Under the pieces are notes generated by a model. That model worked only from the letters and a program-made list of their open reading frames with translations. It had not been told where the DNA came from and made no database searches. Shown piece after piece: positions 1 through 64,000 of a stretch of 64,000 nt of DNA (within the stretch, counting starts at the first letter, position 1; each line of letters opens with the position of its first letter). This DNA is from Candidatus Magasanikiibacteriota bacterium (GTDB lineage Bacteria > Patescibacteriota > Patescibacteriia > Magasanikbacterales > UBA922). Where the stretch lies: contig JACPSK010000001.1 of assembly GCA_016193335.1 (NCBI GenBank), positions 22,716 to 86,715 on the forward strand. Reading direction: 5' to 3'. The translations under genes and the position numbers were made by a program.

Positions 1-1917
1 AAAGTAATGGCAAATCCCTGTACAAAACTGCTGCCAAACCAAACCAAAAGCCCGCAGGTGATAAGCGTGGAAACATTACCGTCTCGTATAGATGACCAGG
101 CGCGGATAAATCCTTCCTCAATAGAAGTTTTGAGACTTTTGCCAGACCGCAATTCTTCTTTCATCCGCTCAAATATAAGCACATTAGCGTCCACAGCCAT
201 GCCAATGGAAAGAATAAAACCAGAAATTCCAGCCAAGGTGAGCGTTACTCCCATTACTTTAAATATCGCGAGGGTAAGAAAGGAATAAAGAAGCAAAGAT
301 ACGGCAGACAAAAGCCCGGGGAGACGATAGTACAAAACCATAAATAATACAATCAAAACGAGAGAAACAATACCCGCTTTGATACTCTGAGCAAGCGCTT
401 CTGAACCCAAACTGGCGCCAACAGCTTGCTGTGAAATAAGATTTATGGGAATAGGCAAAGCGCCGGCGTTTAATCTCTGGGACAAAAGCCTCGCTTCCTG
501 TATATTAAAACTCCCTGTTATAACGGCCTCGCCGTTTGAAATGGCTGTTTGCACGGTAGGAATGCTGATTGCCTCCCCGTCAAGAAAAATGGCTATGGGA
601 TCGCCCACGTGACGTTTGGTGATTTCTTCAAAGAGTTTCGCGCCTTCGCTGTCAAAACGCAAGGAAACCTGAATGGCGCCGGTGGTCTGTTGAGTAACCA
701 CTTCAGCGCGGTCCAGTTGTTTCCCCGAAAGACCCGTGGCTTTCCATTCACTTTGCGGAGGGACGATATCTGATTCGGATTTGCTGCGAACCAAAATACG
801 CCATAATTCATATTCTTTTTTCGTTTCTTCATTTGTCTTGTATATAATATGGTATCCGAACTGAGTTTCCACCGGCCCGATAATGTCACCGGTATTCGCG
901 TCAAAAACCGCCTGTTCAAAGGCCGGAACCATGGCGCCTTTTTTGAAAAAACCCAAAGATCCTCCTGTATTTTTATTTGATTCATCGCTCGAATTCTCAG
1001 CGGCCAACTCAGCAAAATTTTCCCCGTTCGCTTTATTGTAAATTTCCTCTGCCTTTTTAAAGGCTTCTTCTTTTGTATACACCGGATTTGAACAATTTTG
1101 AGCCCCCAAATAACAAATCAATATATGGCTGGCTTCCACTTCTTTTTGTCCTTCCCGCTCTTCTCCTCTCTTTAAGACATTGTAACCATCAAAACTTTTT
1201 ATCAATTCGGTACTGGTATCTTGGTTCTTAGACTTCTCAGCCCATTCATAGAGCGGAGCAGAAAGCGGAGTCTTTGGCAGATATTGTAAATATCCGCCAT
1301 TATTTTTGCTTGTTTGGTCTTCTGAGACTTCTCTGGCCACTTGTTCAAAATCTTCACCCTTTGCTATCCTTTTTAAAATACTGTCAGCGCGTTTTTCCGC
1401 GTCTTTATTGAATTCTTCCAACTGTTTGCGCTCTTCTTCTGTAAGAGAACGAGGAGCTTCAGTATTTTCTTCTTTAAATTCAAGAATCGGAGTTTCTCCT
1501 ATCATGTCTATAGCTTGGTGCACGTTGTTCAGGCCGGGAAGTTCTACCAGCAGCCTGTGACTGCTGCCAACCTGGGTGGTTTGTATGTTCGGTTCTCCTA
1601 CTCCCATACCATTTACTCTACGCTCTATCACGTCTCGTACACCTTCTACCGCGTCCTTGCGGCCGGAATCTTCTATGTTTTGCAAGTCTGCTTCATAGAC
1701 CAGGCTCACTCCGCCCTGAAGGTCAAGCCCAAGTTTAAAATTATTGTTCGGGAGCTCCGGCAGAGCTATTCCTATGTATGTTTTTGTCCACGAAACCGCT
1801 TTGTTGTAGAACCCGGGCATAACAAAAATACTCGAGGCCAAAAGCAGAGCGAATATGCCCACTATCCCCCAACGCAATTTTGATCTGATTTGTGCGGCGC
1901 TTTTTTTGTCTGCCATA
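1..1917 (-). CDS. secD: Protein translocase subunit SecD, C-terminally truncated by window edge; periplasmic head carries one complete and one partial parvulin-type PPIase-like segment
   Basis: Manual minus-strand translation from ATG at 1917: MADKKSAAQIRSKLRWGIVGIFALL (TM1), FKLGLDLQGGVSLVYEAD, LLVELPGLNN, IGETPILEFKEE, then ASHILICY...NTGGSLGFFKKGAMVPAFEQAVFDANTGDIIGPVETQFGYHIIYK (PpiC-like), then base domain and TM block ISGFILSIGMAVDANVLIFERMKEELRSGKS. The ORF is open at position 1, so it is absent from the ORF track. Confidence 0.8.
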
Positions 1918-2196
1918 AATTATCGAGGAGTAGTGTAGCAAAGCGAACAGAAGAGGTCAATATCTTTATGCACATAGATATATCAAGCTTTTAAATGCGT
2001 AAATTATTGACAAAACCGAGATTTTGTGATATAGTGTAATGTCGCAAAATTTGGGTTTTGTGAATTTATTTGTGTCCATCCCTTTACAATATATTTTTAG
2101 AAATTCTGCGAAGCCGGCCCGCTTCGCTCTCGCATTCGTTTTCGAATTTATTAAGAATATATTGTAAAGGGGTGGACTCTGATTCATTGAACGATT

Positions 2197-2709
2197 TTGT
2201 TGATGAGAGGGGGAAGGCAAATGGAGAGATCATCAGATAATGATCGCACTGAGTTCACTCGGCGACGCGGAACTTTGGTCTCTATGACCAAGTTTACGGC
2301 CGAGGACGAGGCCGATCATTACAACGACTTTAATGTCGGCGCCACCATGCTTGTAGCCCGAGACACGCCTCACGGGCACCGTGAATATGCCACATTCTCC
2401 GCGGCCAACATGAAGCCGCACCGGGATGTGGTGAAGCTCTGCGCCGAGCGCATTGCCTTTGCCTGCCTGCGAAAGGCGCGCTGGACCCACGTGGTAGCGA
2501 TCGTGGTTTGCGGCCCTCCTCGTAAGGAGGATACCACGGCCACCCTGTGGCCTTGCGAGGTCTGCCGGCCCTGGCTCGACGCCATGCCGGAAATTGATGA
2601 TGATACCATCCTCCTTTGTGCCCACAACGGCACTGAAGAAGAGATGAGCTGGGGCAAGCTCATGGAGCTACACCCCGAAGATCGACGCTGTTCAGACCAC
2701 GACGAATAG
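2197..2709 (+). CDS. CDA-fold zinc deaminase-like protein (cytidine/blasticidin-S deaminase type, C-A-E ... P-C-x-x-C) on a high-GC island
   Basis: Motifs CAERIAF and PCEVCRPW preceded by a beta-strand FNVGATMLV. GC and GC3 much higher than flanks. Likely true start at MERSS (2221). Confidence 0.55.
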   Translation: MLMRGGRQMERSSDNDRTEFTRRRGTLVSMTKFTAEDEADHYNDFNVGATMLVARDTPHGHREYATFSAANMKPHRDVVKLCAERIAFACLRKARWTHVVAIVVCGPPRKEDTTATLWPCEVCRPWLDAMPEIDDDTILLCAHNGTEEEMSWGKLMELHPEDRRCSDHDE

Positions 2710-2728
2710 CGCAAAAACCGCCAGCCAC

Positions 2729-4177
2729 TTACTGTGTTCCCGAAAATTCGGGGTCAGAGTAAGGAGCTAAAGGCGGTTTTTGTTTTAATAGCCAGACGGT
2801 AAACAAAGAACCTCTGCCATATTCACTTTCACAGCTTATCTTTCCTTTAAAATCTTTTTCCACCAATTCTTTGCTTATGGAAAGACCAAGTCCGGTTCCT
2901 TTGAAGGGCTCTTTGGTGGTAAACAGAGCTTCGAATATTTTGTGGCGTATTTCAGGTAAGATTCCCGAGCCATTGTCTCTTATTCCTATTTTTACATATT
3001 CGGCTTCCTCGTTTATATGAATCTTTATCTTTCTTTTTTGCACCGTATTCTCTACAAAAGCATCTATGGCGTTTGACAAAAGATTGCTTAATATCTGATT
3101 GCATTCCAAAGGATTGCCAAAAATCTGTTCCTGATAATCTGCAAATATAATGATTTCTATATTTTTTTCCTTAATTCTATGATCCAAGACATCCAAAATA
3201 GAATAAATTTCTTCAGCGACAGAAAAATATTCTCTTACGTTTTGTTTTGAAAGCTGTTTTTGAACTCCATTTACAAAATACTCCATCCTCTCGGCATTTT
3301 TCATGGCTCGAGCCAGTGTATTTTGTATCTCACGATTTGTTTCGGTGTCAGTTTTTTGGGCCTGTCTTAGATTGAGCGACAAAGCCATGAGCGGATTGAT
3401 GAAACTGTGAAAATATCCTGAAGCCGAACGTCCAAACTCAGCGAAACGATATAATTGAGACAATTTTTCAAGCTGGGCTTGCTTGAGCTCCTGAGTTCTT
3501 TCTTGGATTTTGATTTCCAATAAATCTCGTTCTTGTCTCAACTCAGCCTCACTTTTTCGAGCTCGCGCGAGTGACCGTTCTATTTCTCTGTTGTAGAGCC
3601 ATGAAACGATAAATATAATAAAAAAGGTAACCGCGCTTAAGAAAGAATCGCCATATCTGAACACTTCATCTTTCCAATAGAGCTGAGGCGGACTGATGTT
3701 TTGAATTTGTATAAAACTGAGAGTCAATAAGACAGATAAACATAAAACCGACATAAAAATGGAAAAACGGGTACCCACCAAAATTCCTGACATGATAATA
3801 ATTAAGGCATACATCAAGAGACCTTGAGGCAAATCCGCGCCCCAGGCGTACAAGGAATAACTGCTCGGTACGAAATATAAAAAAATAAAAAGATACGAAG
3901 ACAAAAAATGATAGCCCTTGCGTGACAAGATATATAAAACAACAAAGACACCCAGCAATGACGGAATGAGCCACCATGGCGCTCCCCTGCCCTCAATTTC
4001 GCCATGGAGCTTTATTATTCTGTAGAGCACATAGAGACCTGCCGAGCTCAGGAGAATAATGGATCCTGAAAGCAGGACATTGAGAATAAATTCACGGCGT
4101 CTGATATCCTCAGTGCTTCCTCGAGGTTTGATGCGTCTCATAAGGTTTCCCAAAAAAAGAGATGCGTAGGTTTGCAT
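2729..4177 (-). CDS. Sensor histidine kinase (multi-TM N-terminus, HisKA H-box, HATPase_c)
   Basis: FHSFINPLMAL H-box; GTGLGLSISKELVE G2 box; several hydrophobic helices at N-terminus. Confidence 0.8.
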   Translation of the reverse strand: MQTYASLFLGNLMRRIKPRGSTEDIRRREFILNVLLSGSIILLSSAGLYVLYRIIKLHGEIEGRGAPWWLIPSLLGVFVVLYILSRKGYHFLSSYLFIFLYFVPSSYSLYAWGADLPQGLLMYALIIIMSGILVGTRFSIFMSVLCLSVLLTLSFIQIQNISPPQLYWKDEVFRYGDSFLSAVTFFIIFIVSWLYNREIERSLARARKSEAELRQERDLLEIKIQERTQELKQAQLEKLSQLYRFAEFGRSASGYFHSFINPLMALSLNLRQAQKTDTETNREIQNTLARAMKNAERMEYFVNGVQKQLSKQNVREYFSVAEEIYSILDVLDHRIKEKNIEIIIFADYQEQIFGNPLECNQILSNLLSNAIDAFVENTVQKRKIKIHINEEAEYVKIGIRDNGSGILPEIRHKIFEALFTTKEPFKGTGLGLSISKELVEKDFKGKISCESEYGRGSLFTVWLLKQKPPLAPYSDPEFSGTQ

Positions 4178-4241
4178 TCAAGTATATGGTTAACCCCGAT
4201 AAAATCGGAGATTTGATCCCCACAGGGACTCATTCTACACG

Positions 4242-4282
4242 AAATTCCCCGCGCATGGAAAAACCGGCGCGGGGAATTTTCG
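4242..4282. terminator. GC-rich hairpin (aattccccgcgc...gcgcggggaatt) downstream of the polyprenyl synthase gene
   Basis: Perfect 12-bp inverted repeat seen in sequence. U-tract is weak. Confidence 0.35.
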
Positions 4283-4602
4283 AATAAATGCTAATTTTTA
4301 TGGTGCCCAGGGATTCATGGCAATGGATTTTGAGAAAGCGATTTTTTTGATATTCGCCTTGTTTCTCGCGTCCTTTGACATGAGGATTTCCCGAATGATT
4401 TCACTCATATAGTATATGTAAAAATGAATAAAATATTTACATCGACCTTTTTGGATAAACGGCTCACACTGCCCGCTGTATATGGAGGAACATTGTTTAT
4501 ATCTTTATAAACTTCTTCAAAATAAAATTTTTTGTATCTCAGAGGAAAAAAAGGCACAAATACATAGAGCCCTGGCTCTAACTTAACGGCAATATGAACA
4601 TT

Positions 4603-5571
4603 TCAACAATCAGCAATATAATCGGGTAAAATTTTTAGCAGATCAAACGCTTCTTTCCTATATCTTCTCTTTGAAAGCTCAGACAGACAGGCACGGGATT
4701 TTGTTATCTTCGTTTCGAATATATGCATCCGGTTCTTTGCGATCTTTTTCTTGGATAATTGATCTTCAAATTTTTTGGTGCCAGAGTTTAACGTATATCT
4801 TGCAATATCATCTTTAGTATCCTGAATATCATCTCTGATCTGATACGCAATGCCGCAAGATAGAGCGAATTCAGAAATACAAGAGCGTTCAGCATCTCTT
4901 ATTTTTGAACCGGCACAATACATGCCCAAGCAAAGAGGAAGTTCAAACGAATAATGCGCGGTTTTTAATGCGACGATTTTTTGATTATCTAAAATCTGTT
5001 TCTTGTTCACCTGAAAAAAAATATCCTGACCCTGGCCAAAAATCGTTTTAACAAGAATCATACTTACAAATTCGAATAAATACCCACTATTTTTTGTTTC
5101 AAAATTCTTTGAACCCAATAATTCAAAAGCCAAAACGCATAGCAAATCTCCGCACAAGATCGCCATCCGCGATCCAAAATATTCTTTTTCTGATGGAGAA
5201 AGACCCCCGAAAAATTGATGCTCCACGAAAGAGTAATGAGCACTCGGCCCGTCTCTTCTCGTCATGCTCCGGTCTATAATATCGTCGTGAATCAATAAAA
5301 AACTGTGGATCAATTCCATTGCTATAGAGGCCTTTAGGGCTTGGGCATTGGCATCTTCTTTGATCAATTCAAAACCCAAGCAAAACAAAAAACTTCTGAG
5401 CCGAGCCCCGCCGGAATCATGGAGCCGCTCTATTTCATTGAAAAAAAACGGCGAGACTTCAATATCAGCGTAACGATTTCTACATTCTGAAATAAATGTT
5501 TTATAAAGAGGATCAAAGTTTGCTTTATGCGCCGATAAAGCATCTTGGAATAATTTTCGTCCCTCGCTCAT
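4603..5571 (-). CDS. Polyprenyl (isoprenyl) diphosphate synthase, trans-IPPS family
   Basis: First Asp-rich motif LIHDDIIDRSMTRRDGPSAH and second motif QIRDDIQD. Confidence 0.8.
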   Translation of the reverse strand: MSEGRKLFQDALSAHKANFDPLYKTFISECRNRYADIEVSPFFFNEIERLHDSGGARLRSFLFCLGFELIKEDANAQALKASIAMELIHSFLLIHDDIIDRSMTRRDGPSAHYSFVEHQFFGGLSPSEKEYFGSRMAILCGDLLCVLAFELLGSKNFETKNSGYLFEFVSMILVKTIFGQGQDIFFQVNKKQILDNQKIVALKTAHYSFELPLCLGMYCAGSKIRDAERSCISEFALSCGIAYQIRDDIQDTKDDIARYTLNSGTKKFEDQLSKKKIAKNRMHIFETKITKSRACLSELSKRRYRKEAFDLLKILPDYIADC

Positions 5572-5693
5572 ATTTCAATATATAACATTAATTCTACAGA
5601 CGCATTATAAAAATTCGGAATTAATTTTTTCTAAACTTGATAAAGATTTAGATTCCGGGATTAAATTCTTGCAGTCCCATTTTTCCGCAAACA

Positions 5694-5734
5694 AAAAACC
5701 CCGTCCGGCAAATCCGCCGGACGGGGTTCTTCTT
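5694..5734 (-). terminator. Rho-independent terminator downstream of the high-GC gene 6017..7003
   Basis: ccccgtccggc...gccggacgggg hairpin followed by a T-run on the minus strand (uuuuuuguuugc). Confidence 0.6.
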
Positions 5735-6016
5735 AAATACACTATGCGAGTTACAGAGATTTCGACAACATAAATTGCTATTTCCCTTCGAACAAATCCG
5801 TTTGGCTTGCTTATTTCATTCGCCTTCTTCACGGCAGAGTGAAAAAATTCATGCCACTATTTCTTATACTGTGTTTAAGAAGTCTGTCAGTGCGCGGCCT
5901 GACCTTCGAGATCCTCCTTGGGGATCGCCCGCGCGCGAGTAGAGAACGTGGAAAGAACGGAAGGCTAGGCGCGAGGCGCGCCTAGGGGTGGAAGGAGCGG
6001 AGCCGAGGGCCGGGGC

Positions 6017-7003
6017 CTACTGGAGGAAGCCCCAGGCGTAGCCGTTCATCGTCGCGATGACGGGCTGGCCGCTCTGGGTCACGGCGATCAGCCAGGTCCC
6101 GGCCGGGAGCTCGTAGCGCATGTCGGACTTCTGGCCCGTGGTGACGTCGATGACGTCGATGATCGCCCCGGACTCGGAGTCGCCGTTGACGCCGAGCATC
6201 TCCTCGGTGGCCGAGTTCCAGGCCAGCGCGCTGTAGGAGACGTGCTGGCCGTTGTTCCAGGCCTTCTGGAGGTCCGCGATCCCGTTGGCGCTCAGGTAGA
6301 CCGTCTTGCCGTCGTTGAGCTCGGCGAGCACGGACACCTTCTTGCCGCCGAAGGCCTCGAGGGAGATGACCTGCGTGACGTCGTCCTGGGTGAAGCCCGC
6401 GCCGAGCCGCGAGATCGTCTTCGCGTCGATCTCGATGATGACCGGCTTGGCCTCGTTGCCGATACCGGCCATGTAGAGCCGGTGGCTGCTGCGGTCCTGG
6501 GCCACCGCGGTGACGCTGCGGAGGCCGAGGCGAGCCATGGCGGTCTCGGTCTTGTCCTCGAGCTGGCCGTCGTCCTTCTTGCGGAAGAACTGGACCTTGA
6601 CCTCGCCGCTCGTGCGGAAGGCGTCCACGTTGAAGGTCTGGCCGCTCTCCAGCTGGCCGAGACCGCTCTGCTCGATGTGCTCCGAGAGCTCGGCCGAGGT
6701 GACGGACTGGTCGTCGATCCCGAGGGTCACGATCACGAGGTCGTCCTTCGTGTAGGTCCGCCGGATGCGCGCGGCGATCGTCTCCTCGGGGCTGGCCGTC
6801 TTGCCGTCGCCGAGGTCGATCTGACCGAGCTTGTAGAGCGAGCCGGGGACCATCTCCTCCGTCGTGCCGTAGCCGAAGACGGTGAGCCGGTGGTCGAGGT
6901 TGCCCAGCCCCATGAGGGCCAGGCCGCGCTGGACATCGATGTCCACCTTGTTGATGCGACGACCCGTGATGGGCGCCGCGCTCTCGAGCATGAACGTGGT
7001 CAT
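6017..7003 (-). CDS. Hypothetical protein encoded on a high-GC (about 67%) island, no recognisable domain
   Basis: Only frame with balanced amino-acid composition (K, T, I, Y present). Strong GC3 bias. Other listed ORFs in this region are Arg/Ala-rich alternative-frame artefacts. Confidence 0.55.
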   Translation of the reverse strand: MTTFMLESAAPITGRRINKVDIDVQRGLALMGLGNLDHRLTVFGYGTTEEMVPGSLYKLGQIDLGDGKTASPEETIAARIRRTYTKDDLVIVTLGIDDQSVTSAELSEHIEQSGLGQLESGQTFNVDAFRTSGEVKVQFFRKKDDGQLEDKTETAMARLGLRSVTAVAQDRSSHRLYMAGIGNEAKPVIIEIDAKTISRLGAGFTQDDVTQVISLEAFGGKKVSVLAELNDGKTVYLSANGIADLQKAWNNGQHVSYSALAWNSATEEMLGVNGDSESGAIIDVIDVTTGQKSDMRYELPAGTWLIAVTQSGQPVIATMNGYAWGFLQ

Positions 7004-7164
7004 GATTTCTCCGTTTCCTAGTCATCAGACGAATCCCGCAGCGGGATGCCGCGAGAACGCGCGCAAGTATACGCTCCACAGAAATCAAGGTCAAGCCGTG
7101 CTGTGGATAAACACAAGCCTATCCAATAGCTCAATTGCGCGAAAAAGCCCAAAACACTCCATAG

Positions 7165-7193
7165 ATTGATTTTCGCGCTTTTTTCTGATATGA
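7165..7193 (+). promoter_or_regulatory. Sigma70-like promoter TTGATT-17-TATGAT upstream of mraY
   Basis: Hexamers with 17-nt spacer read directly, 16 bp upstream of the mraY ATG. Confidence 0.4.
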
Positions 7194-7208
7194 TGGCTCT
7201 CAGTCTAT

Positions 7209-8339
7209 ATGAGCATAGCTTTGGATTCTATTTTCAGTTTGCGTACTATTATCGGATACGCCATTTTTGCTTGTATTTTTGCTTTCCTTTGGTCCCCTCT
7301 TCTAAGCAAATTTCTATACACCTACAATCTCACCAGACGGCCTGAATACGACGCCACTTTGGCTATGGGCGCGAGACGCGGCAAAGTGGGAGTTCCTGTG
7401 ATGGGTGGTTTATTGGTCATTGTAACGGTGGCGGTTTTAACCGCAAGTTTTAATTGGGAACGAAAATTTACTTGGGTCCCCATCGGAGTAATGCTCCTAT
7501 CAGCCCTTCTCGGCGGTATTGATGATGTAATGAATATCTACGGCCATCAAAGAAGATCGAGAAAAATCAAACATATTTTACGCTTAATCAAAGTGCACAA
7601 AGAATTGAGGCAAAGAATCTGGCTTTCTATTACTCTCCCTTGGTCTATCTTCAAAAGAAGCTCGCTCTGGCTGGGCTCGCATCCGGGCAAAGGCATTCAT
7701 GTGCATGAAAAACTCCTTCTCCAATTTCTCGCCGGTTCCATTACCGCGTGGTGGATATATGTAAAACTTGGCGAACACTGGCGCACCATATTCATTCCTT
7801 TCGACGGATATATCAATATCGGGTGGTGGATTATTCCTCTCATTATTTTTTTTGTGATGTTCACGGCCAACGCGGTAAACGTGGCTGACGGCATGGACGG
7901 TTTGGCAGGCGGCTCGCTTATTAGCACCTTTGCGGCGCTCGCTCTTCTAAGCTGGCTCGAAGGATTCCAGGAAATCGCCATTCTCAACGCCACTACCGTA
8001 GGCGCGCTCATTAGCTATACGTATTTTAATATCAAGCCGGCCCGCTTCCAAATGGGAGACGTGGGGTCGCTCGGCCTGGGATCCCTCCTTGCCATCAACG
8101 CCATAGTCATAAATAAAATGCTGCTTCTTCCTTTTTTGGGTTTTATTTTTTATCTCGAACTCTTGAGCGTAATCATACAAGTGCTCGGCAGGCACCTTTT
8201 GAGAAGACGAATATTTAAAATGGCGCCCATCCACCATCATTTCGAAATACGAGGTTGGAGCGAAGAAAAAACCGTCATGCGTTTTTGGATTTTGCACGCG
8301 GGCTTTGTGCTCCTTGGAGTTTGGATAGCTTTATTGTAA
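7209..8339 (+). CDS. mraY: Phospho-N-acetylmuramoyl-pentapeptide transferase
   Basis: NAVNVADGMDGLAGG, PIHHHFE and multi-TM architecture. Carries an insertion (KIKHILRLIKVHKELRQ...). Confidence 0.9.
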   Translation: MSIALDSIFSLRTIIGYAIFACIFAFLWSPLLSKFLYTYNLTRRPEYDATLAMGARRGKVGVPVMGGLLVIVTVAVLTASFNWERKFTWVPIGVMLLSALLGGIDDVMNIYGHQRRSRKIKHILRLIKVHKELRQRIWLSITLPWSIFKRSSLWLGSHPGKGIHVHEKLLLQFLAGSITAWWIYVKLGEHWRTIFIPFDGYINIGWWIIPLIIFFVMFTANAVNVADGMDGLAGGSLISTFAALALLSWLEGFQEIAILNATTVGALISYTYFNIKPARFQMGDVGSLGLGSLLAINAIVINKMLLLPFLGFIFYLELLSVIIQVLGRHLLRRRIFKMAPIHHHFEIRGWSEEKTVMRFWILHAGFVLLGVWIALL

Positions 8340-8348
8340 ATTTTTAAG

Positions 8349-9011
8349 ATGTATCTTTCTTGGGGAACACATACCATTCAGTCTTTCAGAGAACATGAAA
8401 TAAATGCTCTATACGACGAGGGCTATCTGTTTACGCGACTTGAAAAAGGAATCATGAACAAAACAAGAAGCATACGGATAAAATGTCCTGATTTTTCGTG
8501 GAGCAGTGAAAATAGGAGAATCTTAAAAAAGACCGAAAGCTTGATGCTCAAAGAGCACCGGATACCTTATTCGGGGTATGATTGGCGAATCGCCAAAATG
8601 GCAAAAAATTTTTATGACACAAAATTTGGCGCAAAAACATTCAGCGCGAACAAAATAAAAGAATTGTTGACAAACAAAAAAACTACCAACTTCAATTTGT
8701 TGCTGGAATTTTATATAAATACCAAAAATACCGCAGAGGCTCTCGGCTACGCCATTTGCGCGGAAACAGAGGAACTCATACACTATGCCTATCCTTTTTA
8801 CAGACTTGATTCTGAAACATGTAATATGGGAATGGGCATGATGCTCCAAGCCATTGAATGGGCCCGTGGAAAAAATAAAAAATATATATATCTCGGTTCT
8901 GCCCAGCGCCCCGGGGATATTTACAAACTCCAATTCAAGGGTTTGGAGTGGTATGACGGACAAAAATGGCAAAGCGATGAAAACGCCTTAAAAACTCTGC
9001 TCAAAAACTAA
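8349..9011 (+). CDS. Arginyl/leucyl-tRNA--protein transferase family protein (ATE_C/Bpt-like, GNAT-like fold)
   Basis: C-terminal HYAYPFYRLDSETCNMGMGMMLQAIEWARGKNKKYIYLGSAQ...YKLQFKGLEWYDGQKW resembles the ATE_C/Bpt signature (FYDP..SlG...LGlpYlYLGY...YK..f.P.E). Confidence 0.45.
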   Translation: MYLSWGTHTIQSFREHEINALYDEGYLFTRLEKGIMNKTRSIRIKCPDFSWSSENRRILKKTESLMLKEHRIPYSGYDWRIAKMAKNFYDTKFGAKTFSANKIKELLTNKKTTNFNLLLEFYINTKNTAEALGYAICAETEELIHYAYPFYRLDSETCNMGMGMMLQAIEWARGKNKKYIYLGSAQRPGDIYKLQFKGLEWYDGQKWQSDENALKTLLKN

Positions 9012-9015
9012 ATCT

Positions 9016-9468
9016 ATGGATACCTTATCACCAGAAAAACGTGCCGAACAGGAGAGAGAAAGTATCGTCAGTTCTATTCTGGCCTCCGCTGAAAGAGAAC
9101 CCGCAGATAAAGACATCCCAAGCCTTGTGGTCTTCCGCTATGGCAGCAAAGAATTGGATCTGGTCTATTTTGCCGACAAAGGAACCTTCAGCACTGCGGT
9201 TGAGGGGTATGAAGATAGAGAGAGAAAACCAGAGGAAACACGTTTCTTGTATATGGCGGCGAAGAGAGCTATGCAAGAAATCGCGGATCGCTCTCAAACT
9301 GAAATAGAATACACTCTCGAAACCTCAAACGAAAAAATAGTCCCATTCGCCCAAAGTCACGGAAAAGAGATTTTTCGTTGGGATTCTGAAACGAAGGAAG
9401 AATTTGAAATAAAAAAGCGAGGAAAAGTTGATATTTGGTATTTCAAAAAAACATTCAAGCCACTTTGA
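9016..9468 (+). CDS. Hypothetical acidic protein
   Basis: ORF with good coding texture in an operon-like arrangement. No motif recognised. Confidence 0.4.
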   Translation: MDTLSPEKRAEQERESIVSSILASAEREPADKDIPSLVVFRYGSKELDLVYFADKGTFSTAVEGYEDRERKPEETRFLYMAAKRAMQEIADRSQTEIEYTLETSNEKIVPFAQSHGKEIFRWDSETKEEFEIKKRGKVDIWYFKKTFKPL

Positions 9469-9474
9469 TAAACT

Positions 9475-10875
9475 ATGGCGAGTATGAAAGTACATTTTAT
9501 AGGTATTTGCGGAGTGGCCATGAGCGCGCTCGCGAGCGCGCTCAGCAAGAAGGGATACGCTGTCAGCGGCAGCGACAAAGGATTCTTCCCTCCCATCTCA
9601 ACCCATCTCAACAAGGCGGGCATTATATTTTATCCGGGATGGCATGTAGAAAAAATGACAAAACAGGGAAATCCTGATCTTGTCATAGTGGGAAACGTCG
9701 CCGGTTCTGAAAATTCGGAATTGCTGTACGCGAAAAAACAAAAACTGAAATGCCTTTCATATCCCGAACTCATAGCAGAGCTTTTCGTAAAATCGCGGTC
9801 AATCGTCTGTGCCGGCACCTACGGAAAAACAAGCAGTAGCGCGCTTTTGGCCTGGATTTTTAGACAAGCGGGATATAAACCAAGCTATATGTTCGGGGGT
9901 TTGGCTTTAAACGACATGGAAGCGGCAGAATTGAATGAAAGTAATTGGAGCATTCTCGAAGGAGACGAATACAAAACCGCGCGTTGGGATGATTCAGCAA
10001 AATTTTTTCATTATGCCCCTACTCATCTTGTGTTAAGCGCTATTGAGTGGGATCACGCTGATATATATAAAGACAAAAAAAGTTATACAGACGTTTTTAA
10101 AAAACTTTTGTCATCAATCCCAAAGACAGGGCTGGTCTTGGCCGCTTCAGGAAAAGCTTCTATAGACGAAGTCTTGACCCAAACAAAAGCAAAAATACTG
10201 AGATACGGACCGGATCCCAGGGCTGATTATCAATATCTGAATCTATCGGTCAGTGCTCACGGTATGTCTTTTGAAATTCGCCAAGACGCAGAAAATCACT
10301 ATGTCAGAAGTCCCTTGATCTACGCCTATATGGCTGAAAATATTACCGGATGTTTCGCGCTCTCACGCGAACTAGGAATTGAACCGGCCAAAATACTCGA
10401 ATCCATTTTTTCATTCAAGGGTCTAAAACGGAGGATGGAAAAACGTTATGAAGGCGAAGTTACCCTGATTGATGACATAGCTCACTCTCCGGTAAAAGCC
10501 CAATCAGTACTCAAAAATCTGAGACACATTTACAAAGGAAAAATATACGCGGTGTTCGAACCAAATACCGGAAATCGGATGCCAAGCATGGCAGAATCCT
10601 ATCATAGAGCCTTCAAAAACGCTGACACGGTCGTGATACCTCGCCTCAGTATTCTGAAAAAAAATAAAGAATCTTCGGAAGAAGCATTCAACGCGGCAAC
10701 TCTGGCCAATCTTATAGCCCAAACTCACCCTGACGTTTTCGCGTTGGAAGATGATGACAGGCTTATTGATTTTCTGGTTGAAAGAACGAGGCCGGGAGAC
10801 GCCATTATATTTCTTGGAAGTCATGGCTTCCGCGGAATGATAGAAAAAACCATTGAAAAAATAAAGCGGCCATGA
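9475..10875 (+). CDS. mpl: Mpl-type Mur ligase (UDP-N-acetylmuramate:L-alanyl-gamma-D-glutamyl-meso-DAP ligase-like; MurC family)
   Basis: HFIGICGVAMSALA, GSDKGFFPPIST, GTYGKTSSSALLAWI and EGDEYKTARWDDSAKFFHYAPTHLVLSAIEWDHADIY closely parallel E. coli Mpl (ICGTFMGGLA, ANVYPPMST, EADEYDCAFFDKRSKFVHY...EFDHADIF). Confidence 0.7.
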   Translation: MASMKVHFIGICGVAMSALASALSKKGYAVSGSDKGFFPPISTHLNKAGIIFYPGWHVEKMTKQGNPDLVIVGNVAGSENSELLYAKKQKLKCLSYPELIAELFVKSRSIVCAGTYGKTSSSALLAWIFRQAGYKPSYMFGGLALNDMEAAELNESNWSILEGDEYKTARWDDSAKFFHYAPTHLVLSAIEWDHADIYKDKKSYTDVFKKLLSSIPKTGLVLAASGKASIDEVLTQTKAKILRYGPDPRADYQYLNLSVSAHGMSFEIRQDAENHYVRSPLIYAYMAENITGCFALSRELGIEPAKILESIFSFKGLKRRMEKRYEGEVTLIDDIAHSPVKAQSVLKNLRHIYKGKIYAVFEPNTGNRMPSMAESYHRAFKNADTVVIPRLSILKKNKESSEEAFNAATLANLIAQTHPDVFALEDDDRLIDFLVERTRPGDAIIFLGSHGFRGMIEKTIEKIKRP

Positions 10876-10884
10876 TGGCCGCGT

Positions 10885-11052
10885 TTACTTCCCTTCTTCC
10901 ACGATCTCAGTTTCCACCGACCCATCATCCATAAGCTTTGTTACTCCAAGCGTAATCCCGCAATGGTTGCATTCTATGACCATTTCCGGTTTCAGGTTTG
11001 GGTAGTTTGAGAGGTCTACTTGATTTTTGCATTCAGGACAGGTAAGATTCAT
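10885..11052 (-). CDS. LysW-like zinc-ribbon protein (55 aa) with acidic C-terminal tail
   Basis: Manual translation MNLTCPECKNQVDLSNYPNLKPEMVIECNHCGITLGVTKLMDDGSVETEIVEEGK. The CPEC...CNHCG spacing and acidic tail resemble the amino-group carrier LysW. It is under 60 aa, so absent from the ORF track. Confidence 0.45.
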   Translation of the reverse strand: MNLTCPECKNQVDLSNYPNLKPEMVIECNHCGITLGVTKLMDDGSVETEIVEEGK

Positions 11053-11159
11053 AGACTATTTATAAATTTATAATTTTTAAGTTAGAATTTTTAGTTGGAT
11101 TCTTGCGGCCTTTTTAACAAAACCATTGTAACACAGGAGAGAAACAAACTCAAATCTTT

Positions 11160-12056
11160 ATGAAAACACCCCAGCAATCATACCCTGAACTCGCCGCGGC
11201 TCTGGGTGTAGAAGAACTCTATCTAAAACGTGAAGACCTGCACAAATATCGTTCTCACAAAGGACGTTCCATACCCCTCATGATCAAACGATATCTGCGA
11301 GAAGGAAAAAATCATTTTGTCATATCATCCTCCGGCAACGCGGCTCTAGCCGCGGCCTTGACCGTGGAAAACCACAATAGAAACAACCCCGAAAAAACAA
11401 TCAGCTTGGATATTCTTGTAGGAACCGGCATCCAGATAGAAAAATTAAAAACACTAAATGAAATAGCGAATCAAGGAATCGGCATAAACATTAAGACCCT
11501 TGAGCGTCCCAAGCAAAGCGCCTTTCAAATGGCCAAGGAAGGCTCTGCTATTTTTTTACGCCAATCAACTGATGATCTCGCTTTGGAAGGCTATCTTTCA
11601 TTGGCAGATGAGCTATCCAAGATACCAAAACTGGAAGCAGTCTTTATACCAACCTCATCCGGAACCACCGCACAGGCTCTTGGCGAAGCTTTCGCAAGAA
11701 TGTCCAGATCCATCCAAATACACGTGCTCCAAACGAGCCGCTGCCATCCTATCGCGGAAATTTTTGACAAGGCCAACGAAGAGAACAAAAAAACGCCCTC
11801 CACATCAAAAGCAAAAGCCGTAGTGGACAAGGTGGCTCATCGCAAAAATAAAGTGGTGTACCTGGTCCAAGCAAGCGGCGGTTCGGGCTGGATACTCACG
11901 AACAATGAAATAGAAGAAGCACAAAATCTAGTCCGCGAAAAAACCGGTCTCTCAATTTCCGGAAACAGCGCCTTGTCTGTGGCAGGACTCAAAAAAGCCC
12001 TCGCTTCCGGATGGAATTGCAAAGGAACCGTGGTTTGTCTTATCACCGGAGCTTAG
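11160..12056 (+). CDS. PLP-dependent enzyme, fold-type II (threonine synthase/cysteine synthase-like)
   Basis: LYLKREDLHKYRSHKGRS corresponds to the K-REDL...SFKDRG PLP-lysine motif. GGSGWIL glycine loop. Confidence 0.6.
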   Translation: MKTPQQSYPELAAALGVEELYLKREDLHKYRSHKGRSIPLMIKRYLREGKNHFVISSSGNAALAAALTVENHNRNNPEKTISLDILVGTGIQIEKLKTLNEIANQGIGINIKTLERPKQSAFQMAKEGSAIFLRQSTDDLALEGYLSLADELSKIPKLEAVFIPTSSGTTAQALGEAFARMSRSIQIHVLQTSRCHPIAEIFDKANEENKKTPSTSKAKAVVDKVAHRKNKVVYLVQASGGSGWILTNNEIEEAQNLVREKTGLSISGNSALSVAGLKKALASGWNCKGTVVCLITGA

Positions 12057-12057
12057 C

Positions 12058-12762
12058 TCAAGACAAACTTTTCTGAGCTATACTTATAATATTGTTCCCT
12101 TTCTCTTTATCCGAAGGTGTTCCTTTTCTTATAAAATAATGTTCTTTTAATACAAAGCCGGCATCCACTATAAGGGCTCGAAGTTCATCCAGAGTAAAAC
12201 CATGGTAATAGCGTTCTCCCAATATCTTGCCACTTGCGTCCAACCATGGAACAATAAAATCAGTTTTCGATTCTTCCAAGGTCCACTTTCCTTTTTCCAC
12301 GTTTTTTCGCGCTGAATCTGAATACATATTCCAATTGGTCATAAGAAGCATTCCTCCGGGCCGCAAAATCCTGTATATCTCGCTTAGTGTTTTTCTTCTG
12401 TCTTCAGTATTTGGCAGATGATGAAAAGAAGCCACCGAAAGAGCCAGATCAAAAATCCGATCCTCAAATGGCAGAGAACGCATGTCCGCCACCATAAATC
12501 TTGCTCCGGGGACCCGTGCTCGCGCTATGTCCACAAGCTTTTCGCTTTGATCTATCCCCGTATAATTGATACCTTGATTTTTATCGCATAACTGGTATAC
12601 TCTCCCATTCCCAGAGCCAATGTCCAAGATGGAATATCCATCTCTTATAAAAGACCTAAAAACCTCAAGATCCTCCCACAGATCATTTCTTGAATCAGAA
12701 AAATAAACGGCTATTTCATTGTATACCTGCTTATTGTGTTTTACCAAGTCTGAGGAGCGCAT
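12058..12762 (-). CDS. Class I SAM-dependent methyltransferase
   Basis: Motif I ILDIGSGNGR, and PGGMLLM. Confidence 0.75.
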   Translation of the reverse strand: MRSSDLVKHNKQVYNEIAVYFSDSRNDLWEDLEVFRSFIRDGYSILDIGSGNGRVYQLCDKNQGINYTGIDQSEKLVDIARARVPGARFMVADMRSLPFEDRIFDLALSVASFHHLPNTEDRRKTLSEIYRILRPGGMLLMTNWNMYSDSARKNVEKGKWTLEESKTDFIVPWLDASGKILGERYYHGFTLDELRALIVDAGFVLKEHYFIRKGTPSDKEKGNNIISIAQKSLS

Positions 12763-12772
12763 ATATTCAGTT

Positions 12773-14488
12773 ATGATGGAAACAAAAAGCTTGCTAAGCG
12801 AAAAACAATTGAATACTGTCCTTGATCATATCATCACAAAAAAACCGAAAACCCGGTCTGATTTTGAATCGGCAAAACGAATTATATGCGGACGCATTGG
12901 CTGCGCTCAACCGCCAAATCGTTTTCTGCTCTCAGCCTACCAAAAACTCCTCAAAAAGAAAAGCATATCTTCCTCCACCTTTCTTGAGCCTTTTCTCAAA
13001 AAAGCAGAAGTACGCTCTATTTCCGGCATTGCCGTGGTTACTTCTCTTATAAAACCATACCTCTGCCCTGGCAAATGCGTGTATTGTCCTACTGAAGTTC
13101 GCATGCCAAAAAGTTATATTGCCACAGAACCGGCGGCCGCCAGAGCTTTGCGACTGAATTTTTCCCCTTATGAACAAATGAAACGGCGTGTGGAAATGCT
13201 CGAGATAAACGGACATAACACCGATAAAATAGAATTTATCATAAAAGGAGGGACCTGGAACGCTTACCCCATAAAATATCAATACTGGTTTATCTTGGAA
13301 TCTTTCAAAGCTTGTAATAATGTTAAAAGAAAAAAACCGACGAATCCTACGGAAGAACTACACTGGGCCTCTCGACCCTTGAAAGAACTTCAGAACGCCC
13401 TCAAAAAAGAACAAGCATACAATGAAAAAGCAAAACATCGCATTATAGGTCTTACGCTTGAAACCCGGCCAGACGCTATCGCCCCAAAAACAATATTCCA
13501 CATGCGGGAACAAGGATGCACGCGCATTGAGCTTGGGTTGCAAGCGCCGGACGACCGGATATTGAAGCTGGTCAATCGCGGACATACCGTAGATGATTTT
13601 CGCAAAGCCATTTGGCTCCTTCGAGAAGCCGGCTTTAAAGTGGACCTGCATATGATGCCGGATCTGCCGGGAACTACGCCAAAGCACGACGTGGAAATGT
13701 ACAAATTCTTATTTGAAGATCCTGCTTTGAGGCCTGACATGGTAAAAATATATCCCTGCACGGTCATCAAATCAGCCGAATTATTTACCTGGCTCGAAGA
13801 TGGCCGATACAAACCCTATAGTGGAAAAGAATTATTCGAGGCGCTCCTTGAGATGAAGTTGTCTACTCCGCCCTGGTGCCGAATTTCAAGATTGATCAGA
13901 GACATCCCGGCAAATGAAATCGAGGCTGGCAACAAAATAACGAACCTCCGTGAAGAATTGAGTACCGAACTTGCCCGGCGAGGTCTTTCCTGCGTTTGTA
14001 TACGTTGCCGCGAAATAGGGAGACAAAAACACAATATACCAGAAGACAGCCCCAGTCTCTTTGTTGACTTTTATGAAACCATAGGGGGCAGAGAATATTT
14101 TATCAGTTTTGAAGATTCTTCCCGAAAGGCCATACATGGGTTTTTGCGCTTGCGCGTTCCAAATAAATTCGCTGAAAAGGCTGGCTTTCTTCCTCCAACA
14201 TATCTGACAAACACAATAACAGAGCTCAAAAGCCTTTTGCCCGGAATCAAAAACAGCGCCTTTGTCCGAGAACTCCATGTGTACGACACGGCGCTTCGCA
14301 TTGGGATACGACAAAAAAATCTTTCTCAACACAAAGGCTTTGGCGCTCGTCTCCTCCATGAAGCCGAAACTATCGCCAGACAGCAAGGTTTTAAAAGCAT
14401 ATCCGTTATTTCAGGCGTCGGAGTACGAGCCTATTATCGTTCCAAGGGTTACAGAAAAACAGGCAGCTATATGACGAAAAAACTCTGA
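12773..14488 (+). CDS. Elp3-like radical SAM + GNAT protein (tRNA wobble-uridine modification type)
   Basis: CPGKCVYCP radical-SAM cysteine cluster, then C-terminal GNAT (HKGFGARLLHEAETIARQQGF). Track ORF starts at 12719 and overlaps the upstream gene, so the start is taken at the internal MMETKS. Confidence 0.7.
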   Translation: MMETKSLLSEKQLNTVLDHIITKKPKTRSDFESAKRIICGRIGCAQPPNRFLLSAYQKLLKKKSISSSTFLEPFLKKAEVRSISGIAVVTSLIKPYLCPGKCVYCPTEVRMPKSYIATEPAAARALRLNFSPYEQMKRRVEMLEINGHNTDKIEFIIKGGTWNAYPIKYQYWFILESFKACNNVKRKKPTNPTEELHWASRPLKELQNALKKEQAYNEKAKHRIIGLTLETRPDAIAPKTIFHMREQGCTRIELGLQAPDDRILKLVNRGHTVDDFRKAIWLLREAGFKVDLHMMPDLPGTTPKHDVEMYKFLFEDPALRPDMVKIYPCTVIKSAELFTWLEDGRYKPYSGKELFEALLEMKLSTPPWCRISRLIRDIPANEIEAGNKITNLREELSTELARRGLSCVCIRCREIGRQKHNIPEDSPSLFVDFYETIGGREYFISFEDSSRKAIHGFLRLRVPNKFAEKAGFLPPTYLTNTITELKSLLPGIKNSAFVRELHVYDTALRIGIRQKNLSQHKGFGARLLHEAETIARQQGFKSISVISGVGVRAYYRSKGYRKTGSYMTKKL

Positions 14489-14655
14489 AAATCCTGTTTC
14501 TATCTACCGGTGCCAATTTTGACGAAGTCCTGCTCAGAAACCCCGGCATAAGACCATACGATAAAACCCAAACTGTCTCTATAAAATGAACACATTTTGC
14601 TTTGCATAGAAAATAGTCGTGTGATAGCATACCCGACACAATTAATGCATGATTT

Positions 14656-15075
14656 TTGAATATGAAACTTCCTGCCGGATCATTCATAGCTTCAGGACCG
14701 GTTATTATAGAAAATAGAAGAGTTCTCCTCAATAAAGAACTGAAAAAAGACGGCAGTATCAGCCCTTGGTTTTTTCCAGGGGGCGAAGTTGAAGATTTTG
14801 ACCTTTCTCTCGAAGAAACCTGCGCCCGAGAGGCAAAGGAAGAAATGGGCATTGAAATACGCGGGCTAAAACCTTTAAGAACCATCCTGTTAAAAAATAC
14901 CGAGGGCTTTATCATTTTGGTTCATTTTTTGGCCGAAAGAAAAGGAGAAATAAAGCCCGGGCCTATGATAACAGACTGGGCTTGGCATCCCATCGATGCC
15001 TTGCCGAAGGATTGTGCTTCTAATGTGTATACTATTATAGAAGATTGTAAAAATATGTCTGACTTTGCTTTATGA
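14656..15075 (+). CDS. NUDIX hydrolase
   Basis: Nudix box GGEVEDFDLSLEETCAREAKEEMGIE. Confidence 0.8.
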   Translation: MNMKLPAGSFIASGPVIIENRRVLLNKELKKDGSISPWFFPGGEVEDFDLSLEETCAREAKEEMGIEIRGLKPLRTILLKNTEGFIILVHFLAERKGEIKPGPMITDWAWHPIDALPKDCASNVYTIIEDCKNMSDFAL

Positions 15076-15197
15076 TATTCGAATCGCTGGAACACAAATG
15101 AACATACAACGGTAAAATACTGAATGAACAAAACGTAGTTCATTCTGGTTATGCTTTCTCTCACAAAAAACTTTGAACCATCAACATAGTAGAACCT

Positions 15198-16553
15198 ATG
15201 AACAAACCCCATCTCCAACATCAAGATCCTGAAGTATACGAAATTCTGAAAAAAGAAGAACGCAAGCAACAGGAAAAATTATCCATGATCCCTTCCGAAA
15301 ATTTTACTTCCAAAGCGATAAGAGAAGTGGTAGGATCGATTTTCATGAATAAATATTCTGAAGGTTATCCGGACAAACGGTATTATGAAGGAAATTACAA
15401 CATAGATTCCTTGGAAAAAATCGCCATTCAGCGCGTCAAAAAATTATTCAAGCTTCCGGAAGATTGGGACGTAAATGTGCAGCCGCTTTCCGGTAGCCCC
15501 GCAAACCTTGCTGTGTATCTCGGGCTCTTGAACCCTGGAGACACGGTAATGGGTATGTATTTGCCCGACGGTGGGCACCTTTCTCACGGTTGGTCTTATG
15601 AACCAAAAGCAGAACAAGACCCCGATGAAATCGTATACAAAGGCGGCTCAAGAAAAGTAAACATAACTTCAAAATTCTATAAAACGATTCAATATAAGAC
15701 AGACCCCAAAACCCAACGTTTCGATTACGCGACAATAGAAAAAGTGGCCATGGAATATAAGCCAAAACTTCTTATCACCGGCGGCACCGCCTATCCTCGA
15801 GAAATCAATTATGAACGAATGGCTGAAATCGCAAAAAAAACGGGCGCGTATTATCTGGCCGACATAGCTCATGAAGCCGGCCTCGTTGCCGCGGGCGTGA
15901 ACAGTTCTCCGGTCGGCATAGCAGACGTAGTCACCTTTACTACTCACAAAACACTGCGTTGCAATAGAGGAGCCGTTATTGTTGGAAAAAGCGAACTCAT
16001 GAAAAAAATCGACCGAGCCATTTTCCCCGGTCTTCAGGGTGGTCCTCACAACCACAGCATAGCCGGAATAGCAGTGGGTCTTTTGGAGGCCATGCAGCCG
16101 GAATTTAAGCTTTACGCAAAACAAATTATACTCAATGCCCAAACCATGGCTTCTGAATTGGCCGATTTTGGATTTGAAATAGTATCCGGCGGGACAGACA
16201 AACACTTGGTTCTTATTAATCTCACCAACAAAGAACTTTTCGGCAAAACATACGCTCGAGCTTTGGATCACGCCGGAATCATTACAAACATGAATACCAT
16301 GCCTCAAGAAAAACGCTCTCCGGCCGACCCATCCGCCCTCAGAATCGGGACACCCTGGATCACTACACGAGGCATGAAAGAAACAGAGATGAAAACAATA
16401 GCCGCGTGGATGAATACAGTGATGGAAATCTGCAAGCCTTGGAAAAAATTAGAATTTGAACCGTTTGAGGACAAGGTTCGAGAATCCGGAGAGATCAAAA
16501 ACATAGCTGATGAAGTAAAAACACTCTGCGCAAAATTCCCTCTTGATATTTAA
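15198..16553 (+). CDS. glyA: Serine hydroxymethyltransferase (with a ~40-aa insertion)
   Basis: VTFTTHKTLRCNRGAVIV PLP-lysine motif; SLIPSENFTS-like N-terminus (MIPSENFTS). Confidence 0.9.
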   Translation: MNKPHLQHQDPEVYEILKKEERKQQEKLSMIPSENFTSKAIREVVGSIFMNKYSEGYPDKRYYEGNYNIDSLEKIAIQRVKKLFKLPEDWDVNVQPLSGSPANLAVYLGLLNPGDTVMGMYLPDGGHLSHGWSYEPKAEQDPDEIVYKGGSRKVNITSKFYKTIQYKTDPKTQRFDYATIEKVAMEYKPKLLITGGTAYPREINYERMAEIAKKTGAYYLADIAHEAGLVAAGVNSSPVGIADVVTFTTHKTLRCNRGAVIVGKSELMKKIDRAIFPGLQGGPHNHSIAGIAVGLLEAMQPEFKLYAKQIILNAQTMASELADFGFEIVSGGTDKHLVLINLTNKELFGKTYARALDHAGIITNMNTMPQEKRSPADPSALRIGTPWITTRGMKETEMKTIAAWMNTVMEICKPWKKLEFEPFEDKVRESGEIKNIADEVKTLCAKFPLDI

Positions 16554-16582
16554 AATTTTCCGTTTGGGTACACACGCACGGT

Positions 16583-17023
16583 ATGAAGCACATAGCTCAG
16601 TCTGCGCTTGAAATGGAACAATTCGGCAAAAAAAACGCAAAGTTTCTAAAAGGAGGCCATATTCTTCTTTTGCACGGTGAACTCGGCACAGGTAAAACAA
16701 CGCTCGTAAAAGGCATAGCTTGCGGTCTTGGTATTGTGGAAACCATCACCAGCCCTACTTTCGCCATTATGAACTTGTATACTCTCGCATCTCCAAAACA
16801 AGGCATAACAAAGCTCGTACATATAGACACATACCGCCTTGAACATGAAAAAGAACTCCTTGAAATAGGAGCACAGGATTATATAGGCGAAGATTCCACA
16901 CTTTGTATTATTGAATGGCCGGAAAAATTGACTACCATCTTGCAGGCTAAACTTTGCAAAGATATATTCCTATGCCATACGGAGGAAAAAAATTTCCGGG
17001 CCATAGAAACGAAAAATTTCTGA
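16583..17023 (+). CDS. tsaE: tRNA threonylcarbamoyladenosine biosynthesis ATPase TsaE
   Basis: LLHGELGTGKTTLVKGI P-loop, size and layout typical of YjeE. Confidence 0.75.
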   Translation: MKHIAQSALEMEQFGKKNAKFLKGGHILLLHGELGTGKTTLVKGIACGLGIVETITSPTFAIMNLYTLASPKQGITKLVHIDTYRLEHEKELLEIGAQDYIGEDSTLCIIEWPEKLTTILQAKLCKDIFLCHTEEKNFRAIETKNF

Positions 17024-17029
17024 TCCGTT

Positions 17030-18160
17030 TTATTTCTGATCCGTTTTATCTGTTGCCTGATCTTCTATATTAAACCAATACGTATATCCTTTTATAGCCA
17101 ATCGTTCTTTGAACTTGTGCCAGAGACTACGTTTGTGCCAACGCAGGTCATCCAATGATTTGGCAGAGTCCATCCAGCGCAGGGCGATTCGTTTGATTTT
17201 GCGCACGATACGCTTATCTTTTAGATGGATATTTGCTTCATAATTGTGGTAAAAACTCGGGTGGTCTATATTACTGCTTCCTATCATGGCCCAATCTTCG
17301 TCCACTATCAAACCTTTGCCGTGCATCATTTTCTTGAGCACATGGATGCGCACGCCGGCTTTTTTCAAGACAGCGAACCATGCATAAGCAGCATAAGTGG
17401 CCACGCGCAAATCGGTCCTGAGCGGAATGAGCAAATCCACGCGCACTCCTCTTTTTTTAGCCTCCCACAAAGCTTTCAGAAATTGAGCGTCCAAAAAATA
17501 ATAAGGAGAAAACAAAATAACCCGCTGTGAGGCCTTTCGTAAAGCTTCCAGATATCTTTTTCTCGTACGCGAATACTTTCCTCTGGGCTGATCATATATC
17601 ATTTTCATATTTTGTTGCTCAAGACCGGGACGAAACCGAGCGCTCCACAAAATATGCCGTATGTTTTCTTTGGCGCCTCCGGAGAGAAGATAGAGACGCG
17701 CGAATGAACGAAGCAAAGATTTAACCACTGTTCCACGAACACACATGTGCAAATCCAGCCAGTCGTTCATATCTTTCTGGATATTCACTCCTCCGATGAA
17801 GCCCAAGGCTTGATCTATAATCAGCACTTTTTGGTGCGTTCTGATAGAAAAACGCTTCCAAAAAGTCTTGTATCTGGGTTTGCGCTCCTGGAAAAGCAGG
17901 ACATCTATGCCTTTTTGCTTCAGCTGATTCACCCGCTTGCGGGAAAGGGCAAAACTTCCCCAATAATCTATAATAAGTTTTACCTCAAGCCCTTCTAGGG
18001 CTTTTTGTTCCAAGAGATCAAAAAATCGTGTGCCTACTTTATCATCAACGAAAATGTACACTTCCCAATAAATTGAAGAAGTGGCGTTTTGTATTGCCTT
18101 ATACATTGCTGTCCAGGCCTGTTCCGTGGTTTCGTAGACACTATAGGCTGATGTGGACAT
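17030..18160 (-). CDS. Phospholipase D family protein (cardiolipin synthase-like), two HKD motifs
   Basis: HQKVLIIDQ...GGVNI and HGKGLIVDEDWAMIGSSNID. Confidence 0.8.
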   Translation of the reverse strand: MSTSAYSVYETTEQAWTAMYKAIQNATSSIYWEVYIFVDDKVGTRFFDLLEQKALEGLEVKLIIDYWGSFALSRKRVNQLKQKGIDVLLFQERKPRYKTFWKRFSIRTHQKVLIIDQALGFIGGVNIQKDMNDWLDLHMCVRGTVVKSLLRSFARLYLLSGGAKENIRHILWSARFRPGLEQQNMKMIYDQPRGKYSRTRKRYLEALRKASQRVILFSPYYFLDAQFLKALWEAKKRGVRVDLLIPLRTDLRVATYAAYAWFAVLKKAGVRIHVLKKMMHGKGLIVDEDWAMIGSSNIDHPSFYHNYEANIHLKDKRIVRKIKRIALRWMDSAKSLDDLRWHKRSLWHKFKERLAIKGYTYWFNIEDQATDKTDQK

Positions 18161-18274
18161 AGAGACGCAAATTTATAATGTTCAATTTCTAATCTCGGAG
18201 TCTCATCCATAATTATAGATGAGTACCTTTTTCACCGTACCATGAAAGACGTCTTATTTCAAGCTCGCGCGAAA

Positions 18275-18946
18275 CTAAGATTTTCCGCTCATTTTGTATC
18301 CCCTACCTGGAATAGTATGTATAAGTTTATGTGGAGAAAAACCATCCACTTTTTTTCTTAAATAAGAAATATGAACATCCACCGTGTTTGTAAAAGGATC
18401 TATGTGCATGTCCCACACCTTTTCCAAAATAAAAGAACGCGTTAAAACCATTCCCACATGAATCATAAACAACTCTAGAAGAGCGAATTCTTTGTTTCTA
18501 AGCTTAATCTCTCTGCCGGAACGAGTAACTTTGTGAGCCGTGACGTCCAAACGAAGATCTTGCACTTCCAAAATGGAATTGTACACAACGCCGACTCGGC
18601 GTGTGAGCGCCCTTATTCTTGCTTCAAGTTCTTCAACTGAAAAGGGCTTGCAGACATAATCATCGCAAAATTCCAACATTTGGAGTTTTGCTTGTATTTC
18701 CATTTCTACACTGAGAGCGATAATGCGAACGGTCTTATTCTGCGCGCGGATCTTCTGCCCAATGTCTATACCGCTTAAGCCGGGCAAATGCAAATCGAGA
18801 ATAATAACATCATACACAGCCAAATAAGATTGACGCAGACCCTGTTCACCGTCAAAAGCCAAGTCTACGCTGTATGAAAAAGATTCCAAAGACTCTGCCA
18901 GACCTTTCGCGATGTCTGGATTATCTTCGATTACCAATACCCGCAT
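18275..18946 (-). CDS. OmpR-family two-component response regulator
   Basis: Receiver MRVLVIEDNPDIA...DVIILDLHLPG plus winged-helix C-terminal domain. Confidence 0.85.
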   Translation of the reverse strand: MRVLVIEDNPDIAKGLAESLESFSYSVDLAFDGEQGLRQSYLAVYDVIILDLHLPGLSGIDIGQKIRAQNKTVRIIALSVEMEIQAKLQMLEFCDDYVCKPFSVEELEARIRALTRRVGVVYNSILEVQDLRLDVTAHKVTRSGREIKLRNKEFALLELFMIHVGMVLTRSFILEKVWDMHIDPFTNTVDVHISYLRKKVDGFSPHKLIHTIPGRGYKMSGKS

Positions 18947-19035
18947 AAGACGATTTTACTGATTTAGATTTTTTTATTATAACAAAAAAAAGATTAAAAA
19001 AAGATTAATTTAGAGTCAAACTCCCAATTCCGATC

Positions 19036-19788
19036 TTATTCGATGAGGAGAAGGAACAACATGGCGATTACACCGAGTATAAAACCAAAAACCTGAGCTA
19101 TTGACTTTCTGATGTGCAATTCCTTGTGAAGTTCAGGTATCAAGTCCGAACCTGCCACATATATGAAAATCCCGGCTGACACAGCCAAAAAATATACTGA
19201 AAACGCCTCTACATAGCTGATAAACAAAAGCGCGAAAACAGCCCCAAGCATCGAGCCGAGAGCCACGATAAAATTGGCGAAAAGCGCTTTTTTTCTTGAA
19301 AATCCGCTATGTAAAAGCACGCCAAAGTCGCTTATTTCTTGGGGAATTTCATGGGCAAAAACAGCCAAAGTGGTAGCAATACCCACAGGCAAACTTACAA
19401 TGTAACTCGTGGCGATTATTAGACCATCCAAAAAATTGTGTACCAGATCGCCAATCAAATTGGTGATAGCCAAAGGATGAGTGTGCCCCTCTTCCCCTGA
19501 GGGGATATGACAATGATGCCAGTGAACGACTTTTTCAACTACAAACATAATCGTAATACCCGCAATGATGGAAAGAGACACAGCCAAACTAAAATCATGC
19601 TCTTCGAGAATTTCGGGCAACAAATGTATAAAAGTGTCGCCTATCAGAGCTCCCGCGGCCAGGCTTACCAGAAAAAAAATAATATATTTCAGCCGTTCCA
19701 AACTGAAAGATAAAAAAATAATGCCTACCAATGAAATAAGGCTCACCGCGAGTACGCTCAAAAGCGTATAAGTCCAGATTATAAGCAT
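19036..19788 (-). CDS. zupT: ZIP-family metal transporter
   Basis: HNFLDGL and HEIPQEISDF motifs, multi-TM. Confidence 0.8.
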   Translation of the reverse strand: MLIIWTYTLLSVLAVSLISLVGIIFLSFSLERLKYIIFFLVSLAAGALIGDTFIHLLPEILEEHDFSLAVSLSIIAGITIMFVVEKVVHWHHCHIPSGEEGHTHPLAITNLIGDLVHNFLDGLIIATSYIVSLPVGIATTLAVFAHEIPQEISDFGVLLHSGFSRKKALFANFIVALGSMLGAVFALLFISYVEAFSVYFLAVSAGIFIYVAGSDLIPELHKELHIRKSIAQVFGFILGVIAMLFLLLIE

Positions 19789-19907
19789 ACAGAATTATAT
19801 GTTTAATGTATCATTTTCGACTTCAGCAATCAATACCCTAAATGTCTACTCTTGACTCTATCCACAATTCCACTAATTCCTTGCTCCAACTTAAAAATTA
19901 AATCTAA

Positions 19908-19932
19908 AAAAGGCCCTAAGCCTTTTTTGTTT
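19908..19932 (-). terminator. Bidirectional rho-independent terminator after typA
   Basis: aaaaaaggccctaagccttttttg: stem flanked by A-run and T-run. Confidence 0.6.
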
Positions 19933-19982
19933 ATCTTTTGAGCCCATCTCAAAAATAATTTTGAGATGGCTCTAATTACTCT

Positions 19983-21767
19983 TTACTTCCTGCCTGCCCT
20001 TTTTCTATCATTTTCCGTGAGAAGCTGTTTGCGGATACGGATACTTTTGGGCGTTATTTCCAAATATTCGTCTTCAGCTATCATTTCGAGTCCCCTCTCG
20101 AGAGTTACTTTTACCGGAGGCGTAAGGTTAAGAGCCTCGTCTGTGCCGCTAGCCCGCATATTGGTGAGTTGTTTGCCTTTGATAGGGTTTACAGTCATAT
20201 CGTCCCCGTTGGACACGTTTCCCACCACCATGCCCTCATAAACTTCTATATTCGGACCAATATACATGGCTCCTCTGTTTTGCAAATTGGCAAGCGAATA
20301 ACCGAGAGCCTTGCCCGTGACCATGGAAATCATGGAGCCTACCGAACGTTTTTCTATCACACCAACATGGGGGCGGAAACCAATCGTACGACTTGCCATG
20401 ATTCCCTCTCCTCGAGTGTCCATAATAAATTGGTTCCGATATCCCAAGAGGCCTCGAGATGGAATTTCAAAAATCATGCGGACATGCCCGTCTTTGCTCT
20501 CCATATGCGTCATGTTTCCTTTGCGTTTTCCAAAACGCTCGATAACCACGCCCGAAGACTCATCCGGCGTGTCTATAATCACCTCTTCAAAAGGTTCCTG
20601 TTTCACTCCGTTTATTTCTTTTATAATGGCTTGCGGCTGGCTCACCTGGAGTTCAAAACCTTCTCTGGCCATTTGCTCGAGCAAAATCGCCAAATGCAAT
20701 TCCCCTCTTCCATATACCTTGAAACGATCCAATTCTGAAAAATCTATGTCCAAGCCGACATTGATCTCCAATTCTTTCTCCAAACGTTCACGAATCTGTC
20801 TGCTGGTGACAAATTTTCCCTCTTTTCCAGCGAAAGGAGAATTGTTTACAAAAAATTCCATTCCGATAGTCGGTTCATCCACATGAATGGCAGGCAATGA
20901 TTGCTGATCCTCACGTTTACAAATTGTTTCTCCAATGTCTATATCCGGTATTCCGGCGAGCATCACAATGTCTCCGGCTTCGGCCGTTTTTACCTCTATC
21001 GTTTCAAAACCTTTGAATTGCTGTAATTTTGTAATAGAACCTTTTCTGCTTTCCCCATTGGGTTTCTTTATAATCACCGATTCGCCCACAGACACACTGC
21101 CTTCATAAATTCTTCCTACGGCAAGACGGCCCACAAAATCATCATAACCCAAATTAAAGGGTTGCATGCGAAAGGGAGCTTCTGTGTCATGAGGAGCTTG
21201 GGGCACATGGGCCAAAATCATATCCAAAATCGGATTCATATTTTCCGATTTGTCTTCAAGCTTTGCTTTGGCTATACCTTGTTTTGCTATCGCGTAGCAA
21301 ATAGGAAAATTGAGCTGGTCATCGTTAGCTCCAAGATCCATAAAAAGCTCAAGCAGCTCTTCATGAACAATATCAGGCCTGGCCGCGGGTTTATCTATTT
21401 TATTGAGCACCACCAAAGGTTTAAGCCCCAATTCCAAAGACTTCTTAAGCACGAATTTTGTTTGCGGCATGGGACCTTCCTGGGCGTCCACTACGAGAAT
21501 AACCGCGTCTATAGAGCGCAAAACACGCTCCACCTCTGAACCAAAATCAGCATGTCCGGGAGTATCCACGATATTGATTTTGACGTCTTTATAAAATAAA
21601 GTGGTATTCTTGGCGTATATGGTAATGCCCCGTTCCTTTTCGAGCGCGTTGGAATCCATGCTTTTTGTCTCATCGTCTACCATGCCCGTCTGTCGTAAAA
21701 GCGCGTCCGTAATGGTGGTCTTGCCGTGGTCTACATGAGCGATGATAGCAATATTTCGTATGTCCAT
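19983..21767 (-). CDS. typA: Translational GTPase TypA/BipA
   Basis: [29 protein letters not shown]; length about 590 aa. Confidence 0.9.
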
Positions 21768-21884
21768 AAGTTAAAAAATCTCCCGCAGGAGAAATGTCTT
21801 TCACAAAGAGGATACCAGATAACAACTTTGCTGTCAAATGACTTTGCTGTCAAATGATTGAACAAAGAATGAACCAAGGGTAGA

Positions 21885-22045
21885 AAATTTTTACTTTATA
21901 ATTTATAATTTCTAAACAATTTCTATTCTCTTAATTTTTAATGACTGAGTCTACGGGGTATTTTTCGGATAGCGGCATTTCGTTTAGATCATTAAAAATG
22001 GTGTCATTAGAAATTGTTTAGAAATTATAAATTATAAAGTAAAAA
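21885..22045. repeat. Long hairpin: perfect ~39-bp terminal inverted repeats (aaatttttactttataatttataatttctaaacaatttc / its reverse complement) flanking ~85 bp; copy A of a repeated intergenic element
   Basis: Reverse-complement identity read directly. Core tattctcttaatttNtaatgRctgagtctRcg is shared with 37690..37840. A 17-bp tandem duplication (actttgctgtcaaatga x2) lies just upstream at 21826..21860. Confidence 0.6.
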
Positions 22046-22046
22046 T

Positions 22047-22616
22047 TTGACAAAGCAATTTCTTCTCTCTATGCTTGCCTCTATGCAAACAATCATATTA
22101 ACCATCCTTTTCCTTATACCACCTGCCTACCTCGTCTATCTTGTGGCGGTTTACGCGCGAACAAAAGTCCCCTATGTTCGTACTTCGCGGGCTCGTCTGC
22201 CGCTCATTATGAAAGAAATGAATATAGGTCCTGAAACCGTAATATACGATTTGGGCTGCGGCAAAGGCGATGTGCTTTTTGCGGCAGAAAAATTTCATCC
22301 AAAAAAATTAGTCGGTTTTGAGCTGTCGCCTCTTCACGCGTGGTATGGAAAAATAAAGGCTTGGCTATGCCGATCTAAGGTGCGCATTCATTGCCGTGAC
22401 TTTTTTGTGGCTGATATCAGCGAAGCGGATATTATTTATCTTTTTTTGGTACAGTCGGCAATAAATAAAGTCTGGCCAAAATTAAAAAAAGAAGCGAAGC
22501 CGGGGACCAAACTATTGGTCTTGTCCAGCAAGATCCCAGAGCTTACAGGACGCCGCGTGGTGACGATGAAGAATGGTTCAGCTGTTCCTGGCGGTATATA
22601 TGTGTATACGGTTTGA
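22047..22616 (+). CDS. Membrane-anchored class I SAM-dependent methyltransferase
   Basis: N-terminal TM helix, motif I VIYDLGCGKGDVL. True start may be at an internal Met, since a TTGACA-17-TATGCT promoter overlaps the listed start. Confidence 0.55.
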   Translation: MTKQFLLSMLASMQTIILTILFLIPPAYLVYLVAVYARTKVPYVRTSRARLPLIMKEMNIGPETVIYDLGCGKGDVLFAAEKFHPKKLVGFELSPLHAWYGKIKAWLCRSKVRIHCRDFFVADISEADIIYLFLVQSAINKVWPKLKKEAKPGTKLLVLSSKIPELTGRRVVTMKNGSAVPGGIYVYTV

Positions 22617-22667
22617 GTTGACAAGGCTACAATCACCAAAAAACAAACGAAGAATTCGGACTTTCTG

Positions 22668-25600
22668 TCACTTGATTAAAAAATCAAACATTGGTTTTTT
22701 GTCAGAAGACAAGCCCTTATACGTAAAAATATATTTTCTACGATTTTTGGCTTCATACACTATATTTTTATCTTTGCTCCACTGATCAGACACAGGCATA
22801 TTCATATTCTTATTTGTTTTTATTTTAACTAATCCTGTTTGGGAATTAAACTTATACATATCTATTAAAAAAACAATAGATCCATTTTCATAAAGAGCTT
22901 TTTGTCCGGCACAAATTTTATTCAAACCGATTTTCATTTTTAATGTCTCGGCGCAGTCAGCAACAGTGGGTTGTATTATATTGAATTCAAAATCAGCAAT
23001 TGTCCCCTTGCTACCCTTGTATATAAACGTATATATGTTTCCATCTCCCAACATATACTTCGCCGGTTTTCCGAGCGCCCATTCAGCACTCGCTGGCAAT
23101 CCGTCCAATTCAGATTCCATCTTATCCACCAGCATAATTTGAGAATCAAAATGATCTACAAACATCAAAAGTCTTTGATCCCCGTCTATATATTCGAGTT
23201 GCTGCTGAGGACACAATGTATTCGCACCTTTTTTTAAAACGAGATATTTGGCGCAAAAATTCCCGTCTTCATCGAATGACTCATCTTCCGGTATCGTTAT
23301 GATCCTGTCTATTTTATTGATAAGGTACGTTTTTTTAGAGCCACTCGGCCAATACACAAAAAGCTCTTTTATATCCGATGCTGTTTTTTTGCCCAATCCA
23401 AAATGCGCGATTCTTGGATCCTGCCCTCCAGATTGACGCGTTAAGAGTATTTGGTCGCTCGCCACTTGTCCATCAACAAAGCGCAGCTCCACGCGTGCTC
23501 CGATCGCGTCTCTATTGCTTTCGGCACCACGAAGACTAATTTGTAGCCAATGATGAGCTCCTCCTTTTTCATACAAAGAATTTTTATACAATTTATGATA
23601 CCACTTGGCCGTAGGTATATGCACGTCCAAATCGCCGTCACGATCATAATCTACCCAGACTGCGTTTGCGTCCCATGAATCATACTGATTGAATGTGCCT
23701 TGAACGCCCTCCAGCGCGGCGCGCTCTTCATAATCCTTGTGATTGCCCAGATCTCTAAATAGTCTATTGTATCCTTGCTTTGAATAGGTGAAAAAAATAT
23801 CAGGATTGCCGTCGTTATCATAATCTGTCCAGGTAATCGGACCCGCGCCCAGATGTGTTTCTGTCTTGGGAATGTAAGGACTCTGCATTTCAAAAAAAAT
23901 TTCGCCATTATAAGGCTGCATCGTGTTATTCACCAATATAGTATCAGTGGCAAAATCTTTCTCTAGGGTGGGCAATCGATCTTGGAGATAAATATCTATG
24001 TCTCCATCATTATCATAATCTTTAAAAGCAATATCGAGGTGATGAATACCTCCAGAACTTCCGGACACCTCAATCTTTTTTACGAACGAAAAAGATGAAC
24101 CGGACTGATTTTTAAATAAAAAGATACCATTCTTCTCCTCAGCGCTAGAAAAAGAACTTGACCCGAGTATGTCCAAAAAACCATCGTTGTCATAATCCAA
24201 AAAATATAGTCTATCCATCGTATGTGACAATCCCCCTACTAAGGTGTCTTCTTCAAAAATCCAAGGCTCTTTCTGGAAAAAAACTTTAATAGCAAAATAC
24301 GGAGGAACACCACCATAGATACCTGAGTCAACTATATCCAACAAGCCATTTTTATCTATATCAGCGATAGAAAAACTACTATAGCTATTAACATCCTCGT
24401 CAATGATTTTTTTGGAAAAATATCCTAACCCATTATTTTCCAGTATGAGCAACTGCTGATTTTTGGGAGTATCCACGATAGATAGATTGGCCACATCAGC
24501 AATAATATCCTGGTCTCCATCATTATCCATATCTGCCGTATGTACTCGTCTAACAATAAAATTTTCGTTAAAAATCGCGGCCTTTAATCCATTATAATCA
24601 GGCGGAATGTTGAAAAAACCCTTAGTATTAAAGGCAATAAAATACTGCATGGGGTCTTGGTCATGCTCTCCCACAAGTTCATCAATCCATTCATCCCCAT
24701 TCAACTGCGCCCAAATAACACCCCTGGCGTATCCAATCTTAAAAGGATTAATTATTGTATGGTTCTGTTCAATTCCCGCCTGTGCCGCGACATCTACGAA
24801 ATTACTGTCATTACCGGTCCCTACCACCTCTATGGGTGCCGCGGGGTTCTCCGCGTTGCTGAGAAAGCTGATGTTCCCTGATTCCACTGCTGCCTGTGTC
24901 GGAACAAATGAAAGCAACAAAGTAGTCTCGCCATATGCCGGTACGGAGAAAGGAAAATTTGTTTTTGACACGAAATGTGGATTATTGCTTTCCAATCCAG
25001 TAACAATCAAGGATTCACTCCCATGATTATACACTTCAACCTCATATGTTTGTTCAGACCCTATGGCAGAAAAAAAATCAATGTGATCCGGCGCATAAGA
25101 AATAAATGATGAAGGATTATCCAGGATTATACTCTCCATATCGAGCAGAGAATCAGCCCCGACACTGAATTCAATCGTTTTGTCGGCATGCCCTTTTTTA
25201 GAGAATTGCAATGAATAAGTCCCCGCAGGCAAGGCAAACTCGTATTGACCGTATTTATCCGTGTACAGCTCATACGACAAATTATTGAGCACAAGAGAGA
25301 TCCGGACAAATGGAACTCCCTTACCCACTGCGTTTTTGACGGTGCCATATACGGTCGCGTGGTTAAGCGCCAAATCTATGGCAGAAATAATATCTACAAT
25401 CCCGGCACCGGCATCCATATCTTTTCCATTATCAAATCCGACATTGACAGATGTAAATTGAAGAATCGATTTTATTTTTCCAGGGGAAAGATATGCCGTA
25501 TTTTTTTCAAAATAAGCTTGCTGGATAAGGGCAATCGCTCCTGTTACCATGGGAGCCGACATGGAAGTTCCGGAAAGTTCCTTATAGATGGCGCTTTCAA

Positions 25601-26948
25601 AACCTTCGTTGGGTTTATAATTTATGTATCCACCTTTTGGCACAGAAGACAATATGTTTGTTCCAGGTGCTGAAACATCTGGTTTTATATACTCTTCTCC
25701 CAAATAAACCGCAGGCCCTTTAGAACTTCCTGGATTGATTTCTCCATCTTCATCTGAATTGCCAACCAATAATAAAGGTGGGTATCTGTGTAGCCCTTTT
25801 ATAGAACCCGGTCCAGCGCCACCGGAATTTCCGGCCGAGAAAACCACGCTTATTCCCATATCCTCCAAAGCGTCAATCCAGTATGTCAATCCAGCAGTTA
25901 AACTGTTGATCCAAGAATTATTTACTACGATCGGATAATCATCGGTAGTAATATCATTATCCGGATTTGCCACCCACTCCAATGATGCGGGAGCGAAACC
26001 GCTTCGGGCAAACACATACGTTGAAGAAGGCGCCACGCCAATATATTTGTTCTCATCGACATTGGATTCTCCCTCTTTTGCCTCTCCTCCCAACACGATA
26101 CCGGCCACATGAGTACCATGAGAATTTGCGCTATAGGTAGGGGTTGAAATTTTATATCCGTCGAAAAACGCTAATTCTCCGGTGCCCGGACCGCTTTGTA
26201 TAGTATCCATTTTCCCTAGCAAAGCAGGGTGTTCCGCGTATATATCAGAATCAACAATGCCCACTCGAATCCCTTTTCCTGTGTATCCCTTTTCCCAAGC
26301 TTCAGGCGCTTTTATTGTTTCAGGGCCGTAAAAAGCCTTCGCGGCTGATTGGCTTTCTGCAAGGCCATCTGTTGCCTCGTCCGCCACTTCCTCGGCGTGC
26401 TCTATAATCGGGTACAGATCAATTATTTTAATGTCAGAGTTCGCGTTGAGACTAATAATCGTTTGAAATGAAATTTTGCCAGAAAATCCGCTTACCAGCG
26501 TGTACCAATGAAGATCGGTGATGTCGCCGTTTTGCTGTGCGCGGGCTATCAGGTTCTTGATTGAGTTTGTATCAGTATCTCTATCCAATTTTGCGGCCAC
26601 GTTTTGTTTGCGGCGGATAACTTCGCGATAATTACCCTGTACTCCTCGGGTGTCCGCCTGTTCTTCTAGGATGACCAACACATTATATGTTTGTTCTGGG
26701 GCACCTTCTAAAATTTGTTTTCTTAACTCAGGCGTAAGTTTTTCCAATGCATAAAGTGCGCTTTCATCTTCATACAAAATAAGTTCCTCATTCTCATCAG
26801 ATAAGTCTCTTCTTCCTTCTCTGTCATCTTGAGCAGGTGAGATACGCGAAAAACTTGCCACAGCGGCCAGCATGCTTATTCCCAAAAACATGCCAGCAAG
26901 CGCCAATTTCAAGTGAGTAGTTGTTTTTATGAGTTGTTTAGTCTCCAT
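22668..26948 (-). CDS. Giant secreted subtilisin-like (S8) serine peptidase with FG-GAP/VCBS-type repeats
   Basis: Signal peptide; S8 triad motifs VGIVDSDI, HGTHVAGIV, GTSMSAPMVTGAIALI; repeated D-x-D-x-D-G-D-x-D calcium-binding FG-GAP-like units (DMDNDGDQDII, DYDNDGDIDIY). Confidence 0.8.
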   Translation of the reverse strand: METKQLIKTTTHLKLALAGMFLGISMLAAVASFSRISPAQDDREGRRDLSDENEELILYEDESALYALEKLTPELRKQILEGAPEQTYNVLVILEEQADTRGVQGNYREVIRRKQNVAAKLDRDTDTNSIKNLIARAQQNGDITDLHWYTLVSGFSGKISFQTIISLNANSDIKIIDLYPIIEHAEEVADEATDGLAESQSAAKAFYGPETIKAPEAWEKGYTGKGIRVGIVDSDIYAEHPALLGKMDTIQSGPGTGELAFFDGYKISTPTYSANSHGTHVAGIVLGGEAKEGESNVDENKYIGVAPSSTYVFARSGFAPASLEWVANPDNDITTDDYPIVVNNSWINSLTAGLTYWIDALEDMGISVVFSAGNSGGAGPGSIKGLHRYPPLLLVGNSDEDGEINPGSSKGPAVYLGEEYIKPDVSAPGTNILSSVPKGGYINYKPNEGFESAIYKELSGTSMSAPMVTGAIALIQQAYFEKNTAYLSPGKIKSILQFTSVNVGFDNGKDMDAGAGIVDIISAIDLALNHATVYGTVKNAVGKGVPFVRISLVLNNLSYELYTDKYGQYEFALPAGTYSLQFSKKGHADKTIEFSVGADSLLDMESIILDNPSSFISYAPDHIDFFSAIGSEQTYEVEVYNHGSESLIVTGLESNNPHFVSKTNFPFSVPAYGETTLLLSFVPTQAAVESGNISFLSNAENPAAPIEVVGTGNDSNFVDVAAQAGIEQNHTIINPFKIGYARGVIWAQLNGDEWIDELVGEHDQDPMQYFIAFNTKGFFNIPPDYNGLKAAIFNENFIVRRVHTADMDNDGDQDIIADVANLSIVDTPKNQQLLILENNGLGYFSKKIIDEDVNSYSSFSIADIDKNGLLDIVDSGIYGGVPPYFAIKVFFQKEPWIFEEDTLVGGLSHTMDRLYFLDYDNDGFLDILGSSSFSSAEEKNGIFLFKNQSGSSFSFVKKIEVSGSSGGIHHLDIAFKDYDNDGDIDIYLQDRLPTLEKDFATDTILVNNTMQPYNGEIFFEMQSPYIPKTETHLGAGPITWTDYDNDGNPDIFFTYSKQGYNRLFRDLGNHKDYEERAALEGVQGTFNQYDSWDANAVWVDYDRDGDLDVHIPTAKWYHKLYKNSLYEKGGAHHWLQISLRGAESNRDAIGARVELRFVDGQVASDQILLTRQSGGQDPRIAHFGLGKKTASDIKELFVYWPSGSKKTYLINKIDRIITIPEDESFDEDGNFCAKYLVLKKGANTLCPQQQLEYIDGDQRLLMFVDHFDSQIMLVDKMESELDGLPASAEWALGKPAKYMLGDGNIYTFIYKGSKGTIADFEFNIIQPTVADCAETLKMKIGLNKICAGQKALYENGSIVFLIDMYKFNSQTGLVKIKTNKNMNMPVSDQWSKDKNIVYEAKNRRKYIFTYKGLSSDKKPMFDFLIK

Positions 26949-27042
26949 AAACTATGTAAAAACTTAATGCGCGTAGTATACACCAATACCGAACTCATTA
27001 CGAACGTATATTAGAATATACCAGCGTGATCTGAGGATCCAT

Positions 27043-28080
27043 CTATAAACCACCCTTAAATTCACCAACAATGGCTTCAAGCATGTCGTGAAAACTGATA
27101 ATGCCAACAACTTTGCTTGATGTTTTCTCAGTTATAAGCACAATGCTGATTGATGATCTTTTCAAGCGTTCAATAGCCACCAGCGAAGGTACGTCGGCAT
27201 CAATGCGCATAACCGGCTGTACCAATGATTTTAAATTCATATGTACCAACCCACTATCAAACAAATGGGTCAAAACATCTTTAGTTTCAATCGCTCCGAT
27301 GTTACGGTCGATATGTCCATCGCAAACCGGAAAAACTGACCTATCGCTGCCGGTTATTTTTTCTTTGATGACAGATAGCGTATCGTTTATATCCAACCAA
27401 ACCACTTCTTTGCCGGGTGTCATAAAATCCTTAATCGGCCTATTTCCCAAATGGAATATACTTTCTACCATTTTTTGTTCGGCCCTTTCAAACACACCGC
27501 TTTCTGCTCCTTCGGCAATCAATAATTTGATTTCCTCTTCGGTAACAATCTGTTCAGAAGCAGGCTTAATATGAAGCAGCTTAAGAAAAAAAGAAGTTGA
27601 CGCGCTCAAGAGTTTAACTGCCGGCGTGGTAATTTTCATTATCATTTTAACGGGACCGGCAACTCTTAGAGATAATTTCTCCGGATTGGAAAGAGCGATT
27701 TGTTTCGGAACCAACTCACCGACGACCAAAGAAAGAAATGTTATGGTAACAACGACAATCGCTACGCTTATCGGTTCACTGTAAGCCGAGATCATTGAAA
27801 ATTTCGCTAGCCATTGTTCCATGTGTTCGGCAACAGTGGCTCCGCCAAAAGCACCGGCGAATATCCCTATCATAGTAATGCCTATTTGAATTGTGGAAAG
27901 CATTTCCGGAGATTTGCGTGTTAAAAAGAGAGCGTCTTGAGCTTTTTTATTTCCCTGTTTGGAAAGATGCCTAAGACGACTTTTTTTGACGCTCAGCAAA
28001 GCTATTTCAGACAAGGAAAAATAACCATTGAGAATAACGAGAGCAATGATTAGAATTATTTCGATTAGTATAGTGGACAT
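27043..28080 (-). CDS. HlyC/CorC (CNNM) family transporter-associated protein, DUF21 + CBS pair + CorC_HlyC
   Basis: N-terminal TM/DUF21 block, CBS-like repeats, and C-terminal VVGIISFHDMLEAIVGE. Confidence 0.75.
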   Translation of the reverse strand: MSTILIEIILIIALVILNGYFSLSEIALLSVKKSRLRHLSKQGNKKAQDALFLTRKSPEMLSTIQIGITMIGIFAGAFGGATVAEHMEQWLAKFSMISAYSEPISVAIVVVTITFLSLVVGELVPKQIALSNPEKLSLRVAGPVKMIMKITTPAVKLLSASTSFFLKLLHIKPASEQIVTEEEIKLLIAEGAESGVFERAEQKMVESIFHLGNRPIKDFMTPGKEVVWLDINDTLSVIKEKITGSDRSVFPVCDGHIDRNIGAIETKDVLTHLFDSGLVHMNLKSLVQPVMRIDADVPSLVAIERLKRSSISIVLITEKTSSKVVGIISFHDMLEAIVGEFKGGL

Positions 28081-28176
28081 AAAAGACTTATTTTGTACCC
28101 GCCAATTCAGTGATTACCTTCATTTAAACATATTCTATTTTATTTTTAAAGATCCAGGTCCTGGCTCGCTTATCAA

Positions 28177-28225
28177 TTTTTGAAAGAAAAATATGCCTTA
28201 TTTCAGGCATATTTTTCTTTCAAAA
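28177..28225 (-). terminator. Long perfect hairpin (tttgaaagaaaaatatgcc / ggcatatttttctttcaaa) immediately 3' of the intron-containing tRNA
   Basis: 19-bp inverted repeat with 7-nt loop read directly. Confidence 0.5.
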
Positions 28226-28231
28226 ATTTCG

Positions 28232-28693
28232 CTCGGCGGGTGGGATTCGGACCCACGACCAATTGGTTACACCGTTCTTCCTGTTTCCAAGAAGGATGGA
28301 CTATATCATCACCCGCGCCGAAAACCTCCCGATACAATCGAGAAGAGCGCTAGGGTGCGAGGCACTTCCCCCGGCATAGGCCGGGGTACTCCCTTGCGGG
28401 ATAGTCTCTGAACCTTTATTAATGTCCGTCGGCTCCACAGGCTCGCCCTTTCAAGCTAACATTGATGGACTACCGACTCGCCTTTTGGCAAGACATTAAA
28501 ACTTGGCTGCTGATCACCCTCCCCTCCGCATCGGGTGGGGTTAGGGTTTCCAGTTCCGTATCTTATCACTAAAAGTGAAAAAGCACAGAATCCCGTTAAG
28601 AGCGGGACAATTCACCTCGTTTTCATCCCCGCATTTCTGCGAGGCGCTGCATTTTAGTCACAGCCAACTGCTCTACCACTGAGCTACCGCCGA
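28232..28693 (-). tRNA. tRNA gene interrupted by a ~390-nt group I intron in the anticodon loop (isotype unresolved: Thr-UGU, Asn-GUU or His-GUG depending on splice sites)
   Basis: 5' exon UCGGCGG-UA-GCUCAGUGGUAGAGC-A-GUUGG-CUGUGA; 3' exon A-CCAAU-UGGUC-GUGGGUCCGAAUCCCAC-CCGCCGA-G. The two ends form a perfect 7-bp acceptor stem. Intervening RNA has group I P7/R elements GGUAGUCC and CAGAGACUAUCC. Confidence 0.65.
28268..28657 (-). ncRNA. Group I intron (no internal ORF), boundaries +/- a few nt
   Basis: Conserved UCAGAGACUA (R) and GUAGUC (P7 5' strand) elements; flanked by tRNA exons. Confidence 0.55.
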
Positions 28694-29055
28694 ATGTCTA
28701 TATCCGCCTATAACGCTTCTCCCTGAAGCGAAAATAGGCTTCCAAACCGAAATAAGTGTATCACAAAAAGGAAAAAAGGTCAAAAACATGTATCCTTCAT
28801 TTCGAAAATTTTTAACCTTGAACCGGATACCATTCCCAGGGTGTATCTTCCAACAAAGGCGCAGGCTAAAATAATCTTGCAAAACAAGGTAAACATGTTA
28901 TGCTTGCTGAATCTTGGGTTTCGATAAAATCTCTATTCCTGTCTCCCCTATCTGCCGATCAGCGAGCTGATGGAGAAATTGACTCAAAAATATTTTTTAC
29001 CTAAACAACAACATTTTTGTATTAAAAAAGACTCTCTTCTAAGCAGATTCAAACT

Positions 29056-29553
29056 ATGCGAACATTAAACAGAAAATCGGAAAAAAATAATCAAAACAAA
29101 ACAGATCCTTTCATTACGGAAGAAAAATATCATGAACTCAAAAAAACGCTCGAGAAATTATATAAAACCAGACCAAAAGCCGCAGCCGAAGTCAGCTCAT
29201 TGGCAGAAATGGGTGATTTTTCGGAAAATGTGGAATATCAATTGGCCAAAGGCCGGCTCCGCGGTATCAATAACCGAATTTTGATGCTGGAACAACAGTT
29301 AAATCACGCTGTGATTATTTCTCCTCAGAAAAAAACCGACAGCGTCCGAATAGGACATCATGTCCGTATAGAAACAGAAGGCAAAAAAATTGATTATCTG
29401 ATACTGGGCTCGGCCGAAAGCAAACCGGAAAAAGGAATCATTTCTCATCTCTCCCCTCTCGGATCCGCGCTTCTCGGACACAAAGTTGGGGAAAGTGTCA
29501 CTTTGCGACTAGCTGAAAGAGAAATGGAATACAAAATACTCAAAATAGAGTAA
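29056..29553 (+). CDS. greA: Transcription elongation factor GreA
   Basis: Coiled-coil N-terminus with GDFSENVEYQLAKGRL; FKBP-like C-terminal domain; about 160 aa. Confidence 0.8.
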   Translation: MRTLNRKSEKNNQNKTDPFITEEKYHELKKTLEKLYKTRPKAAAEVSSLAEMGDFSENVEYQLAKGRLRGINNRILMLEQQLNHAVIISPQKKTDSVRIGHHVRIETEGKKIDYLILGSAESKPEKGIISHLSPLGSALLGHKVGESVTLRLAEREMEYKILKIE

Positions 29554-29643
29554 AAAAACAGAGGGTACCAAACCAAGCCTAATTATCATGAATCCCCTCG
29601 AAGTAAAAAGACTGCTCATTCATAAACAAAAACAAAACCTTTC

Positions 29644-29916
29644 TTAACCTTGCTGCCCGAGTTGTTCAAAATAGTTTTTCAGCTGTTTCTTTATATACTT
29701 ACGTCCGGAACCACCTTTCAAAAATTTCTCTCTGCCCAATGCATCCTGCTTATTCACATAGCACTCGAAATAAATCAGCTTCCATCCCGGTTTGATTGAG
29801 GTTGTTCGTGAGCCATTGCCGGAAAGATGATCAAACAATCTCCTCTTGAGATTTTTTGTAAAACCAATATACCAACTTTTATCTACTTTATTTTCTAAAA
29901 CGTAAACAAAGTACAT
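29644..29916 (-). CDS. Stand-alone GIY-YIG nuclease-domain protein
   Basis: MYFVYVLENKVDKSWYIGFTKNLKRRLFDH matches GIY...YIG...R...E/N topology. Confidence 0.7.
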   Translation of the reverse strand: MYFVYVLENKVDKSWYIGFTKNLKRRLFDHLSGNGSRTTSIKPGWKLIYFECYVNKQDALGREKFLKGGSGRKYIKKQLKNYFEQLGQQG

Positions 29917-30018
29917 AGCCCCTCCATCAATAAATTATAATTTGACTAGCTACGCAAAATTCGCTTCGCTCATCGCGTAGCACCGCGATAATTTGCTTTG
30001 CAAAATTATTTTGCGGTG

Positions 30019-30089
30019 CTCGGGGACAGGGATTCGAACCCCGATACGCAGCTTCAAAGGCTACTGTCCTACCATTAGACGATCCCCGA
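30019..30089 (-). tRNA. tRNA-Gln (anticodon UUG)
   Basis: UCGGGGA acceptor pairs perfectly with UCCCCGA; D-arm GUCUAAUGGUAGGAC; anticodon stem GUAGC/GCUGC with loop CUUUGAA; T-arm CGGGGUUCGAAUCCCUG. Confidence 0.75.
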
Positions 30090-30100
30090 ATCTGTGGCGA

Positions 30101-31006
30101 TTAGACCCTAAGATATTTTCTCATCGCGAGAGAACTGGTAAAAATGCAGAGAAGTAAAACCGCCAAAAACTGAAAACCAACGAGCTCCAGTATATGAGAC
30201 TTATAGTAGTTTGTCAATAAGCTGGGGGACCCAAAAATGGAAGAAAGATGAAGATCCAAAAAATTCAAGGCAAAATAAACGGCAATGCCCGAGAGAGAAA
30301 TACTCAAAACAGTGAAAAACAAAGACTCCACCACATAAGGGCCCCGAACATACCAATTTGAGGCTCCCACCAATTTTTTGATGCTTATTTCAACACGCTG
30401 GGTATAAATTGCCACTCTTACGGTGTTGAAAATGATAATAAAAGCAATAAGCGCGAAAAGGCTGGTCAGCATAAGAGTAAATCGTTCAACTTGGCTGGTA
30501 ATCGTAGTAATGCGTTCAATGGCTTTTTGAGTATCCGCGAAAGTCTTGGCCACAATGATATCTTCGTATTCCGGAATTTCCAAGGCTTTGATAACTGTTC
30601 CATAGTCTGCGGGTTCTTTGGTCTTTATAATTAAAGTGGGGCCGAGAGGGTTGGCTTCAAGCTCACCAAGCGAAGCTACGATAGCGGGTTTTTTTTCATA
30701 CGTCTTTCGAAATTGTTCCAGTGTGTCTTCTCTCGTCAAGAACGAAGTTTCTTTGATCTCTGGCAAGGAATTGACGTACTGAACTATTTCTTGGATGCTT
30801 GTATCCTCGGCAAGAGGATTAAAATGAATACTCACGTCAAGTTGTTCTTGAATGCCAGACACTGATTCTTGAGTGATAACTCTTACCACGAGCAAAGTAT
30901 TCACGGACAAAAGCATTAAGACCAAAATCAAAACAGTCATGCCCGACAGACTCAGATTTCTTCCCATGTCCTGAAATGAAAAAACTATAATACGAAACAT
31001 TGACAT
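30101..31006 (-). CDS. ftsX: Cell-division ABC transporter permease FtsX
   Basis: 4-TM FtsX-like permease with large extracytoplasmic loop. Directly downstream of ftsE. Confidence 0.75.
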   Translation of the reverse strand: MSMFRIIVFSFQDMGRNLSLSGMTVLILVLMLLSVNTLLVVRVITQESVSGIQEQLDVSIHFNPLAEDTSIQEIVQYVNSLPEIKETSFLTREDTLEQFRKTYEKKPAIVASLGELEANPLGPTLIIKTKEPADYGTVIKALEIPEYEDIIVAKTFADTQKAIERITTITSQVERFTLMLTSLFALIAFIIIFNTVRVAIYTQRVEISIKKLVGASNWYVRGPYVVESLFFTVLSISLSGIAVYFALNFLDLHLSSIFGSPSLLTNYYKSHILELVGFQFLAVLLLCIFTSSLAMRKYLRV

Positions 31007-31037
31007 AGCCGGTTCGCAAAATTAATATATATAATTC

Positions 31038-31718
31038 TTACAATTTGTATTTGCCCCTTTGTTCGTCTGAAACAATACGGCCGTCTTCCAAGGCAATAAC
31101 CCGTTTCTTGAGATGGTTCACAATCTCCCGATTATGAGTCACCAGAATAACCGTAGTGCCGAATTCATTAATTTTTTTTAAAATTTCTATAATTTCATGG
31201 GTATTGAGAGTATCGAGATTGCCCGTAGGTTCGTCTGCCACCAAAATTTTTGGTCTATGAACCAAGGAACGCGCGATGGCCACGCGTTGTTGTTCTCCCC
31301 CTGAGAGCTGATGAGGATAGCTTGACCCTTTGTGTCCAAGGCCCACCACTTCCAAAACTTTGGGGACTGCTTGATGAATACGTCCCCGAGCGCTGCCAGC
31401 CACTTCCAAAGCAAAAGCTATATTTTCCTCAACCGTTTTTTTGGCGAGAAGCTTAAAATCCTGAAAAATCACCCCTATCTGACGCCTAAGGAGGGGTATA
31501 TCGCGGTACCGTATTTTGGTTATATCCCAGCCGCCAATGCTCAGCGCGCCCTTATTGACCCTCTCTTCCGCGATAAGCAATTTGACCAAGGTGGTCTTGC
31601 CACTTCCGCTTTGGCCCACCACAGACACAAACTCACCGGCCTCTATATCCAAGCTAATGCCCTCAAGAGCAGGATGTTCTTTGACATAATATTTACTGAC
31701 GTTTGAGAGAGAGATCAT
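31038..31718 (-). CDS. ftsE: Cell-division ABC transporter ATP-binding protein FtsE
   Basis: Walker A GQSGSGKTTL, ABC signature LSGGEQQRVAIARSL, Walker B ILVADEPTGNLD. Confidence 0.85.
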   Translation of the reverse strand: MISLSNVSKYYVKEHPALEGISLDIEAGEFVSVVGQSGSGKTTLVKLLIAEERVNKGALSIGGWDITKIRYRDIPLLRRQIGVIFQDFKLLAKKTVEENIAFALEVAGSARGRIHQAVPKVLEVVGLGHKGSSYPHQLSGGEQQRVAIARSLVHRPKILVADEPTGNLDTLNTHEIIEILKKINEFGTTVILVTHNREIVNHLKKRVIALEDGRIVSDEQRGKYKL

Positions 31719-31906
31719 AGCTTTTTTGCTGAGATCAAATTAAACTCAGTATATCATACAGATTGCTTAACAAAAAGAGCATGAATCCCTGAGATTTGAG
31801 TCAATCTCTTATTCATGCTTTTTCTAAAAAAGTTATCCAAGCGATAGCATTCAACATGGGTACCTGACAGAGACAAAATTTTGTTTGTATGGTAGAAAAT
31901 TTTTAG

Positions 31907-31979
31907 AGCCGACCATGGGACTTGAACCCATAACCTTCGGTTTACGATACCGATGCTCTACCAGTTGAGCTAGGTCGGC
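31907..31979 (-). tRNA. tRNA-Thr (anticodon CGU)
   Basis: GCCGACC/GGUCGGC acceptor; D-arm GCUCAACUGGUAGAGC; anticodon stem UCGGU/ACCGA with loop AUCGUAA; T-arm AUGGGUUCAAGUCCCAU. Confidence 0.75.
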
Positions 31980-32024
31980 CTTGCAAATGGCGAAAAAGTA
32001 TCGGTAGCGATTGTAACACAAAAA

Positions 32025-32393
32025 TCAAACCCATTCAAGGCGAGGTATGATATCAATAGGAGGCTCTTCATAGGGATGAACTTCACGAATAGCACGCAAA
32101 ACACCAGTGAGCTTATCTTTGTGGCAAATGGTCTGTATAATTTCTTCTTCGACCACTTCTGAAACTCCCGGGCGTCCTATCGCCGGCCGAGCCCCTTCCA
32201 AAGGCAAAAATCTGCCTGTACAAGGAAAAGAAGCGCTACAATAGCGGTAATTCCCCTGTACACCGGCGCCGGCGTCTCCCATGGCCTGCCTCAAGGCTTC
32301 CGCATGGGTTTTTGGGACGCCAACCTGTAATTTCACAAAATCAGATTCTTTGAGCATGTAAAAAATCATTATTCTTTTTTCCCAGCTTCTCAA
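32025..32393 (-). CDS. Stand-alone Nif3/YqfO-type PII-like insert domain protein
   Basis: VGVPKTHAEALRQAMGDAGAG...GNYRYCSASFPCTGRFLPLEGARPAIG...LRAIREVHPYEEPPIDIIPL parallels the PII-like insertion of B. subtilis YqfO (AHPYEEVAYDIYPL). Confidence 0.45.
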   Translation of the reverse strand: MRSWEKRIMIFYMLKESDFVKLQVGVPKTHAEALRQAMGDAGAGVQGNYRYCSASFPCTGRFLPLEGARPAIGRPGVSEVVEEEIIQTICHKDKLTGVLRAIREVHPYEEPPIDIIPRLEWV

Positions 32394-32418
32394 AACAATT
32401 AACGCTTCAAACCAAAAC

Positions 32419-32706
32419 TTATTGAAGCATTTTCATGCGTAGGGCTTCAATGAGCGCGGGATCCTCAGGATTTTTAAGAGCCATCCTGCGCAGATTGGGG
32501 TTATTCTTAATCACGTGTTCAAAACGCTCGGCATGGCCTTCATCGACCCATCTTGTGTCTCCGGCTTCTGCCCCATAGCCCATGGTAGCGGCCAAGACAA
32601 CTTGACAAATATTGTATTCTTTGAGAGGCAGAGGGAGGACATTTTCTAACTCTTCTCTGTTTGGTTCAATTGGCCTCTCTGGAAAAACTTGCAGATTTTC
32701 TTCCAT
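32419..32706 (-). CDS. Hypothetical protein
   Basis: ORF only. Confidence 0.3.
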   Translation of the reverse strand: MEENLQVFPERPIEPNREELENVLPLPLKEYNICQVVLAATMGYGAEAGDTRWVDEGHAERFEHVIKNNPNLRRMALKNPEDPALIEALRMKMLQ

Positions 32707-32761
32707 ATTTTAGTTTATATTTGATTTGAATTGAAAACTCAGACGAGCATTATCTCACCTG

Positions 32762-32832
32762 AGCGGGATACGAGAATCGAACTCGCGTCTCTTGCTTGGG
32801 AAGCAAGCATACTGCCACTGTACTAATCCCGC
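32762..32832 (-). tRNA. tRNA-Gly (anticodon CCC)
   Basis: GCGGGAU/AUCCCGC acceptor; D-arm GUACAGUGGCAGUAU; anticodon stem CUUGC/GCAAG with loop UUCCCAA; T-arm CGAGUUCGAUUCUCG. Confidence 0.75.
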
Positions 32833-32857
32833 GTAAAGACAGGCAGAAAAAAATAGT

Positions 32858-33910
32858 CTAGCTTCCTGTCTCATCTTTTAGATTATCAACAGTACTCGTG
32901 GCGGTTTTATCAAAAATGTCTTCAAAGGGATTATGGATATTGGCGTAAAGCCGTATATCGGCCTCAGCCAATTTGCGATCCATAAAGGCGGAAAAATTCG
33001 AACTCAGTCTCTTTTCAAGCACTTCCACAATATGGAACCCAAAGGCAGTGCGAACCAGTGTTTGAGACAAAGAAGGAACTTCCATGCTGAACACAGCTTC
33101 TTCAAATTCAGGAATCATCTGACCTTTGCCAAACCAACCAAGATCTCCACCTTCTTGGCTCGTGCTGTCTGAACCGAATTCTTTTGCAAGAGTCTCGAAA
33201 GACTCACCGTCCTGTATTCGTCTTAAAACTTCTTTAGCTTTTTTTCCCACAGCAGCCTCGTCTTTCTCGGCGTCAACTTTAAATAAAATATGGCGAGCGT
33301 GAATCTGGAGAAGAGCCAGAGGATCACCTTCGACAAGCGGTATTTTTTGGACAGCTTCAGCAAGCTTCTGTTCTCTGAGCGTAGGCACGATCACATGATC
33401 TACAAAGGTATCCTCATCCCAGCCAAAATTTTGAGTCAGCTGATTTTGCAAAGTCTCTGCATCTGGAAATTGCGCGGCGAAAGTATCACGCTCAGATTGA
33501 ATTTCTTCAGGAGAAATCCGGACATCATAGTCCGCGGCCACTTGCTTGATGAGGGCGTTTACTATAAGCCTGCTCAATGCTCTGTCTGAATAATCTTGGT
33601 CCTTGAGCAGATTGGCTTCTCCCTGAGACGCGGAATAAACTCGAAGAGCATTGAGATCTGAGATATAGTCTGAATACAAAATGGGCGTTTTGTTTATTGA
33701 AGCCACGGGAAGACGAAGAAGCTCCGCGCCCTTTACCACAAAGACTTGTTGCTTCGCGGCGCGGACGCCGAAACTTATAACCGCAATCGAGATCAAGAGA
33801 GCCAAAAGAAGCATGCTCAAAAAACCTCCACCGAATACAAGCAATACAGAGGGAGAAAACGTTGAAGCAGAGGCTTTGGAATCTTGAGTGTCCTTTTTAG
33901 ATAAAACCAT
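32858..33910 (-). CDS. Membrane-anchored parvulin-type peptidyl-prolyl isomerase (PrsA/SurA-like)
   Basis: N-terminal TM helix; PpiC domain ARHILFKV...GGDLGWFGKGQMIPEFEEAVFSM...AFGFHIV. Confidence 0.8.
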   Translation of the reverse strand: MVLSKKDTQDSKASASTFSPSVLLVFGGGFLSMLLLALLISIAVISFGVRAAKQQVFVVKGAELLRLPVASINKTPILYSDYISDLNALRVYSASQGEANLLKDQDYSDRALSRLIVNALIKQVAADYDVRISPEEIQSERDTFAAQFPDAETLQNQLTQNFGWDEDTFVDHVIVPTLREQKLAEAVQKIPLVEGDPLALLQIHARHILFKVDAEKDEAAVGKKAKEVLRRIQDGESFETLAKEFGSDSTSQEGGDLGWFGKGQMIPEFEEAVFSMEVPSLSQTLVRTAFGFHIVEVLEKRLSSNFSAFMDRKLAEADIRLYANIHNPFEDIFDKTATSTVDNLKDETGS

Positions 33911-33930
33911 AAAACAATAGACAGATAAAA

Positions 33931-34338
33931 TTAAGGTTTGTGGCTAAAATAATACCACCATTTCCGCGGGTTGTCCAAGACCTCCCACTTTTTTTCTTCA
34001 TCCAAGGCCTGAGCATTTGTTTCCGGTTCCGGGCCAGAAACATTTTGTATAAAAATCACTTGTTCGTCCGGCTTTTTTAAATTAAGTTCTGTGCGGGCTT
34101 TTTCTTCCACAAAACGATCGCTCATCACAAAATCCAAGAAACGCAGAGATTCAAATTTTTTTTTCTCAAGAGAATCAATGTCTTCTTTAAGTTTTTTTAT
34201 TTCTTGACGCACTTTATAATCTTGATAATAAGCTCTGGCAAAACCGCCGGCAGTAAGTATTGCCAAAAACAAAGCCACCAGCAAAAATAATCGCGAGGTA
34301 AAAAATTTTTTGAATGGAGACTGCTTCTGGCGGCTCAT
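33931..34338 (-). CDS. FtsB/DivIC-like septum formation initiator (TM + coiled coil)
   Basis: Single TM helix then leucine-zipper-like EIKKLKEDIDSLEKKK. Size 135 aa. Confidence 0.5.
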   Translation of the reverse strand: MSRQKQSPFKKFFTSRLFLLVALFLAILTAGGFARAYYQDYKVRQEIKKLKEDIDSLEKKKFESLRFLDFVMSDRFVEEKARTELNLKKPDEQVIFIQNVSGPEPETNAQALDEEKKWEVLDNPRKWWYYFSHKP

Positions 34339-34340
34339 AT

Positions 34341-35057
34341 CTATTTTGTTTCTTCTATTTTAGCTTCTTTTCTCTTAAGAAGCTTCTCCGACATATCTCG
34401 TACCCGTTTGAGCTCTCCGGACTCTAGTTCATACAATTTTTCTATGATAAGATTCGCCACGTTTTCGCTGAACTCGTGCGCATGCTTCGTAAGATATCTC
34501 TCTTTGAATTCATGTATTACCTGTTGAACCCGCAGGGGCTCCTTAATGCCTTCCAGCCTCAAACGAGGGCTATCAGGACGATCTGACAAGGTGAGAGAAC
34601 CATAACGAAAAAGACTCTGGGATATGCCTTGTATTTTGCCGGACACTTCGTCGAGTTGATCATAGAGATATTCCACGATTTCACGCTGTAAAAAATTGTG
34701 CTGACGTAAAAGTATGACGCGATGAGTCGTGAGCACCAAAAGATTTTTCTTCCACAGCACGTAAAACCGAAATAAGGCAAGCAAACTGCCCAAAAGAACA
34801 AACGCAAAAAGTAGCTGGCCCCATCTTCCTTTGCTAAAAAGCCAAAACATGAAAAAGAAACTAAGCAAGATAAAAACCAAAGGAAGAGCCCAATGCCAAA
34901 ATAAACTAAGCCCATATTGCCTAAGGCTCATCAAAACTCGTTCTTGATCTTTTAAGGTTATATCTTTCATAAGGTCACGGCGCAGATTGATGGTGATGGA
35001 AAATTTTTTTGTTCTTTTTACAGCCAAGGTGAAAGCCTGTTCAATTGATGATCCCAA
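34341..35057 (-). CDS. Membrane protein with bacterial PH (bPH_2/YdbT-like) domain
   Basis: Two TM helices followed by VLTTHRVILLRQHNFLQREIVEYLYDQLDEV. Probable true start at the internal MKDITLKD (34970), because the listed start overlaps the GT4 gene by 40 nt. Confidence 0.5.
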   Translation of the reverse strand: MGSSIEQAFTLAVKRTKKFSITINLRRDLMKDITLKDQERVLMSLRQYGLSLFWHWALPLVFILLSFFFMFWLFSKGRWGQLLFAFVLLGSLLALFRFYVLWKKNLLVLTTHRVILLRQHNFLQREIVEYLYDQLDEVSGKIQGISQSLFRYGSLTLSDRPDSPRLRLEGIKEPLRVQQVIHEFKERYLTKHAHEFSENVANLIIEKLYELESGELKRVRDMSEKLLKRKEAKIEETK

Positions 35058-36151
35058 TTGAATTCCGAGGCTACTCTTTCACGGCCGGCCAAACCCAGAC
35101 GCTTGGCGAACATTTCGTCCTTCAAAAGACCCAAGAGCATGTCCGCCACGTTTTTGTGCTGAGCCGCTTGGACCACAAAGCCTGTTTTGGCGTGAACTAC
35201 CGCGTCTCTCACTCCTCCGCTGTCTCCGGCGATCACCGGCAATCCCGAAGCGGCAGCCTCCAAAAAAACCAAGCCTATCCCCTCTTCAAAACCATCATGA
35301 GGGTGAGTAAGGAGCATAAAAATGTCAGAAGACTGATAATACACTCTCAAATCCGCATGAGGAACTTCTCCAATAAAACGGACAATGTCTTGAAGATGCT
35401 GTTTTTGCACCAGTTGAACGAGAACATCATATTTTGGCCCGTCGCCAATGACAAGCCAGACCAGGGTGGGATATTTCTTTACCACTTCAGAAAGCACACT
35501 CACCATATTTGCAAAGCCTTTGCCTTCCACCAAGCGACCTATTGAAAGGATAACTTTCTTTCCTTCAAGAGCCAGAGTATCTTTAAGGGAAAGGCGTTCT
35601 TCCTCCGGGCTTTGTTCAAAAAAATAAGGTTCAGGACCCGGATACAGGACCATCGTTTTCTCTTTGAGCCGAGGCAGGGCTTGGAGAGCTCTTGACCTCA
35701 ATGATTCGCTGTTCACGATGAGCTGTTCAGAATGCCGCAGAACCTGCTGTAACATTATCTTTTTCCACGGATGTCTCAGAGCCGCGCCCAGATCTGTGCC
35801 ATGAGAAAAAACGAGATACGGTATCCGCATGAATTTTTTTACAAACCATGCCATATAGCCCACCGGAAGCATGTGGTGTATCATCAAAAGATCAATTTTT
35901 TCTTTGCGGCAAAGGAAAAAAAGCCTAAAACAGCCAAACAACCAGCGAGGCCAGGTAAAGCGGGGAGATAAAATATTTTTTCTTATAATTCTATAACCGC
36001 GAGAGGCGTCAAAATCCTTGGCTTCCTTATGAGGATTGGCCAACACAAGAACAGACGCGTTCTGTAGGCCTCTCGCAAGCTGATCCACATACGTGGCAAT
36101 CCCGCCTATCTGAGGCGGAAATTCCATACTAATGATAAGAACCTTTTTCAT
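35018..36151 (-). CDS. Glycosyltransferase family 4 (GT-B, RfaB-like)
   Basis: EGIGLVFLEAAASGLPVIAGDSGGVRDAV motif. Confidence 0.8.
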   Translation of the reverse strand: MKKVLIISMEFPPQIGGIATYVDQLARGLQNASVLVLANPHKEAKDFDASRGYRIIRKNILSPRFTWPRWLFGCFRLFFLCRKEKIDLLMIHHMLPVGYMAWFVKKFMRIPYLVFSHGTDLGAALRHPWKKIMLQQVLRHSEQLIVNSESLRSRALQALPRLKEKTMVLYPGPEPYFFEQSPEEERLSLKDTLALEGKKVILSIGRLVEGKGFANMVSVLSEVVKKYPTLVWLVIGDGPKYDVLVQLVQKQHLQDIVRFIGEVPHADLRVYYQSSDIFMLLTHPHDGFEEGIGLVFLEAAASGLPVIAGDSGGVRDAVVHAKTGFVVQAAQHKNVADMLLGLLKDEMFAKRLGLAGRERVASEFNWDHQLNRLSPWL

Positions 36152-36185
36152 ATGCGACTATTGTACCATGGATCTGGGCCTGTTT

Positions 36186-37619
36186 CTACGCCTTAAAAAG
36201 AGAAAGGAATTCGCGCAGTTCTTTTCTGGTCAGGCGGCCGGTGGCAAAGAGCATACATAAATACACCAAAAAACCCAAAGCAATGGAATAAAAAAGATGG
36301 ACATGCCGGGCGCTCCACCAAACCACGATTCCCATGACTAAAGCCGATAGTATGGTTGAAATAAGATGCCTGGCAATCAAAAGATGAGGTATGGGGGCAA
36401 GCCCTCTTGCGAATATGTAGCCGAGGATGCCAAGAAGAATATTAGCTCCCAAAGCAGAAAACGCCGCTCCCGTGGCCCCCAAGCGGGGAATCAAAAACAT
36501 ATTGGCGCTTATGTTGAAGACGAGAACAAGGGCGGTAATGGCAGTTTGAACATTTTGTCTTGAACAAGCATTCAAAAAAGCGCCGATAGGAAAACTGACG
36601 AAAGAAAATACCAGACTGATAATGAGAATTTTCAGAGGGACGACGGAAGGAATGAATTCGCTGGTAAAAGCGAAAACTACAATCTGATCGGCCAAAAGAT
36701 ATATGCCGGTAGAAATGGGTAAGGCCACCATAAACAAAAAAGACAGACTTTGTTCAAAGCTCTGAGCCAATTTGCTTTTATCGTGTTCAAAGTATTCGCT
36801 AAAGCGAGGATACAAAGCCGCGATCAGGCCGAGAGGAATAAATTGAAAGGCAAAGGTTATTTTTGATGGAGTTGAATAAAACCCAACTTCCGCGGCGGTG
36901 GCGAGTTTTTTTAGCAAAATGACATCAGCGTAAGAATACAATCTTCCGCATACAGCGGCCAGCCCAAAAGGCAGAGCTATAAGGGCCAAAGTTCTGAGGA
37001 GTTTTCGGTTCTGCCTTATTTCAAATCTTAGACCAAAACGTCTCATGGCAATAAAGGCGGCATACAGCACATTCAAAGCCGAAGTGATACTGAAAGCCAG
37101 TATCAAAAATATGAGCGGCATTCCGAATTTCAAAAAAATAAATCCCAGAATCAAGGTAAGCAATTGCACTGTTGGTAATGACAAGGCTTCATAGCGAAGA
37201 TTGTTATGAATTCTCAGAACCCCATACAAAGTAAGATGCAAAGAGTCGAGAAGCATGGTAAGACCGGAAAGATAGACAAGCGCTTTAAATTGTCCCTCAA
37301 AACCAAGGACTTCCAAACTTACAACAAGAGCTATATAGCTTAAAATACCAAGAAATATTTTTATGAAAAGAACATTGGAAAAAAGTTCCTGGGTCCGCGA
37401 TCTGTCTTTGGAAGCCTCTCTAATAAAGACATTAGTAAAACCAAGATCAGCGAAAATAACAAATATCGTAGTCATGGCGAGAGCCGCGGTATAAAGACCC
37501 AATTTTTCCGCCCCCAGTTCACGGGCGAGAATAGTAAAATAGGTCAGAGAGATCAACTTCTGTCCTACTGAAGCCCCTATCATGAAGCTCGTATTTTTTG
37601 CTACGGAAACAATGGACAT
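36186..37619 (-). CDS. MOP-superfamily polysaccharide/lipid-linked oligosaccharide flippase (Wzx/MurJ-like)
   Basis: About 14 predicted TM helices, PST-family layout. Confidence 0.7.
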   Translation of the reverse strand: MSIVSVAKNTSFMIGASVGQKLISLTYFTILARELGAEKLGLYTAALAMTTIFVIFADLGFTNVFIREASKDRSRTQELFSNVLFIKIFLGILSYIALVVSLEVLGFEGQFKALVYLSGLTMLLDSLHLTLYGVLRIHNNLRYEALSLPTVQLLTLILGFIFLKFGMPLIFLILAFSITSALNVLYAAFIAMRRFGLRFEIRQNRKLLRTLALIALPFGLAAVCGRLYSYADVILLKKLATAAEVGFYSTPSKITFAFQFIPLGLIAALYPRFSEYFEHDKSKLAQSFEQSLSFLFMVALPISTGIYLLADQIVVFAFTSEFIPSVVPLKILIISLVFSFVSFPIGAFLNACSRQNVQTAITALVLVFNISANMFLIPRLGATGAAFSALGANILLGILGYIFARGLAPIPHLLIARHLISTILSALVMGIVVWWSARHVHLFYSIALGFLVYLCMLFATGRLTRKELREFLSLFKA

Positions 37620-37689
37620 ATACTTATTCTAAGCCATGCAAGGCCGCAAATCAACTCCCCCAGAGATAGCCGCTGAAAACAACAATTTG

Positions 37690-37840
37690 AAATTTATAAT
37701 TTATAATCAATTTTTATTCTCTTAATTTCTAATGGCTGAGTCTGCGCAGTATCTCTCAGATCACAGTATTTTGTTTAAATCAAAATGATATTATGTCATT
37801 ATAAAAAGGGTTAAAAATTAGAAATTATACATTGAAAATT
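37690..37840. repeat. Copy B of the intergenic hairpin element (ttataatttataat...tattctcttaatttctaatggctgagtctgcg...tgtcatta...ttagaaattata), right arm degenerate
   Basis: Sequence identity to the 21885..22045 core seen directly. Confidence 0.5.
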
Positions 37841-37972
37841 ACCTCAGGATTATTGAACGTTTTTTGTGAACTGAAAAATCCCCTTTTTGGAGGAGATTCT
37901 TTCATTTCTGACCTGGAAACGCGAATAGACATCCGAATCAGGAAGATACAAAAAAATCTTCCAAGAAAAACT

Positions 37973-38392
37973 TCAACGTTTTCTCCACTGTCTGCCTCTT
38001 CTTGCTCTGCGCAGACCTGATTTTTTCCGTTCTTTTACGCGAGCGTCTCTGGTCAAGAAACCTTCAGCTCTCAATACGGGTTTAAAATCTTCGTTCCATC
38101 TTACCAAGGCTCTGGCTATGCCATGTCTCACCGCTTGCGCCTGAGACATGTGTCCGCCGCCCACAACCCGAACCGTTACGTCAAAACCGCTTTCTTTGCC
38201 TACACTTTTGAGCGGAGCAAGAACGGTCTGCTGGTTGAAGGCCTTTGGAAAATATATTTTAAAAGGCTTATCATTTACCGTAATCGCGCCTGATCCATTG
38301 GGATGCAAACGCACACGCGCTGAAGATGTCTTTCTCCTTCCAACCGCCCGCTCAAATGACGCAGCTTCTTTTTGTATGAGATTTTTTGCCAT
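37973..38392 (-). CDS. rpsI: 30S ribosomal protein S9
   Basis: GGGHMSQAQAVRHGIARAL and C-terminal ...RRGRQWRKR. Confidence 0.9.
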   Translation of the reverse strand: MAKNLIQKEAASFERAVGRRKTSSARVRLHPNGSGAITVNDKPFKIYFPKAFNQQTVLAPLKSVGKESGFDVTVRVVGGGHMSQAQAVRHGIARALVRWNEDFKPVLRAEGFLTRDARVKERKKSGLRRARRGRQWRKR

Positions 38393-38440
38393 ATAGGTAC
38401 TAGTGTGCTCTCTGGTGAGATATATGCTCAGAAAATATTA

Positions 38441-38815
38441 TTATTTTATAGTAAGCCGTTTCATCATATGGTCGCGAAGCTTATTTTTTGGAAGCATGCC
38501 ATATATCGCACGTTTCAAAACCTCGGCAGGATTGCTGAGAAATATTTTTTTGAGAGGGGTCCTCTTCAAACCGCCCGGATGACTTGTATGATGAAGATAA
38601 TCTTTCTGAGCAAGTTTTTTCCCGGTAAAAAGGACTTTAGCCGCGTTTTTTATTATTACAAAATCTCCGCCGTCTCTATTGCTCTCATAAGAAGCTTTGT
38701 TCTTTCCTTGCAAAGCGCGAGCCGCCTGTGAAGCCGCCCGACCGGGAGCGATTCCGGACGCGTCTATTTCGATGGTGTTTCGTTGTATCGGAGTATTCAT
38801 ACGAAAATAATTCAT
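38441..38815 (-). CDS. rplM: 50S ribosomal protein L13
   Basis: Family-typical sequence and gene order upstream of rpsI. Confidence 0.85.
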   Translation of the reverse strand: MNYFRMNTPIQRNTIEIDASGIAPGRAASQAARALQGKNKASYESNRDGGDFVIIKNAAKVLFTGKKLAQKDYLHHTSHPGGLKRTPLKKIFLSNPAEVLKRAIYGMLPKNKLRDHMMKRLTIK

Positions 38816-38839
38816 TGATGGTATGATCTATCTCGTCTT

Positions 38840-39190
38840 TTAAATAAATTCTACACGCACGATGTCCGCTTTGTCATTTGATCTGAAACCAAGCTTGGTA
38901 GTACGCGTATAACCGCCTGAACGTTCTTTATAACGAGGAGCTATGTCTTGCATCAGTCTCTTCACTGCTTTCCCGGTATATAAAGCTTTCATGATGCCCT
39001 CTTTATCAACTTGCCTGTTTCTTTTTGCCTTGCTCACCAAAGGTTCCACATAGCGTTTAAGCGCTTTTGCTTTTGTCTTTGTGGTGACAATTCCGCCGTG
39101 CAAAATAAGGCTTTCCGCAAGGCCGCGAATCAACGCGTCGCGTTGAGCTTTTTCTCTGCCTAATGTTATTTTTTTGCTATGGTGTCTCAT
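38840..39190 (-). CDS. rplQ: 50S ribosomal protein L17
   Basis: MRHHSKKITLGR...LHGGIVTTKTKAK. Confidence 0.9.
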   Translation of the reverse strand: MRHHSKKITLGREKAQRDALIRGLAESLILHGGIVTTKTKAKALKRYVEPLVSKAKRNRQVDKEGIMKALYTGKAVKRLMQDIAPRYKERSGGYTRTTKLGFRSNDKADIVRVEFI

Positions 39191-39223
39191 AGGTGTGCTT
39201 GGACTTCTAAACGAGGTTCATTA

Positions 39224-39982
39224 TTATTCTTCAGGAAGTTCTTCTTTTGATTCATCTGTCTCTGATTCTGTTTTTTCACCGGCCTCTCCAGTCGGCCCGG
39301 CATGTTTGAACAACATAAAATAATCCATCAAAATGTCAACCGCCTGTTCCACTGCTTCTTTCACTGCCACCGTACCGTTGGTTTCTATATTAAGCGTTAA
39401 TTTCTCAAAATCAGTAATGTCTCCGACGCGGGTATAATCGATATCATAGCCCACGTCTTTCACCGGCGAATAAAAAGAATCAACCAAAATCGTGCCCAAA
39501 TCCAAATGTTTACTTTCTTTTTCTGAGGCAGGTATATAACCCAGACCTTTGCCTATAATTATTTCCATGGACAATGTTTTGCTCGGGTCAGTGATCGTGG
39601 CAATTTTTTGTTTTGGATTTACCAATTCGAGGTCAGCATTTTTGTCGAAATCAGCGGCCGTCACTTCGCCTAGCCCTTTTTTGCTAAGGGATAAACGAAT
39701 AGGTTCGTTGGAAAAAGATTTAACAGCCAACTGTTTTAAATTCAGGATAATCTCAACGACGTCTTCTTGGACTCCTTTTATGGCTGAAAATTCATGCTGA
39801 ACGCCATCAATCTTTACCGCTTCTACCGCAGCGCCTGGAATGGAAGACAAAAGAACTCTCCGAAGAGCATTGCCTATGGATGTCCCATAGCCCTGATGGC
39901 AAGGACTCATGACCACTGTTCCAAGGTTTGAACCTTCTTCCTGTGTAAATTCGACGCTGGTGGGTAAAAATATTTTTTCCAT
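39224..39982 (-). CDS. rpoA: DNA-directed RNA polymerase subunit alpha, N-terminal domain only (no alpha-CTD)
   Basis: GYGTSIGNALRRVLLSSIPGAAV; ends after about 250 aa in an acidic tail ESETDESKEELPEE. Confidence 0.85.
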   Translation of the reverse strand: MEKIFLPTSVEFTQEEGSNLGTVVMSPCHQGYGTSIGNALRRVLLSSIPGAAVEAVKIDGVQHEFSAIKGVQEDVVEIILNLKQLAVKSFSNEPIRLSLSKKGLGEVTAADFDKNADLELVNPKQKIATITDPSKTLSMEIIIGKGLGYIPASEKESKHLDLGTILVDSFYSPVKDVGYDIDYTRVGDITDFEKLTLNIETNGTVAVKEAVEQAVDILMDYFMLFKHAGPTGEAGEKTESETDESKEELPEE

Positions 39983-40032
39983 AATGATTGCATTACGGGA
40001 CAGGTCTGCAAAAAGCAGGTCGCCCTCCTAAA

Positions 40033-40656
40033 TTAACGGGACGAATAATATTCAATGATAAGTTTGATATCAAATAATTTTTCAAAATCATCGGCTTGGG
40101 GAAGGCTGAGCACTTTGCCTGACATAAGAGCAGGGTTCAAAGCAAGCCAGGAAGCGACATCAACTTTTGCAAGCCGTTCAGAAAGACCTTCAAAAATTTT
40201 CTTGGTTTTTTTGCTTGCTTTTATTCCTATTTCGTCCCCTACCTTAACCGTGTGGGAAGGTATATTCATTTTTTTGCCGTTCACGACAAACAAGCCATGA
40301 TTCACCATTTGTCTGGCCTGTGCTCTCGTGCCGGCAAATCCCATGCGGTATACCACATTGTCCAATCTCATTTCAAGAAGGCGCTGAACAGCCACGCTTG
40401 AGTCACCTTTCAGACGGCTTGCCTTCTGAACATAAGAGCGAAATTGACGTTCTCTGAGGCCATAGATGTATTTCGCCTTCTGTTTTTCGATGAGTTGTTT
40501 TCCAAAACTTGAAACTGAAGAGCGTTTGTAAGTGGCGCCATGGACGCCCGGTTTTTGTTGCAATCTCCGCGCTACCTTCGTGGCATTTGTCTTTAAACCC
40601 AAATGCAGTCCAAAACGGCGGGCTATTTTATTTTTCGGTCCTGTATATTTTCCCAT
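40033..40656 (-). CDS. rpsD: 30S ribosomal protein S4
   Basis: MGKYTGPKNKIARRFG N-terminus and S4 domain. Confidence 0.9.
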   Translation of the reverse strand: MGKYTGPKNKIARRFGLHLGLKTNATKVARRLQQKPGVHGATYKRSSVSSFGKQLIEKQKAKYIYGLRERQFRSYVQKASRLKGDSSVAVQRLLEMRLDNVVYRMGFAGTRAQARQMVNHGLFVVNGKKMNIPSHTVKVGDEIGIKASKKTKKIFEGLSERLAKVDVASWLALNPALMSGKVLSLPQADDFEKLFDIKLIIEYYSSR

Positions 40657-40680
40657 AGAAAAAAATAATACCTCTGCTAT

Positions 40681-41079
40681 TTATACTCTCCTGCGCTTGG
40701 GCGGTCTGCATCCGTTATGTGGAATCGGGGTTATATCTTTTACCGACAAAACCTGAACACCATTGGCGTTCAAAGCGCGAATCGCGCCTTCTCTGCCACC
40801 GCCAATTCCTTTTACCAATACATTCACTTCTTTTAAACCGGTCACCTTTACATCATCCACAACCTTTTTAACCACTTTGCTCGCCGCATAAGGAGTTGCC
40901 TTTTTAGGACCTTTAAATCCTACGTTTCCAGAACTCGCCCAAGCCAAAACATCTCCGTTTTGGTCGGTAATGGTAACGATGGTATTATTGAAAGAAGCCT
41001 GTATATAGACTCTCCCATGAGAGACATGTTTAATCAGTTTCTTTTTCTTTTTGTTACCTGTCTTCTCTGTCTTTGCCAT
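40681..41079 (-). CDS. rpsK: 30S ribosomal protein S11
   Basis: GRVYIQASFNNTIVTITDQNGDVLAWASSG. Confidence 0.9.
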   Translation of the reverse strand: MAKTEKTGNKKKKKLIKHVSHGRVYIQASFNNTIVTITDQNGDVLAWASSGNVGFKGPKKATPYAASKVVKKVVDDVKVTGLKEVNVLVKGIGGGREGAIRALNANGVQVLSVKDITPIPHNGCRPPKRRRV

Positions 41080-41136
41080 AGCAATGTAAAACTATTAAAT
41101 TCTCCGCGTTGGTGAGCGCGGGATATAGCAGTACTT

Positions 41137-41523
41137 TTAGGTCTTTTGAGCAGGCCCTTTCTTTCCGCTTGGCGCAAGATTACGCTTATTGCCGCGCACG
41201 GTCCTTGAATTGGTTTTTGTCCGTTGTCCCCGCACCGGCAAGTTGCGGCTGTGACGTACTCCTCGATAGCATTTTATATCTTTAAGACGCTTGATGTTCG
41301 CTCGCACTTCCCGTCTCAAATCTCCTTCAGTTTTGTATTTCTGTTCCATGATACTGCGAATCCGGTCTTCTTGTTCTTGAGTCAAATCTTTTACCCGTGT
41401 ATTCTCATCTATGGACGCGGCCTTCAAAATAGAACGCGCCGCGCTCTCGCCGATACCATAGACATATGTTAATGAAATTACGACTCGTTTTTGTTTTGGA
41501 ATTGTCACTCCTGCGACTCTCAT
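41137..41523 (-). CDS. rpsM: 30S ribosomal protein S13 (start taken at internal MRVAGVTIP)
   Basis: [25 protein letters not shown]. The listed ORF extends 32 codons further upstream, which would overlap rpmJ spacing. Confidence 0.85.
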
Positions 41524-41560
41524 ACTTAGAGGTATAAATGCTAATAATGTTAGGCAAAGC

Positions 41561-41698
41561 TCAGGCGCTTTTAATCCGCTGTTTTGTTCCTTGACGTTGC
41601 TTATGTCTGGTATTTTCACAGATTACAAAGACCACTCCCCGTCTTCGAACAATTTTACAGTTATTGCAACGTTTTTTTACTGAAGAGCGCACCTTCAT
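41561..41698 (-). CDS. rpmJ: 50S ribosomal protein L36 (with 8-aa C-terminal extension)
   Basis: [37 protein letters not shown]. Confidence 0.85.
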
Positions 41699-41781
41699 AA
41701 GTCTTCTTGGATAAAAAAATACCAACCACTGCCGCGATATCAACCCCCAACCTAGTCAGGGTACACCGCACTGGTTGATTG

Positions 41782-42000
41782 TTAGAGTCTAAACGTAATA
41801 CGTCCTTTTGTTAAATCGTATGGTGTCAATTCCACCTTTACTTCGTCTCCAATCCCGAGTCTGATTCGGTTCATGCGCATTTTTCCCGATAAGTGAGCTA
41901 TGACCTCGTGATCGTTTTCCAATTTAACTCGGAATTTCCCGGCCGGAAGAAGTTCTTCTACAAAACCCCTTACTTCCAGCACCGTATCTTTTTTCCCCAT
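41782..42000 (-). CDS. infA: Translation initiation factor IF-1
   Basis: 72-aa S1-like OB fold: [36 protein letters not shown]. Confidence 0.9.
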
Positions 42001-42123
42001 GTTTCAAATAATTTAACTGGCAGTATTTTAACTTATATATAAAATAGTGTCAAGTGGCTTAAGAAAACGCGAAAAAACAGATATTTGGCTAAATTTAGAT
42101 GTTTTAGGAGATATCTCTCTATC

Positions 42124-42546
42124 TTATTCACATGGCACGACCTCATCTTTGTATACCCAGTATTTAAAAAGCAAAAAATTCCAGCTTACCGCCACCATAA
42201 TGGTGCATATCCTGACCAAGCGATAATCAAAATCAAAAACACCGTTAAATACATACATACTGGCTACTGAAAAAGAATAATTGAATACAGAGAGTATAAG
42301 ATAACGGACCAATTGTTTGTGGGGCAGAGAGACACTCTTGAAAGACCAATATTTGTTTAAGGTAAAATTGTAGGCCATGAGAAGAGCTTGATTAAAAAAT
42401 ACAGCCATAGTCGGAGAAAGGCTCAAAAATTCTTTAAAAACAATGAGCGTGCCCATATCTATAAATACACCACTCGTGCCTACGACCGTATATTTAAAAA
42501 ATTCATAACGCAGGGTCCAACAAAAACGTAATACCCGTTTTACCAT
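42124..42546 (-). CDS. GtrA-family membrane protein
   Basis: 4-TM layout, FFKYTVVGTSGVFIDMG. Confidence 0.65.
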   Translation of the reverse strand: MVKRVLRFCWTLRYEFFKYTVVGTSGVFIDMGTLIVFKEFLSLSPTMAVFFNQALLMAYNFTLNKYWSFKSVSLPHKQLVRYLILSVFNYSFSVASMYVFNGVFDFDYRLVRICTIMVAVSWNFLLFKYWVYKDEVVPCE

Positions 42547-42557
42547 AAAGACAAAAA

Positions 42558-44477
42558 TTAACTCAGAACGGCTTTTATCCGGCGAAGCCCGGCTCCCACT
42601 GATTCTTCTTTGGTGATTTTAAAATGGCCGAGAACCCCCGTGTGCTCCACATGCGGACCTCCGCAGAATTCACGGCTAAATGTTTCGGCATCTGGATCGG
42701 CTTCGGCCTTTTGATTTTGATCTCCTACGGTATAGATTTTTACTTTATCTCCATAATTCTCCTCAAAAAGCCCGATAGCGCCTTTTTTTCTGGCCTCTTC
42801 CACGCTCATCATTTCAAAACTAACCCGATAATCCCTCTGAATAGCCGCGTTTACCAAATGTTCAAGCTCCTTAATTTGTTCATCAGTCAACTTGTCCGGA
42901 TGGGCAAAATCAAAACGCAGACGTTCGGGCGTGATATTGCTTCCTTTCTGCGTGGCATGTCTTCCCAACACTTTTATCGTAGCGGCATGCAATAAATGGG
43001 TGGCCGTATGATATTTGACGCTCATCTCGCTATGATCGGCAAGACCGCCTTTGAATTTTTTTTCCGAACCGGATCTCGATATGTTCTGATGCTTTTCTTT
43101 CTCAAAATCAAAGGTCTTTATATCCACTTTCAAAGCATGTTCCCGAGCGAGTTCTTCGGTAAGTTCTATGGGGAAACCGTAGGTCTGGTATAGATCAAAG
43201 GCCTGCTCTCCGCTTATCTCAGAATCAGGGGCCAATCCTCCCGTCAAATCCGCAAAACGCTTCATGCCCTTTTCCAAAGTGCGAGCAAATTTGGCTTCTT
43301 CTTTTTCTAACTCCAAAATAATATGTCCTGAACGCTCAAAAAGAGCGGGATATGCTTTTTTGTATGTCTCTATGTACACGCGAGCTACCATAGCGCTAAA
43401 CTGGCCCTGTATTCCAAGCTTATGAGCAAAACGCACAGAACGCCGTATGAGACGGCGCACAAAATAGCCTTGGTCTTTGTTCGATGGAAAAGCGTTGTCA
43501 GCGATCAAAAAAACGGCGGCTCTCAGATGATCGAGAATGACTCGAAAAGCAAAAGAATCTTCTCGATCCTTACCATATATTTTGCCTGAAAGATTCTCAA
43601 GAACTACCAGAGCCTCAGCAAATACGTCTATTCTAAATATATCCATATCATCATTCAAAGCCGCCGCCATTCGCTCCAAGCCGCCGCCAAAATCTACATT
43701 CCGCTGGGCTAATTTCTCAAATCCATTCGCCGTTTTCTTGTATTCCATAAACACGCTATTGCCGATTTCCAAAAACCGACCGCAATCGCAATTTACATGG
43801 CAAGGCTTGTCTTTCCATCGTGATATTTGGTGAAGACCCAAGGCCTCGCCAAAATCCCAAAACATTTCCGTATCAGGTCCTCCGGGCTCGCCCTCAGGCA
43901 TGTTTTCCGGTTTCCCTGATCTGCTCCACCAATTTTTTGTTTCGTCGTAATAAAAAATGCGACCGCCTTGCATGCCGTCACGCTCGGAAAAATCCACAAT
44001 CTCAGCCTCTATTCCTTTTCCTTGATATAATATTTTCCATAAACCCGCCGATTCTTGGTCTTTCGGAATGTTCAGATCTTCATTTCCGCGAAAACAGGTT
44101 ACATACAAGCGTTTGGGATCAAGACCCAGTCTGTCGCATACAAATTCAAAAATCCAGGGGATCTGCTCTTGTTTAAAATAATCCCCCAAAGACCAATTGC
44201 CAAGCATTTCAAAAAATACCGTGTGTCTATTGTCTCCCACATCGTCTATATCTTGAGCGCGAAAACATTTTTGACTATCCGCGAGTCTGGTGCCTGAAGG
44301 ATGAACTTCTCCCAAAAGATAGGGCACCATAGGTTGCATGCCAGATCCCGTAAACAAAGTACTCGGATCATTTTCAGGAAGCAGAGAAGCGGAAGGCAGT
44401 ATTTCATGCCCTCTTTCTTTGTAAAAAGATACATAAGCTTGTCTGATCTGATCTGCGGTCTTCATAAATGACAACAT
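42558..44477 (-). CDS. alaS: Alanine--tRNA ligase, short form (catalytic + tRNA-recognition + editing core; no C-terminal C-Ala domain)
   Basis: N-terminal ADQIRQAYVSFYKERGHEILPSASLLPENDPSTLFTGSGMQPMVPY, HxxxH-type editing region and FCGGPHVEHTGVLGHFKI. 639 aa versus about 870 aa for the canonical enzyme. Confidence 0.85.
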   Translation of the reverse strand: MLSFMKTADQIRQAYVSFYKERGHEILPSASLLPENDPSTLFTGSGMQPMVPYLLGEVHPSGTRLADSQKCFRAQDIDDVGDNRHTVFFEMLGNWSLGDYFKQEQIPWIFEFVCDRLGLDPKRLYVTCFRGNEDLNIPKDQESAGLWKILYQGKGIEAEIVDFSERDGMQGGRIFYYDETKNWWSRSGKPENMPEGEPGGPDTEMFWDFGEALGLHQISRWKDKPCHVNCDCGRFLEIGNSVFMEYKKTANGFEKLAQRNVDFGGGLERMAAALNDDMDIFRIDVFAEALVVLENLSGKIYGKDREDSFAFRVILDHLRAAVFLIADNAFPSNKDQGYFVRRLIRRSVRFAHKLGIQGQFSAMVARVYIETYKKAYPALFERSGHIILELEKEEAKFARTLEKGMKRFADLTGGLAPDSEISGEQAFDLYQTYGFPIELTEELAREHALKVDIKTFDFEKEKHQNISRSGSEKKFKGGLADHSEMSVKYHTATHLLHAATIKVLGRHATQKGSNITPERLRFDFAHPDKLTDEQIKELEHLVNAAIQRDYRVSFEMMSVEEARKKGAIGLFEENYGDKVKIYTVGDQNQKAEADPDAETFSREFCGGPHVEHTGVLGHFKITKEESVGAGLRRIKAVLS

Positions 44478-44485
44478 ATCTTAAC

Positions 44486-44779
44486 TCAGGGAGTGAATTC
44501 GTCTATAAGAACAACCAGCTGATCTTTGAGACCGACGGTGTCCCCTGTTTCCGGAAAATCATTCCAAGACAGCAAAGCGTAGTCCACAGTATCATCAAAT
44601 CTGATTCCTGTCCGCGAAGCTGCTTTTCGGATGAGAATTCTTCGCAATTCTTCACCCAAATTGTCCCAAAACCATTGAGCATTTTCCGTTTTTCTCTCCT
44701 GCTCGCCTAATTCAGGACGGACTGGTTCTGAATCAGAGGGCCTATCAAAATGAAGATACTCGTTGCTATCGTTCTGCAT
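44486..44779 (-). CDS. Hypothetical small acidic protein
   Basis: ORF only. Confidence 0.3.
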   Translation of the reverse strand: MQNDSNEYLHFDRPSDSEPVRPELGEQERKTENAQWFWDNLGEELRRILIRKAASRTGIRFDDTVDYALLSWNDFPETGDTVGLKDQLVVLIDEFTP

Positions 44780-44795
44780 AATAATGTATATTCTT

Positions 44796-45869
44796 CTAAA
44801 TAAATCCTCCTCCCAGGCATTCCCCTCTATGATAAAAAACCGCAGATTGTCCGGGACTGATGGCCTTTTGAGGCTGCTGAAACCGCAGGATTCCGTTATT
44901 TTCCAAAGTCACACTCTGAAGATCCTGCCGATGTCGCAAACGCACTTCACAGTGTAACGGAAATTCTGGCTCTTGTCCACAAATCCAATGAATGTCCTTC
45001 AGACAAATTTCTTTTTTAAATAATAAAGGATTGTCTTCTCTTCCCACCAAAAGCCTGTTCCGTTCAAAATCTTTATCCAACACAAAAAGAGGCTCTCCGC
45101 CACCGCTTTGTTCAAAACCATGTCTCTGGCCAATGGTGTAAAAGGCGAGTCCTTCGTGTTGTCCTATAACTTCGCCGCTCTCGCAAAATACAATATCGCC
45201 CGGGTTCTTTGCTATCTTTTTTTGCAAAAACTCTTTCATGGGAACTTCTCCCACAAAGCAAATGCCCATGCTCTCCTCTTTTTCAGCGGTGGGGAGTTGA
45301 AATTGCCTGGCCAGCTCTCGCACTTCTTGTTTGTTGTACCTGCCAATCGGAAATACCGCGCGGGAAAGCTGACTTTGATTGAGCTGGTGTAAAAAATAAG
45401 TCTGGTCTTTGTCCCCGTCTTTTGCCATCATCAATCTAAAAATAGAGTCCCCGTCCTGTTTTCGTTCTTCATTGATATTCGCGTAATGGCCCGTGGCCAA
45501 TTGTTCAAAGCCCAATTCCTGAACTTTTTCAAGCCAGACCCCGAATTTTATGAATGAATTGCACAAAACATCGGGATTCGGAGTCCTGCCGGCTCTGTAT
45601 TCGGAAAACATCTGATCCAAAACCAGAGACCTGTATTGCCGAGTAAAATCAATTTTAATGAGACCTATGCCAAGACATGCGGCCACCCGAAGGGCGTCCT
45701 GGTAATCTGCGGTATAGCAGGGCAGACCGTAGCGATCATGCTCAACAAAATTCACCATGAAGGCCCCCGTAACATCATAACCCCGTTCCACCAGCAGAGC
45801 CGCGGCCACAGATGAGTCTACACCGCCGGACATGGCCACCAGGATTTTTTTATTTTTGTTCTTCTTCAC
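44796..45869 (-). CDS. mnmA: tRNA-specific 2-thiouridylase MnmA
   Basis: PP-loop KILVAMSGGVDSSVAAALL, CNSFIKFGVW. Confidence 0.9.
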   Translation of the reverse strand: MKKNKNKKILVAMSGGVDSSVAAALLVERGYDVTGAFMVNFVEHDRYGLPCYTADYQDALRVAACLGIGLIKIDFTRQYRSLVLDQMFSEYRAGRTPNPDVLCNSFIKFGVWLEKVQELGFEQLATGHYANINEERKQDGDSIFRLMMAKDGDKDQTYFLHQLNQSQLSRAVFPIGRYNKQEVRELARQFQLPTAEKEESMGICFVGEVPMKEFLQKKIAKNPGDIVFCESGEVIGQHEGLAFYTIGQRHGFEQSGGGEPLFVLDKDFERNRLLVGREDNPLLFKKEICLKDIHWICGQEPEFPLHCEVRLRHRQDLQSVTLENNGILRFQQPQKAISPGQSAVFYHRGECLGGGFI

Positions 45870-46501
45870 AAGACGATCGGCTTAATTTGCTCTTTCAAAA
45901 ATGTTTTATAAAACGTGTTGACCGGCTCCATCAATTTTTGTTCTTCTATGATGCGCTTCGCAGTTTCGGTTCTTATCCAATACAAGCAGTCATATTCAAA
46001 ACGCATGTCTTGTTGGATTTTTTCCTTATCTCCGTTTCTGTATTCAGTAATTCGCTGTATCCCTATTTCACCGAACAAATCCAATTTATCCGCGTCACGC
46101 AAAATCCAGGCCAATTCATAGTCATCGGCCGCGTTGTTCCAATGATAGCGAACCGTGTACAAAAGAGCTATCTTTTGCTCCCTGCCCAAAATCTTGAAAC
46201 GATCATCCTCATTGAACCAGGCACGCAAGAGTTCATAAGAAAATTCGTGATGGCTCAGCTTTCTTTTTTCTGCTTTATAATGTTCAATGGCTCTGCCTAT
46301 ATCGTGTACAAGACCGGCCAACTCACACAAGTATACATCTTTATATCCTTCACCCTCTGCTATCACTACCGCATGTTCGGCCACTCGTTCGGCATGATCG
46401 AGGTTGTGCCCTTTCACCGGATAGTCTTGAAAGAGCTTGGCTACTTTTTCTCTGGCAGAATGTACCAGTTCGGCTTGGACGATGGAATAATCTTTTTTCA
46501 T
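45866..46501 (-). CDS. HD-domain phosphohydrolase
   Basis: H...HD motif (HNLDHAERV...GLVHDIGR). Confidence 0.7.
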   Translation of the reverse strand: MKKDYSIVQAELVHSAREKVAKLFQDYPVKGHNLDHAERVAEHAVVIAEGEGYKDVYLCELAGLVHDIGRAIEHYKAEKRKLSHHEFSYELLRAWFNEDDRFKILGREQKIALLYTVRYHWNNAADDYELAWILRDADKLDLFGEIGIQRITEYRNGDKEKIQQDMRFEYDCLYWIRTETAKRIIEEQKLMEPVNTFYKTFLKEQIKPIVL

Positions 46502-46655
46502 ATATTACTTACAACTTAAATCAAAAGACATTCAAGCAGGGCTCATTGTAACAAAACCAAAACAGAAATCAAGAAATACCCCGAAAGGTATTCCAGATTT
46601 GTCATTTTCTATATTACTAATTTCAAAATTTTCCACCAATTACCGTATCGTATCC

Positions 46656-47756
46656 TCAGAGCCCACGGAACAAAGGTAACCCATTGTCCGGACTCACCGG
46701 AACATACACCGTGCCTTCTCGATCCTTGAGATTCTGTATGTACAAATAATGCAGATAATTTTGAGTGAGACTTTCATTGATGATTTTTTGCGCGTCGCGC
46801 TGTCCTTGCGCCTCCACTCGCTTGCGTTCCGCTTCCTTCAATTCTCGGTCAAGCAAAAAATCATAACGTTCTGCTTCTTGTTCTGCCTGAAGTTTTTGTT
46901 GGATGCTTTCAGCCAAGTTGGCTGGCAACTGTACATGTCTCAGCAAAACTTCTTCCATTTCAATGCCTCTTTGTTCAAGACGTCTTTTGAGCCCATCTAA
47001 AATTTGGGTCGCCGCCTCTTCGCGTTTTTCCGAGTAAATATCTTTGGCTTCGTATTGAGCTATAATCTCCCGTATCATGCTCCTGATCTGCGGACGTATA
47101 ATGATTTCATCATAGTCCAGTCCTACTTCTCTATATAAGTCAGAAGCTTTGTCTTCTATGAGATGATACAAAACCGTTATGTCGAGATCAACACTCAGAC
47201 CTTCTTTGGTAAGAGCGGATATGGCATCGGAACCAACGCGCCTCCCCTCCCCTTGAGCCACGCTCATAGTATATTCCTGGGTGCGGATTATCATCTTCGT
47301 GACTTTTACGAGAGGATTTTTGAGATGGAAACCGGAACGAAATTCCTTGTCTCTCACTTTACCAAAAAAAGACTGCACGCCTGTTTCTCCCGCTTCCACG
47401 ACCACCCAAAAACTGCTCGCAAAAATAATGCCAAAAAAAATAAAAAAAGAAAACAAAATCCCCCACTTTATCCTCCTCTTTTTATCCGGGTTTATGATAT
47501 TCATAGATGCGGTTACATTAAATTTGTTATTATCGTGAGCTGAATGGGAAGAATTAAAAGCTTGCCCGGCTTTTCGAAAAGAAGCAAACAAGGATCCTGA
47601 CCACATTTTGAAAGCAGGGTGATGTTCTCGCAAAACAAAAAAAAGAACCGCAATGCCGATGAACACAAAAAAACCAGATCCACTGAATATCCCCAAGAAC
47701 AATAGTATAAACCCGGCTCCGAGGCCTCGATTCAGTGGTGAAAATGATTTATGCAT
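46656..47756 (-). CDS. SPFH/band-7 (prohibitin/HflC-like) membrane protein
   Basis: N-terminal TM then band-7 domain and coiled coil (QQKLQAEQEAERYDF). Confidence 0.7.
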   Translation of the reverse strand: MHKSFSPLNRGLGAGFILLFLGIFSGSGFFVFIGIAVLFFVLREHHPAFKMWSGSLFASFRKAGQAFNSSHSAHDNNKFNVTASMNIINPDKKRRIKWGILFSFFIFFGIIFASSFWVVVEAGETGVQSFFGKVRDKEFRSGFHLKNPLVKVTKMIIRTQEYTMSVAQGEGRRVGSDAISALTKEGLSVDLDITVLYHLIEDKASDLYREVGLDYDEIIIRPQIRSMIREIIAQYEAKDIYSEKREEAATQILDGLKRRLEQRGIEMEEVLLRHVQLPANLAESIQQKLQAEQEAERYDFLLDRELKEAERKRVEAQGQRDAQKIINESLTQNYLHYLYIQNLKDREGTVYVPVSPDNGLPLFRGL

Positions 47757-47758
47757 GT

Positions 47759-48727
47759 TTATGCTTTAAGCGTGGTGATAGGTCGGCTCTGGGTTATGTA
47801 AAATGAATTTCCCTCGCGAGCCCATTCAATATCACAGGGAAAACCATAATATTCTTCTATCTTTTTACAAATTCCGGCAAGTTCAATAATATCTTTCCCC
47901 TGTAATTTTTGTTTCTTTCCGGCCTCAAAGGTTTCTACCCATTCATTTGATTCTTTTGATTCTTCATGTTCTCCCATTTTATCTTTTCTGAGCAGCTGTT
48001 TTTCTTGATGAGAAACGCTAATATCAAGAATCATCATATCCGCTTTATCCACGACGTAGCTGTCCGGAGTGATCTGTCCACTTACCAGGGCTTCGCCAAG
48101 ACCAAGGCCCGCTTCTATGATCATCTGGTTTTTATCTTCAATAACCGGGTGCACGGTAAAGGCAACACCCGAAACTTCCGACTGAATCATTCTTTGAATG
48201 ACTACCGCCACTGAAACCGGAGTGTCATGCAGTTTTTTTTCAAAACGATAAAAAATGGCTCTGGGAGTAAACAAAGAAGACCAACATTGTTTAACGCGAT
48301 CCAGTAAATCCGTCTGGTTTGTGTTCAAAAAAGTATCCAACTCCCCTGCCCAGCTTGCTATTTCACTGTCTTCGGCAGTGGCGCTGGAACGCACAGCCAC
48401 ATAGGCCGCGCCAAGCTCTTGATAAGCCTGCAGGATCTCTTCGGACAAGTCTTTTGGCAGGGCGGCGTCGTGGATAAGATCTCTTATCACGTTGGCTGCC
48501 TTGTCTACAGAATTTATGTCTTCAGGGTTCACTTCTTTGAGCCTAGCCTCTATTTCTCCGGCAAGATCAGTTTCATCGATAAAACGATCAAAGGCTGAGG
48601 AAATCAGCACAAAACCAGGAGGCACTGATAAGCCTGCTTTTGTTAATTCTCCTAGAGAAGCGCCTTTCCCCCCTGCGAGGCGAACATCTTTTTTCGAGAT
48701 TTCGGTAAACGATTTTAGATATTTCAT
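47759..48727 (-). CDS. Stand-alone PPDK_N nucleotide-binding (ATP-grasp-like) domain protein of the PEP synthase/pyruvate phosphate dikinase/rifampin phosphotransferase family; no His domain
   Basis: GGKGASLGEL...SVPPGFVLIS, VAVRSSATAEDSEIASWAGELDTFLN, VAVVIQRMIQSEVSGVAFTVHP, FPCDIEWAREGNSFYITQSRPIT. Confidence 0.8.
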   Translation of the reverse strand: MKYLKSFTEISKKDVRLAGGKGASLGELTKAGLSVPPGFVLISSAFDRFIDETDLAGEIEARLKEVNPEDINSVDKAANVIRDLIHDAALPKDLSEEILQAYQELGAAYVAVRSSATAEDSEIASWAGELDTFLNTNQTDLLDRVKQCWSSLFTPRAIFYRFEKKLHDTPVSVAVVIQRMIQSEVSGVAFTVHPVIEDKNQMIIEAGLGLGEALVSGQITPDSYVVDKADMMILDISVSHQEKQLLRKDKMGEHEESKESNEWVETFEAGKKQKLQGKDIIELAGICKKIEEYYGFPCDIEWAREGNSFYITQSRPITTLKA

Positions 48728-48975
48728 GAATACAGCATAGCAGAAAAAATTGACAAAAACAAGAAAAAAGGATATGTCAGGAATGGCACACCAGGGCTGC
48801 CAATAGGGGTCTGTACTTTTCTCGGCAGCTCTACATAACCTGCTCTTTTGTCCTCATAGACTGCGGACGCGCCGATAAACGGTTCTCACCTTTACCGTTT
48901 GGCGCGTCCGCTTCCCACCACTCATAAAATATCTTCTTTTCAGACAAGCCCAAAATTCGCTTGTACGAATTTTGG

Positions 48976-49383
48976 TCAGGATCCAAATTTAACCTCATGT
49001 TTTTTTTCGAAACTTCGCATGAATTTCTTAAAACTCAAGCTGTCTTTGGCAAAGGCATTCCCGTCTTCTTGAACTTTATTTTCCAAATTTTTAAGCCGTT
49101 CATTATTATCTTCTACTGTCATTTGGATACCCATCAAACGTCCATTGACCGATGCGAGATTTATTTCAAGTTCTGAGACGTTTTGTTTTAACACAGAGAC
49201 ATCCTGCTTGAGGACAGAGACATCCCGCTTCAACACAGATACATCAGCTTCCACGATATTGAGGCTGGACTGCATGGCGGCATTGTCTTTTATAAAAACC
49301 ACGATTTCTAATATTTCATCAATTTTTTTGCCAAAATTTTCAAACATACAAACCTCCTTAAAAATTATACCTTCCATTATCAA
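48976..49383 (-). CDS. Small coiled-coil protein, paralog of 58597..58932; contains three tandem 21-nt (heptad DVSVLKx) repeats
   Basis: N-terminus FENFGKKIDEILEIVVFIKDNAA matches FEEKLNDILDIVIFIKDTAA of the paralog. Repeats at about 49195..49262. Confidence 0.5.
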   Translation of the reverse strand: MIMEGIIFKEVCMFENFGKKIDEILEIVVFIKDNAAMQSSLNIVEADVSVLKRDVSVLKQDVSVLKQNVSELEINLASVNGRLMGIQMTVEDNNERLKNLENKVQEDGNAFAKDSLSFKKFMRSFEKKHEVKFGS

Positions 49384-49470
49384 GCAAGCATATTTTCAGG
49401 TCAAGGACAAAGATTAAATTTTGGTAAATCTTATTTCGGAAGACCCTCGATATCCAAAAAACTCAGTGTC

Positions 49471-50991
49471 TCAATTTTGAGTGCGCAGAGCTTCTATACA
49501 AAGCTCAAAATCATTCCATATCTGTTCGACTTCTACGGCACTGTGGCCTATAACCGTACAACCAAATTTCCCAAAATCTTTCATGGGACTAATCATATGC
49601 ATAAAAACACCGCTTTTTTTCTTATGATTAAAATCAAGTCCTGTCATTTTGATCTGTCCAATAAGTCGTGTCGGCTCTATCCGCCTTAGCCAATCTTGTC
49701 TGCCAAAAGCTTCGGATGCCTTGTAATAGATGTCGCCTTGTTCGGATTCCAAGATGCCTCTTTTTTCATTATATACGGCCTCTGTAAGATACTTCACCCA
49801 AAAATAGGTGTGATTTGTGCCTCCTTTGCGGGCGTTTATTTCCACCGGCCACAAAGACCAAGGTTCTCGCGCATTTTTTCTGCTCAACAAAAAATCCACG
49901 GCTATTATCCCCAAAGCTCCGCGCCTTCTCGTCTCCTTGACAATTTTCAGTCCGGCGTCAACAATAAACTTTTGATATGTGAAATCCGCTGGAAATTTAA
50001 CACCCACATAATCCAAACCCTCCAATATCTGGTCATGAGTGGCAAGAGCTCGAATAGAATGATCAGGTAAAATTTCAAACTGCGCGCTTGGCGAAATTTT
50101 TATAGGCTCATCAATAAATACTTCCACGACCGCGCCCTGCTCGGCGCACGCACGTTCAAAAATAAAAAAATCTTGGCGTATACCTTTCTTAAGAGCCTTT
50201 TTAAATGTTTCAAAAGAAATGAAATTTTGAATTGAAAATTTGACAATGCCGTGTCCCGCGCCTCCACGATTTAGTTTGAGCAGATAATTTTTTACTTTTT
50301 GTTTTTTAGCAAGCTTCTGTAGGACATCATAAGCATGCTCCAAGGAAAAAATATCTTTCTCTCCTGGTATCAGATCCAAACCCGCCTTGGAAAAAACGTC
50401 ACGAGCTTCTGATTTGCTGTTCAAAGCCAAGGACGAATCTGTTAAACCGTATAGCGGAATCTGAAGAAGCACCGCAAGTCTGATTTCCTCAACATTCACT
50501 TGAAAAAATTCAACAAAGGCAGGCTGATTGTATTGTTCGATTGTCTCTTTGATTTTTTTAACATATTCGGAATTGTTCAATATGACTTCTGTAAGTGATT
50601 TCCCTTTTTTTGTGGGTATAGTTAAGATATCAAAACGTCCGCGTAATTCAGGCCTGTCCATTCCTGTAACTTTTGCAAGATGATCAAAAAAATAATCAAC
50701 AATGCAAGGCTCAAAACCTTCCGACAAAACGGCGATCACATGAGTTTTCGGCTGTTTCAAAAAATACGCGAAATACAAATAGCGTTCTTCGTAAAAAACA
50801 GAACCTTCAAATTCCCGCAAAATAAACTTATCAAAAGAAATGCTTGGAATAATCACTAAAGTCCTTCCGCCAGAATAATCTGGTTCTACAATATCGAAAT
50901 TTTTTGCAAGGTCAAACATAAGATGCGGGAAATTGAATCTACAAAAATATAAAGAAACTGTCATGAAATCATGGCTATGGCCATATTTCAC
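49471..50991 (-). CDS. ATP-grasp fold protein (unassigned subfamily)
   Basis: KLNRGGAGHGIVKF and AVDFLLSRKNAREPWSLWPVEINARKGGTNHTY resemble ATP-grasp large-domain strands. Confidence 0.45.
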   Translation of the reverse strand: MKYGHSHDFMTVSLYFCRFNFPHLMFDLAKNFDIVEPDYSGGRTLVIIPSISFDKFILREFEGSVFYEERYLYFAYFLKQPKTHVIAVLSEGFEPCIVDYFFDHLAKVTGMDRPELRGRFDILTIPTKKGKSLTEVILNNSEYVKKIKETIEQYNQPAFVEFFQVNVEEIRLAVLLQIPLYGLTDSSLALNSKSEARDVFSKAGLDLIPGEKDIFSLEHAYDVLQKLAKKQKVKNYLLKLNRGGAGHGIVKFSIQNFISFETFKKALKKGIRQDFFIFERACAEQGAVVEVFIDEPIKISPSAQFEILPDHSIRALATHDQILEGLDYVGVKFPADFTYQKFIVDAGLKIVKETRRRGALGIIAVDFLLSRKNAREPWSLWPVEINARKGGTNHTYFWVKYLTEAVYNEKRGILESEQGDIYYKASEAFGRQDWLRRIEPTRLIGQIKMTGLDFNHKKKSGVFMHMISPMKDFGKFGCTVIGHSAVEVEQIWNDFELCIEALRTQN

Positions 50992-51034
50992 AAAATCAAA
51001 CTAAACTATCCCCTTTGCGATCTCATATTTTATT

Positions 51035-52537
51035 TCACAATTTTCTCACCAAGCCCGCGTAGCCGTCTACTTCCACCATGTCGCCGTCCTTTAATACATC
51101 TCTCGCGAAGCGCGTTTGTATCACGCAGGGGATGCCGGCCTCTCGGGCCAAAGTGGCGGGGTGGGAGGTAATGCCATGGCCGCCGTCGCAGACTATGGCG
51201 CTCGCTTTTATAATAGCCGTGGAAAAACTGGGAACCACTTGCACACTCACGATTACATCTCCCTTTTCAACTTTATGACATTCGTCGGGATTCATCACGA
51301 TTTTAACAGGACCCTGTGCTTTGCCGGGGGAAACCGGCATGCCGGTAAATTCCGTCATCCGAGGGTCTGCGACACAAAATTCTTTATAAAATTTCTCTGC
51401 TTCTTCTCCGGTCGTCAGCTCCGTTTCTTTCCCTTCTCGTGCCCGCCACAGAGACAAAGTCATCTGTTCATTTACTTCATCCGAAAGATTCTCTCCATCA
51501 AGCAAAGCACGTCTCAGTTGGTCGGTTTTCAAAAAACGAACCTGCTTGAGAGCCAAATGAGCGCGTTTGCCGATTTCTTTAAGTACCGGATCAAAATGGT
51601 ACAAAGATTCAGCCACATAACGCTTGCGTAATTCTTTTAGATGCGCCGCGTCGCGCATGGCTTGAAATAATCCCGCTTCTTCTTTATTCAAAGCTAAAGT
51701 GCTCGTGTATTCTGTCTGTTTGTCTTCAATTTCCTGTAAATCATTGAGTAACATTTTGTGTTCTTCTCGGGGGTCTTGGCCAAGAAGCTCTTTAAGAAGT
51801 TTCACGATACTTGGAATATCTAAGACAGGATCCTCATAATCACGCGTAACCCAATAATAGGCTTCAAGATGTTGTTGCATTAAGGCATACAAAGATGCGT
51901 CACTTTGCAGATCCTTGAGAGTGGCATCGAGCAGAGTCTTCTTCCATCGGTGATTGTTTGCTATCTGTATAGCCAATTCAAGCAAAGCCTTTCTATGCAC
52001 CGTGGATACCATTGCCGAGGGTTGTTTGGTTAAAATATTGAGCATCTCCGAAGCTTGTGAAGGATTATCTGAAATTCTTTTTTCAATAATCTTATACAAC
52101 TCTTCATTCAGATAGTCTTCCATAATCCAGATCGTGCCATAACTTGTGTACACGATTTTATACAACCCTTCATATTCGAGCCAGGCATTGTATAATTCTT
52201 CATTTGAGAAGGAACGCAAATCTTTGCTGGAAATACGTTTACAAAATTCAACGAGAATTGTTCCATTTTTATTCTGTAAATCAACAAAACGCGCGTACAT
52301 CCCGGGGTCTTTATGCAGAAGCTCCACAATATGTCGTCCGATCTCTTCAAAACTTTTGGCATCGTGGAAATAAATACCGAGCCTGTCTTTATATATCATC
52401 ATGGTATCTTTGAGATTCATGTCCACATATTCGTGGAGCATTTCAGTCATACCCTCCAGAGACATATAATTCGGGAACGGGCTGATGCGCTGACGCTGTG
52501 AAAGTAAAATCCATTTCCCGCTCTGTTGTTTCGTCAT
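51035..52537 (-). CDS. PEP-utilizer phosphohistidine (swivel) domain protein with ~400-aa helical N-terminal domain, paralog 1 (RPH substrate-binding + His-like)
   Basis: C-terminus GGHGITSHPATLAREAGIPCVIQTRFARDVLKDGDMVEVDGYAGLVRKL. Confidence 0.7.
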   Translation of the reverse strand: MTKQQSGKWILLSQRQRISPFPNYMSLEGMTEMLHEYVDMNLKDTMMIYKDRLGIYFHDAKSFEEIGRHIVELLHKDPGMYARFVDLQNKNGTILVEFCKRISSKDLRSFSNEELYNAWLEYEGLYKIVYTSYGTIWIMEDYLNEELYKIIEKRISDNPSQASEMLNILTKQPSAMVSTVHRKALLELAIQIANNHRWKKTLLDATLKDLQSDASLYALMQQHLEAYYWVTRDYEDPVLDIPSIVKLLKELLGQDPREEHKMLLNDLQEIEDKQTEYTSTLALNKEEAGLFQAMRDAAHLKELRKRYVAESLYHFDPVLKEIGKRAHLALKQVRFLKTDQLRRALLDGENLSDEVNEQMTLSLWRAREGKETELTTGEEAEKFYKEFCVADPRMTEFTGMPVSPGKAQGPVKIVMNPDECHKVEKGDVIVSVQVVPSFSTAIIKASAIVCDGGHGITSHPATLAREAGIPCVIQTRFARDVLKDGDMVEVDGYAGLVRKL

Positions 52538-52556
52538 AATATTAAAAATGCTTTAT

Positions 52557-53402
52557 TTACTCAATTTTGGGTTGTAGACGAGTTTCTATATCCTTTCCCC
52601 ACACGGAGAAAGTGGGATTTTCATTCAAAGAAAAATCAACCTTAAAGCCCTCCGCGTTCTCTATACCGCCTCCGCGTTCAACCGGAGTGAGACCCGTACG
52701 GGCGCTCACCACAGCATCAATGGCAGTGGCATTGGCAGCGCTCACTACGACAATGCGTTTCCCTGGTCCAAGCTGCTTCGCGAGCATAGCCACTCTCTTC
52801 TCGGCCAGCGCTATTCCTTCCTCAACGCGAGCATTCACCTGTTCCGGTCTTTCAACTTCATCGGGCCAGTCGGCAAGAAACCAGGTAGCTACACGCTTAT
52901 CTTGGATAGTTTCTGGAATGCCTAAGGCTCTGTGACGTTCTGGATCGTCCAATTGCGCTTTATACTCATCCGGTATATTGGCGGCGCCAATATCTCTGCG
53001 CGAGCGAGACTTTGGCTCGTCAATCGTACGCAATCCTTCATGCTGCGCATGCATCTCGCCTGTTTGCGGATCCCAACGCATTTTTATTGGTGAAAAAAAT
53101 GTAAATCCACCCTCCTTCAACCGTTCCGCGACACGCATGACAGAAAGTTCTGCGCGCGGATTCCCACTGTCGAAAACCTGAATAATATCCTTGTCCGGGT
53201 CCAATTCACTCATCAAACGTTCTGCCGCCTGATCCAGCTGTGATTCTCCTTCCGGCGTCAAACCACGCTTGGGGTTTGTTTTATCTTTTGTAGTTTCTCC
53301 ATGACGCAAAACATAAGCAGTCATTACCGGCATTTCACGCCTTATTTCTCGATATTCACGAGGAACTTCACCATGGGCGCCGTCTGGCATAGTATAATTC
53401 AC
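52557..53402 (-). CDS. Histidine phosphatase superfamily (phosphoglycerate-mutase-like) protein
   Basis: RHG motif YVLRHGETT near N-terminus. GC looks elevated (about 50%) versus neighbours. Confidence 0.55.
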   Translation of the reverse strand: MNYTMPDGAHGEVPREYREIRREMPVMTAYVLRHGETTKDKTNPKRGLTPEGESQLDQAAERLMSELDPDKDIIQVFDSGNPRAELSVMRVAERLKEGGFTFFSPIKMRWDPQTGEMHAQHEGLRTIDEPKSRSRRDIGAANIPDEYKAQLDDPERHRALGIPETIQDKRVATWFLADWPDEVERPEQVNARVEEGIALAEKRVAMLAKQLGPGKRIVVVSAANATAIDAVVSARTGLTPVERGGGIENAEGFKVDFSLNENPTFSVWGKDIETRLQPKIE

Positions 53403-53495
53403 TAAAATATTGACTTATGTAATAAAAATTTCTCAGATGTACCTCTGCTCGCGTCAAGTATATAAACCTTTTATGTTTAAGACAAGAAAGAACCT

Positions 53496-54101
53496 TTACC
53501 CGCCACAGACCTTATATATACGCGCTATCGCATCTCCCACGTTTTTGTACAAAATAGTCCGGGCTCCCATTCGTTTTGGTTCTTTCAAATTAGCCTCCTG
53601 GTCATCAATGTAAAGCATCTCTTCCGGTTTGACGCGAAAACGCTGACAGAGAAAATACATCGTCTCGGATTTTGCTTTTGGCAATCGATATTCCCATGTA
53701 TTGATCATATTCTTTGAACCAAACACTTTCCAGACTTCGGGGAATAAAACGCGTGTATCGGCCCATTGACTCCGCATATTTTTGGTAAGAATGATAATGC
53801 GGTACTTATTTTTTAATCGCTTTGCGCAATGCAGTATGGGCTTGTTTACTGAAAGCAAACTATAATGCAAATTTCGCAATTCTTTAATGGTTAAAGGTAA
53901 ACTCAAATCCTGTATGGTCCGTGTCCATGCCTCAGTTTGAGTGATTTCCCGCAAAGCCGCCCTGTTTACATATTTTGTGTACATGACTTCATATACCCGC
54001 TCGTATGGAATGCTGAGACGGCGAGACAGAGCTCTGGCCGTGGCCACATAACCACCTTTAAAAATCACACCATGAGCGTCGAAGATGATAAGCTTAATCA
54101 T
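53496..54101 (-). CDS. HAD-like hydrolase (variant motif I D-A-H)
   Basis: LIIFDAHGVIF motif I-like and YIDDQEANL motif IV. Confidence 0.45.
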   Translation of the reverse strand: MIKLIIFDAHGVIFKGGYVATARALSRRLSIPYERVYEVMYTKYVNRAALREITQTEAWTRTIQDLSLPLTIKELRNLHYSLLSVNKPILHCAKRLKNKYRIIILTKNMRSQWADTRVLFPEVWKVFGSKNMINTWEYRLPKAKSETMYFLCQRFRVKPEEMLYIDDQEANLKEPKRMGARTILYKNVGDAIARIYKVCGG

Positions 54102-54234
54102 AAACTCATATAATTAATCGGCCAACATATAAAATTACAATCAATTTCACAGCCTTTCTGTAGCAGACTGAGGGAGTAAGGGATACATTTTTTCATGACA
54201 AGTCGCATTGACTTTAGATTCAGTATATCCCAGA

Positions 54235-55749
54235 TCACAGCTTTCTGACTATCCCTCTGCGCGCGTCCACTTCCACCATGTCACCGTCTTTCAGCACCTT
54301 TGTAGCGATCTTAGTGCCTATCACGCAAGGAATCCCAAGTTCCCGAGAAACAATGGCCGCGTGGCAGGTAATGCCGCCCATGTCGGTAACAATGGCGGCA
54401 GCCTTTTTCATGGCTGACACGATTTCCGGGATGGTCATTTCAGACACCAGTATATCGCCCTTCTCCATTTTAACCATCTCTTTGGTGCTATTTATGATTT
54501 TCACAGAACCTGTGGCCATTCCAGCAAAGGCGATCTGTCCGCTTAGCTCAGTGACGTTCTCTGTATCAGTCTTTTCTTCTTGATCAATCCTCATGCGTGC
54601 TTTCAGTCCTCTCGCCGCTTCTCCGCTCACAAACTCAGCCTGTTCTGTATTAGCGTCAAGAAACAACAAGGAATATTCACTCCGTTCACGCAAAAGCTCG
54701 GCGTCTGTTCCGCCCTTCATCAATGCTTCTTTTAATTCGTCGGGCAAAAGAAAGGGAATATGCTCCATGCTTACATACAAACGACGAGCGGCTTCCCGCA
54801 GTATCCGATGAAGCGTGTACCAAGACATATACTGGTGTTCCTTGCTCCACCCACGCTGAAACATAAAATCTTTGGCAATACGGAATACGGCGCGATACTG
54901 CGCATCCATGTTTAAGAGAGAATATAGACGATCCTGTTCACGTAATGTATTCTTCAATTGATCCTCATGCGCCTTGATCTGTTCTACAATATGAATTTCA
55001 ACGCCTGCGTTCAAAATTTCATTCACATGAGAAATAATATCTTTTTGGGTCCAGGCCGGCCCTACACAGCCAAAAGCCAAAAAAGCATATTTTTGGGTAT
55101 GTTCGATAATAGTCGGATCTTCTGGAGATAAAGAGATCTCGCCCCTCTCGGCTCTCTGAGCAAGTTTAAGCGTATCAATATGCTCTTGACTGATAAGGGT
55201 GTGATCCGTGGGTGTAGTAAGTGTAGAGAGGGTTACTCCGGGGCTTATGGCAAGTCCTCTTTCTTTTATTATTCTCTCTAAATAATCCAGCAAAAAAATA
55301 CTAAAAGCCTCGAAATGCAAATCCATATTCCAGGCGATCGCTCTAATGACATGCAAACGTTGCATCGGATGATATAATTCATCAAAGAGCTCTATCAGTT
55401 CTCTGTTCGTGAGCGATTTTATATCTGTGTTATGAACAATTTTTTTATGCAATTCTTGGATGCGAGGAACCAAAACCGTATTTGATTCATGATGCAGATC
55501 ATCAATCCATTCCGGACGATTCAAAATGGTTTGAATACTGTGTTCAGCGGTCTGTCTCCATTCTGCCCCGATTTGATACATGTTGGTAAGAATTCCCTGA
55601 TATTCATATATGCCTCTAAGAGGCGGTTCCATGCCAAAAGATTTGTTTGAAACAATAAGAGGAGTAAGCAAATGCAGAGGAGGATACTTATGCAGTTTTT
55701 CAATCAAAAGCCAGTGTTCGGATAAAAACGCGGTATGCAGATTGTTCAT
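54235..55749 (-). CDS. PEP-utilizer phosphohistidine domain protein, paralog 2
   Basis: C-terminus GGITCHAAIVSRELGIPCVIGTKIATKVLKDGDMVEVDARRGIVRKL. Confidence 0.7.
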   Translation of the reverse strand: MNNLHTAFLSEHWLLIEKLHKYPPLHLLTPLIVSNKSFGMEPPLRGIYEYQGILTNMYQIGAEWRQTAEHSIQTILNRPEWIDDLHHESNTVLVPRIQELHKKIVHNTDIKSLTNRELIELFDELYHPMQRLHVIRAIAWNMDLHFEAFSIFLLDYLERIIKERGLAISPGVTLSTLTTPTDHTLISQEHIDTLKLAQRAERGEISLSPEDPTIIEHTQKYAFLAFGCVGPAWTQKDIISHVNEILNAGVEIHIVEQIKAHEDQLKNTLREQDRLYSLLNMDAQYRAVFRIAKDFMFQRGWSKEHQYMSWYTLHRILREAARRLYVSMEHIPFLLPDELKEALMKGGTDAELLRERSEYSLLFLDANTEQAEFVSGEAARGLKARMRIDQEEKTDTENVTELSGQIAFAGMATGSVKIINSTKEMVKMEKGDILVSEMTIPEIVSAMKKAAAIVTDMGGITCHAAIVSRELGIPCVIGTKIATKVLKDGDMVEVDARRGIVRKL

Positions 55750-55884
55750 AAAACAGTTTGAAATTTGTTAGTCATCCAGCTTAGAATTCCACTAAATGGG
55801 TTACCTTACCTGGAAAAATGTTAACGCGGGTTTTCGAAAAAACTGATACAAGGTTCATTTTACGATTTTCTCGCATCGCGAAAC

Positions 55885-57411
55885 TCAGAGTCTCTCAACT
55901 TTCCCATGAGTCGCGTCAACGCGTACTTTATCCCCATCGGCTAGCAAGCGCGTGACGTTTTTGACCCCTACCACACAAGGAATATTCAATTCACGGCTGA
56001 CAATTGCCGCGTGGCAGGTAACTCCCCCGTCTTCGGTGACTATAGCTCCGGCCTTTCGCATGGCAGGCAATAAACTGGGGAAAGTAGTATGCGCCAACAT
56101 GATATCGCCTTCATTCATTTTGTCCATTTCAGCGACCGTGTTGACAACCTTTACCTTAGCCACGATGTCGCCCGGGCAGGCACAGCTGCCTTGCAGTTCA
56201 TCGGCGTCTGATTCAAGTTCTTTTTCAAATTCAAGACTTTGTACAAAAAACTCCGCGGCTTCGCCGGTCAGTATATTTTGCCTGCCGTCAATATAGCTGA
56301 GTACGCTAAAAGCTCTGCGCTCGTTTACTATATGCGTATCCATATGTCCGCTCTTCAGAGCTCGGTTAAACTCTTCTTCAGTGAGATGATTAATTTGCGT
56401 CAATGAAACGCAGAGACGCCGAGCGGCCTCTTTGCGAAGCAGATCCATACAATAAAATCCGTAAAACATGGCGTATTTCCGAAAATCTTTGAGCCAAATG
56501 ATATCTCGAGCCACTCCGAGGAAATATCCTGTCTGCTCAGAAATCGGCAGTCGGTTTAGCAGTTGCTTCTGTTTTTCTTTGATGACCTCGTTTCTTTCCT
56601 CAGCTTCCCGAAGCGTCGAGGCCGCGTCTTGGCCGGAAGCAAAAAAATCCGCTAAAGCATACAAATAATGTTCAAGATGATAAGCCGGGCCAACGTATGT
56701 GTACGGCGTCCAACGCCATTTCTTGTAATGTTCAATAAGTAAACTGCGGCGTTCTTCGGCCATAGTCTCAAAACGCGCCTCTATTCCTTTTTTTGTATCA
56801 AATATATTTTTGGTATAAGCATCTTTGCCAATGGTTAGAGCCAGTCTCAAAAAATCGGTTTCTTCTGCCTGCGAAAAATTCTGTTCGCTTGGCGTGGTGA
56901 GCACGGTGTAGGCGCGCATAAGCTCTTCGTCATCATATCCGGACAAGTCATGTTTTAATTTTTCTATGATGTGTTTGGCGAGCAATTCACCATCGCTATC
57001 CACAAACCAGGTCGTGGAAACCGCGATCAGATGCCCTTCAATTTGCAAACGAGAGAGACGCGCGCTCATCTCTATGATCTCCTCATTGCTCAAGGTTCCG
57101 ATGTCTTTGGACTCTACCAGTCGGGCATAGGCTATATATTCTTTGTTAATTTTTCTGCACTGCTCGTGGATGCTTCGTACCCATGCCGGTTCATGTTTAA
57201 TCTTTTCTAAGACAGCCTTTATATACACGGTCATTTGATCGGCCGGAAAATAGGCGTCCGCGCCTTGATCTTTGTATATGATAATTCCGTCCTTTAACGT
57301 ATTGAGGAGCTCCGTTCGTTCTGCATATAAGATAATATCCCGAGGCAAATAATGCATGACCTTATAGTCGAGCAAACCCGGAATCATGGAAAAATTTTTC
57401 CGCCAAGCCAT
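55885..57411 (-). CDS. PEP-utilizer phosphohistidine domain protein, paralog 3
   Basis: C-terminus GGVTCHAAIVSRELNIPCVVGVKNVTRLLADGDKVRVDATHGKVERL. Confidence 0.7.
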   Translation of the reverse strand: MAWRKNFSMIPGLLDYKVMHYLPRDIILYAERTELLNTLKDGIIIYKDQGADAYFPADQMTVYIKAVLEKIKHEPAWVRSIHEQCRKINKEYIAYARLVESKDIGTLSNEEIIEMSARLSRLQIEGHLIAVSTTWFVDSDGELLAKHIIEKLKHDLSGYDDEELMRAYTVLTTPSEQNFSQAEETDFLRLALTIGKDAYTKNIFDTKKGIEARFETMAEERRSLLIEHYKKWRWTPYTYVGPAYHLEHYLYALADFFASGQDAASTLREAEERNEVIKEKQKQLLNRLPISEQTGYFLGVARDIIWLKDFRKYAMFYGFYCMDLLRKEAARRLCVSLTQINHLTEEEFNRALKSGHMDTHIVNERRAFSVLSYIDGRQNILTGEAAEFFVQSLEFEKELESDADELQGSCACPGDIVAKVKVVNTVAEMDKMNEGDIMLAHTTFPSLLPAMRKAGAIVTEDGGVTCHAAIVSRELNIPCVVGVKNVTRLLADGDKVRVDATHGKVERL

Positions 57412-57445
57412 ATGAACATAATGGTATACAATATGTTTGACAAAA

Positions 57446-57474
57446 GCAAGAAAAAATGCTATACTAAGCTGTTA
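57446..57474 (+). promoter_or_regulatory. Consensus sigma70-type promoter TTGACA-17-TATACT upstream of the high-GC gene 57652..58368
   Basis: ttgacaaaagcaagaaaaaatgctatact read directly. AT-rich, host-like. Confidence 0.5.
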
Positions 57475-57651
57475 TTCTTCAATATATACATTCTGCTTAT
57501 TCAAGCAGAATTTTATCGTTTATTTTGAGTCTGTCTCTGGTCTTAATAAACTAAGGCAAAAGACAGGCCCAAAACGCGCGCCTGCTTCGGGCTGAGCTAC
57601 CCTCTCTCAAGGGTGCTGAAGCAGAATCTCACAACGACAAGGGAGAAAAAC

Positions 57652-58368
57652 ATGGCCTTGGCCAAGGTGTCCGTCTACGACTTGCGTCACTATGAGAGGC
57701 AGAAGGGTTGTCCCGGTCAACCCCCGACCTTGTACGGGGAACTGACCTGCCGCGTGTTGCGAGAGATTTTGCTCGGGCGCAGGGCGCTCGAGGACATGCT
57801 GGTCTTGACCAGTCCGCAGGAGCGGGCCTGGGGGACCGGGCGCCTCGTTGCCTCGCCTGAGGCCGAGATGGGCCACTTTGACATGCGGAAGATGAACTGG
57901 CTCGAGAGCGCCACCACGCGCCTCATGGATGGCGGCAAGGAGCTCACCGAGCTAGCCGGCCGCTTCGGGGTCAGTGTCGAGCAGGCGCTCATGGTCCTGC
58001 CCCAGTTCGCGAGCCTTGTTTGCGACTGGACCGTGGAGGCCTTCTTCGGCCTCACGGGTGCCATCGCGGATGGCGAGCACCAGAACGTCTTGATGTTCTC
58101 GCATGGCGGGCAGGTGGATGCCCGAGCCATTTTCATGAAGAAGTTCAAGGCAGAGCCGGGCATGAAGCCGCAGAACTTGAAGCCGATGCTCGACATGCGC
58201 TTCCTGAACGGCCGCTGCGCCGACACCTGCGAGGGCTACGTCTACGACCTCCAGGTGGACACCGCGGCCGGCCTCATCGAGCGGGTCTTCGATGTTCAGC
58301 GCATCGAGCTCCCGGCCCAGTTCAAGGCACTGGGGGGCGGCGCCCTGGACCGCCTGCTCGCCGGCTGA
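57652..58368 (+). CDS. Hypothetical protein on a high-GC island (start at MALAKV with GGGAGA RBS)
   Basis: GC3-rich codon usage unlike flanks. Sole plus-strand gene within a minus-strand cluster. Confidence 0.5.
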   Translation: MALAKVSVYDLRHYERQKGCPGQPPTLYGELTCRVLREILLGRRALEDMLVLTSPQERAWGTGRLVASPEAEMGHFDMRKMNWLESATTRLMDGGKELTELAGRFGVSVEQALMVLPQFASLVCDWTVEAFFGLTGAIADGEHQNVLMFSHGGQVDARAIFMKKFKAEPGMKPQNLKPMLDMRFLNGRCADTCEGYVYDLQVDTAAGLIERVFDVQRIELPAQFKALGGGALDRLLAG

Positions 58369-58559
58369 TCTTTTCCGCGGCCGCCAAATCTAGCCCGATT
58401 CGGGCAGATACCTATCCGGCGGCCGCGCTTCGCCCCTCCTTTTCGACTGCTCTTTGGAGCGCGTCCCAATAATCGGTCCCTACCACTACCGATGGACGCG
58501 CTCTTCCCACCTCTTATGCGTTTTGTCTTTATCCGCTCCATAAGACGCTTGAGAAGTAA

Positions 58560-58590
58560 AAACATCCGGCTAAGCCGGATGTTTTTTGTT
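58560..58590. terminator. Bidirectional rho-independent terminator (aaaaacatccggctaagccggatgttttttg)
   Basis: Perfect stem flanked by an A-run and a T-run. Confidence 0.6.
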
Positions 58591-58596
58591 GATTTT

Positions 58597-58932
58597 CTAT
58601 GATTCTGATTTCTGCACTTCCAGACGCTTGACTCGTTTTTTCAAAACCACTATTTCTCTGGCAAACAAACCGCCGTCTTCATGGACTTTTGTTTCAAGAT
58701 TTTCAAAGCGAATATCGATTTTATCCAAGGTATAATGAACTTGGGAGAGTTCAGCTTTCACAGAACACATATCTTCGTTAAGAATTGAGACCTGTTGTTG
58801 CAAAACCGAAGTATCGGCTTTAAGTTCGCTTCTCAATTCCCGGATATCCTCTTTTGTCGCCGCAGTATCCTTTATGAAAATGACAATATCCAATATATCA
58901 TTTAATTTCTCTTCAAACATCTCTGACGTCAT
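58597..58932 (-). CDS. Small coiled-coil protein, paralog of 48976..49383
   Basis: Shared N-terminal FEEKLNDILDIVIFIKDTAA motif; heptad-rich. Confidence 0.5.
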   Translation of the reverse strand: MTSEMFEEKLNDILDIVIFIKDTAATKEDIRELRSELKADTSVLQQQVSILNEDMCSVKAELSQVHYTLDKIDIRFENLETKVHEDGGLFAREIVVLKKRVKRLEVQKSES

Positions 58933-59030
58933 AATAGTATTCCTCCCTTCTATACTTCACAGCTAGCAGTGAAGTACTTCAGTGTAAATTAATAGTACAA
59001 TTCCAATAATACTTCAGACATCACTGCCTA

Positions 59031-60569
59031 TCAAGGCAAAAGATTAAATTTTTCTAATCTACGTACTATACCAAGCGCGGTGTCTACTTCCACCATATCA
59101 CCATCTTTCAATATTTTTGTCGCGCATCTTGTACCTACAATGCAAGGCAGACCCAGCTCTCTCGACACAATGGCCGCGTGCGAGAGCAAACCGCCTTCAT
59201 CCGTTACAATGGCCCCGGCACGTTCCATGGCTGGCACAAGAAGCGGATTTGTTGCCGAAGCCACCAAAATATCGCCCCGCTCCAATCGTTCCGCGTTTTT
59301 ATTCGTAAGCACAATACAAACTCTGCCCTCACAAGGCAAGGCGCTTTTCGAGGCGACCTGACCCTTCAATTCTTTCACCATATCATACTCTTCGTAACGC
59401 AGCTCATCTTTCTTATATTCAATCAGATCAGCCCCCACATATACCATAATCGTCTTGTCATCGAGCACAATGCTCGGGTCCTTTGCTCGAGCCTCGAGAT
59501 CCTCTGAATTGACTTCCAAAACGCCAGCCTTAAGAGATCGCAATAATTCCTCACCCCGAAGATTCACCAGCTTAATATAGGAAATATCAAAGTCATTCGC
59601 AAGGCGTTGAAATAAAGTACTAAACGTATGCACCGCGTAAGCGTAAGAAGCCTCAGCATTATTGGAAGCCGCCGCCCAAGCGGCCGCTGAATTAATATGC
59701 TTTAAAGTTACGTCTGATAAACCGAGGATATCTCGAAGCAGAAATCCTTTTTTGCTCATGCGTTTCGCTTCCTCGATTTTTTTTCGCTCTTTATCCAAAC
59801 CTTTTTTTATTAAATCCCGCACGCGATTTGTTAAGACTTCTCTATCGTATCCACTGCCATGCAAGAGATACCTGCCCAAATGAGCAAACATAGCGAGATG
59901 AGCATCCACTCTTCGATTGAATTCTTCATTCATACCATGGGATTCGGCATATTCAGCCAACTCACACAAGGCAATTCGTTCCAGTTGGTATTCCGAGCTC
60001 TCGGGAAGTTGTAATAAGTCGTTAAAATATTCATTTTGTTTCAGGACATCGCCTTCAGATTCTGCAATGGCTTTTAAAATAATATCAGAGAGAATGCGGT
60101 TGACCATCACATAGTGATAGGCATATGCCCACTGCGACCTCGTAGTCAACAAAAATCCTTCCATAGCCGTATAAATACTTGTTGAATCAGCCCGACTAAA
60201 ATCCGTATCTTTGTATGTGTCCGCATGTGAACGCACTCGCCGCATGCGCGCATTATAATCATGAGCATAATCCACCAGTATGCCCGGGCTGGATAATTCT
60301 AGATTCCGTAGATATTCAATGTAATCATCGTATGTCCTTTTCGAAAACCAACGCGCGCCGTCCAGCTGCCGATACTCACAGGGTTCATATTCTGTTTGTT
60401 TTTCGTATAATCCAAGCAAGCCATGGCGATAGGCTTCCATGACCGTATCAATCAAAAGCACTGGATGCGGATCGCCGCGACGCGCGACTTCAACCCAAAA
60501 CGTCATATAAACCTGTTTATATTTTACGAATAATTCCTCTTTTCGCGTCCACTTCCACGGTATCGCCAT
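59031..60569 (-). CDS. PEP-utilizer phosphohistidine domain protein, paralog 4 (start trimmed to MAIPWKW to avoid 92-nt overlap with paralog 5)
   Basis: C-terminus GGLLSHAAIVSRELGLPCIVGTRCATKILKDGDMVEVDTALGIVRRL. Confidence 0.65.
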   Translation of the reverse strand: MAIPWKWTRKEELFVKYKQVYMTFWVEVARRGDPHPVLLIDTVMEAYRHGLLGLYEKQTEYEPCEYRQLDGARWFSKRTYDDYIEYLRNLELSSPGILVDYAHDYNARMRRVRSHADTYKDTDFSRADSTSIYTAMEGFLLTTRSQWAYAYHYVMVNRILSDIILKAIAESEGDVLKQNEYFNDLLQLPESSEYQLERIALCELAEYAESHGMNEEFNRRVDAHLAMFAHLGRYLLHGSGYDREVLTNRVRDLIKKGLDKERKKIEEAKRMSKKGFLLRDILGLSDVTLKHINSAAAWAAASNNAEASYAYAVHTFSTLFQRLANDFDISYIKLVNLRGEELLRSLKAGVLEVNSEDLEARAKDPSIVLDDKTIMVYVGADLIEYKKDELRYEEYDMVKELKGQVASKSALPCEGRVCIVLTNKNAERLERGDILVASATNPLLVPAMERAGAIVTDEGGLLSHAAIVSRELGLPCIVGTRCATKILKDGDMVEVDTALGIVRRLEKFNLLP

Positions 60570-62037
60570 CTTTGAGGACTTGAGCCACTTGTTTCGCGCC
60601 GATAACACAGGGTATCCCCAATTCTCTGCTCACGATGGCCGCGTGCGAGGTAACCCCGCCCTGTTCGGTTACAATCGCGCCGGCACGTTTCATGGCAGGC
60701 AACAAATCTGGATCAGTGGAAATGGATACCAAAATGTCGCCATCTCGCAATTTTTTCATGTCACCCGCCCGAAATATCAACGCCACTTTACCCTTCGCGT
60801 ATCCCGGAGACGCCACCTGTCCTCTAAATTCGCTGAGTGAGATATCGACCTTCTCGAACGTTTGCTTCATAATTTCTTCAGCCTCTTTCCCGGACAAAAT
60901 AATTTCCTTGCCTTGCTCCGCGTAATACGCGCAGCGCTCGGTTCGTTTTTGAAGTTCCTCAGCATTACATTCATGACGCAATAACATAGCTTCCACTTCA
61001 TTCGGAACCGCGAAGCGAAGTTGCTTTACCGAAAGCTCCATCCGCAATGCAATTTCTTTAAGCACTCGATCCATCTGATAAAGCGCATATAGTTGGGCAT
61101 AACGCCGATATATTTTTGTTACCATAAAATCGCCGAACACAGAGCACAATCTCCTGAGGTCAAGATTGGCGTGTATACGTTCAAAAAGCGCCTCTCGATT
61201 TTGAGCGGCTTCTTTCAAACGTTCTTCATTATTTTTTCGTATCTGCGAGGCTGATATGCCTTTCGAAAAAATATCTTTCAGCTCTCGCACAAGCATTTCA
61301 AGTGTATTTTCACCTGCCACGAAAATATATTTTGTGTAGTGATATTTTTCACGATGCTGTTCCAGCATGGCCCGCACGGAATCATTCAATGAAACAAAAA
61401 TCTTGGCCAGATTTTTTTCCAAAAACAATTTTTTCTGAGCAAGATCTTTTTCTATTTCAACCGCTATTTGCAAAAGTTCGTCCTGTTCTGTATATATCAA
61501 AGATCTTTTTGTCGGCTGAGTAAGCGTAACAAAATATTCCGGTATCATTTCGTCTGCTCCCATAACGGAAGAACGGAGCATCTCTAATACACGATTCGTA
61601 AAATTATTGTGAAACATGTCCGACGCGGGAGGAATCCAACACCATGTATAATATTCCTGGTGCGCGTCAAAATGACCCTTGTATATCCGCCATAATTGTT
61701 CGTTCGACAATTCTTTCAGCCCATCTTTTGACGGAATTTTTTCGCAATATGAACGCAAGCTATCGGCCTCTCGGATTATTTCTCTATTTATGGTATGGCC
61801 ATAATCCGGTTCCTTTATGATTCTATTCACCAGATGTTCACCCATTTCATATGAATCGCGATCGTCGAAATAAAACCACAGTTCATAGCCCCGAAAACCC
61901 GCGAGTACTTTGCCGTATGCCCGTCCTGTGTGCCTGCCGAATAAATGTACAAAAGAATTGAGCCATATATAAGAAAAAAACAGATCAATATCTTTGATAT
62001 GCTCACCAAGAATCCATGGCCTGTCTTCTCCGATCAT
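60517..62037 (-). CDS. PEP-utilizer phosphohistidine domain protein, paralog 5
   Basis: C-terminus GGVTSHAAIVSRELGIPCVIGAKQVAQVLKDGDTVEVDAKRGIIRKI. Confidence 0.7.
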   Translation of the reverse strand: MIGEDRPWILGEHIKDIDLFFSYIWLNSFVHLFGRHTGRAYGKVLAGFRGYELWFYFDDRDSYEMGEHLVNRIIKEPDYGHTINREIIREADSLRSYCEKIPSKDGLKELSNEQLWRIYKGHFDAHQEYYTWCWIPPASDMFHNNFTNRVLEMLRSSVMGADEMIPEYFVTLTQPTKRSLIYTEQDELLQIAVEIEKDLAQKKLFLEKNLAKIFVSLNDSVRAMLEQHREKYHYTKYIFVAGENTLEMLVRELKDIFSKGISASQIRKNNEERLKEAAQNREALFERIHANLDLRRLCSVFGDFMVTKIYRRYAQLYALYQMDRVLKEIALRMELSVKQLRFAVPNEVEAMLLRHECNAEELQKRTERCAYYAEQGKEIILSGKEAEEIMKQTFEKVDISLSEFRGQVASPGYAKGKVALIFRAGDMKKLRDGDILVSISTDPDLLPAMKRAGAIVTEQGGVTSHAAIVSRELGIPCVIGAKQVAQVLKDGDTVEVDAKRGIIRKI

Positions 62038-62086
62038 ATCTGTCTTTGTGCTTGAGAATCCTTCAGCATGATTCTAAGGCAGGTAA

Positions 62087-62500
62087 TTAAGGAACTCTCT
62101 TGGTGTAAGTCGCGTCAAACTCAAAACCGGCGAAAGAAGTCAAAACCAAAATTTCAAGAAGAGAGAGATAAAATTTCGGGTCCGCGTAAAATTGTAAAAA
62201 TAAATCTTTGAAGTTGCTTCCGAGGTAGGCTGAAATGGATCCAATCACCAAGAGATCAAGAAAAAAACCGACTATGAGGGTGAGAATGCCCAACATGAAT
62301 CCTTTTTTCAAGGAAGGGGCGTCAACCCTAAAATACCATTTGGAAAGCAACAAGGTCAAAGGAATGGCAAGTACCCAAAACACGGCGTATTCTCTGAACC
62401 CAAACACAGGAATTCCTGATACGATTTGTATTAATGCAAGTACTATAAATGAAAAAACGTAGAAGAAAACACCAAAACACAAAGCTCTTTTATAGTTCAT
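62087..62500 (-). CDS. Hypothetical 4-TM membrane protein
   Basis: Hydrophobic helices only. Confidence 0.35.
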   Translation of the reverse strand: MNYKRALCFGVFFYVFSFIVLALIQIVSGIPVFGFREYAVFWVLAIPLTLLLSKWYFRVDAPSLKKGFMLGILTLIVGFFLDLLVIGSISAYLGSNFKDLFLQFYADPKFYLSLLEILVLTSFAGFEFDATYTKRVP

Positions 62501-62518
62501 ACACCAAAAAAATTAAAA

Positions 62519-64000
62519 CTAATCAAAACTAATAATCTGATCAGCCTGGATCTTTTGTCCGGCTAGAGAAGGAGGCTTGGAGTCGGAATTCTCAGCAAAA
62601 GAACTCTTTGTCCGGGGAAGAACAACTTTCGCTGGTTCTATATTTTGTTTTTCTTGAAGACTACTCTGATTTTGATTTTCTCCGCCATAATCCTGAGTTT
62701 TGTTTGGAGAAAATCCTTGAGCCATAGCCCCGCTGGCCTGCGTGCCCGCCCCTGGTCCTTGCTTCCGTTTTCGGTTCCGTTTTCGCTTCCTCTTTTTCTT
62801 GTCCTGATTTTGAGGCTGAGGATCCTCAACCTTCTGTTGTGGAAAGCCGCTTTCTTCCCTGAGCGAAGGCGATGCTTCATTCTTGACTGCGGGCGGAAGC
62901 CTTGGCTCTTGTTGTAAACCTAAAAGCTGATCAGATCGTCCAAAATTAGATTCGGGTTCAGACCTCTTGTTCTCAACGCGAGAAGACCGAATCTCGGGTT
63001 TGTCAGGCTGTCTGAACTCGGGTTTCTGAACGCCTGCCGCCTGCATGAGTGCTTCTCTGTCTTCTTTGGGTAAAAGATCTCTCAATGAGACGGCCTTGTT
63101 TTGTTTTTGATCCGGTCGTTCCGGTTTTGGAATGACAAGAGGTTTAGCCTGTTTCGGGCGCTCGTCTAATTCATCGTCTTCAGTGTCAATTTCATCTTCA
63201 TCGCCATCTTCGTCTTCTTGCAATTCTCCAAGACCGCTCCAACGTAAAATCTTTTGCTCTATAACATCTCGCTGTTTGGCGTAGCGTTCGCGGGACACGC
63301 GTATGACTTTTTCCGCCGAACCGGTGGGTTTGCCAATGGGCGGCATGGTTTTGGCGCTAAAAGGCTGAGAAGCCACCCCATCTATCATGAGTTTGAGAAT
63401 AACGTCATATTTGGCAAGATTAACTACGTCTTCTTCAGTAAAAGTGGGAGTGAACTCTTTGGTTAGTGTCTCTGAATCAGCGCCGCCCACTCTAAAGGTC
63501 ACAATGGTGCCCACATTCCCGAACACCGCGTCAGCCACTATTTCATCAAGCTGCATAATATATTGATGGGCCATGATCAGGCTCAGTCTATATTTTCTCG
63601 CCTCAGATAAAATATTGGCAAAACTGGGAGTGGCGAAATTTTGAAATTCATCGACATAGAGAAAGAAATCCACGCGATCCTCTTCCGGTGTGTCCACCCG
63701 TTCCATGGCCGCAAGCTGGATTTTGGTGATAAGCATGCCTCCCAAAAGCCTGCTATTGTCTTCTCCAATCCGTCCTTTGGACAGATTCATGATCAAAATT
63801 TTTCCAGAATCCATGATCTCGCGTATGTTGATGGTGGATTTCACCTGAGCCACCATATTGCGGATAACCGAAGCGGACAAAAATTGCCCTATTTTATTTT
63901 GAATCGGAGCAACGGCTTCTTGCTGATAACGATCGTTGTAATTGGCGAATTCATTTTGCCAAAATGATTTTATAACCGGATCATGGAGTTTTTTGACCAC
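62519..64000 (-). CDS. TraG/TraD/VirD4-like (or HerA/DUF87-like) AAA ATPase C-terminal region with long acidic then KR-rich low-complexity tail; N-terminus beyond window
   Basis: FLYVDEFQNFATPSFANILSEARKYRLSLIMAHQYIMQL (Walker B DE ... RKY ... Q sensor) typical of T4 coupling proteins. Tail EDEDGDEDEIDTEDDELDE...KKKRKRKRNRKRK. Confidence 0.45.
   Translation of the reverse strand: MVKKLHDPVIKSFWQNEFANYNDRYQQEAVAPIQNKIGQFLSASVIRNMVAQVKSTINIREIMDSGKILIMNLSKGRIGEDNSRLLGGMLITKIQLAAMERVDTPEEDRVDFFLYVDEFQNFATPSFANILSEARKYRLSLIMAHQYIMQLDEIVADAVFGNVGTIVTFRVGGADSETLTKEFTPTFTEEDVVNLAKYDVILKLMIDGVASQPFSAKTMPPIGKPTGSAEKVIRVSRERYAKQRDVIEQKILRWSGLGELQEDEDGDEDEIDTEDDELDERPKQAKPLVIPKPERPDQKQNKAVSLRDLLPKEDREALMQAAGVQKPEFRQPDKPEIRSSRVENKRSEPESNFGRSDQLLGLQQEPRLPPAVKNEASPSLREESGFPQQKVEDPQPQNQDKKKRKRKRNRKRKQGPGAGTQASGAMAQGFSPNKTQDYGGENQNQSSLQEKQNIEPAKVVLPRTKSSFAENSDSKPPSLAGQKIQADQIISFD

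What the first reader, a model, noticed from the sequence alone, without database searches (positions are those of the whole stretch)
1..1917. SecD with parvulin-type PPIase segments (one complete, one partial) inserted in the periplasmic head domain
Between the conserved IGETPILEF segment and the P1-base/TM block, SecD carries one complete PpiC/parvulin domain (ASHILI ... NTGGSLGFFKKGAMVPAFEQAVF ... FGYHIIYK) and an upstream partial parvulin-like segment (KGEDFEQVAREVSEDQTSKNNGGYLQY). Fusing a foldase to the translocon motor would couple export and folding. I am not aware of this as a described SecD architecture. A separate PrsA/SurA-like parvulin is also encoded at 32858..33910.
Basis: partly seen in the sequence, partly recalled or inferred. 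Interest (0 to 1): 0.5.

Follow-up and report, generated by a model that had tools for sequence, protein, structure and literature searches.

The report
SecD translocon motor with built-in foldase
A candidate-phyla-radiation bacterium carries a protein-export motor subunit (SecD) whose mobile outer head has two proline-isomerase (parvulin) domains built into it, one apparently active and nested inside an inactive, rearranged one. This is a conserved natural fusion of export and folding machinery that no paper I could find describes.

Summary
The minus-strand ORF at window 1..1916 (ATG at 1916, cut by the window edge; 679 aa on its own contig, with secF directly downstream) is a genuine SecD. 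About 225 residues are inserted between the base strand IGETPILEF and the P1-head subdomain, where Thermus SecDF has about 22.

Pfam finds two Rotamase stretches inside SecD. It is not a frameshift or chimera. All 120 listed closest homologs, about 20 clusters at 50% identity and 36 GTDB species loci share the architecture. They are Magasanik-, Uhr- and Falkowbacteria and other Patescibacteria.

The "partial" parvulin is not a fragment. Structure prediction, fold search and covariation (z = 5.9) indicate a nested pair:
- The outer parvulin is circularly permuted, with its first strand after the core, and has lost both catalytic histidines (N246, R373).
- A canonical parvulin with an intact catalytic set (H264, H356, D311, T351, M329, F333) and a co-varying cysteine pair sits in the outer domain's hairpin.

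Relatives with a single insertion carry only a permuted parvulin, with both histidines invariant (108/108).

The most likely function is a PrsA/SurA-like foldase riding on the proton-driven SecD head. This was not tested biochemically. I rate it a new variant of a known kind, of moderate interest.

The parts
1..1916 (-). secD coding sequence. Start codon at 1916-1914; the last 41 codons and the stop lie beyond the window start.
   Evidence: Translation has no stops. It is 100% identical to the 679-aa P0001. TIGR01129 scores 359.9 bits against a cutoff of 244.4. secF (300 aa) follows directly on the same contig, L081.
1818..1871 (-). TM1 (aa 16-33, WGIVGIFALLLASSIFVM). It places the following ~460 residues outside the cytoplasm.
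   Evidence: Hydrophobic helix inside AF2 helix 4-32. The position matches TM1 of SecDF. Coordinates checked.
1467..1751 (-). N-terminal part of the P1 base (aa 56-150), ending in the nearly invariant strand IGETPILEF (1476-1502).
   Evidence: Pfam SecD_1st covers 91-151. It aligns to Thermus SecDF 31-118. T142, P143, I144, L145, E146 and F147 are invariant in 47 homologs.
1161..1466 (-). Core of the outer parvulin-like domain, parvA (aa 151-252): helices, beta2, beta3 and beta4. It is catalytically degenerate, with N246 (1179-1181) where the beta4 histidine should be. D200 is retained.
   Evidence: It is the second Rotamase stretch, and the NCBIfam PpiD model hits 157-249. BLASTP against parvB gives 30% identity, E 1e-9. 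The AF2 model of aa 139-258 (pLDDT 82.8) matches the PrsA, Pin1 and SurA parvulin domains at rmsd 1.9-2.8 A over 75-84 columns. N246 is Asn in 43/47 homologs.
1116..1187 (-). Ribbon strand 1 (aa 244-267, GYNVLKRGEEREGQKEVEASHILI). It is beta4 of parvA running on into beta1 of parvB.
   Evidence: AF2 DSSP shows an unbroken 24-residue strand. It covaries with aa 354-377 in antiparallel register i+j = 619-624, z = 5.9.
831..1148 (-). Inner, canonical parvulin domain, parvB (aa 257-362). It has the full catalytic and proline-pocket set: H264 (1125-1127), D311 (984-986), L321, M329, F333, T351 and H356 (849-851). It also carries a Cys pair, C268 (1113-1115) and C275 (1092-1094).
   Evidence: Rotamase_3 matches profile positions 2-113 of 116 at aa 246-361. 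H264 and H356 are histidine in all 162 double-insert sequences. The cysteines are both present or both absent. pLDDT is about 85-93.
786..857 (-). Ribbon strand 2 (aa 354-377, GYHIIYKTNEETKKEYELWRILVR). It is beta4 of parvB running back into the displaced beta1 of parvA (ELWRILV). R373 (798-800) sits where the other histidine should be.
   Evidence: AF2 DSSP shows an unbroken 24-residue strand. Covarying pairs include Y209-E370 (the top pair overall), N246-R373, G251-E370 and E253-K367. The homologous strand in single-insert SecDs reads xSHILIKT, with an invariant His.
447..785 (-). P1 head subdomain proper (aa 378-490).
   Evidence: Pfam SecDF_P1_head covers 393-489, E 1.6e-28. It aligns to Thermus SecDF from residue 141.
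3..446 (-). TM2-TM6 region (aa 491-638 within the window), with the essential TM4 aspartate D576 (189-191).
   Evidence: Pfam SecD_SecF_C. GMAVDANVL aligns to Thermus GAAVDGNVL, so D576 matches D340. D576 is invariant.
32858..33910 (-). Separate membrane-anchored PrsA/PpiD-like foldase (350 aa). It is not part of SecD, but it shows that the genome also keeps a free-standing parvulin chaperone.
   Evidence: SurA_N_3 (E 9.7e-9) plus Rotamase_3 (E 2.7e-27). It has HIL at residue 207 and HIV at 293, and an N-terminal hydrophobic segment.

Best explanation
The gene encodes the SecD half of a split SecD/SecF proton-driven translocation motor in a Candidatus Magasanikbacteria (Patescibacteria) genome. 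A two-domain parvulin module has been built into the mobile extracytoplasmic P1 head. It sits exactly where the base strand (IGETPILEF) enters the head.

Shown:
- Both parvulin homologies and their position inside SecD.
- Conservation of the architecture across Patescibacteria.
- Invariance of the catalytic residues of the inner domain.
- Loss of both histidines in the outer domain.
- An intact SecD core (TM4 Asp) and an adjacent secF.

Strongly inferred (from AF2 secondary structure, conservation logic and covariation): the two domains are nested.
- The outer domain (parvA) is a circularly permuted parvulin. Its histidine-bearing first strand follows the core instead of preceding it.
- The canonical inner domain (parvB) is inserted at the tip of parvA's beta4-beta1' hairpin through a long two-stranded ribbon.
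- Single-insert relatives carry only a permuted parvulin, and there it looks fully active.

Inferred mechanism (not tested):
1. The P1 head swings over the SecYEG exit and grips the emerging unfolded chain, as in the published SecDF power-stroke/ratchet model.
2. The attached module then acts as a built-in PrsA/SurA-like foldase.
3. ParvB catalyses prolyl cis/trans isomerisation of the newly exported segment.
4. The degenerate parvA offers a non-catalytic binding or scaffolding surface, like SurA P1 or the PpiD parvulin domain.

This makes covalent an association that other bacteria achieve with separate proteins.
For: Domain content:
- The isolated parvA model matches PrsA, Pin1 and SurA parvulins at rmsd 1.9-2.8 A, but the ILEFKE segment does not form its first strand.

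Conservation of the architecture:
- All 120 listed closest homologs (58-66% identical) share it.
- About 20 of the top 150 representatives at 50% identity have base-parvA-parvB-head-TM.
- 36 GTDB species loci have it with secF immediately downstream.
- The window's own contig has secF directly after secD.

Active site:
- H264 and H356 are histidine in all 162 double-insert sequences.
- D311 is Asp or Glu, T351 is Thr or Ser, and F333 is invariant.
- The C268/C275 pair is present or absent together.

Nested topology:
- AF2 gives unbroken strands at 244-267 and 354-377, each 24 residues, with pLDDT 85-94 across the insertion.
- The antiparallel covariation band i+j = 619-624 scores z = 5.9, and 0 of 2,260 random window pairs reach it.
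- The hairpin alternatives give no signal. Y209-E370 is the top pair and N246-R373 also covaries.

Permutation in single-insert SecDs:
- The beta4 His and the post-core xSHILIKT His are invariant in 108/108.
- There is no His in the N-terminal strand.
- Pfam Rotamase_3 begins only at profile position 31.

Motor: TM4 Asp D576 is conserved.

Functional precedent:
- AlphaFold models dock both SurA parvulin domains on the SecDF P1 head, and electron microscopy places SurA at the periplasmic domains of the holo-translocon (PMC9987972).
- A PrsA-like complex with an active PPIC domain sits on the Mycoplasma Sec translocon through SecDF (bioRxiv 10.1101/2025.04.25.650208; 10.1101/2024.09.05.611430).
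- The P1-head cavity contacts precursors (PMC5974789).
Against: - No biochemical evidence exists. PPIase activity, substrate binding and any effect on export are all untested.
- Conserved parvulin residues can also reflect fold stability, and in B. subtilis PrsA the PPIase activity is dispensable for secretion (PMC12445088).
- I had no 3D coordinates or PAE. The nested topology rests on DSSP strings, conservation and covariation.
- The covariation is not fully independent of AF2. ILEFKE is too invariant to covary, so it cannot be excluded on that ground.
- The overall pTM of the full model is low (0.40), so the position of the module relative to the head cavity and SecY is unknown.
- The permutation score test was weak. 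Placing the post-core strand first gained 1.2-9.3 bits in 3 of 6 single-insert proteins and nothing in the others.
- The genome keeps a separate PrsA-like protein, so the fused module is not the only foldase.
- Both inserted domains evolve faster than the SecD core. Mean pairwise identity is 0.49 for parvA and 0.61 for parvB, against 0.71-0.74 for the core.
Confidence: 0.7

Rival explanations
1. The parvulin domains are non-catalytic. They serve only as a holdase or substrate-binding extension, or as a lid or spacer, of the P1 head. For example, they could enlarge the precursor-binding surface or reach through the cell wall or S-layer of a monoderm cell. The 'catalytic' residues would be conserved for fold stability.
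For: ParvA has clearly lost both histidines. SurA P1 and the PpiD parvulin domain are known inactive binding modules (established knowledge; PMC9643414 was listed). The PPIase activity of B. subtilis PrsA is dispensable for secretion (PMC12445088). The P1 head is a promiscuous precursor-binding element (PMC5974789).
Against: ParvB keeps the complete dyad and pocket in all 162 double-insert sequences, and the single-insert domain keeps it in 108/108, while parvA in the same proteins has been free to lose it. That contrast is what selection on catalysis predicts, not selection on fold alone. The Pin1-C113 position is Asp, Glu or Cys.
Confidence: 0.2
2. The linear reading is right. There is one functional parvulin preceded by a decaying remnant of a tandem duplicate, and the partial segment has no role of its own.
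For: ParvA is the fastest-evolving part of the protein, with pairwise identity 0.49. It lacks the histidines and scores weakly against parvulin profiles, at 25-55 bits.
Against: ParvA is predicted with pLDDT about 90 and matches solved parvulins at about 2-2.8 A. It keeps its own conserved positions: S198, E199, D200, K204, N206, G208, Y209, G244, K249, R250 and G251 are at least 90% conserved. It is present in every double-insert SecD down to 35% identity. It covaries with the strand after parvB. One Magasanikbacteria SecD (L043) keeps parvA alone.
Confidence: 0.05
3. The PPIase acts in cis or on partner subunits rather than on exported clients. It would isomerise a proline in SecD, SecF or SecY as a conformational switch that gates or times head movement.
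For: The module sits at the base-to-head junction that moves during the F/I transitions. Conserved prolines flank it, P143 and the near-invariant PP at 386-387.
Against: No precedent in SecDF is known to me. Parvulins of this Asp-type, non-phospho class are general foldases. Free-standing parvulin chaperones dock at the same place in other bacteria and contact substrate density.
Confidence: 0.04
4. It is an artefact: a frameshifted or chimeric assembly joining a parvulin gene to secD.
For: None beyond the a priori possibility in metagenome-assembled genomes.
Against: The insertion lies inside SecD, with SecD sequence in the same frame on both sides. The identical protein was found on 6 contigs, three of them shown from separate sequencing runs. 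Hundreds of homologs from many projects share it.
Confidence: 0.01

Closest known systems
Canonical SecD / SecDF (Thermus thermophilus SecDF, PDB 3AQP/5YHF; Deinococcus 5XAP; E. coli SecD)
   Same: It has the same TM1, P1 base, P1 head and TM2-6 layout, the conserved TM4 aspartate, and secF adjacent. It exceeds the TIGR01129 cutoff, and Foldseek's top hits are SecDF structures.
   Different: About 225 extra residues (two parvulin domains) replace the ~22 residues that follow the LEF strand at the entry to the P1 head. None of the solved SecDF chains matched shows an inserted parvulin.
PrsA (Bacillus subtilis and other Firmicutes), a membrane-tethered extracytoplasmic parvulin foldase of monoderm bacteria
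   Same: ParvB is the Asp-type, non-phospho-specific parvulin most similar in sequence and fold to the PrsA PPIase domain. It is tethered at the outer face of the membrane of a likely monoderm cell and is presumed to act on freshly exported proteins.
   Different: It has no lipoprotein anchor and no NC (SurA-like) chaperone domain, and there is no evidence of dimerisation. The tether is the SecD motor itself. PrsA family models score far below their cutoffs (91 against 343 bits).
SurA (E. coli), with two parvulin domains: P1 inactive and substrate-binding, P2 active
   Same: It pairs a degenerate parvulin with an apparently active one. AlphaFold models in PMC9987972 place both SurA parvulin domains on the SecDF P1 head, which is where this SecD carries its own.
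   Different: SurA is a soluble periplasmic protein of diderms. Its parvulins are inserted in tandem in a SurA N/C core, not nested, and neither is circularly permuted. The SurA model scores 57 against a cutoff of 394 bits.
PpiD/YfgM at SecYEG (E. coli), and the Mycoplasma pneumoniae PrsA-like 'dome' (Mpn444/436/489) bound to the Sec translocon through SecDF
   Same: These are parvulin-fold chaperones stationed at the translocon exit. In Mycoplasma only one PPIC domain keeps its catalytic residues, and it contacts the substrate density.
   Different: Those are separate polypeptides that bind non-covalently. Here the parvulins are part of the SecD chain and would move with the proton-driven head.
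Single-insert SecD of other Patescibacteria (for example P0271; L036, L044, L050, L062, L067, L079)
   Same: The insertion point is the same, the long first helix is the same, and so is the post-core strand leading into the head.
   Different: They have one parvulin only, circularly permuted, with both histidines intact. The window's protein has that outer domain degenerate and a second, canonical parvulin nested in its hairpin.

Membership tests
SecD (protein translocase subunit SecD, TIGR01129) | Sequence match above the curated family cutoff | tested here: met
   TIGR01129 scores 359.9 bits against a cutoff of 244.4. The match comes in two stretches because the insertion interrupts it.
SecD (protein translocase subunit SecD, TIGR01129) | TM1, a large extracytoplasmic P1 (base plus head), then five TM helices | tested here: met
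   Pfam finds SecD_1st, SecDF_P1_head and SecD_SecF_C in that order. AF2 gives helices at 4-32 and at 502-662. Alignment to 3AQP agrees.
SecD (protein translocase subunit SecD, TIGR01129) | Essential TM4 aspartate of the proton pathway (Thermus D340) | tested here: met
   D576 aligns to D340 and is invariant in 47 homologs.
SecD (protein translocase subunit SecD, TIGR01129) | Partner SecF encoded alongside | tested here: met
   A 300-aa SecF (Sec_GG, SecD_SecF_C) starts 5 bases after the last base of the secD gene as called on the same contig, L081. The same arrangement is seen in the related loci.
SecD (protein translocase subunit SecD, TIGR01129) | Proton-motive-force-dependent stimulation of translocation | not testable with these tools
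   This needs reconstitution or genetics.
Parvulin / PpiC-type PPIase (Pfam PF00639, PF13616): inner domain parvB | Profile match above gathering score over the whole domain, including beta1 | tested here: met
   Rotamase_3 scores 149.8 bits against 22.5, covering profile positions 2-113 of 116 at aa 246-361. Rotamase scores 131.4 bits.
Parvulin / PpiC-type PPIase (Pfam PF00639, PF13616): inner domain parvB | Histidine dyad, Cys/Asp, Thr and the hydrophobic proline pocket (Pin1 H59, C113, T152, H157, L122, M130, F134) | tested here: met
   H264, T351, H356, L321, M329 and F333 map onto these residues. Conservation is shown.
Parvulin / PpiC-type PPIase (Pfam PF00639, PF13616): inner domain parvB | Measured prolyl isomerase activity | not testable with these tools
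Parvulin fold: outer domain parvA | Parvulin fold (four-stranded sheet plus four helices) | tested here: met
   The AF2 model of aa 139-258 matches PrsA, Pin1, SurA and Par14 with Foldseek probability 1.00 and rmsd 1.9-2.8 A over 75-84 columns. Covariation assigns the fourth strand (beta1) to aa 366-377.
Parvulin fold: outer domain parvA | Canonical strand order (beta1 at the N-terminus) | tested here: not met
   The N-terminal ILEFKE is not modelled as a strand in the isolated domain. It never aligns to the profile's beta1 positions. The His-bearing strand lies after the core in single-insert homologs.
Parvulin fold: outer domain parvA | Catalytic histidine dyad | tested here: not met
   N246 (Asn in 43/47) and R373 (Arg in 43/47) occupy the two positions. 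Both positions vary across the wider family.
PrsA foldase family (NCBIfam NF002827, NF002846) | Family-level match including the NC chaperone domain | tested here: not met
   It scores 91.1 bits against a cutoff of 343, and 83.0 against 361. Only the parvulin part aligns.
SurA (NF008038) and PpiD (NF008054) | Family-level match with the SurA N/C core or the PpiD chaperone domains | tested here: not met
   It scores 57.4 bits against 394 for SurA and 51.7 against 493 for PpiD. It resembles them in function only.

The most novel reading that the evidence does not exclude
The fusion is a 'Rosetta stone' showing that the SecDF P1 head and parvulin chaperones form one functional unit in bacteria generally. 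In these Patescibacteria the proton-driven swing of the head would mechanically cycle the attached isomerase on and off the emerging chain. That would make it an energy-coupled foldase outside the cytoplasm, where no ATP is available. The nested, circularly permuted parvulin pair would be a previously unrecorded way of building a parvulin module. The small membrane-anchored 'P1-head + parvulin' proteins (P0165, P0227) would be a second, independent expression of the same partnership.
Probability: 0.25. Interest if true: 0.8.

Novelty: new variant of a known kind. Interest (0 to 1): 0.55.

Why it matters
How exported proteins are handed from the Sec channel to folding helpers outside the cytoplasm is an open question. 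There is no ATP there, and the evidence that SecDF recruits chaperones such as SurA, PpiD or PrsA-like proteins is recent. It rests largely on low-resolution electron microscopy, cross-links and structure predictions.

A natural, widely conserved covalent fusion of parvulin domains to the moving head of SecD is independent evolutionary evidence for that partnership. It also offers a stable single-chain object for structural and biochemical study.

The fusion adds to the list of unusual features of candidate-phyla-radiation bacteria, which have tiny genomes. And it provides what appears to be an undescribed circular permutation and nesting of the parvulin fold.

The components themselves (SecD, parvulin) are well known, and no function was measured. 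The significance is therefore moderate rather than high.

Tried and rejected
1. My first translation, from 1917, was out of frame. The ATG is at 1916.
2. Frameshift or chimera: rejected, as given under the rival explanations.
3. ILEFKE as the first strand of parvA. It looked plausible from the motif resemblance (ETPILEF against ASHILIC) and from the full-length DSSP. I rejected it for three reasons:
   - It is not a strand in the isolated-domain model.
   - It adds nothing to the profile scores.
   - The strand after parvB covaries with beta4 and beta2 of parvA.
   ILEFKE is too invariant to be tested by covariation.
4. Tandem (side-by-side) permuted domains, each closed by its own hairpin. 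Rejected because there is no break in either 24-residue strand and no hairpin covariation (-0.012 and 0.009 against 0.035 for the nested band). It would also split the two invariant histidines between two half-broken sites.
5. Linker-length covariation as a test of the ribbon was inconclusive. Lengths were 18/17 in 136 of 168 sequences and 24/24 in two, but 27/17 or 26/17 in six.
6. The artificial permutation test gave only modest gains: +1.2 to +9.3 bits in 3 of 6 single-insert proteins.
7. Full-length Foldseek against the PDB returned only the expected SecDF, SurA and RND hits, with no information on domain arrangement.
9. The original SecDF structure paper (PMC3697915) is not held. I used the 2018 review instead.
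10. MAG labels outside Patescibacteria (Gammaproteobacteria, Lysobacteraceae, Binatia, Hyphomicrobiales) are not evidence of wider distribution:
   - The 'Lysobacteraceae' contig is 30% GC.
   - All these SecDs have their nearest relatives among the Patescibacteria-type SecDs in the set.
11. The direction of evolution between the single and double forms could not be settled. The single insert has a parvA-like first helix and a parvB-like core.
Full report
**1. What is in the sequence**

The feature lies on the minus strand. My first translation, from 1917, was out of frame. From the ATG at 1916 the frame stays open for 638 codons to the window edge.

The complete protein is in public databases as P0001. 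It is 679 aa, 100% identical, and named 'protein translocase subunit SecD [Candidatus Magasanikbacteria bacterium]', with a longest contig of 686,675 bp. On that contig a 300-aa secF follows immediately (L081). So this is a split SecD/SecF system whose 3' end falls outside the window.

Pfam places the domains in this order:
- SecD_1st at aa 91-151
- Rotamase_3 and Rotamase with two stretches (best 246-361, E 5.8e-44)
- SecDF_P1_head at aa 393-489
- SecD_SecF_C at aa 492-637

TIGR01129 (secD) is exceeded, at 359.9 bits against a cutoff of 244.4. The PrsA, SurA and PpiD family models score far below their cutoffs.

Against Thermus SecDF (3AQP), aa 56-150 align to 31-118 and aa 376-659 align to 141-423. 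About 225 residues therefore stand where Thermus has about 22, right after the LEF strand that leads from the P1 base into the head. TM1 (aa 16-33) puts all of this outside the cytoplasm. The TM4 aspartate of the proton pathway is conserved: D576 matches Thermus D340.

**2. Not an artefact, and not rare**

- All 120 listed closest homologs (58-66% identity, about 676-716 aa) carry the same Pfam set. They come from NCBI, JGI, ENA and Logan assemblies.
- I searched 1.84 billion cluster representatives at 50% identity with the insertion alone, then typed the top 150 with home-made HMMs. About 20 were base-parvA-parvB-head-TM proteins, with 34-46% identity over the insertion.
- In one-genome-per-species GTDB contigs, 36 loci have the double insertion with secF next door. 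They carry names such as Magasanikbacteria, Uhrbacteria, Falkowbacteria, Parcubacteria and Patescibacteria.
- A few contigs are labelled Gammaproteobacteria, Lysobacteraceae, Binatia or Hyphomicrobiales. The 'Lysobacteraceae' one is 30% GC, and all of their SecDs have their nearest relatives among the Patescibacteria-type SecDs in the set. I treat these labels as binning or naming errors.

**3. The downstream domain (parvB, aa 257-362) looks catalytically competent**

H264 and H356 are histidine in all 162 double-insert sequences examined. D311 is Asp or Glu, T351 is Thr or Ser, and F333 is invariant. M329 and L321 are nearly invariant.

An alignment to human Pin1 maps H264, L321, M329, F333, T351 and H356 onto H59, L122, M130, F134, T152 and H157. 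D311 falls at or next to C113, the position that is Asp in PrsA-type parvulins. The Pin1 sequence and the PrsA rule come from my own knowledge.

C268 and C275, in the beta1-alpha1 loop, are both cysteine or both replaced (QA, SA, AS). They are also among the top covarying pairs. This suggests a disulfide.

**4. The upstream 'partial' domain (parvA) is a whole fold, rearranged and degenerate**

It is homologous to parvB from helix 1 to strand 4 (BLASTP 30% identity, E 1e-9). The PpiD model also hits it.

An AF2 model of aa 139-258 alone (pLDDT 82.8) superposes on the PrsA, Pin1, SurA and Par14 parvulin domains at 1.9-2.8 A over 75-84 columns. In that model the ILEFKE segment is not a strand, and the sheet is incomplete.

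In the full-length model (pLDDT 79.8 overall, 85-94 across the insertion) there are two unbroken 24-residue strands, 244-267 and 354-377.

The clue to their meaning came from relatives with a single insertion (L036, L044, L050, L062, L067, L079, plus 108 clusters found with P0271). These have a parvulin core ending FGYHIIKK, a hairpin of 20-46 residues, then xASHILIKTKS running into the P1 head. Both histidines are invariant in 108/108, and the Pin1-C113 position is Asp (103), Cys (4) or Glu (1). There is no histidine in the N-terminal strand TPILEFKE. Pfam Rotamase_3 starts only at profile position 31 in these proteins. That describes a circularly permuted parvulin, with its first strand moved to the C-terminal side.

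In the window's protein the equivalent strand is ELWRILV (aa 370-376), after parvB. The two dyad positions of parvA are N246 and R373.

**5. Nested rather than tandem**

If each core closed its sheet with the strand that follows it, H264 would pair with N246 and H356 with R373. That would give two half-broken sites, each with one unexplained invariant histidine.

If the two long strands instead pair with each other, parvB has the intact dyad (H264/H356) and parvA the degenerate one (N246/R373).

I tested this by covariation on 162 double-insert sequences (effective number 131):

| Pairing tested | Mean APC-corrected mutual information |
|---|---|
| Antiparallel band i+j = 619-624 between the two strands | 0.035 |
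| Random window pairs (n = 2,260) | -0.0003 ± 0.006 |
| Hairpin within 244-267 | -0.012 |
| Hairpin within 354-377 | 0.009 |

The nested band stands at z = 5.9, and none of the random window pairs reaches it. The strongest pair in the whole region is Y209 (beta2 of parvA) with E370. N246-R373, G251-E370 and E253-K367 are also in the top 40.

So the canonical parvB sits at the tip of the beta4-beta1' hairpin of a permuted parvA, joined by a two-stranded ribbon. This is an inference from secondary structure, conservation and covariation. I had no coordinates, and AF2 itself uses covariation.

The order of events is unresolved. The single-insert domain has a parvA-like first helix (31 against 1.6 bits) but a parvB-like core (73 against 38 bits). 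One Magasanikbacteria SecD (L043) keeps only a degenerate parvA.

**6. How it most likely works**

Published work describes the SecDF P1 head as a mobile element. It has an amphiphilic cavity that contacts precursors and swings between Super-F, F and I forms under proton flow (PMC5974789).

Recent studies place parvulin chaperones at this spot in other bacteria:
- SurA binds the holo-translocon at the periplasmic domains. AlphaFold docks both SurA parvulin domains on the SecDF P1 head (PMC9987972).
- In Mycoplasma pneumoniae, PrsA-like proteins form a chamber bound to the Sec translocon through SecDF. Substrate density touches the one PPIC domain that keeps its catalytic residues (bioRxiv 10.1101/2025.04.25.650208; 10.1101/2024.09.05.611430).

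The simplest reading is that these Patescibacteria made the association covalent. ParvB would isomerise prolines in the emerging chain, and parvA would supply a binding or scaffold surface, like SurA P1 or the PpiD parvulin domain.

What is shown is the anatomy and the conservation. What is inferred is activity, client contact and any coupling to head movement.

Caveats:
- PrsA's isomerase activity is dispensable in B. subtilis (PMC12445088).
- The genome keeps a separate PrsA-like gene.
- The inserted domains evolve faster than the SecD core. Pairwise identity is 0.49 for parvA and 0.61 for parvB, against 0.71-0.74 for the core.

**7. Comparison and novelty**

The protein is a member of the SecD family. 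Its inner domain is a member of the parvulin family. It is not a PrsA, SurA or PpiD, because all three family tests failed.

Nine full-text searches found no description of a SecD-parvulin fusion or of a permuted parvulin. The library lacks most subscription journals, and I could not query InterPro. The sequences themselves are public, are labelled plain SecD, and have Rotamase hits precomputed.

I class it as a new variant of a known kind: known parts, in an undescribed and structurally unusual combination. Its value is as evolutionary support for SecDF-chaperone coupling. Interest 0.55.

**8. A related item outside the window**

Two small complete proteins from metagenomes (P0165 at 297 aa, P0227 at 281 aa) combine a membrane anchor, a SecDF_P1_head domain (Pfam E about 3e-16) and a parvB-like parvulin with the same HILICY...C motif. 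This is a second pairing of the same two modules. No such gene lies in this window.

Noticed in passing
window 5900-7000; ORF 6017..7003 (-): A 1.1-kb island of 67-69% GC sits in a genome of about 42% GC. It encodes a 328-aa protein of normal-looking composition. The protein has no Pfam or Rfam match, and its only match in 5.8 billion proteins is itself (NCBI hypothetical HYY51_00150, seen on 9 contigs). It is an ORFan with foreign composition, possibly a recent transfer from a high-GC source.
   Followed up: partly
P0165 (297 aa) and P0227 (281 aa), metagenome proteins; not in the window: These are small membrane-anchored proteins made of a SecDF_P1_head domain (Pfam E about 3e-16) followed by a canonical parvulin. 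The P0165 parvulin is 54% identical to the window's parvB (P0227 about 56%) and carries the same Cys-pair motif. They are an independent pairing of the P1-head and parvulin modules.
   Followed up: partly
L036, L044, L050, L062, L067, L079; P0271-P0390: A large group of Patescibacteria SecDs (about 535-565 aa) carries a single, circularly permuted parvulin that looks fully active. The spacing between its two histidines falls into two length classes, 20-29 and 34-46 residues. The longer hairpins were not examined.
   Followed up: partly
L005 (5476-8565) and L032 (1517-4654): In these two loci the double-insert SecD and SecF lie in one stop-free reading frame (1,030 and 1,046 codons). This suggests fused SecDF versions of the same architecture. 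I did not check for sequencing errors.
   Followed up: no
L001, L003, L004, L006 and others; L011, L025, L036: Many GTDB-representative contigs carrying this SecD are titled 'uncultured Gammaproteobacteria', 'Lysobacteraceae', 'Binatia' or 'Hyphomicrobiales'. The 'Lysobacteraceae' contig is 30% GC. L011 ('Binatia') is 65% GC, yet its SecD is closest to L010 and to an Uhrbacteria SecD. The record names look unreliable for these MAGs.
   Followed up: partly
window 32858..33910 (-): A free-standing, membrane-anchored SurA_N + Rotamase protein (PrsA/PpiD-like) with both catalytic histidines present. The fused SecD module does not replace the stand-alone foldase.
   Followed up: yes
window 22668..26948 (-): A 1,426-aa protein combining a subtilase (Peptidase_S8), CarboxypepD_reg, FG-GAP repeats and an ASPIC/UnbV domain. 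It is a large, probably secreted or surface protease and a likely Sec client.
   Followed up: partly
window 2197..2709 (+): The ORF divergent from secD has only a sub-threshold cytidine/deoxycytidylate deaminase match (19.5 bits against a cutoff of 25), with a PCxxC motif visible. On the related contigs the gene called here is a 162-aa product on the opposite strand, so the true gene is uncertain.
   Followed up: no
L037-L080 (Bacteroidota and others): The parvulin pattern also pulled out 640-800-aa proteins with two parvulin domains at about residues 120-350. Each is followed by a second 430-470-aa parvulin protein. These look like PpiD/SurA-like gene pairs and are unrelated to SecD.
   Followed up: no

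Follow-up and report, generated by a model that had tools for sequence, protein, structure and literature searches.

A sharply bounded, very GC-rich single-gene segment in the AT-rich genome of a Candidatus Magasanikbacteria bacterium

Genes and features at the locus

The window, i.e. the whole stretch of 64,000 nucleotides that we analysed, belongs to the AT-rich genome of a Candidatus Magasanikbacteria bacterium, a tiny organism that lives uncultivated in groundwater. Between a polyprenyl synthase gene (4603..5571, minus strand) and mraY, divergently transcribed, it contains a very GC-rich segment of 1.2 kb that carries a gene of 328 residues. In the following this segment is referred to as the island. 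The features of the locus are:

5694..5734, minus strand: intrinsic (rho-independent) terminator with an 18-bp stem, then UUUUUUGUUUG; inverted repeat I3
5735..5891, minus strand: AT-rich spacer and presumed 3' UTR, GC 0.369; host-like, outside the putatively imported segment
5892..5906, no strand: left arm of the 15-nt imperfect inverted repeat I9, GCGCGGCCTGACCTT; begins at the left composition boundary
5892..6016, minus strand: GC-rich non-coding 3' part of the island, GC 0.704
6017..7003, minus strand: orphan coding sequence of 328 aa, start codon ATG, stop codon TAG; MBI2989589.1 / HYY51_00150
7009..7012, minus strand: Shine-Dalgarno sequence GGAG, 5 nt before the ATG and within the GC-rich segment, read from the sequence (...CTAGGAAACGGAGAAATCATG)
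7034..7056, minus strand: 9-bp hairpin in the GC-rich 5' leader, from the fold of 6995-7075 (minus strand); not significant, with a z of only -1.2
7066..7094, minus strand: sigma-70-type promoter-like site TTGACC-17-TATACT, 10/12 consensus matches
7087..7101, no strand: right arm of the 15-nt inverted repeat I9, AAGGTCAAGCCGTGC; overlaps the -35 box

Composition, boundaries and assembly integrity

An earlier note on this DNA had described an abrupt jump to about 67% GC between roughly 5880 and 7030. Such a jump is indeed present: maximum-likelihood change points fall at 5892 and 7064, and the segment between them has a GC of 0.669 compared to 0.429 for the rest of the window. In 300-nt windows the GC rises from 0.37 (5551-5850) to 0.64-0.68 (5851-7050) and returns to 0.43 (7051-7350). 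For the remaining windows of 1171 nt a mean of 0.429 with a standard deviation of 0.028 was found, such that the island lies about 8.6 SD higher; their maximum of 0.591 corresponds to a further island. The dinucleotide distance delta* between island and host was 0.278 (host chunks: 0.064 ± 0.024, maximum 0.126), and the tetranucleotide correlation with the host was -0.24 vs 0.85 for host chunks. These values rule out the uniform tetranucleotide signature that the note had named as a refutation. The non-coding flanks of the island are GC-rich as well, with 0.70 on the 3' side and 0.61 on the 5' side, while host spacers have 0.27-0.40. GC-richness is thus a property of the DNA segment and not of codon choice.

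The second refutation that had been named was a chimeric assembly. Logan per-run contigs matched the window at 100% identity, and five of them (L001, L003, L004, L005, L089) spanned both junctions, while a single junction was spanned by L002/L087, L088 and L090. A further contig (L086, from SRR4343435) spanned the right junction at 99.93% identity with both mismatches outside the island. Unusual tails of L004 and L005 were considered as variants and rejected as Nextera adapter. Overall, 8 sequencing runs, each assembled independently, gave exactly the same junctions, and no empty-site variant was seen among them. The island was fixed in all assemblies seen, including that of SRR4343435, a run from another accession series.

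Codon usage of the orphan gene was equally unlike that of the host. GC1, GC2 and GC3 of the coding sequence were 0.611, 0.419 and 0.979, respectively, and its third positions comprised C 202, G 120, T 7 and A 0 times, i.e. not a single codon ends in A. All of the approximately 55 host ORFs have a GC3 of 0.36-0.51. For the highly expressed host genes of S9, L13, L17, RpoA, S4, S11 and S13 it amounts to 0.39-0.42, and translational selection was rejected as source of the high GC3 on these grounds.

Taken together, a chimeric or contaminated assembly, or alternatively a native gene of high expression with the host's codon bias at an extreme, is effectively refuted as an explanation of the island. 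The abruptness of the GC change is the only point in favour of either, apart from the preference of some host genes, e.g. mraY, for CTC and GGC. The chimera is contradicted by the identical junctions, and the codon bias by the GC3 of the host ribosomal protein genes as well as by the GC-rich non-coding ends of the island.

The orphan gene and its product

The frame 6017..7003 on the minus strand is the sole credible one of the island, as the earlier note had proposed from its GC3 bias and the normal amino-acid composition of its product, both of which we confirmed. The remaining long ORFs, a 370-aa ORF on the minus strand and a 259-aa ORF on the plus strand, are, as had also been stated, shadow frames; both are rich in Arg, Pro, Gly, Ala and Leu, and the plus-strand ORF is the in-register antisense frame. 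Since GC-rich DNA has few stop codons and these shadow frames are open as well, the open orphan ORF by itself proves nothing.

The encoded protein has a mass of 35.4 kDa and a pI of 4.8 and contains no Cys, no TM segment and no signal peptide. Internal repeats were absent (best diagonal score 25 vs a shuffle mean of 25.6). The 35-kDa product is predicted to be acidic and rich in strands, and to reside in soluble form in the cytoplasm. Single-sequence AlphaFold2 gave no confident fold, with a pLDDT of 38 at full length and of 52 for residues 85-215, and a Foldseek search of this poor model against the PDB returned zero matches at E <= 0.001. A match to [AG]x4GK[ST] at AELNDGKT was seen by eye and rejected as a chance pattern that lacks a Walker B motif and a Gly-rich loop. 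Avoidance of RNase or restriction motifs (ACA, GATC, others) did not go beyond the effect of GC3 itself. Other GC-rich islands of the lineage encode small metabolic or salvage-type enzymes, which is why we would guess, with low confidence, that the product is an accessory enzyme or a binding protein.

Search for relatives and a donor

The orphan status of the 328-aa protein, claimed previously, was borne out by extensive searches. An exhaustive phmmer (HMMER) search of 1.84 billion representatives and a word-indexed search of 5.8 billion clusters both recovered the orphan protein itself only. One additional match, a repetitive Bacteroidota-style protein with an E of 2e-4 over four stretches, was rejected as a spurious repeat-protein match. 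For the whole protein and three overlapping pieces, Pfam yielded sub-threshold noise only (NMB0315_dom_I at E 0.006-0.02, PCSK9_C1 at E 0.02). NCBIfam, PHROGs and PADLOC gave zero matches, and the best match of a PDB sequence search was an alginate lyase at E 0.75. Neither a tblastn search against phages and plasmids nor a scan of IMG/VR found anything, and neither the window nor the fetched loci contain a paralog. Overall, no homolog was found among approximately 15 billion proteins, including those of same-sample assemblies. Had the gene been transferred very recently from an organism living alongside, a trace of it would be expected among these.

From codon usage the earlier note had suggested an Actinobacteria-like donor. 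Such a donor is unproven: closest homologs in Actinobacteria were not found, nor were homologs in any other taxon, and what is left is a resemblance of codon usage. The pattern of a high-GC Gram-positive (GC3 > 0.9, a preference for C-ending codons, residual GGT and CGT) is present in the gene, yet it is common to any genome of >70% GC.

Expression signals and non-coding parts

The gene had been described as followed by a clean rho-independent terminator of its own. The terminator at 5694..5734 stood up to closer inspection: as expected for an intrinsic terminator, it consists of a stable GC-rich hairpin followed by a U-tract, with a folding free energy of -34.7 kcal/mol (z = -7.5) that was equalled by 0 of 200 shuffles. 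A simple pattern scanner overlooked it. What did not stand is its assignment to the island. It is placed 283 nt 3' of the orphan stop codon in host-type, AT-rich DNA of 37% GC, outside the island and past the 157-nt AT-rich spacer. This spacer is closed by the 15/17 inverted repeat I4 (5729-5745 / 5866-5882), and the RNA fold of 5685-5895 on the minus strand has a z of -5.5, in part due to the terminator. The spacer contains no Rfam family and has no second copy in the window; more generally, Rfam found no family in 5400-7400 and only tRNAs across the whole window.

Within the GC-rich 3' part a perfect 10-bp palindromic hairpin at 5966-5988 (CCTAGGCGCG-AGG-CGCGCCTAGG) is followed by CTTCCGTTCTTTCC, which is C/T-rich on the coding strand. 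The hairpin is present in both the MFE and the centroid folds, while 5892..6016 overall folds no better than shuffles. Hairpin and C/T-rich tract may be a relic of a donor terminator. An 11-nt motif on the 3' side (TCCGTTCTTTC), common to this island and to a different GC-rich island in the relative L007, was rejected as too weak, with matches of up to two mismatches occurring about as often as expected by chance. On the 5' side, GC-rich DNA starts directly 3' of the predicted -10 box.

Judged by these signals, the gene would form a monocistronic unit that is read from a host-type promoter (TTGACC-17-TATACT, 7094-7066) through a leader of about 55 nt and the GGAG ribosome-binding site into the 328-aa ORF. 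The transcript would continue into the AT-rich, structured 3' UTR and reach the strong intrinsic terminator at 5734-5694, which would end it and insulate the polyprenyl synthase gene located 3' of it.

Imported DNA could, alternatively, be dead cargo that is neither expressed nor useful, with an ORF that is open merely because GC-rich DNA rarely makes stops. We give this little chance. The overlapping shadow ORFs are indeed open, AlphaFold finds no confident fold, and all copies are identical, which makes a test for purifying selection impossible. Low single-sequence pLDDT is, however, usual among orphans, and 1.2 kb of junk would be unexpected in the small, gene-dense genomes of CPR bacteria (the contig has 687 kb here). 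Moreover, a promoter-like site of host type and a Shine-Dalgarno sequence at good spacing precede the gene, the strong predicted terminator follows it, and none of the assemblies seen lacks the island.

Tests for mobility

Hallmarks of mobility were absent. No integrase or transposase was found within ±5 kb of the island. The genes of 5012-13003 contain no integrase or transposase Pfam families, and the ORFs within 1-4600 encode a SecD-like protein, a CDA-like protein and a histidine kinase. No tRNA lies by the island, the nearest being 23 kb off, and its borders carry no direct repeat or target-site duplication. The island also failed to resemble an integron cassette: there is no integrase in the neighbouring genes, it is solitary between housekeeping genes, and, by reading of the sequence, the attC core (GTTRRRY / RYYYAAC) is absent from the 3' hairpin.

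The only boundary structure was the 15-nt inverted repeat (5892-5906 / 7087-7101) with 13/15 matches, a number that was matched by 2 of 500 shuffles and 1 of 300 real-sequence control pairs for a repeat chosen post hoc. It is thus only suggestive. If meaningful, it would define an element of 5892-7101, i.e. a non-autonomous mobile cassette with 15-bp terminal inverted repeats and one passenger gene. The left end of the repeat coincides exactly with the left composition boundary, its right end lies 37 nt past the right one, few controls equal it, and none of the remaining islands has a comparable boundary repeat. We nevertheless consider such a cassette highly improbable, given the lack of a target-site duplication and of a nearby transposase. 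In addition, the test windows were picked after the repeat had been seen, the right arm doubles as -35 box, and, this island apart, neither the window nor the fetched loci contain a copy of the ends (GCRCGGCYTGACCTT).

Comparison with the mraY locus of relatives

Five Magasanikbacteria relatives (L006, L008, L094, L095, L096), with MraY identities of 63-76%, lack a GC-rich island upstream of mraY, while a sixth (L007) carries a different one there. Even the closest relative in this comparison reaches no more than 76% MraY identity, and on the far side the gene order is not conserved. We considered whether the DNA upstream of mraY is an insertion hot spot and did not adopt this idea, as only 1 of 6 relatives has an island there, which may be due to chance.

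We consider it rather probable that a piece of foreign DNA with a single gene, spanning 5892..7064 and possibly reaching 7101, sits in the chromosome of this CPR/Patescibacteria member and is equipped with a host-type promoter, a ribosome-binding site and a terminator. Import is favoured by the sharp GC discontinuity, the foreign signature, the GC-rich non-coding ends and the absence of the island from the mraY loci of relatives. The junctions reproduced in 8 runs, the low GC3 of highly expressed host genes and the failure to find any homolog point in the same direction, and the promoter-like site, Shine-Dalgarno sequence and terminator fit the proposed wiring. The missing donor and the missing mobility hallmarks count against this reading. 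Judged by composition, the gene came in together with its own ribosome-binding site, a leader of about 60 nt and about 125 nt of 3' non-coding DNA with the GC-rich hairpin. The source would have been a bacterium or phage of very high GC (~70% or more) that is as yet unsampled, and the segment would have entered the chromosome through illegitimate or micro-homology recombination, with no dedicated integrase involved.

Comparison with known systems

The island is ordinary in kind and unusual in degree. Like classical genomic islands, it stands out by G+C content, oligonucleotide signature and codon usage and is absent from the locus in relatives. Unlike these, which span 10-200 kb, it holds a single gene and lacks an integrase, a tRNA and direct repeats. 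In the AT-rich, obligate intracellular Lawsonia intracellularis (33% GC genome), 87 GC-rich putative alien genes with modest shifts have been described (Guo & Yuan 2009, PMC2671203). There, too, acquired genes exceed the low-GC recipient in GC and GC3, the reverse of the usual AT-rich transfers. Whereas those genes form a statistical class, here we find one sharply bounded 1.2-kb segment with a GC3 of 0.98 and no homolog in a CPR recipient. Reduced-genome episymbionts are known to gain single accessory genes from divergent sources, as for nrdD and ldh of Saccharibacteria, whose horizontal acquisition was inferred from phylogeny with known homologs (McLean et al. 2020, PMC7427843). The gene studied here has no homolog, and the evidence consists of composition and locus comparison. 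We found no description of GC-rich islands in CPR or Magasanikbacteria in the literature.

Species-specific orphans of prokaryotes have a GC close to that of conserved host genes, and virus-like orphans have a lower one (Vakirlis & Kupczok 2024, PMC11293555). The present gene agrees with this class in that similarity is confined to its own species or population, with zero homologs outside the species, and in that its protein is poorly predicted. It is atypical for the class in lying 24 GC points above the host, which argues for an external origin. Lacking a relative among about 15 billion proteins, it would be among the clearest cases of an orphan with an external origin.

Other GC-rich islands and persistence of GC

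The genome contains at least three GC-rich single-gene islands. The other islands of the lineage encode a cytidine-deaminase-like protein, a stand-alone IMP cyclohydrolase and a member of the phosphoglycerate mutase family as named by NCBI. Island 3 (57652-58368) has a positional ortholog on L092, in a related species sampled in SRR22387949, with a protein identity of 62%, compared to 82-84% for the flanks. Synonymous sites are saturated between the two species (58% identical at 4-fold sites, flanks 50-55%), yet GC3 is 0.87 and 0.93, and 67 of 76 sites carry G or C in both. The ratio of C<->G to GC<->AT differences was 24:8, opposed to 12:54 in the flanks. Similarly, a 75%-identical homolog of the PurH-N island of L007 also forms a GC island between AT-rich flanks. 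Codon preferences are common to the island genes (CTC>=CTG, GCC, GGC, ACC, AGC).

High GC3 need thus not mean recent import, and the notion that an unameliorated composition implies a recent event may be wrong. The fresh transfer implied by the earlier note is weakened accordingly. These data also bear on a native origin, in which the gene would be a long-resident, lineage-specific and fast-evolving one whose GC is maintained in situ by selection for GC at the DNA or mRNA level or by GC-biased conversion or repair. Its orphan status would then result from divergence of the protein beyond recognition and not from recent arrival. Island 3, with its diverged protein, its 4-fold sites diverged like the flanks and its conserved GC, the PurH-N island and the common codon preferences all speak for this possibility. 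We still regard it as unlikely: the gene studied here has no ortholog, positional or other, and five relatives have no GC-rich island in the readable DNA upstream of mraY. A native origin moreover fails to explain how GC-rich DNA with such sharp borders, extending into the non-coding ends, came about. We know of no in-situ mechanism of such strength in bacteria.

It is also conceivable, if quite doubtful, that GC-rich single-gene islands are a maintained gene class in Magasanikbacteria and not fading relics of transfer. A force on DNA or mRNA would keep particular transcribed segments with fast-evolving proteins at 60-70% GC (GC3 0.85-0.98) in genomes of 37-45% GC across speciation, with the present island as the most extreme case. 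Such a force might be a selection for transcripts rich in GC, a GC-biased conversion at hot spots of recombination or a continual re-import from a GC-rich partner organism. If the GC-rich source were the host of these episymbionts, the islands would provide a handle on its identity.

For the preferred import from a foreign source, the transfer may be recent or old: a GC3 of 0.98 would normally mean a very recent event, yet the sister island stays GC-rich across speciation. In the amelioration model of transferred DNA, attributed to Lawrence and Ochman (1997), the age of a transfer is deduced from the degree of compositional decay. Unlike what this model predicts, the sister island does not ameliorate. 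Several single-gene islands, at least one of them GC-rich after synonymous saturation, are thus in conflict with the standard amelioration clock for dating transfers. If imported, a segment with a GC3 of 98% inside a 0.69-Mb genome of 43% GC records contact with a very different organism. For most CPR/Patescibacteria, to our knowledge, neither the host nor the gene flow is known. Islands 1 and 3 carry an upstream TTGACA-17-TATA[GC]T, i.e. the same promoter-like pattern as the island studied here.

Composition and reading frame of island 2

The GC content in 300-nt windows jumps from 0.37 (5551-5850) to 0.64-0.68 (5851-7050) and then returns to 0.43, while the remaining 1-kb bins of the 64-kb window all lie at 0.37-0.51. 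Based on a two-state likelihood, the edges of this GC-rich segment, island 2, were placed at 5892 and 7064, with a GC content of 0.669 inside and 0.429 elsewhere. Windows of the same size elsewhere averaged 0.429 (sd 0.028) and reached at most 0.591, at another island. The dinucleotide distance (Karlin delta*) between the island and the surrounding AT-rich host sequence was 0.278, compared to 0.064 ± 0.024 (maximum 0.126) for host chunks of the same size. The tetranucleotide signature is not uniform either: its correlation with the host was -0.24 for the island and 0.85 for host chunks. The foreign composition claimed in an earlier note on this DNA is thus real and sharply bounded.

The frame proposed there, 6017..7003 on the minus strand, has GC contents of 0.611, 0.419 and 0.979 at the three codon positions, the third being occupied by 202 C, 120 G, 7 T and no A. 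A longer ORF of 370 aa (minus strand) and one of 259 aa (plus strand) were rejected as genes, being shadows of this frame rich in Arg, Pro, Gly, Ala and Leu. Frame 6017..7003, with its extreme third-position GC content (GC3), is the true one. Its codons favour CTC (23) over CTG (6) and include 25 GGC; T-ending codons are limited to GGT (four), CGT, GCT and GAT. We take this pattern to fit highly expressed genes of high-GC Gram-positives without being specific to them.

Presence in separate assemblies

The exact 328-aa protein is present on Logan contigs, each assembled from one sequencing run. Both junctions of the island were crossed at 100% identity by L001 (SRR12113420), L003 (SRR12113384), L004 (SRR12113390), L005 (SRR12113401) and L089 (SRR12113424), and one junction each by L002/L087 and L090 (SRR12113385) and by L088 (SRR12113426). 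L086, from a run of another accession series (SRR4343435), spans the right junction at 99.93%, with both mismatches outside the island. No empty site was seen among the per-run contigs examined. Since separate assemblies reproduce the junctions, the island belongs to the chromosome of the organism, and the assembly chimera considered in the earlier note is effectively excluded. The non-matching tails of L004 (1549-1567) and L005 (1370-1386) are Nextera transposase adapter (CTGTCTCTTATACACATCT), i.e. an artefact of untrimmed reads and not sequence variants.

The encoded protein

The product (MBI2989589.1, locus tag HYY51_00150, on a 686,675-bp contig) has 328 aa, a mass of 35.4 kDa and a pI of 4.8, and lacks Cys. 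It contains no hydrophobic segment (maximum 19-residue Kyte-Doolittle score 0.92), signal peptide or significant internal repeat, and is presumably cytoplasmic. Pfam searches with the whole protein and with pieces gave sub-threshold noise only, NCBIfam, PHROGs and PADLOC gave no match, and a PDB sequence search nothing under E 0.75. In a search of 5.8 billion clusters the protein itself was the sole match. Exhaustive phmmer against 1.84 billion representatives returned, apart from itself, one repeat protein (E 2e-4), which was rejected as spurious. Neither tblastn against phages and plasmids nor an IMG/VR scan gave a match, and the window holds no paralog. AlphaFold2 without alignment reached a pLDDT of 38 over the full length and 52 for residues 85-215; a Foldseek search with this low-confidence model was empty.

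The gene is thus an orphan, with no credible relative in the family, cluster, phmmer, phage, plasmid and IMG/VR searches. The Actinobacteria-like donor suggested previously is unproven: the codon pattern is compatible but non-specific, and no homolog was found. Species-specific orphans normally match the GC content of their host (PMC11293555). In contrast, the GC content of this gene is unlike that of the host, such that it is atypical for its class, which points to an outside source.

Genomic setting and expression signals

The neighbours of the island are ordinary CPR housekeeping genes, and gene-family and tRNA scans revealed no integrase, transposase or tRNA nearby.

Features in and around island 2 (window positions)
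Window start: SecD-like gene, running off the start
2729-4177: histidine kinase
4603-5571 (-): polyprenyl synthase
5734-5694 (-): intrinsic terminator, 18-bp stem, dG -34.7 kcal/mol, z -7.5, followed by UUUUUUGUUUG
5735-5891 (-): AT-rich spacer, 157 nt, 37% GC, closed by a 15/17 inverted repeat (5729-5745 / 5866-5882)
ORF stop to 5892 (-): GC-rich non-coding 3' part, 125 nt, 70% GC
5988-5966 (-): perfect 10-bp palindromic hairpin inside this 3' part, followed by CTTCCGTTCTTTCC
6019-6017 (-): ORF stop TAG
7012-7009 (-): Shine-Dalgarno GGAG, 5 nt upstream of the ATG at 7003
7056-7034 (-): predicted 9-bp hairpin (z -1.2, not significant) in a leader of ~55 nt
7094-7066 (-): promoter-like site TTGACC-17-TATACT, 10/12 consensus matches
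7209-8339 (+): mraY, then an ATE_C/Fem-like gene, a Mur ligase and others

Read along the minus strand, GC-rich DNA begins directly past the -10 box. The terminator, missed by a simple pattern scanner, is a textbook intrinsic terminator, as the earlier note had it, but not the island's own: it sits past the composition boundary at 5892 and the AT-rich spacer and therefore belongs to host-type DNA. Spacer and terminator together fold better than shuffles (z -5.5); the spacer matches no Rfam family, occurs only once in the window and may represent a structured 3' UTR or small RNA. From these signals the gene is predicted to be expressed in the recipient. That it is unexpressed dead cargo we consider quite unlikely. 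An open frame in GC-rich DNA is in itself no sign of selection.

A 15-nt inverted repeat (GCGCGGCCTGACCTT / GCACGGCTTGACCTT, 13/15) lies at 5892-5906 and 7087-7101. Among 500 shuffles two, and among 300 real-sequence control pairs one, gave an equally good match; the test windows were picked post hoc. We regard the repeat as no more than suggestive of a transposon end. A cassette bounded by inverted repeats is very improbable, given that there is no target-site duplication at the edges, no second copy outside the island in the window and fetched loci, and no comparable repeat at the other GC-rich islands.

Related loci and origin of the island

Related loci were fetched via MraY, the nearest genomes having 63-76% MraY identity. 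Five of them (L006, L008, L094, L095, L096), with readable DNA upstream of mraY, carry no GC-rich segment there. The gene upstream of mraY varies among genomes, making this a synteny break point. L007 (LBSX01000001.1, Magasanikbacteria GW2011_GWC2_37_14) carries a different island of 61% GC (5196-5878), placed and oriented like island 2, on the upstream side of mraY and transcribed away from it. Its product, of 197 aa, is a stand-alone IMP cyclohydrolase that corresponds to the N-terminal part of PurH. On L093 a homolog with 75% identity (P0006) again forms a GC island with AT-rich flanks; beyond it, identity drops to about 60% in the next-best relatives. The site may be a hot spot or the match a coincidence; with an island in one of six relatives, a hot spot is not established.

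No simple route other than an external origin leads to a sharply bounded GC-rich segment with non-coding ends that is absent from relatives, and we therefore read island 2 as an imported gene. On balance, the probable source of this single gene is a bacterium or phage of very high GC content that has not been sampled; the gene would have been inserted beside the promoter region of mraY, where a promoter and a terminator of host type frame it. A bacterial or phage source is suggested by the Shine-Dalgarno sequence in the putatively imported stretch. Saccharibacteria are known to acquire single genes (PMC7427843), and GC-richer alien genes occur in the AT-rich reduced genome of Lawsonia intracellularis (PMC2671203). 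Island 2 would be an extreme case of this already described phenomenon, a foreign GC-rich gene in an AT-rich genome.

Other islands and persistence of GC-richness

The window contains at least three single-gene GC-rich islands; island 2 belongs to a class, which alters its interpretation.

Single-gene GC-rich islands
Island 1: CDS 2197-2709 (+), cytidine-deaminase-like (sub-threshold), GC3 0.67
Island 2: CDS 6017-7003 (-), orphan, GC3 0.98
Island 3: CDS 57652-58368 (+), segment 57560-58500, 238 aa, GC3 0.87

Island 1 (58-61% GC) encodes a 170-aa cytidine/dCMP-deaminase-like protein with CAE...PCxxC motifs that stays under Pfam and TIGRFAM cut-offs (E about 1e-3); the exact ORF with its start is absent from a collection of 15 billion proteins. 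The island 3 product is named phosphoglycerate mutase family by NCBI and had no Pfam or NCBIfam match here. All three islands have a TTGAC[AC]-17-TATA[CG]T promoter-like site upstream (2020-2050, 7066-7094, 57430-57460). At islands 1 and 3 the site is located in AT-rich DNA and precedes the start codon by 150-200 nt, so that their leaders would be long. Host-type intrinsic terminators follow islands 2 and 3.

For island 3 a single homolog was found (P0004, 61-62% identity), on Logan contig L092 (CDS 3563-4270, segment 3470-4400), in the same position adjoining PEP-utilizer genes. These flanks share 82-84% protein identity and about 80% DNA identity with the window. The ortholog is likewise GC-rich (66.5% GC, GC3 0.93; flanks 45% GC). 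At 4-fold sites of conserved residues, third bases were identical in 58% for the island 3 pair and 50-55% for the flanks, thus the pair is as diverged as its flanks. Both genes carry G or C at 67 of 76 such sites. Of 32 differences 24 were C<->G and 8 GC<->AT, compared to 12 and 54 in one flanking gene, indicating that A/T-ending synonymous variants do not accumulate. These comparisons suggest that the GC-richness of island 3 is being maintained and does not decay.

Host translational selection was rejected as the cause: GC3 is 0.39-0.42 in the ribosomal protein and RpoA genes of the window and 0.36-0.51 across all ~55 host ORFs, and the islands are GC-rich in their non-coding ends as well. 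Host codon bias is thereby effectively excluded. The behaviour of island 3 supports reading island 2 as a long-resident, fast-evolving gene kept GC-rich in situ; island 2, however, lacks any ortholog, and we regard this reading as unlikely. If island 2 was imported, a neutral amelioration clock would read its GC3 of 0.98 as almost no decay. Judging from island 3, such a clock may fail in this genome, and it is uncertain that the transfer was recent. What might be novel is the persistence in island 3.

Island 3 sits between two of five paralogous PEP-utilizers-domain genes (500-525 aa, 27-32% identical mutually) that form a row at 49471-62037 on the minus strand.

Follow-up and report, generated by a model that had tools for sequence, protein, structure and literature searches.

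A tRNA-Asn(GUU) gene with a predicted group I intron of type IA at position 35/36 in a Patescibacteria genome related to Ca. Magasanikbacteria

Results and Discussion

The 64-kb window (i.e., the whole stretch of DNA that was analysed) very probably carries a tRNA-Asn(GUU) gene of a member of Patescibacteria related to Ca. Magasanikbacteria, in which nucleotides 35 and 36 are separated by an ORF-less intron of 390 nt that is predicted from its sequence to be a self-splicing group I intron of type IA (Table 1). The group I reading of the split tRNA is based on a significant covariance-model match, covariation over 50 homologous introns and homology to published introns that splice. The intron is real and ordinary for Patescibacteria, and a homologous intron was found at the same site in at least 103 genomes of this phylum (species-level). 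It is thus a further instance of a published class: introns in Patescibacteria tRNA-Asn(GUU) that are spliced in vitro at 35/36 were described by Nakagawa et al. (2026; mSystems, PMC13011429), and the same intron class was first catalogued, as type “Asn.4Ug”, by Williams (2020; bioRxiv 10.1101/2020.01.27.920355).

Once joined, the exons make up 72 nt and fold into a cloverleaf that has D, anticodon and T arms and an acceptor stem of 7 bp, in agreement with the first-pass annotation of this DNA, which had proposed a tRNA gene interrupted by a group I intron of ~390 nt. The Rfam model RF00028 (Intron_gpI) aligned over its full length (1–253) to 28277..28669 on the minus strand with 49.6 bits, corresponding to an E-value of 1.4e-11 in a 701-nt search and of 1.3e-9 in the whole window. 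This score is 0.4 bit short of the Rfam gathering score of 50 and lies outside Rfam's own inclusion cut-off; therefore, a default Rfam scan overlooks the intron. The gene was likewise not called by ARAGORN without intron mode. The minimum-free-energy fold of the intron had a z-score of −5.1. As the first-pass annotation had also stated, no ORF is present in the intron; the longest reading frame on the sense strand has 45 aa. In a tblastn search for endonuclease remnants with 39 ORFs of ≥ 80 aa from related introns (mostly intron-borne endonucleases), there was no significant sense-strand match in the intron and no match in the whole window at E ≤ 1e-3; the tiny matches that recurred were antisense and lay over exon 1 and the very start of the intron. 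Since it lacks a homing endonuclease, the intron is probably immobile and vertically inherited.

Table 1. Coordinates of the split tRNA gene, the helices of its intron and neighbouring features (positions in the window, listed 5′ to 3′ along the minus-strand gene, followed by features outside it).
Feature	Position	Strand	Description
tRNA-Asn(GUU) exon 1, nt 1–35	28660..28693	−	34 nt (UCGGCGG...GGCUGU); last base U35 is the −1 U of the 5′ splice site
Group I intron	28270..28659	−	390 nt, no ORF; first base G, last base G; helices P1–P9 with P7.1 and P7.2
P1	28646..28664	−	Exon nt 31–35 GCUGU (28664..28660) with internal guide GCAGC, intron nt 10–14 (28650..28646); U35·G10 wobble marks the 5′ splice site
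P2 hairpin	28627..28644	−	CCUCGC-AGAAAU-GCGGGG; 6/6 pairs with compensatory changes
P3 5′ strand	28613..28619	−	CGAGGUG; partner 28364..28358; 97.7% of cells paired, 3 pairs with compensatory changes
P4–P5 domain	28507..28610	−	P4 and P5 pairs 90.8–100% paired; P5 is 28547..28516
Insertion within P4 5′ strand	28554..28607	−	54 nt; two abutting hairpins, 28607..28591 and 28590..28554
P6 with branched extension	28413..28506	−	~70 extra nt; contains GGUAGUCC; domain fold; two closing C–G pairs invariant
J6/7 and P7 5′ strand	28402..28412	−	UUCA-GAGACUA; A253 bulged; pairs with 28303..28298 in 50/50 introns
P7.1 hairpin	28390..28401	−	UCCC-GCAA-GGGA; invariant, being part of the search pattern
P7.2 hairpin	28369..28386	−	Compensatory changes in 4/4 tested pairs
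P3 3′ strand	28358..28364	−	UGCCUCG; pairs with 28613..28619
P8	28310..28357	−	Compensatory changes in 4/5 outer pairs
P7 3′ strand	28298..28303	−	UAGUCC; paired in 50/50 introns
P9.0, P9 and terminal G	28270..28297	−	P9.0, AU 28297..28296 with GU 28272..28271; P9 hairpin with GAAA loop, 28294..28277; G390, 28270
tRNA-Asn exon 2, nt 36–73	28232..28269	−	38 nt (UAACCAAU...CCGCCGA-G73); CCA not encoded
Hairpin downstream of the gene	28175..28228	−	Perfect 24 bp with flanking U-run and A-run, begins 4 nt past G73; ΔG −34.8 kcal/mol, z −8.3
tRNA-Gln(UUG)	30018..30089	−	Comparison tRNA with U1–A72 and G73; ARAGORN, Rfam

Structure and covariation of the intron

At least 120 genome loci carried the J6/7–P7–P7.1 motif. 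Of the 120 collected, 103 had it within a split tRNA, joined at CUGU|...G|UAA, and 17 did not parse. The fold was tested on 50 distinct introns (that of the window and 49 aligned along the whole core) over 59 pairs from P1 to P9.0. In the proposed fold, 93.6% of the cells were paired, compared with 35%–45% when the partners were slid, and 27 of the 59 pairs showed compensatory changes; none of 500 shuffles reached the observed values. Covariation supported the core helices P3–P8, including the P3/P7 pseudoknot, and every residue invariant in the 50-intron alignment is retained in the window's intron. P7 and P7.1 never varied and are neutral in this respect; the relatives were gathered by a pattern covering both helices, the invariance of which is not independent evidence. 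The 5′ strand of P4 comes in two parts, UUG (28610..28608) and CUGG (28553..28550), facing UCAGCAG (28513..28507); the Rfam alignment marks mismatches in P4/P5, and the relatives covary here as CUGG/UCAG, CGGG/UCCG and CAGG/UCUG. The size of the P6 extension was judged by domain lengths across relatives. P9.0 covaries (CAC/GUG versus CAU/AUG), and six of the seven P9 pairs showed compensatory changes. The G254–C361 pair is the predicted guanosine-binding site. The core signatures quoted in the first-pass annotation survived in part: GGUAGUCC (28474..28467) belongs to the extension of P6 and does not pair with CAGAGACUA; the true 3′ strand of P7 is the one given in Table 1.

Two hairpins, P7.1 and P7.2, are present between P7 and the 3′ strand of P3, a feature that Michel and Westhof reportedly gave in 1990 as a mark of subgroup IA. 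Using subgroup-specific covariance models, Nakagawa et al. (2026) placed 25 of the 28 introns with a 35/36 site in IA; in the same study, 81% of bacterial tRNA introns were IC, and none of these were from Patescibacteria. Subgroup IC3 was considered for the present intron and ruled out by the presence of P7.1 and P7.2 and by the insertion at 35/36 instead of 33/34, 34/35 or 36/37.

Splice junction and proposed mechanism

The first-pass annotation held that the splice sites, and with them the anticodon (UGU, GUU or GUG), could not be fixed by eye. They can now be fixed: the anticodon is GUU and the junction lies between nucleotides 35 and 36, because the U·G wobble of P1 falls on U35, G390 provides the terminal G, P9.0 accounts for the G at −3 and the masked tRNA body matches tRNA-Asn. 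Folding P1 to locate the U·G pair, as had been recommended, placed it at U35·G10, where the Rfam alignment also puts the U·G of the model. The CUGU/GCAG pairing was found in 50 of 50 introns; the fifth P1 pair was without covariation, the guide base remaining C whatever exon nucleotide 31 was in the relatives compared. The intron ended in G in all 103 relatives. The G at −3, from which the ambiguity between Asn and Thr arises, is part of the covariation-supported P9.0 pairing. In 17 of the 103 relatives, the base at −3 is A or C, and a 33/34 junction would therefore break the terminal-G rule in these genes. The bases preceding the internal guide offered no match to the 3′ exon from which a P10 helix could be built, and the exons are presumably held together by the anticodon stem instead.

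One precursor would be transcribed from the minus strand. As the sequence and its comparison with relatives show, the intron folds from P1 to P9, with G31–U35 paired to the guide GCAGC and U35·G10 marking the 5′ splice site. Under the general group I mechanism, and in line with splicing assays on homologues, a free guanosine at the P7 site would attack after U35; P9.0 would then bring G390 into that site, and a second attack, by the 3′ OH now free on U35, would be directed at the bond after G390. In these assays, the introns of GCA_016700035.1 and GCA_001029755.1 showed GTP-dependent self-splicing in vitro; for the former, sequences of the ligated exons were obtained, and changing the terminal G to C blocked splicing (Nakagawa et al. 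2026). Ligation of the present exons would give the anticodon loop CU-GUU-AA. CCA would be added after transcription, because it is not encoded by the gene, and U1–A72 together with G73 would mark the product as a tRNA-Asn open to the GatCAB amidation route. If this is the sole tRNA-Asn gene of the genome, splicing would be essential.

tRNA body and exon conservation

The acceptor pair U1–A72 and the discriminator G73 occurred in this tRNA and in all 103 related intron-bearing tRNA-Asn genes. The first-pass annotation correctly noted U1–A72 in both this tRNA and tRNA-Gln, but its description of the pair as unusual does not stand against this distribution and the known role of U1–A72 as a GatCAB determinant of bacterial tRNA-Asn and tRNA-Gln. 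The pair thus backs the Asn assignment. When the anticodon was masked, the tRNAs annotated in phage genomes that came closest (85%–88% identity) were tRNA-Asn, and there was no Thr or His among the 40 matches listed. ARAGORN found only 11 neighbouring tRNAs on the fetched loci of relatives, and these offered no Thr(UGU) or His for comparison.

U55 is near-universal in tRNAs; the T-loop of this gene is UCCGAAU, with C55 (28250) in its place. Identical copies of the 38-mer of exon 2 with C55 were present in two other genomes, and a scan of JGI metagenomes for this exon recovered intron-bearing genes only. The 5′ exon was 97%–100% identical to those of two related loci (L129 and L130). Intron-less alleles or spliced RNA were also considered as the source of Logan contig ends (three samples at 28269, where exon 2 begins, and one each at 28267 and 28666), and this interpretation was rejected in favour of breaks in the assembly graph. 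The Logan graph uses k = 31, and a contig specific to one strain begins 30 nt ahead of its first difference from a co-occurring relative. The breaks are explained by relatives with the same anticodon and T arms and a different acceptor stem (28269 − 30 = 28239, where the 3′ strand of the acceptor stem begins).

Alternative interpretations of the locus

ARAGORN in intron mode names the gene tRNA-Thr(UGU), with the intron moved two bases to 33/34 (exon 1 ending in GGCU and exon 2 starting with UGUAACC). The shifted intron likewise begins and ends with G, and its joined exons also fold as a cloverleaf. Nevertheless, this assignment is very unlikely, as P1 would set U33 against A and not G while the covariance model puts the U·G on U35, the intron would end in A or C in the 17 relatives mentioned above, and the acceptor U1–A72 with G73 differs from the G1–C72 of the tRNA-Thr(CGU) within the same window. 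The match of the masked body to tRNA-Asn and not to tRNA-Thr also argues against it. Moreover, the same mis-call of an Asn gene as Thr(UGU) has been documented and put right by experiment (Nakagawa et al. 2026). Moving the junction one base further 3′ than 35/36 would yield tRNA-His(GUG), with exon 1 ending in CUGUG and exon 2 starting with AACC. The exons so joined also fold as a cloverleaf, but the intron would run from A to U and exon 1 would end in G, leaving neither a −1 U nor a terminal G. Bacterial tRNA-His is identified by G−1 and C73; in the present gene, the base at −1 is U, not G, and the discriminator is G73, not C73, which makes the His reading practically negligible.

The locus might instead be a decaying, non-functional copy, with a second tRNA-Asn gene elsewhere doing the work. 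The Rfam score under the gathering threshold, the interrupted P4, the much enlarged P6 and C55 in place of U55 would fit such decay. However, we consider it unlikely: all residues invariant in the 50 introns are kept and all helices pair, the P4 insert is recurrent, well folded and also found in endonuclease-bearing introns, and an intron-less copy beside an intron-bearing one is rare (Nakagawa et al. 2026). The identity of the C55 exon in three different genomes suggests selection and not decay. A further question was posed by the free-standing GIY-YIG gene that the first-pass annotation had pointed out ~1 kb from the tRNA. This ORF exists (29644..29916, minus strand; PF01541, E 6e-17) and encodes 90 aa comprising the catalytic domain only. 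Its proximity, its catalytic domain and its low-scoring similarity to TIGR01453 (“group I intron endonuclease”) would be consistent with a homing endonuclease of the intron acting in trans, yet this role is extremely unlikely. The TIGR01453 score was 26.9 bits, where the family cut-off is 56.05, and the match covered positions 2–75 of the 215 in the profile, without the DNA-binding part; similar genes (35%–40% identity) occurred near the intron in five of the 120 loci, and related mobile introns have an HNH-type ORF within the P1 loop instead. No link between the GIY-YIG ORF and the intron is seen.

A structured insertion in P4

The insertion in the 5′ strand of P4 turns this helix into a four-way junction in the fold. 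Its site and two-hairpin layout were the same in all 14 folded insert-bearing introns of the genome set. Alignment-based covariation is not available for the insert because the sequences are too divergent to align, with MAFFT and RNAalifold recovering only P4 and P5; the insert was thus judged from per-sequence folds and a shuffle control. The layout was found again in 13 re-tested inserts (with L129 added) and was reproduced by 4 of 2600 shuffles, and the fold-energy z-scores of the re-tested inserts ranged from −3.2 to −6.8. At the point of insertion, 69 relatives are unbroken and 17 have a 1-nt bulge. Roughly one of every seven introns in the lineage has such an insert, with or without a homing endonuclease gene. 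We tentatively suggest that it may be a peripheral group I domain for which no prior description was found, consisting of two abutting hairpins on a linker-free four-way junction, and that the same small clade fixed C55. If truly new, the domain would be an unusual case of a ribozyme core helix tolerating, and perhaps using, a large insertion.

Comparison with known introns

The window's intron shares the host gene, the junction CUGU|...G|UAA and the phylum with the published 35/36 class, the members of which likewise escape default tools and are misread as Thr(UGU). Long core blocks (GGUGAAUUG, CAGCAGCCAAG, GGUUCAGAGACUA and GAUAUAGUCC) are in common with introns listed in Table S3 of Nakagawa et al. 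(2026). GCA_016700035.1 has the same anticodon arm, GUUGGCUGU|UAACCAAU, and its exons match those of the window at 61 of 72 positions. The tested intron of that genome has 234 nt, compared with 390 nt here; the present one adds the P4 insert, a branched P6 longer by ~70 nt, and both P7.1 and P7.2. The block GGUUCAGAGACUAUCCC..A.GGGAGUA, spanning P7–P7.1, is shared with the Paceibacteria introns of GCA_016699245.1 and GCA_026016225.1 (Table S3) and with the locus of Ca. Magasanikbacteria GW2011_GWA2_56_11 (L104), whereas the peripheral sequences of all three are not alignable to those of the window. GCA_016699245.1 has a 1-nt bulge only, where the window has the insert. L104 resembles the window in its P4 insert, long P6, syntenic ftsE/ftsX and exons (71 of 72 positions identical), and its intron is longer (477 nt). 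The intron periphery changes fast while the exons stay identical.

Among classical IC3 introns, those of cyanobacterial tRNA-Leu(UAA) (34/35), tRNA-fMet (33/34), and Azoarcus tRNA-Ile and Agrobacterium tRNA-Arg (36/37) are also self-splicing group I introns in bacterial anticodon loops, with a short P1 on loop bases and mostly without an ORF. They differ in site, host tRNA and subgroup, and lack P7.1 and P7.2. Phage group I introns with P7.1/P7.2, such as T4 td and Twort orf142, belong to subgroup IA. These introns and those of phage DNA polymerase genes have the P7.1/P7.2 layout seen here but lie in protein-coding genes. A P7–P7.1 block of 31–35 nt matched phage genomes at 91%–94% identity, some of these matches lying under genes annotated as DNA polymerase or endonuclease; beyond this block, the phage introns showed no similarity to the window's intron.

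The practical consequence concerns annotation. Default tRNA and Rfam tools overlook the gene and intron-aware ARAGORN misnames it; therefore, the genome would seem to be without tRNA-Asn, which would lead to wrong estimates of its completeness and decoding capacity. The same problem was described by Nakagawa et al. (2026). The window contributes a further example, from a Magasanikbacteria-like part of the phylum, of a very widespread intron type and leaves the current understanding of group I introns and tRNA identity unchanged; P9.0 as the origin of the Asn/Thr ambiguity, the turnover of the periphery and the structured P4 insertion in some members are smaller points.

Genomic neighbourhood and host

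A scan of 10 large ORFs in the window revealed no gene for GatCAB, AsnRS or AspRS, and a promoter and terminator scan gave chance-level matches only. The 24-bp hairpin downstream of exon 2 likely functions as a two-way transcription terminator, judging from its structure and flanking runs. The neighbouring FtsE, FtsX and GreA proteins were 73%, 60% and 57% identical, respectively, to the products of syntenic genes beside intron-bearing tRNA-Asn in Magasanikbacteria MAGs. Together with the exons, these neighbouring genes suggest that the host belongs to Patescibacteria and is related to Ca. Magasanikbacteria.

Gene Structure and Detection

The tRNA-Asn(GUU) gene is, with high confidence, split at 35/36 by a self-splicing group I intron. 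Exon 1 (28693..28660, minus strand; UCGGCGGUAGCUCAGUGGUAGAGCAGUUGGCUGU) and exon 2 (28269..28232, minus strand; UAACCAAUUGGUCGUGGGUCCGAAUCCCACCCGCCGAG), read out from the sequence, join into a 72-nt cloverleaf and flank an insert of 390 nt with G at both ends. Under E-value thresholds, Rfam Intron_gpI matched 28277..28669 (minus strand) over the full model length at 49.6 bits (E = 1.4e-11 in a 701-nt search, 1.3e-9 in the whole window). The exon sequences, the cloverleaf and this significant covariance-model score, a check that the first-pass annotation had itself named, confirmed the split tRNA and the coordinates that it had proposed. Because the score lies 0.4 bit under the curated cut-off of 50, automatic annotation overlooks the intron. 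The split gene escaped both ARAGORN in its default mode and Rfam at the gathering thresholds; the only tRNAs they reported in the window were three others, Gln, Thr(CGU) and Gly. ARAGORN in intron mode (-i) did recover the gene, but under the name tRNA-Thr(UGU) with an intron at 33/34. An automatically annotated version of this genome would thus lack tRNA-Asn. The Rfam E-value scan of the window found no further sub-threshold RNA families.

The analysis established the exon/intron boundaries, the helices together with the covariation in them, and homology to introns whose splicing has been demonstrated. The intron would splice by the standard two-step guanosine-initiated pathway and, since no CCA is encoded, CCA would be added after transcription. 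The gene is probably single-copy, and splicing would therefore be essential. The chief residual doubt, that this is a decaying copy, is very improbable.

A perfect 24-bp inverted repeat with T-run and A-run flanks (28175..28228) begins 4 nt past the tRNA 3' end. Its hairpin (28228..28175; dG −34.8, z −8.3) would terminate the tRNA transcript; lying between the tRNA and the CNNM/CBS gene, it probably acts as a terminator in both directions. The same repeat yielded a cluster of spurious microRNA-family matches in the Rfam E-value scan.

Splice Junction and tRNA Identity

All three junctions considered in the first-pass annotation gave a cloverleaf, so the fold alone offers no choice among them. 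Four independent lines (P1 U·G pair, terminal G, relatives and tRNA identity) nevertheless identify the gene as tRNA-Asn(GUU), split between nucleotides 35 and 36; the anticodon, which had been left as UGU, GUU or GUG because it could not be fixed by eye, is thereby settled. The suggested search for the P1 U-G pair was carried out on the Rfam alignment, in which the U·G of the model aligns to U35 (28660) and intron G10 within the helix GCUGU/GCAGC, whereas a junction after U33 would place U33 opposite A. Only the 35/36 and 33/34 junctions leave an intron ending in G; at the His junction, which was rejected, the intron would start with A and end with U. Species-representative genomes were scanned once with the J6/7-P7-P7.1 motif of the intron, returning at least 120 stretches. 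In 103 of the 120 listed, the motif lay inside a split tRNA with the same junction (exon ending in CUGU, intron ending in G, second exon starting with UAA), and the terminal G was present in all 103. At −3, 17 of these listed relatives have A or C, and a 33/34 junction would give their introns a non-G terminus. G is common at −3 owing to its pairing in P9.0, the helix behind the CAC/GUG versus CAU/AUG covariation in the relatives' alignment.

The tRNA body points the same way. When the anticodon was masked, the annotated phage-genome tRNAs most similar to it were tRNA-Asn (85%–88% identity), followed at lower identity by Val, Lys and Met tRNAs; no Thr or His tRNA was among the 40 records listed. 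U1 is preceded by another U, where tRNA-His would have its G-1. The tRNA-Thr(UGU) reading with its 33/34 junction is very improbable in view of the P1 U·G at U35, the −3 base of 17 relatives and the tRNA body.

The tRNA carries U1-A72 and G73, which are also present in every one of the 103 listed relatives. Bacterial GatCAB amidotransferase accepts Asp-tRNA-Asn and Glu-tRNA-Gln through U1-A72 and rejects G1-C72 tRNAs (PMC1635274, PMC2811023). The pair, noticed from the outset in both the split tRNA and tRNA-Gln and described as unusual, is indeed present in both; it is expected in view of this role and of the relatives, and independently supports the Asn assignment. The organism presumably uses the GatCAB pathway; the scanned part of the window contained no gatCAB genes.

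Intron Structure and Periphery

Helices were derived from domain-wise folding and alignment of the intron with 49 ORF-less relatives. Standard pairs filled 93.6% of alignment cells versus 35%–45% with the 3' partners slid by 1–3 columns, and compensatory changes occurred in 27 of 59 pairs; none of 500 shuffles reached the observed values. P7 and P7.1 were invariant, but both lie inside the search pattern and their invariance therefore carries no information. The hallmark of subgroup IA, helices P7.1 and P7.2 positioned between P7 and P3', is present here. The sequence GGUAGUCC (28474..28467), previously taken as a core signature, belongs to the extension of P6 and does not supply the partner strand of P7. 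The P7-P7.1 block (28382..28416, intron nt 244–278) matched 12 phage genomes at 91%–94% identity over 31–35 nt. In some Escherichia phages the matched stretch is annotated as part of a DNA polymerase I or endonuclease gene, which suggests that related introns may reside in phage genes.

Intron helices and ORFs of the tandem array, in window coordinates
Feature	Coordinates	Strand	Remark
P1	28664..28660 with 28650..28646	-	
P2	28644..28627	-	strong covariation
P3	28619..28613 with 28364..28358	-	
P4	28610..28608 and 28553..28550, with 28513..28507	-	
P5	28547..28516	-	
P6	28506..28413	-	
P7	28408..28402 with 28303..28298	-	
P7.1	28401..28390	-	
P7.2	28386..28369	-	strong covariation
P8	28357..28310	-	strong covariation
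P9.0	28297..28296 with 28272..28271	-	
P9	28294..28277	-	strong covariation
Terminal G	28270	-	
PEP-utilizers mobile-domain ORFs	51035..52537, 54235..55749, 55885..57411, 59031..60608, 60517..62037	-	Pfam

A typical ORF-less relative has an intron of ~230 nt, and the excess here lies in P4-P5 (~63 nt), in P6 (~70) and between P7 and P7' (~28). In P4-P5 the additional sequence is a 54-nt insert (28554..28607, minus strand) in the P4 5' strand, at the very position where many relatives show a single bulged base. Among 98 resolvable listed relatives, P4 was unbroken in 69, carried a 1-nt bulge in 17 and contained a 38–71-nt insert in 12; L104 (Ca. Magasanikbacteria GW2011_GWA2_56_11), L119 and L129 were separately recognised as insert-bearing. 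Carriers besides the window were loci L067, L028, L119, L078, L086, L082, L051, L104, L019, L021, L042, L060, L090 and L129, with inserts of 38–72 nt across carriers. The insert thus occurs in about one in seven of the lineage's listed introns, with or without an endonuclease gene. All 14 inserts folded formed two abutting hairpins from the first to the last nucleotide, as did all 13 re-tested (L129 added), with fold-energy z-scores of −3.2 to −6.8; 4 of 2600 shuffles reproduced this architecture. Both P4 halves covary with the P4 3' strand, and the inserts, being unalignable, are supported by per-sequence folds rather than by column-wise covariation. In this model, the insert would turn P4 into a four-way junction without linker bases. 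Peripheral elements are not discussed in PMC13011429. Only this domain and the C55 T-loop may deserve closer attention.

In the T-loop (UCCGAAU), C55 replaces the near-universal U55 at 28250 (minus strand), uniquely among the 104 genes compared (listed relatives and the window). The same 38-nt exon was found in two further genomes of one JGI metagenome, L129 (Ga0209541_10069186) and L130 (Ga0209541_10003324), so the change is inherited within a small clade and did not arise from faulty sequencing. The 5' exons of the three are 97%–100% identical, whereas their introns differ greatly: 390 nt with the P4 insert in the window, 634 nt with an HNH-type ORF and the P4 insert in L129, and ~355 nt with neither endonuclease ORF nor P4 insert in L130. 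The pattern suggests that either the periphery of the intron turns over rapidly or homing has replaced the intron.

Several independent assemblies break at the exact 3' splice site: Logan contigs L124, L125 and L127 end at 28269, with L128 ending at 28267 and L002 at 28666. The breaks are most likely produced by the assembly graph (k=31), since they fall 30 nt ahead of the acceptor stem, in which relatives from the same sample begin to diverge; an intron-less allele is probably not the cause.

Endonuclease Genes

The intron lengths of the listed relatives were bimodal (about 210–360 and about 545–720 nt), the long introns carrying an ORF of roughly 80–125 aa (mostly 100–120) in the P1 loop. 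These ORFs (L012–L123, introns of 545–723 nt) contain CxxC...CANCH motifs and match HNH profiles weakly (18–20 bits versus a cut-off of 21.4), in agreement with the HNH endonuclease genes reported in four Patescibacteria Asn introns (PMC13011429). The window's intron contains no such endonuclease ORF or remnant, bearing out the earlier view that it is ORF-less. The GIY-YIG gene noted ~1 kb away does exist (29644..29916, minus strand), as a stand-alone 90-aa protein with the catalytic domain only. A tie to the intron did not hold up: the protein scored 26.9 bits against the intron-endonuclease family (cut-off 56), covering the N-terminal third of the profile, and similar genes lay close to the intron in only 5 of 120 listed loci. 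The gene is probably unrelated to the intron.

Relation to Published Introns and Host

Among 95 complete Patescibacteria genomes, 15 tRNA-Asn(GUU) and three tRNA-Asp(GUC) genes have 35/36 group I introns, and such genes are often overlooked, or named Thr(UGU) 33/34, by ARAGORN and tFind (Nakagawa et al. 2026, mSystems, PMC13011429; preprint dated July 2025). In that study, 25 of 28 introns at 35/36 belonged to subgroup IA and no Patescibacteria tRNA intron to IC. An Asn intron and an Asp intron were each shown to splice in vitro in a GTP-dependent manner, and their ligated exons were sequenced; a terminal G-to-C mutant was blocked. The type had been listed earlier, computationally (Williams 2020, bioRxiv). 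The window's intron is an additional member of this class, sharing long core blocks with the Table S3 introns, and its tRNA has an anticodon arm identical to that of the tested tRNA-Asn.

The nearest exons (71/72 identical) come from Candidatus Magasanikbacteria MAGs, in which syntenic ftsE, ftsX and greA have 57%–73% identity; on sequence grounds, the host appears to belong to the same phylum as the published introns. An independent assembly (L001) contains the same contig sequence base for base. Many contigs with a Patescibacteria-type intron-bearing tRNA-Asn are titled 'uncultured Gammaproteobacteria', 'Woesearchaeota archaeon', 'Omnitrophota', 'Clostridium sp.' or 'Acutalibacteraceae' MAGs (among them L014, L018, L020, L063, L013, L036, L053 and L064). 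Mislabelling or mis-binning probably accounts for these titles, a suspicion already voiced for a 'Pacearchaeota' case (Williams 2020).

Elsewhere in the window, at least five paralogous ORFs of ~500 aa are arrayed in tandem in 49471..64000 (minus strand), each with a C-terminal PEP-utilizers mobile domain as its sole Pfam match, adjoined by an ATP-grasp-like ORF (49471..50991). A 1426-aa ORF (22668..26948, minus strand) probably encodes a large protease that is secreted or located at the cell surface, precomputed Pfam matches on the identical protein being Peptidase_S8, CarboxypepD_reg, FG-GAP_3 and UnbV_ASPIC.
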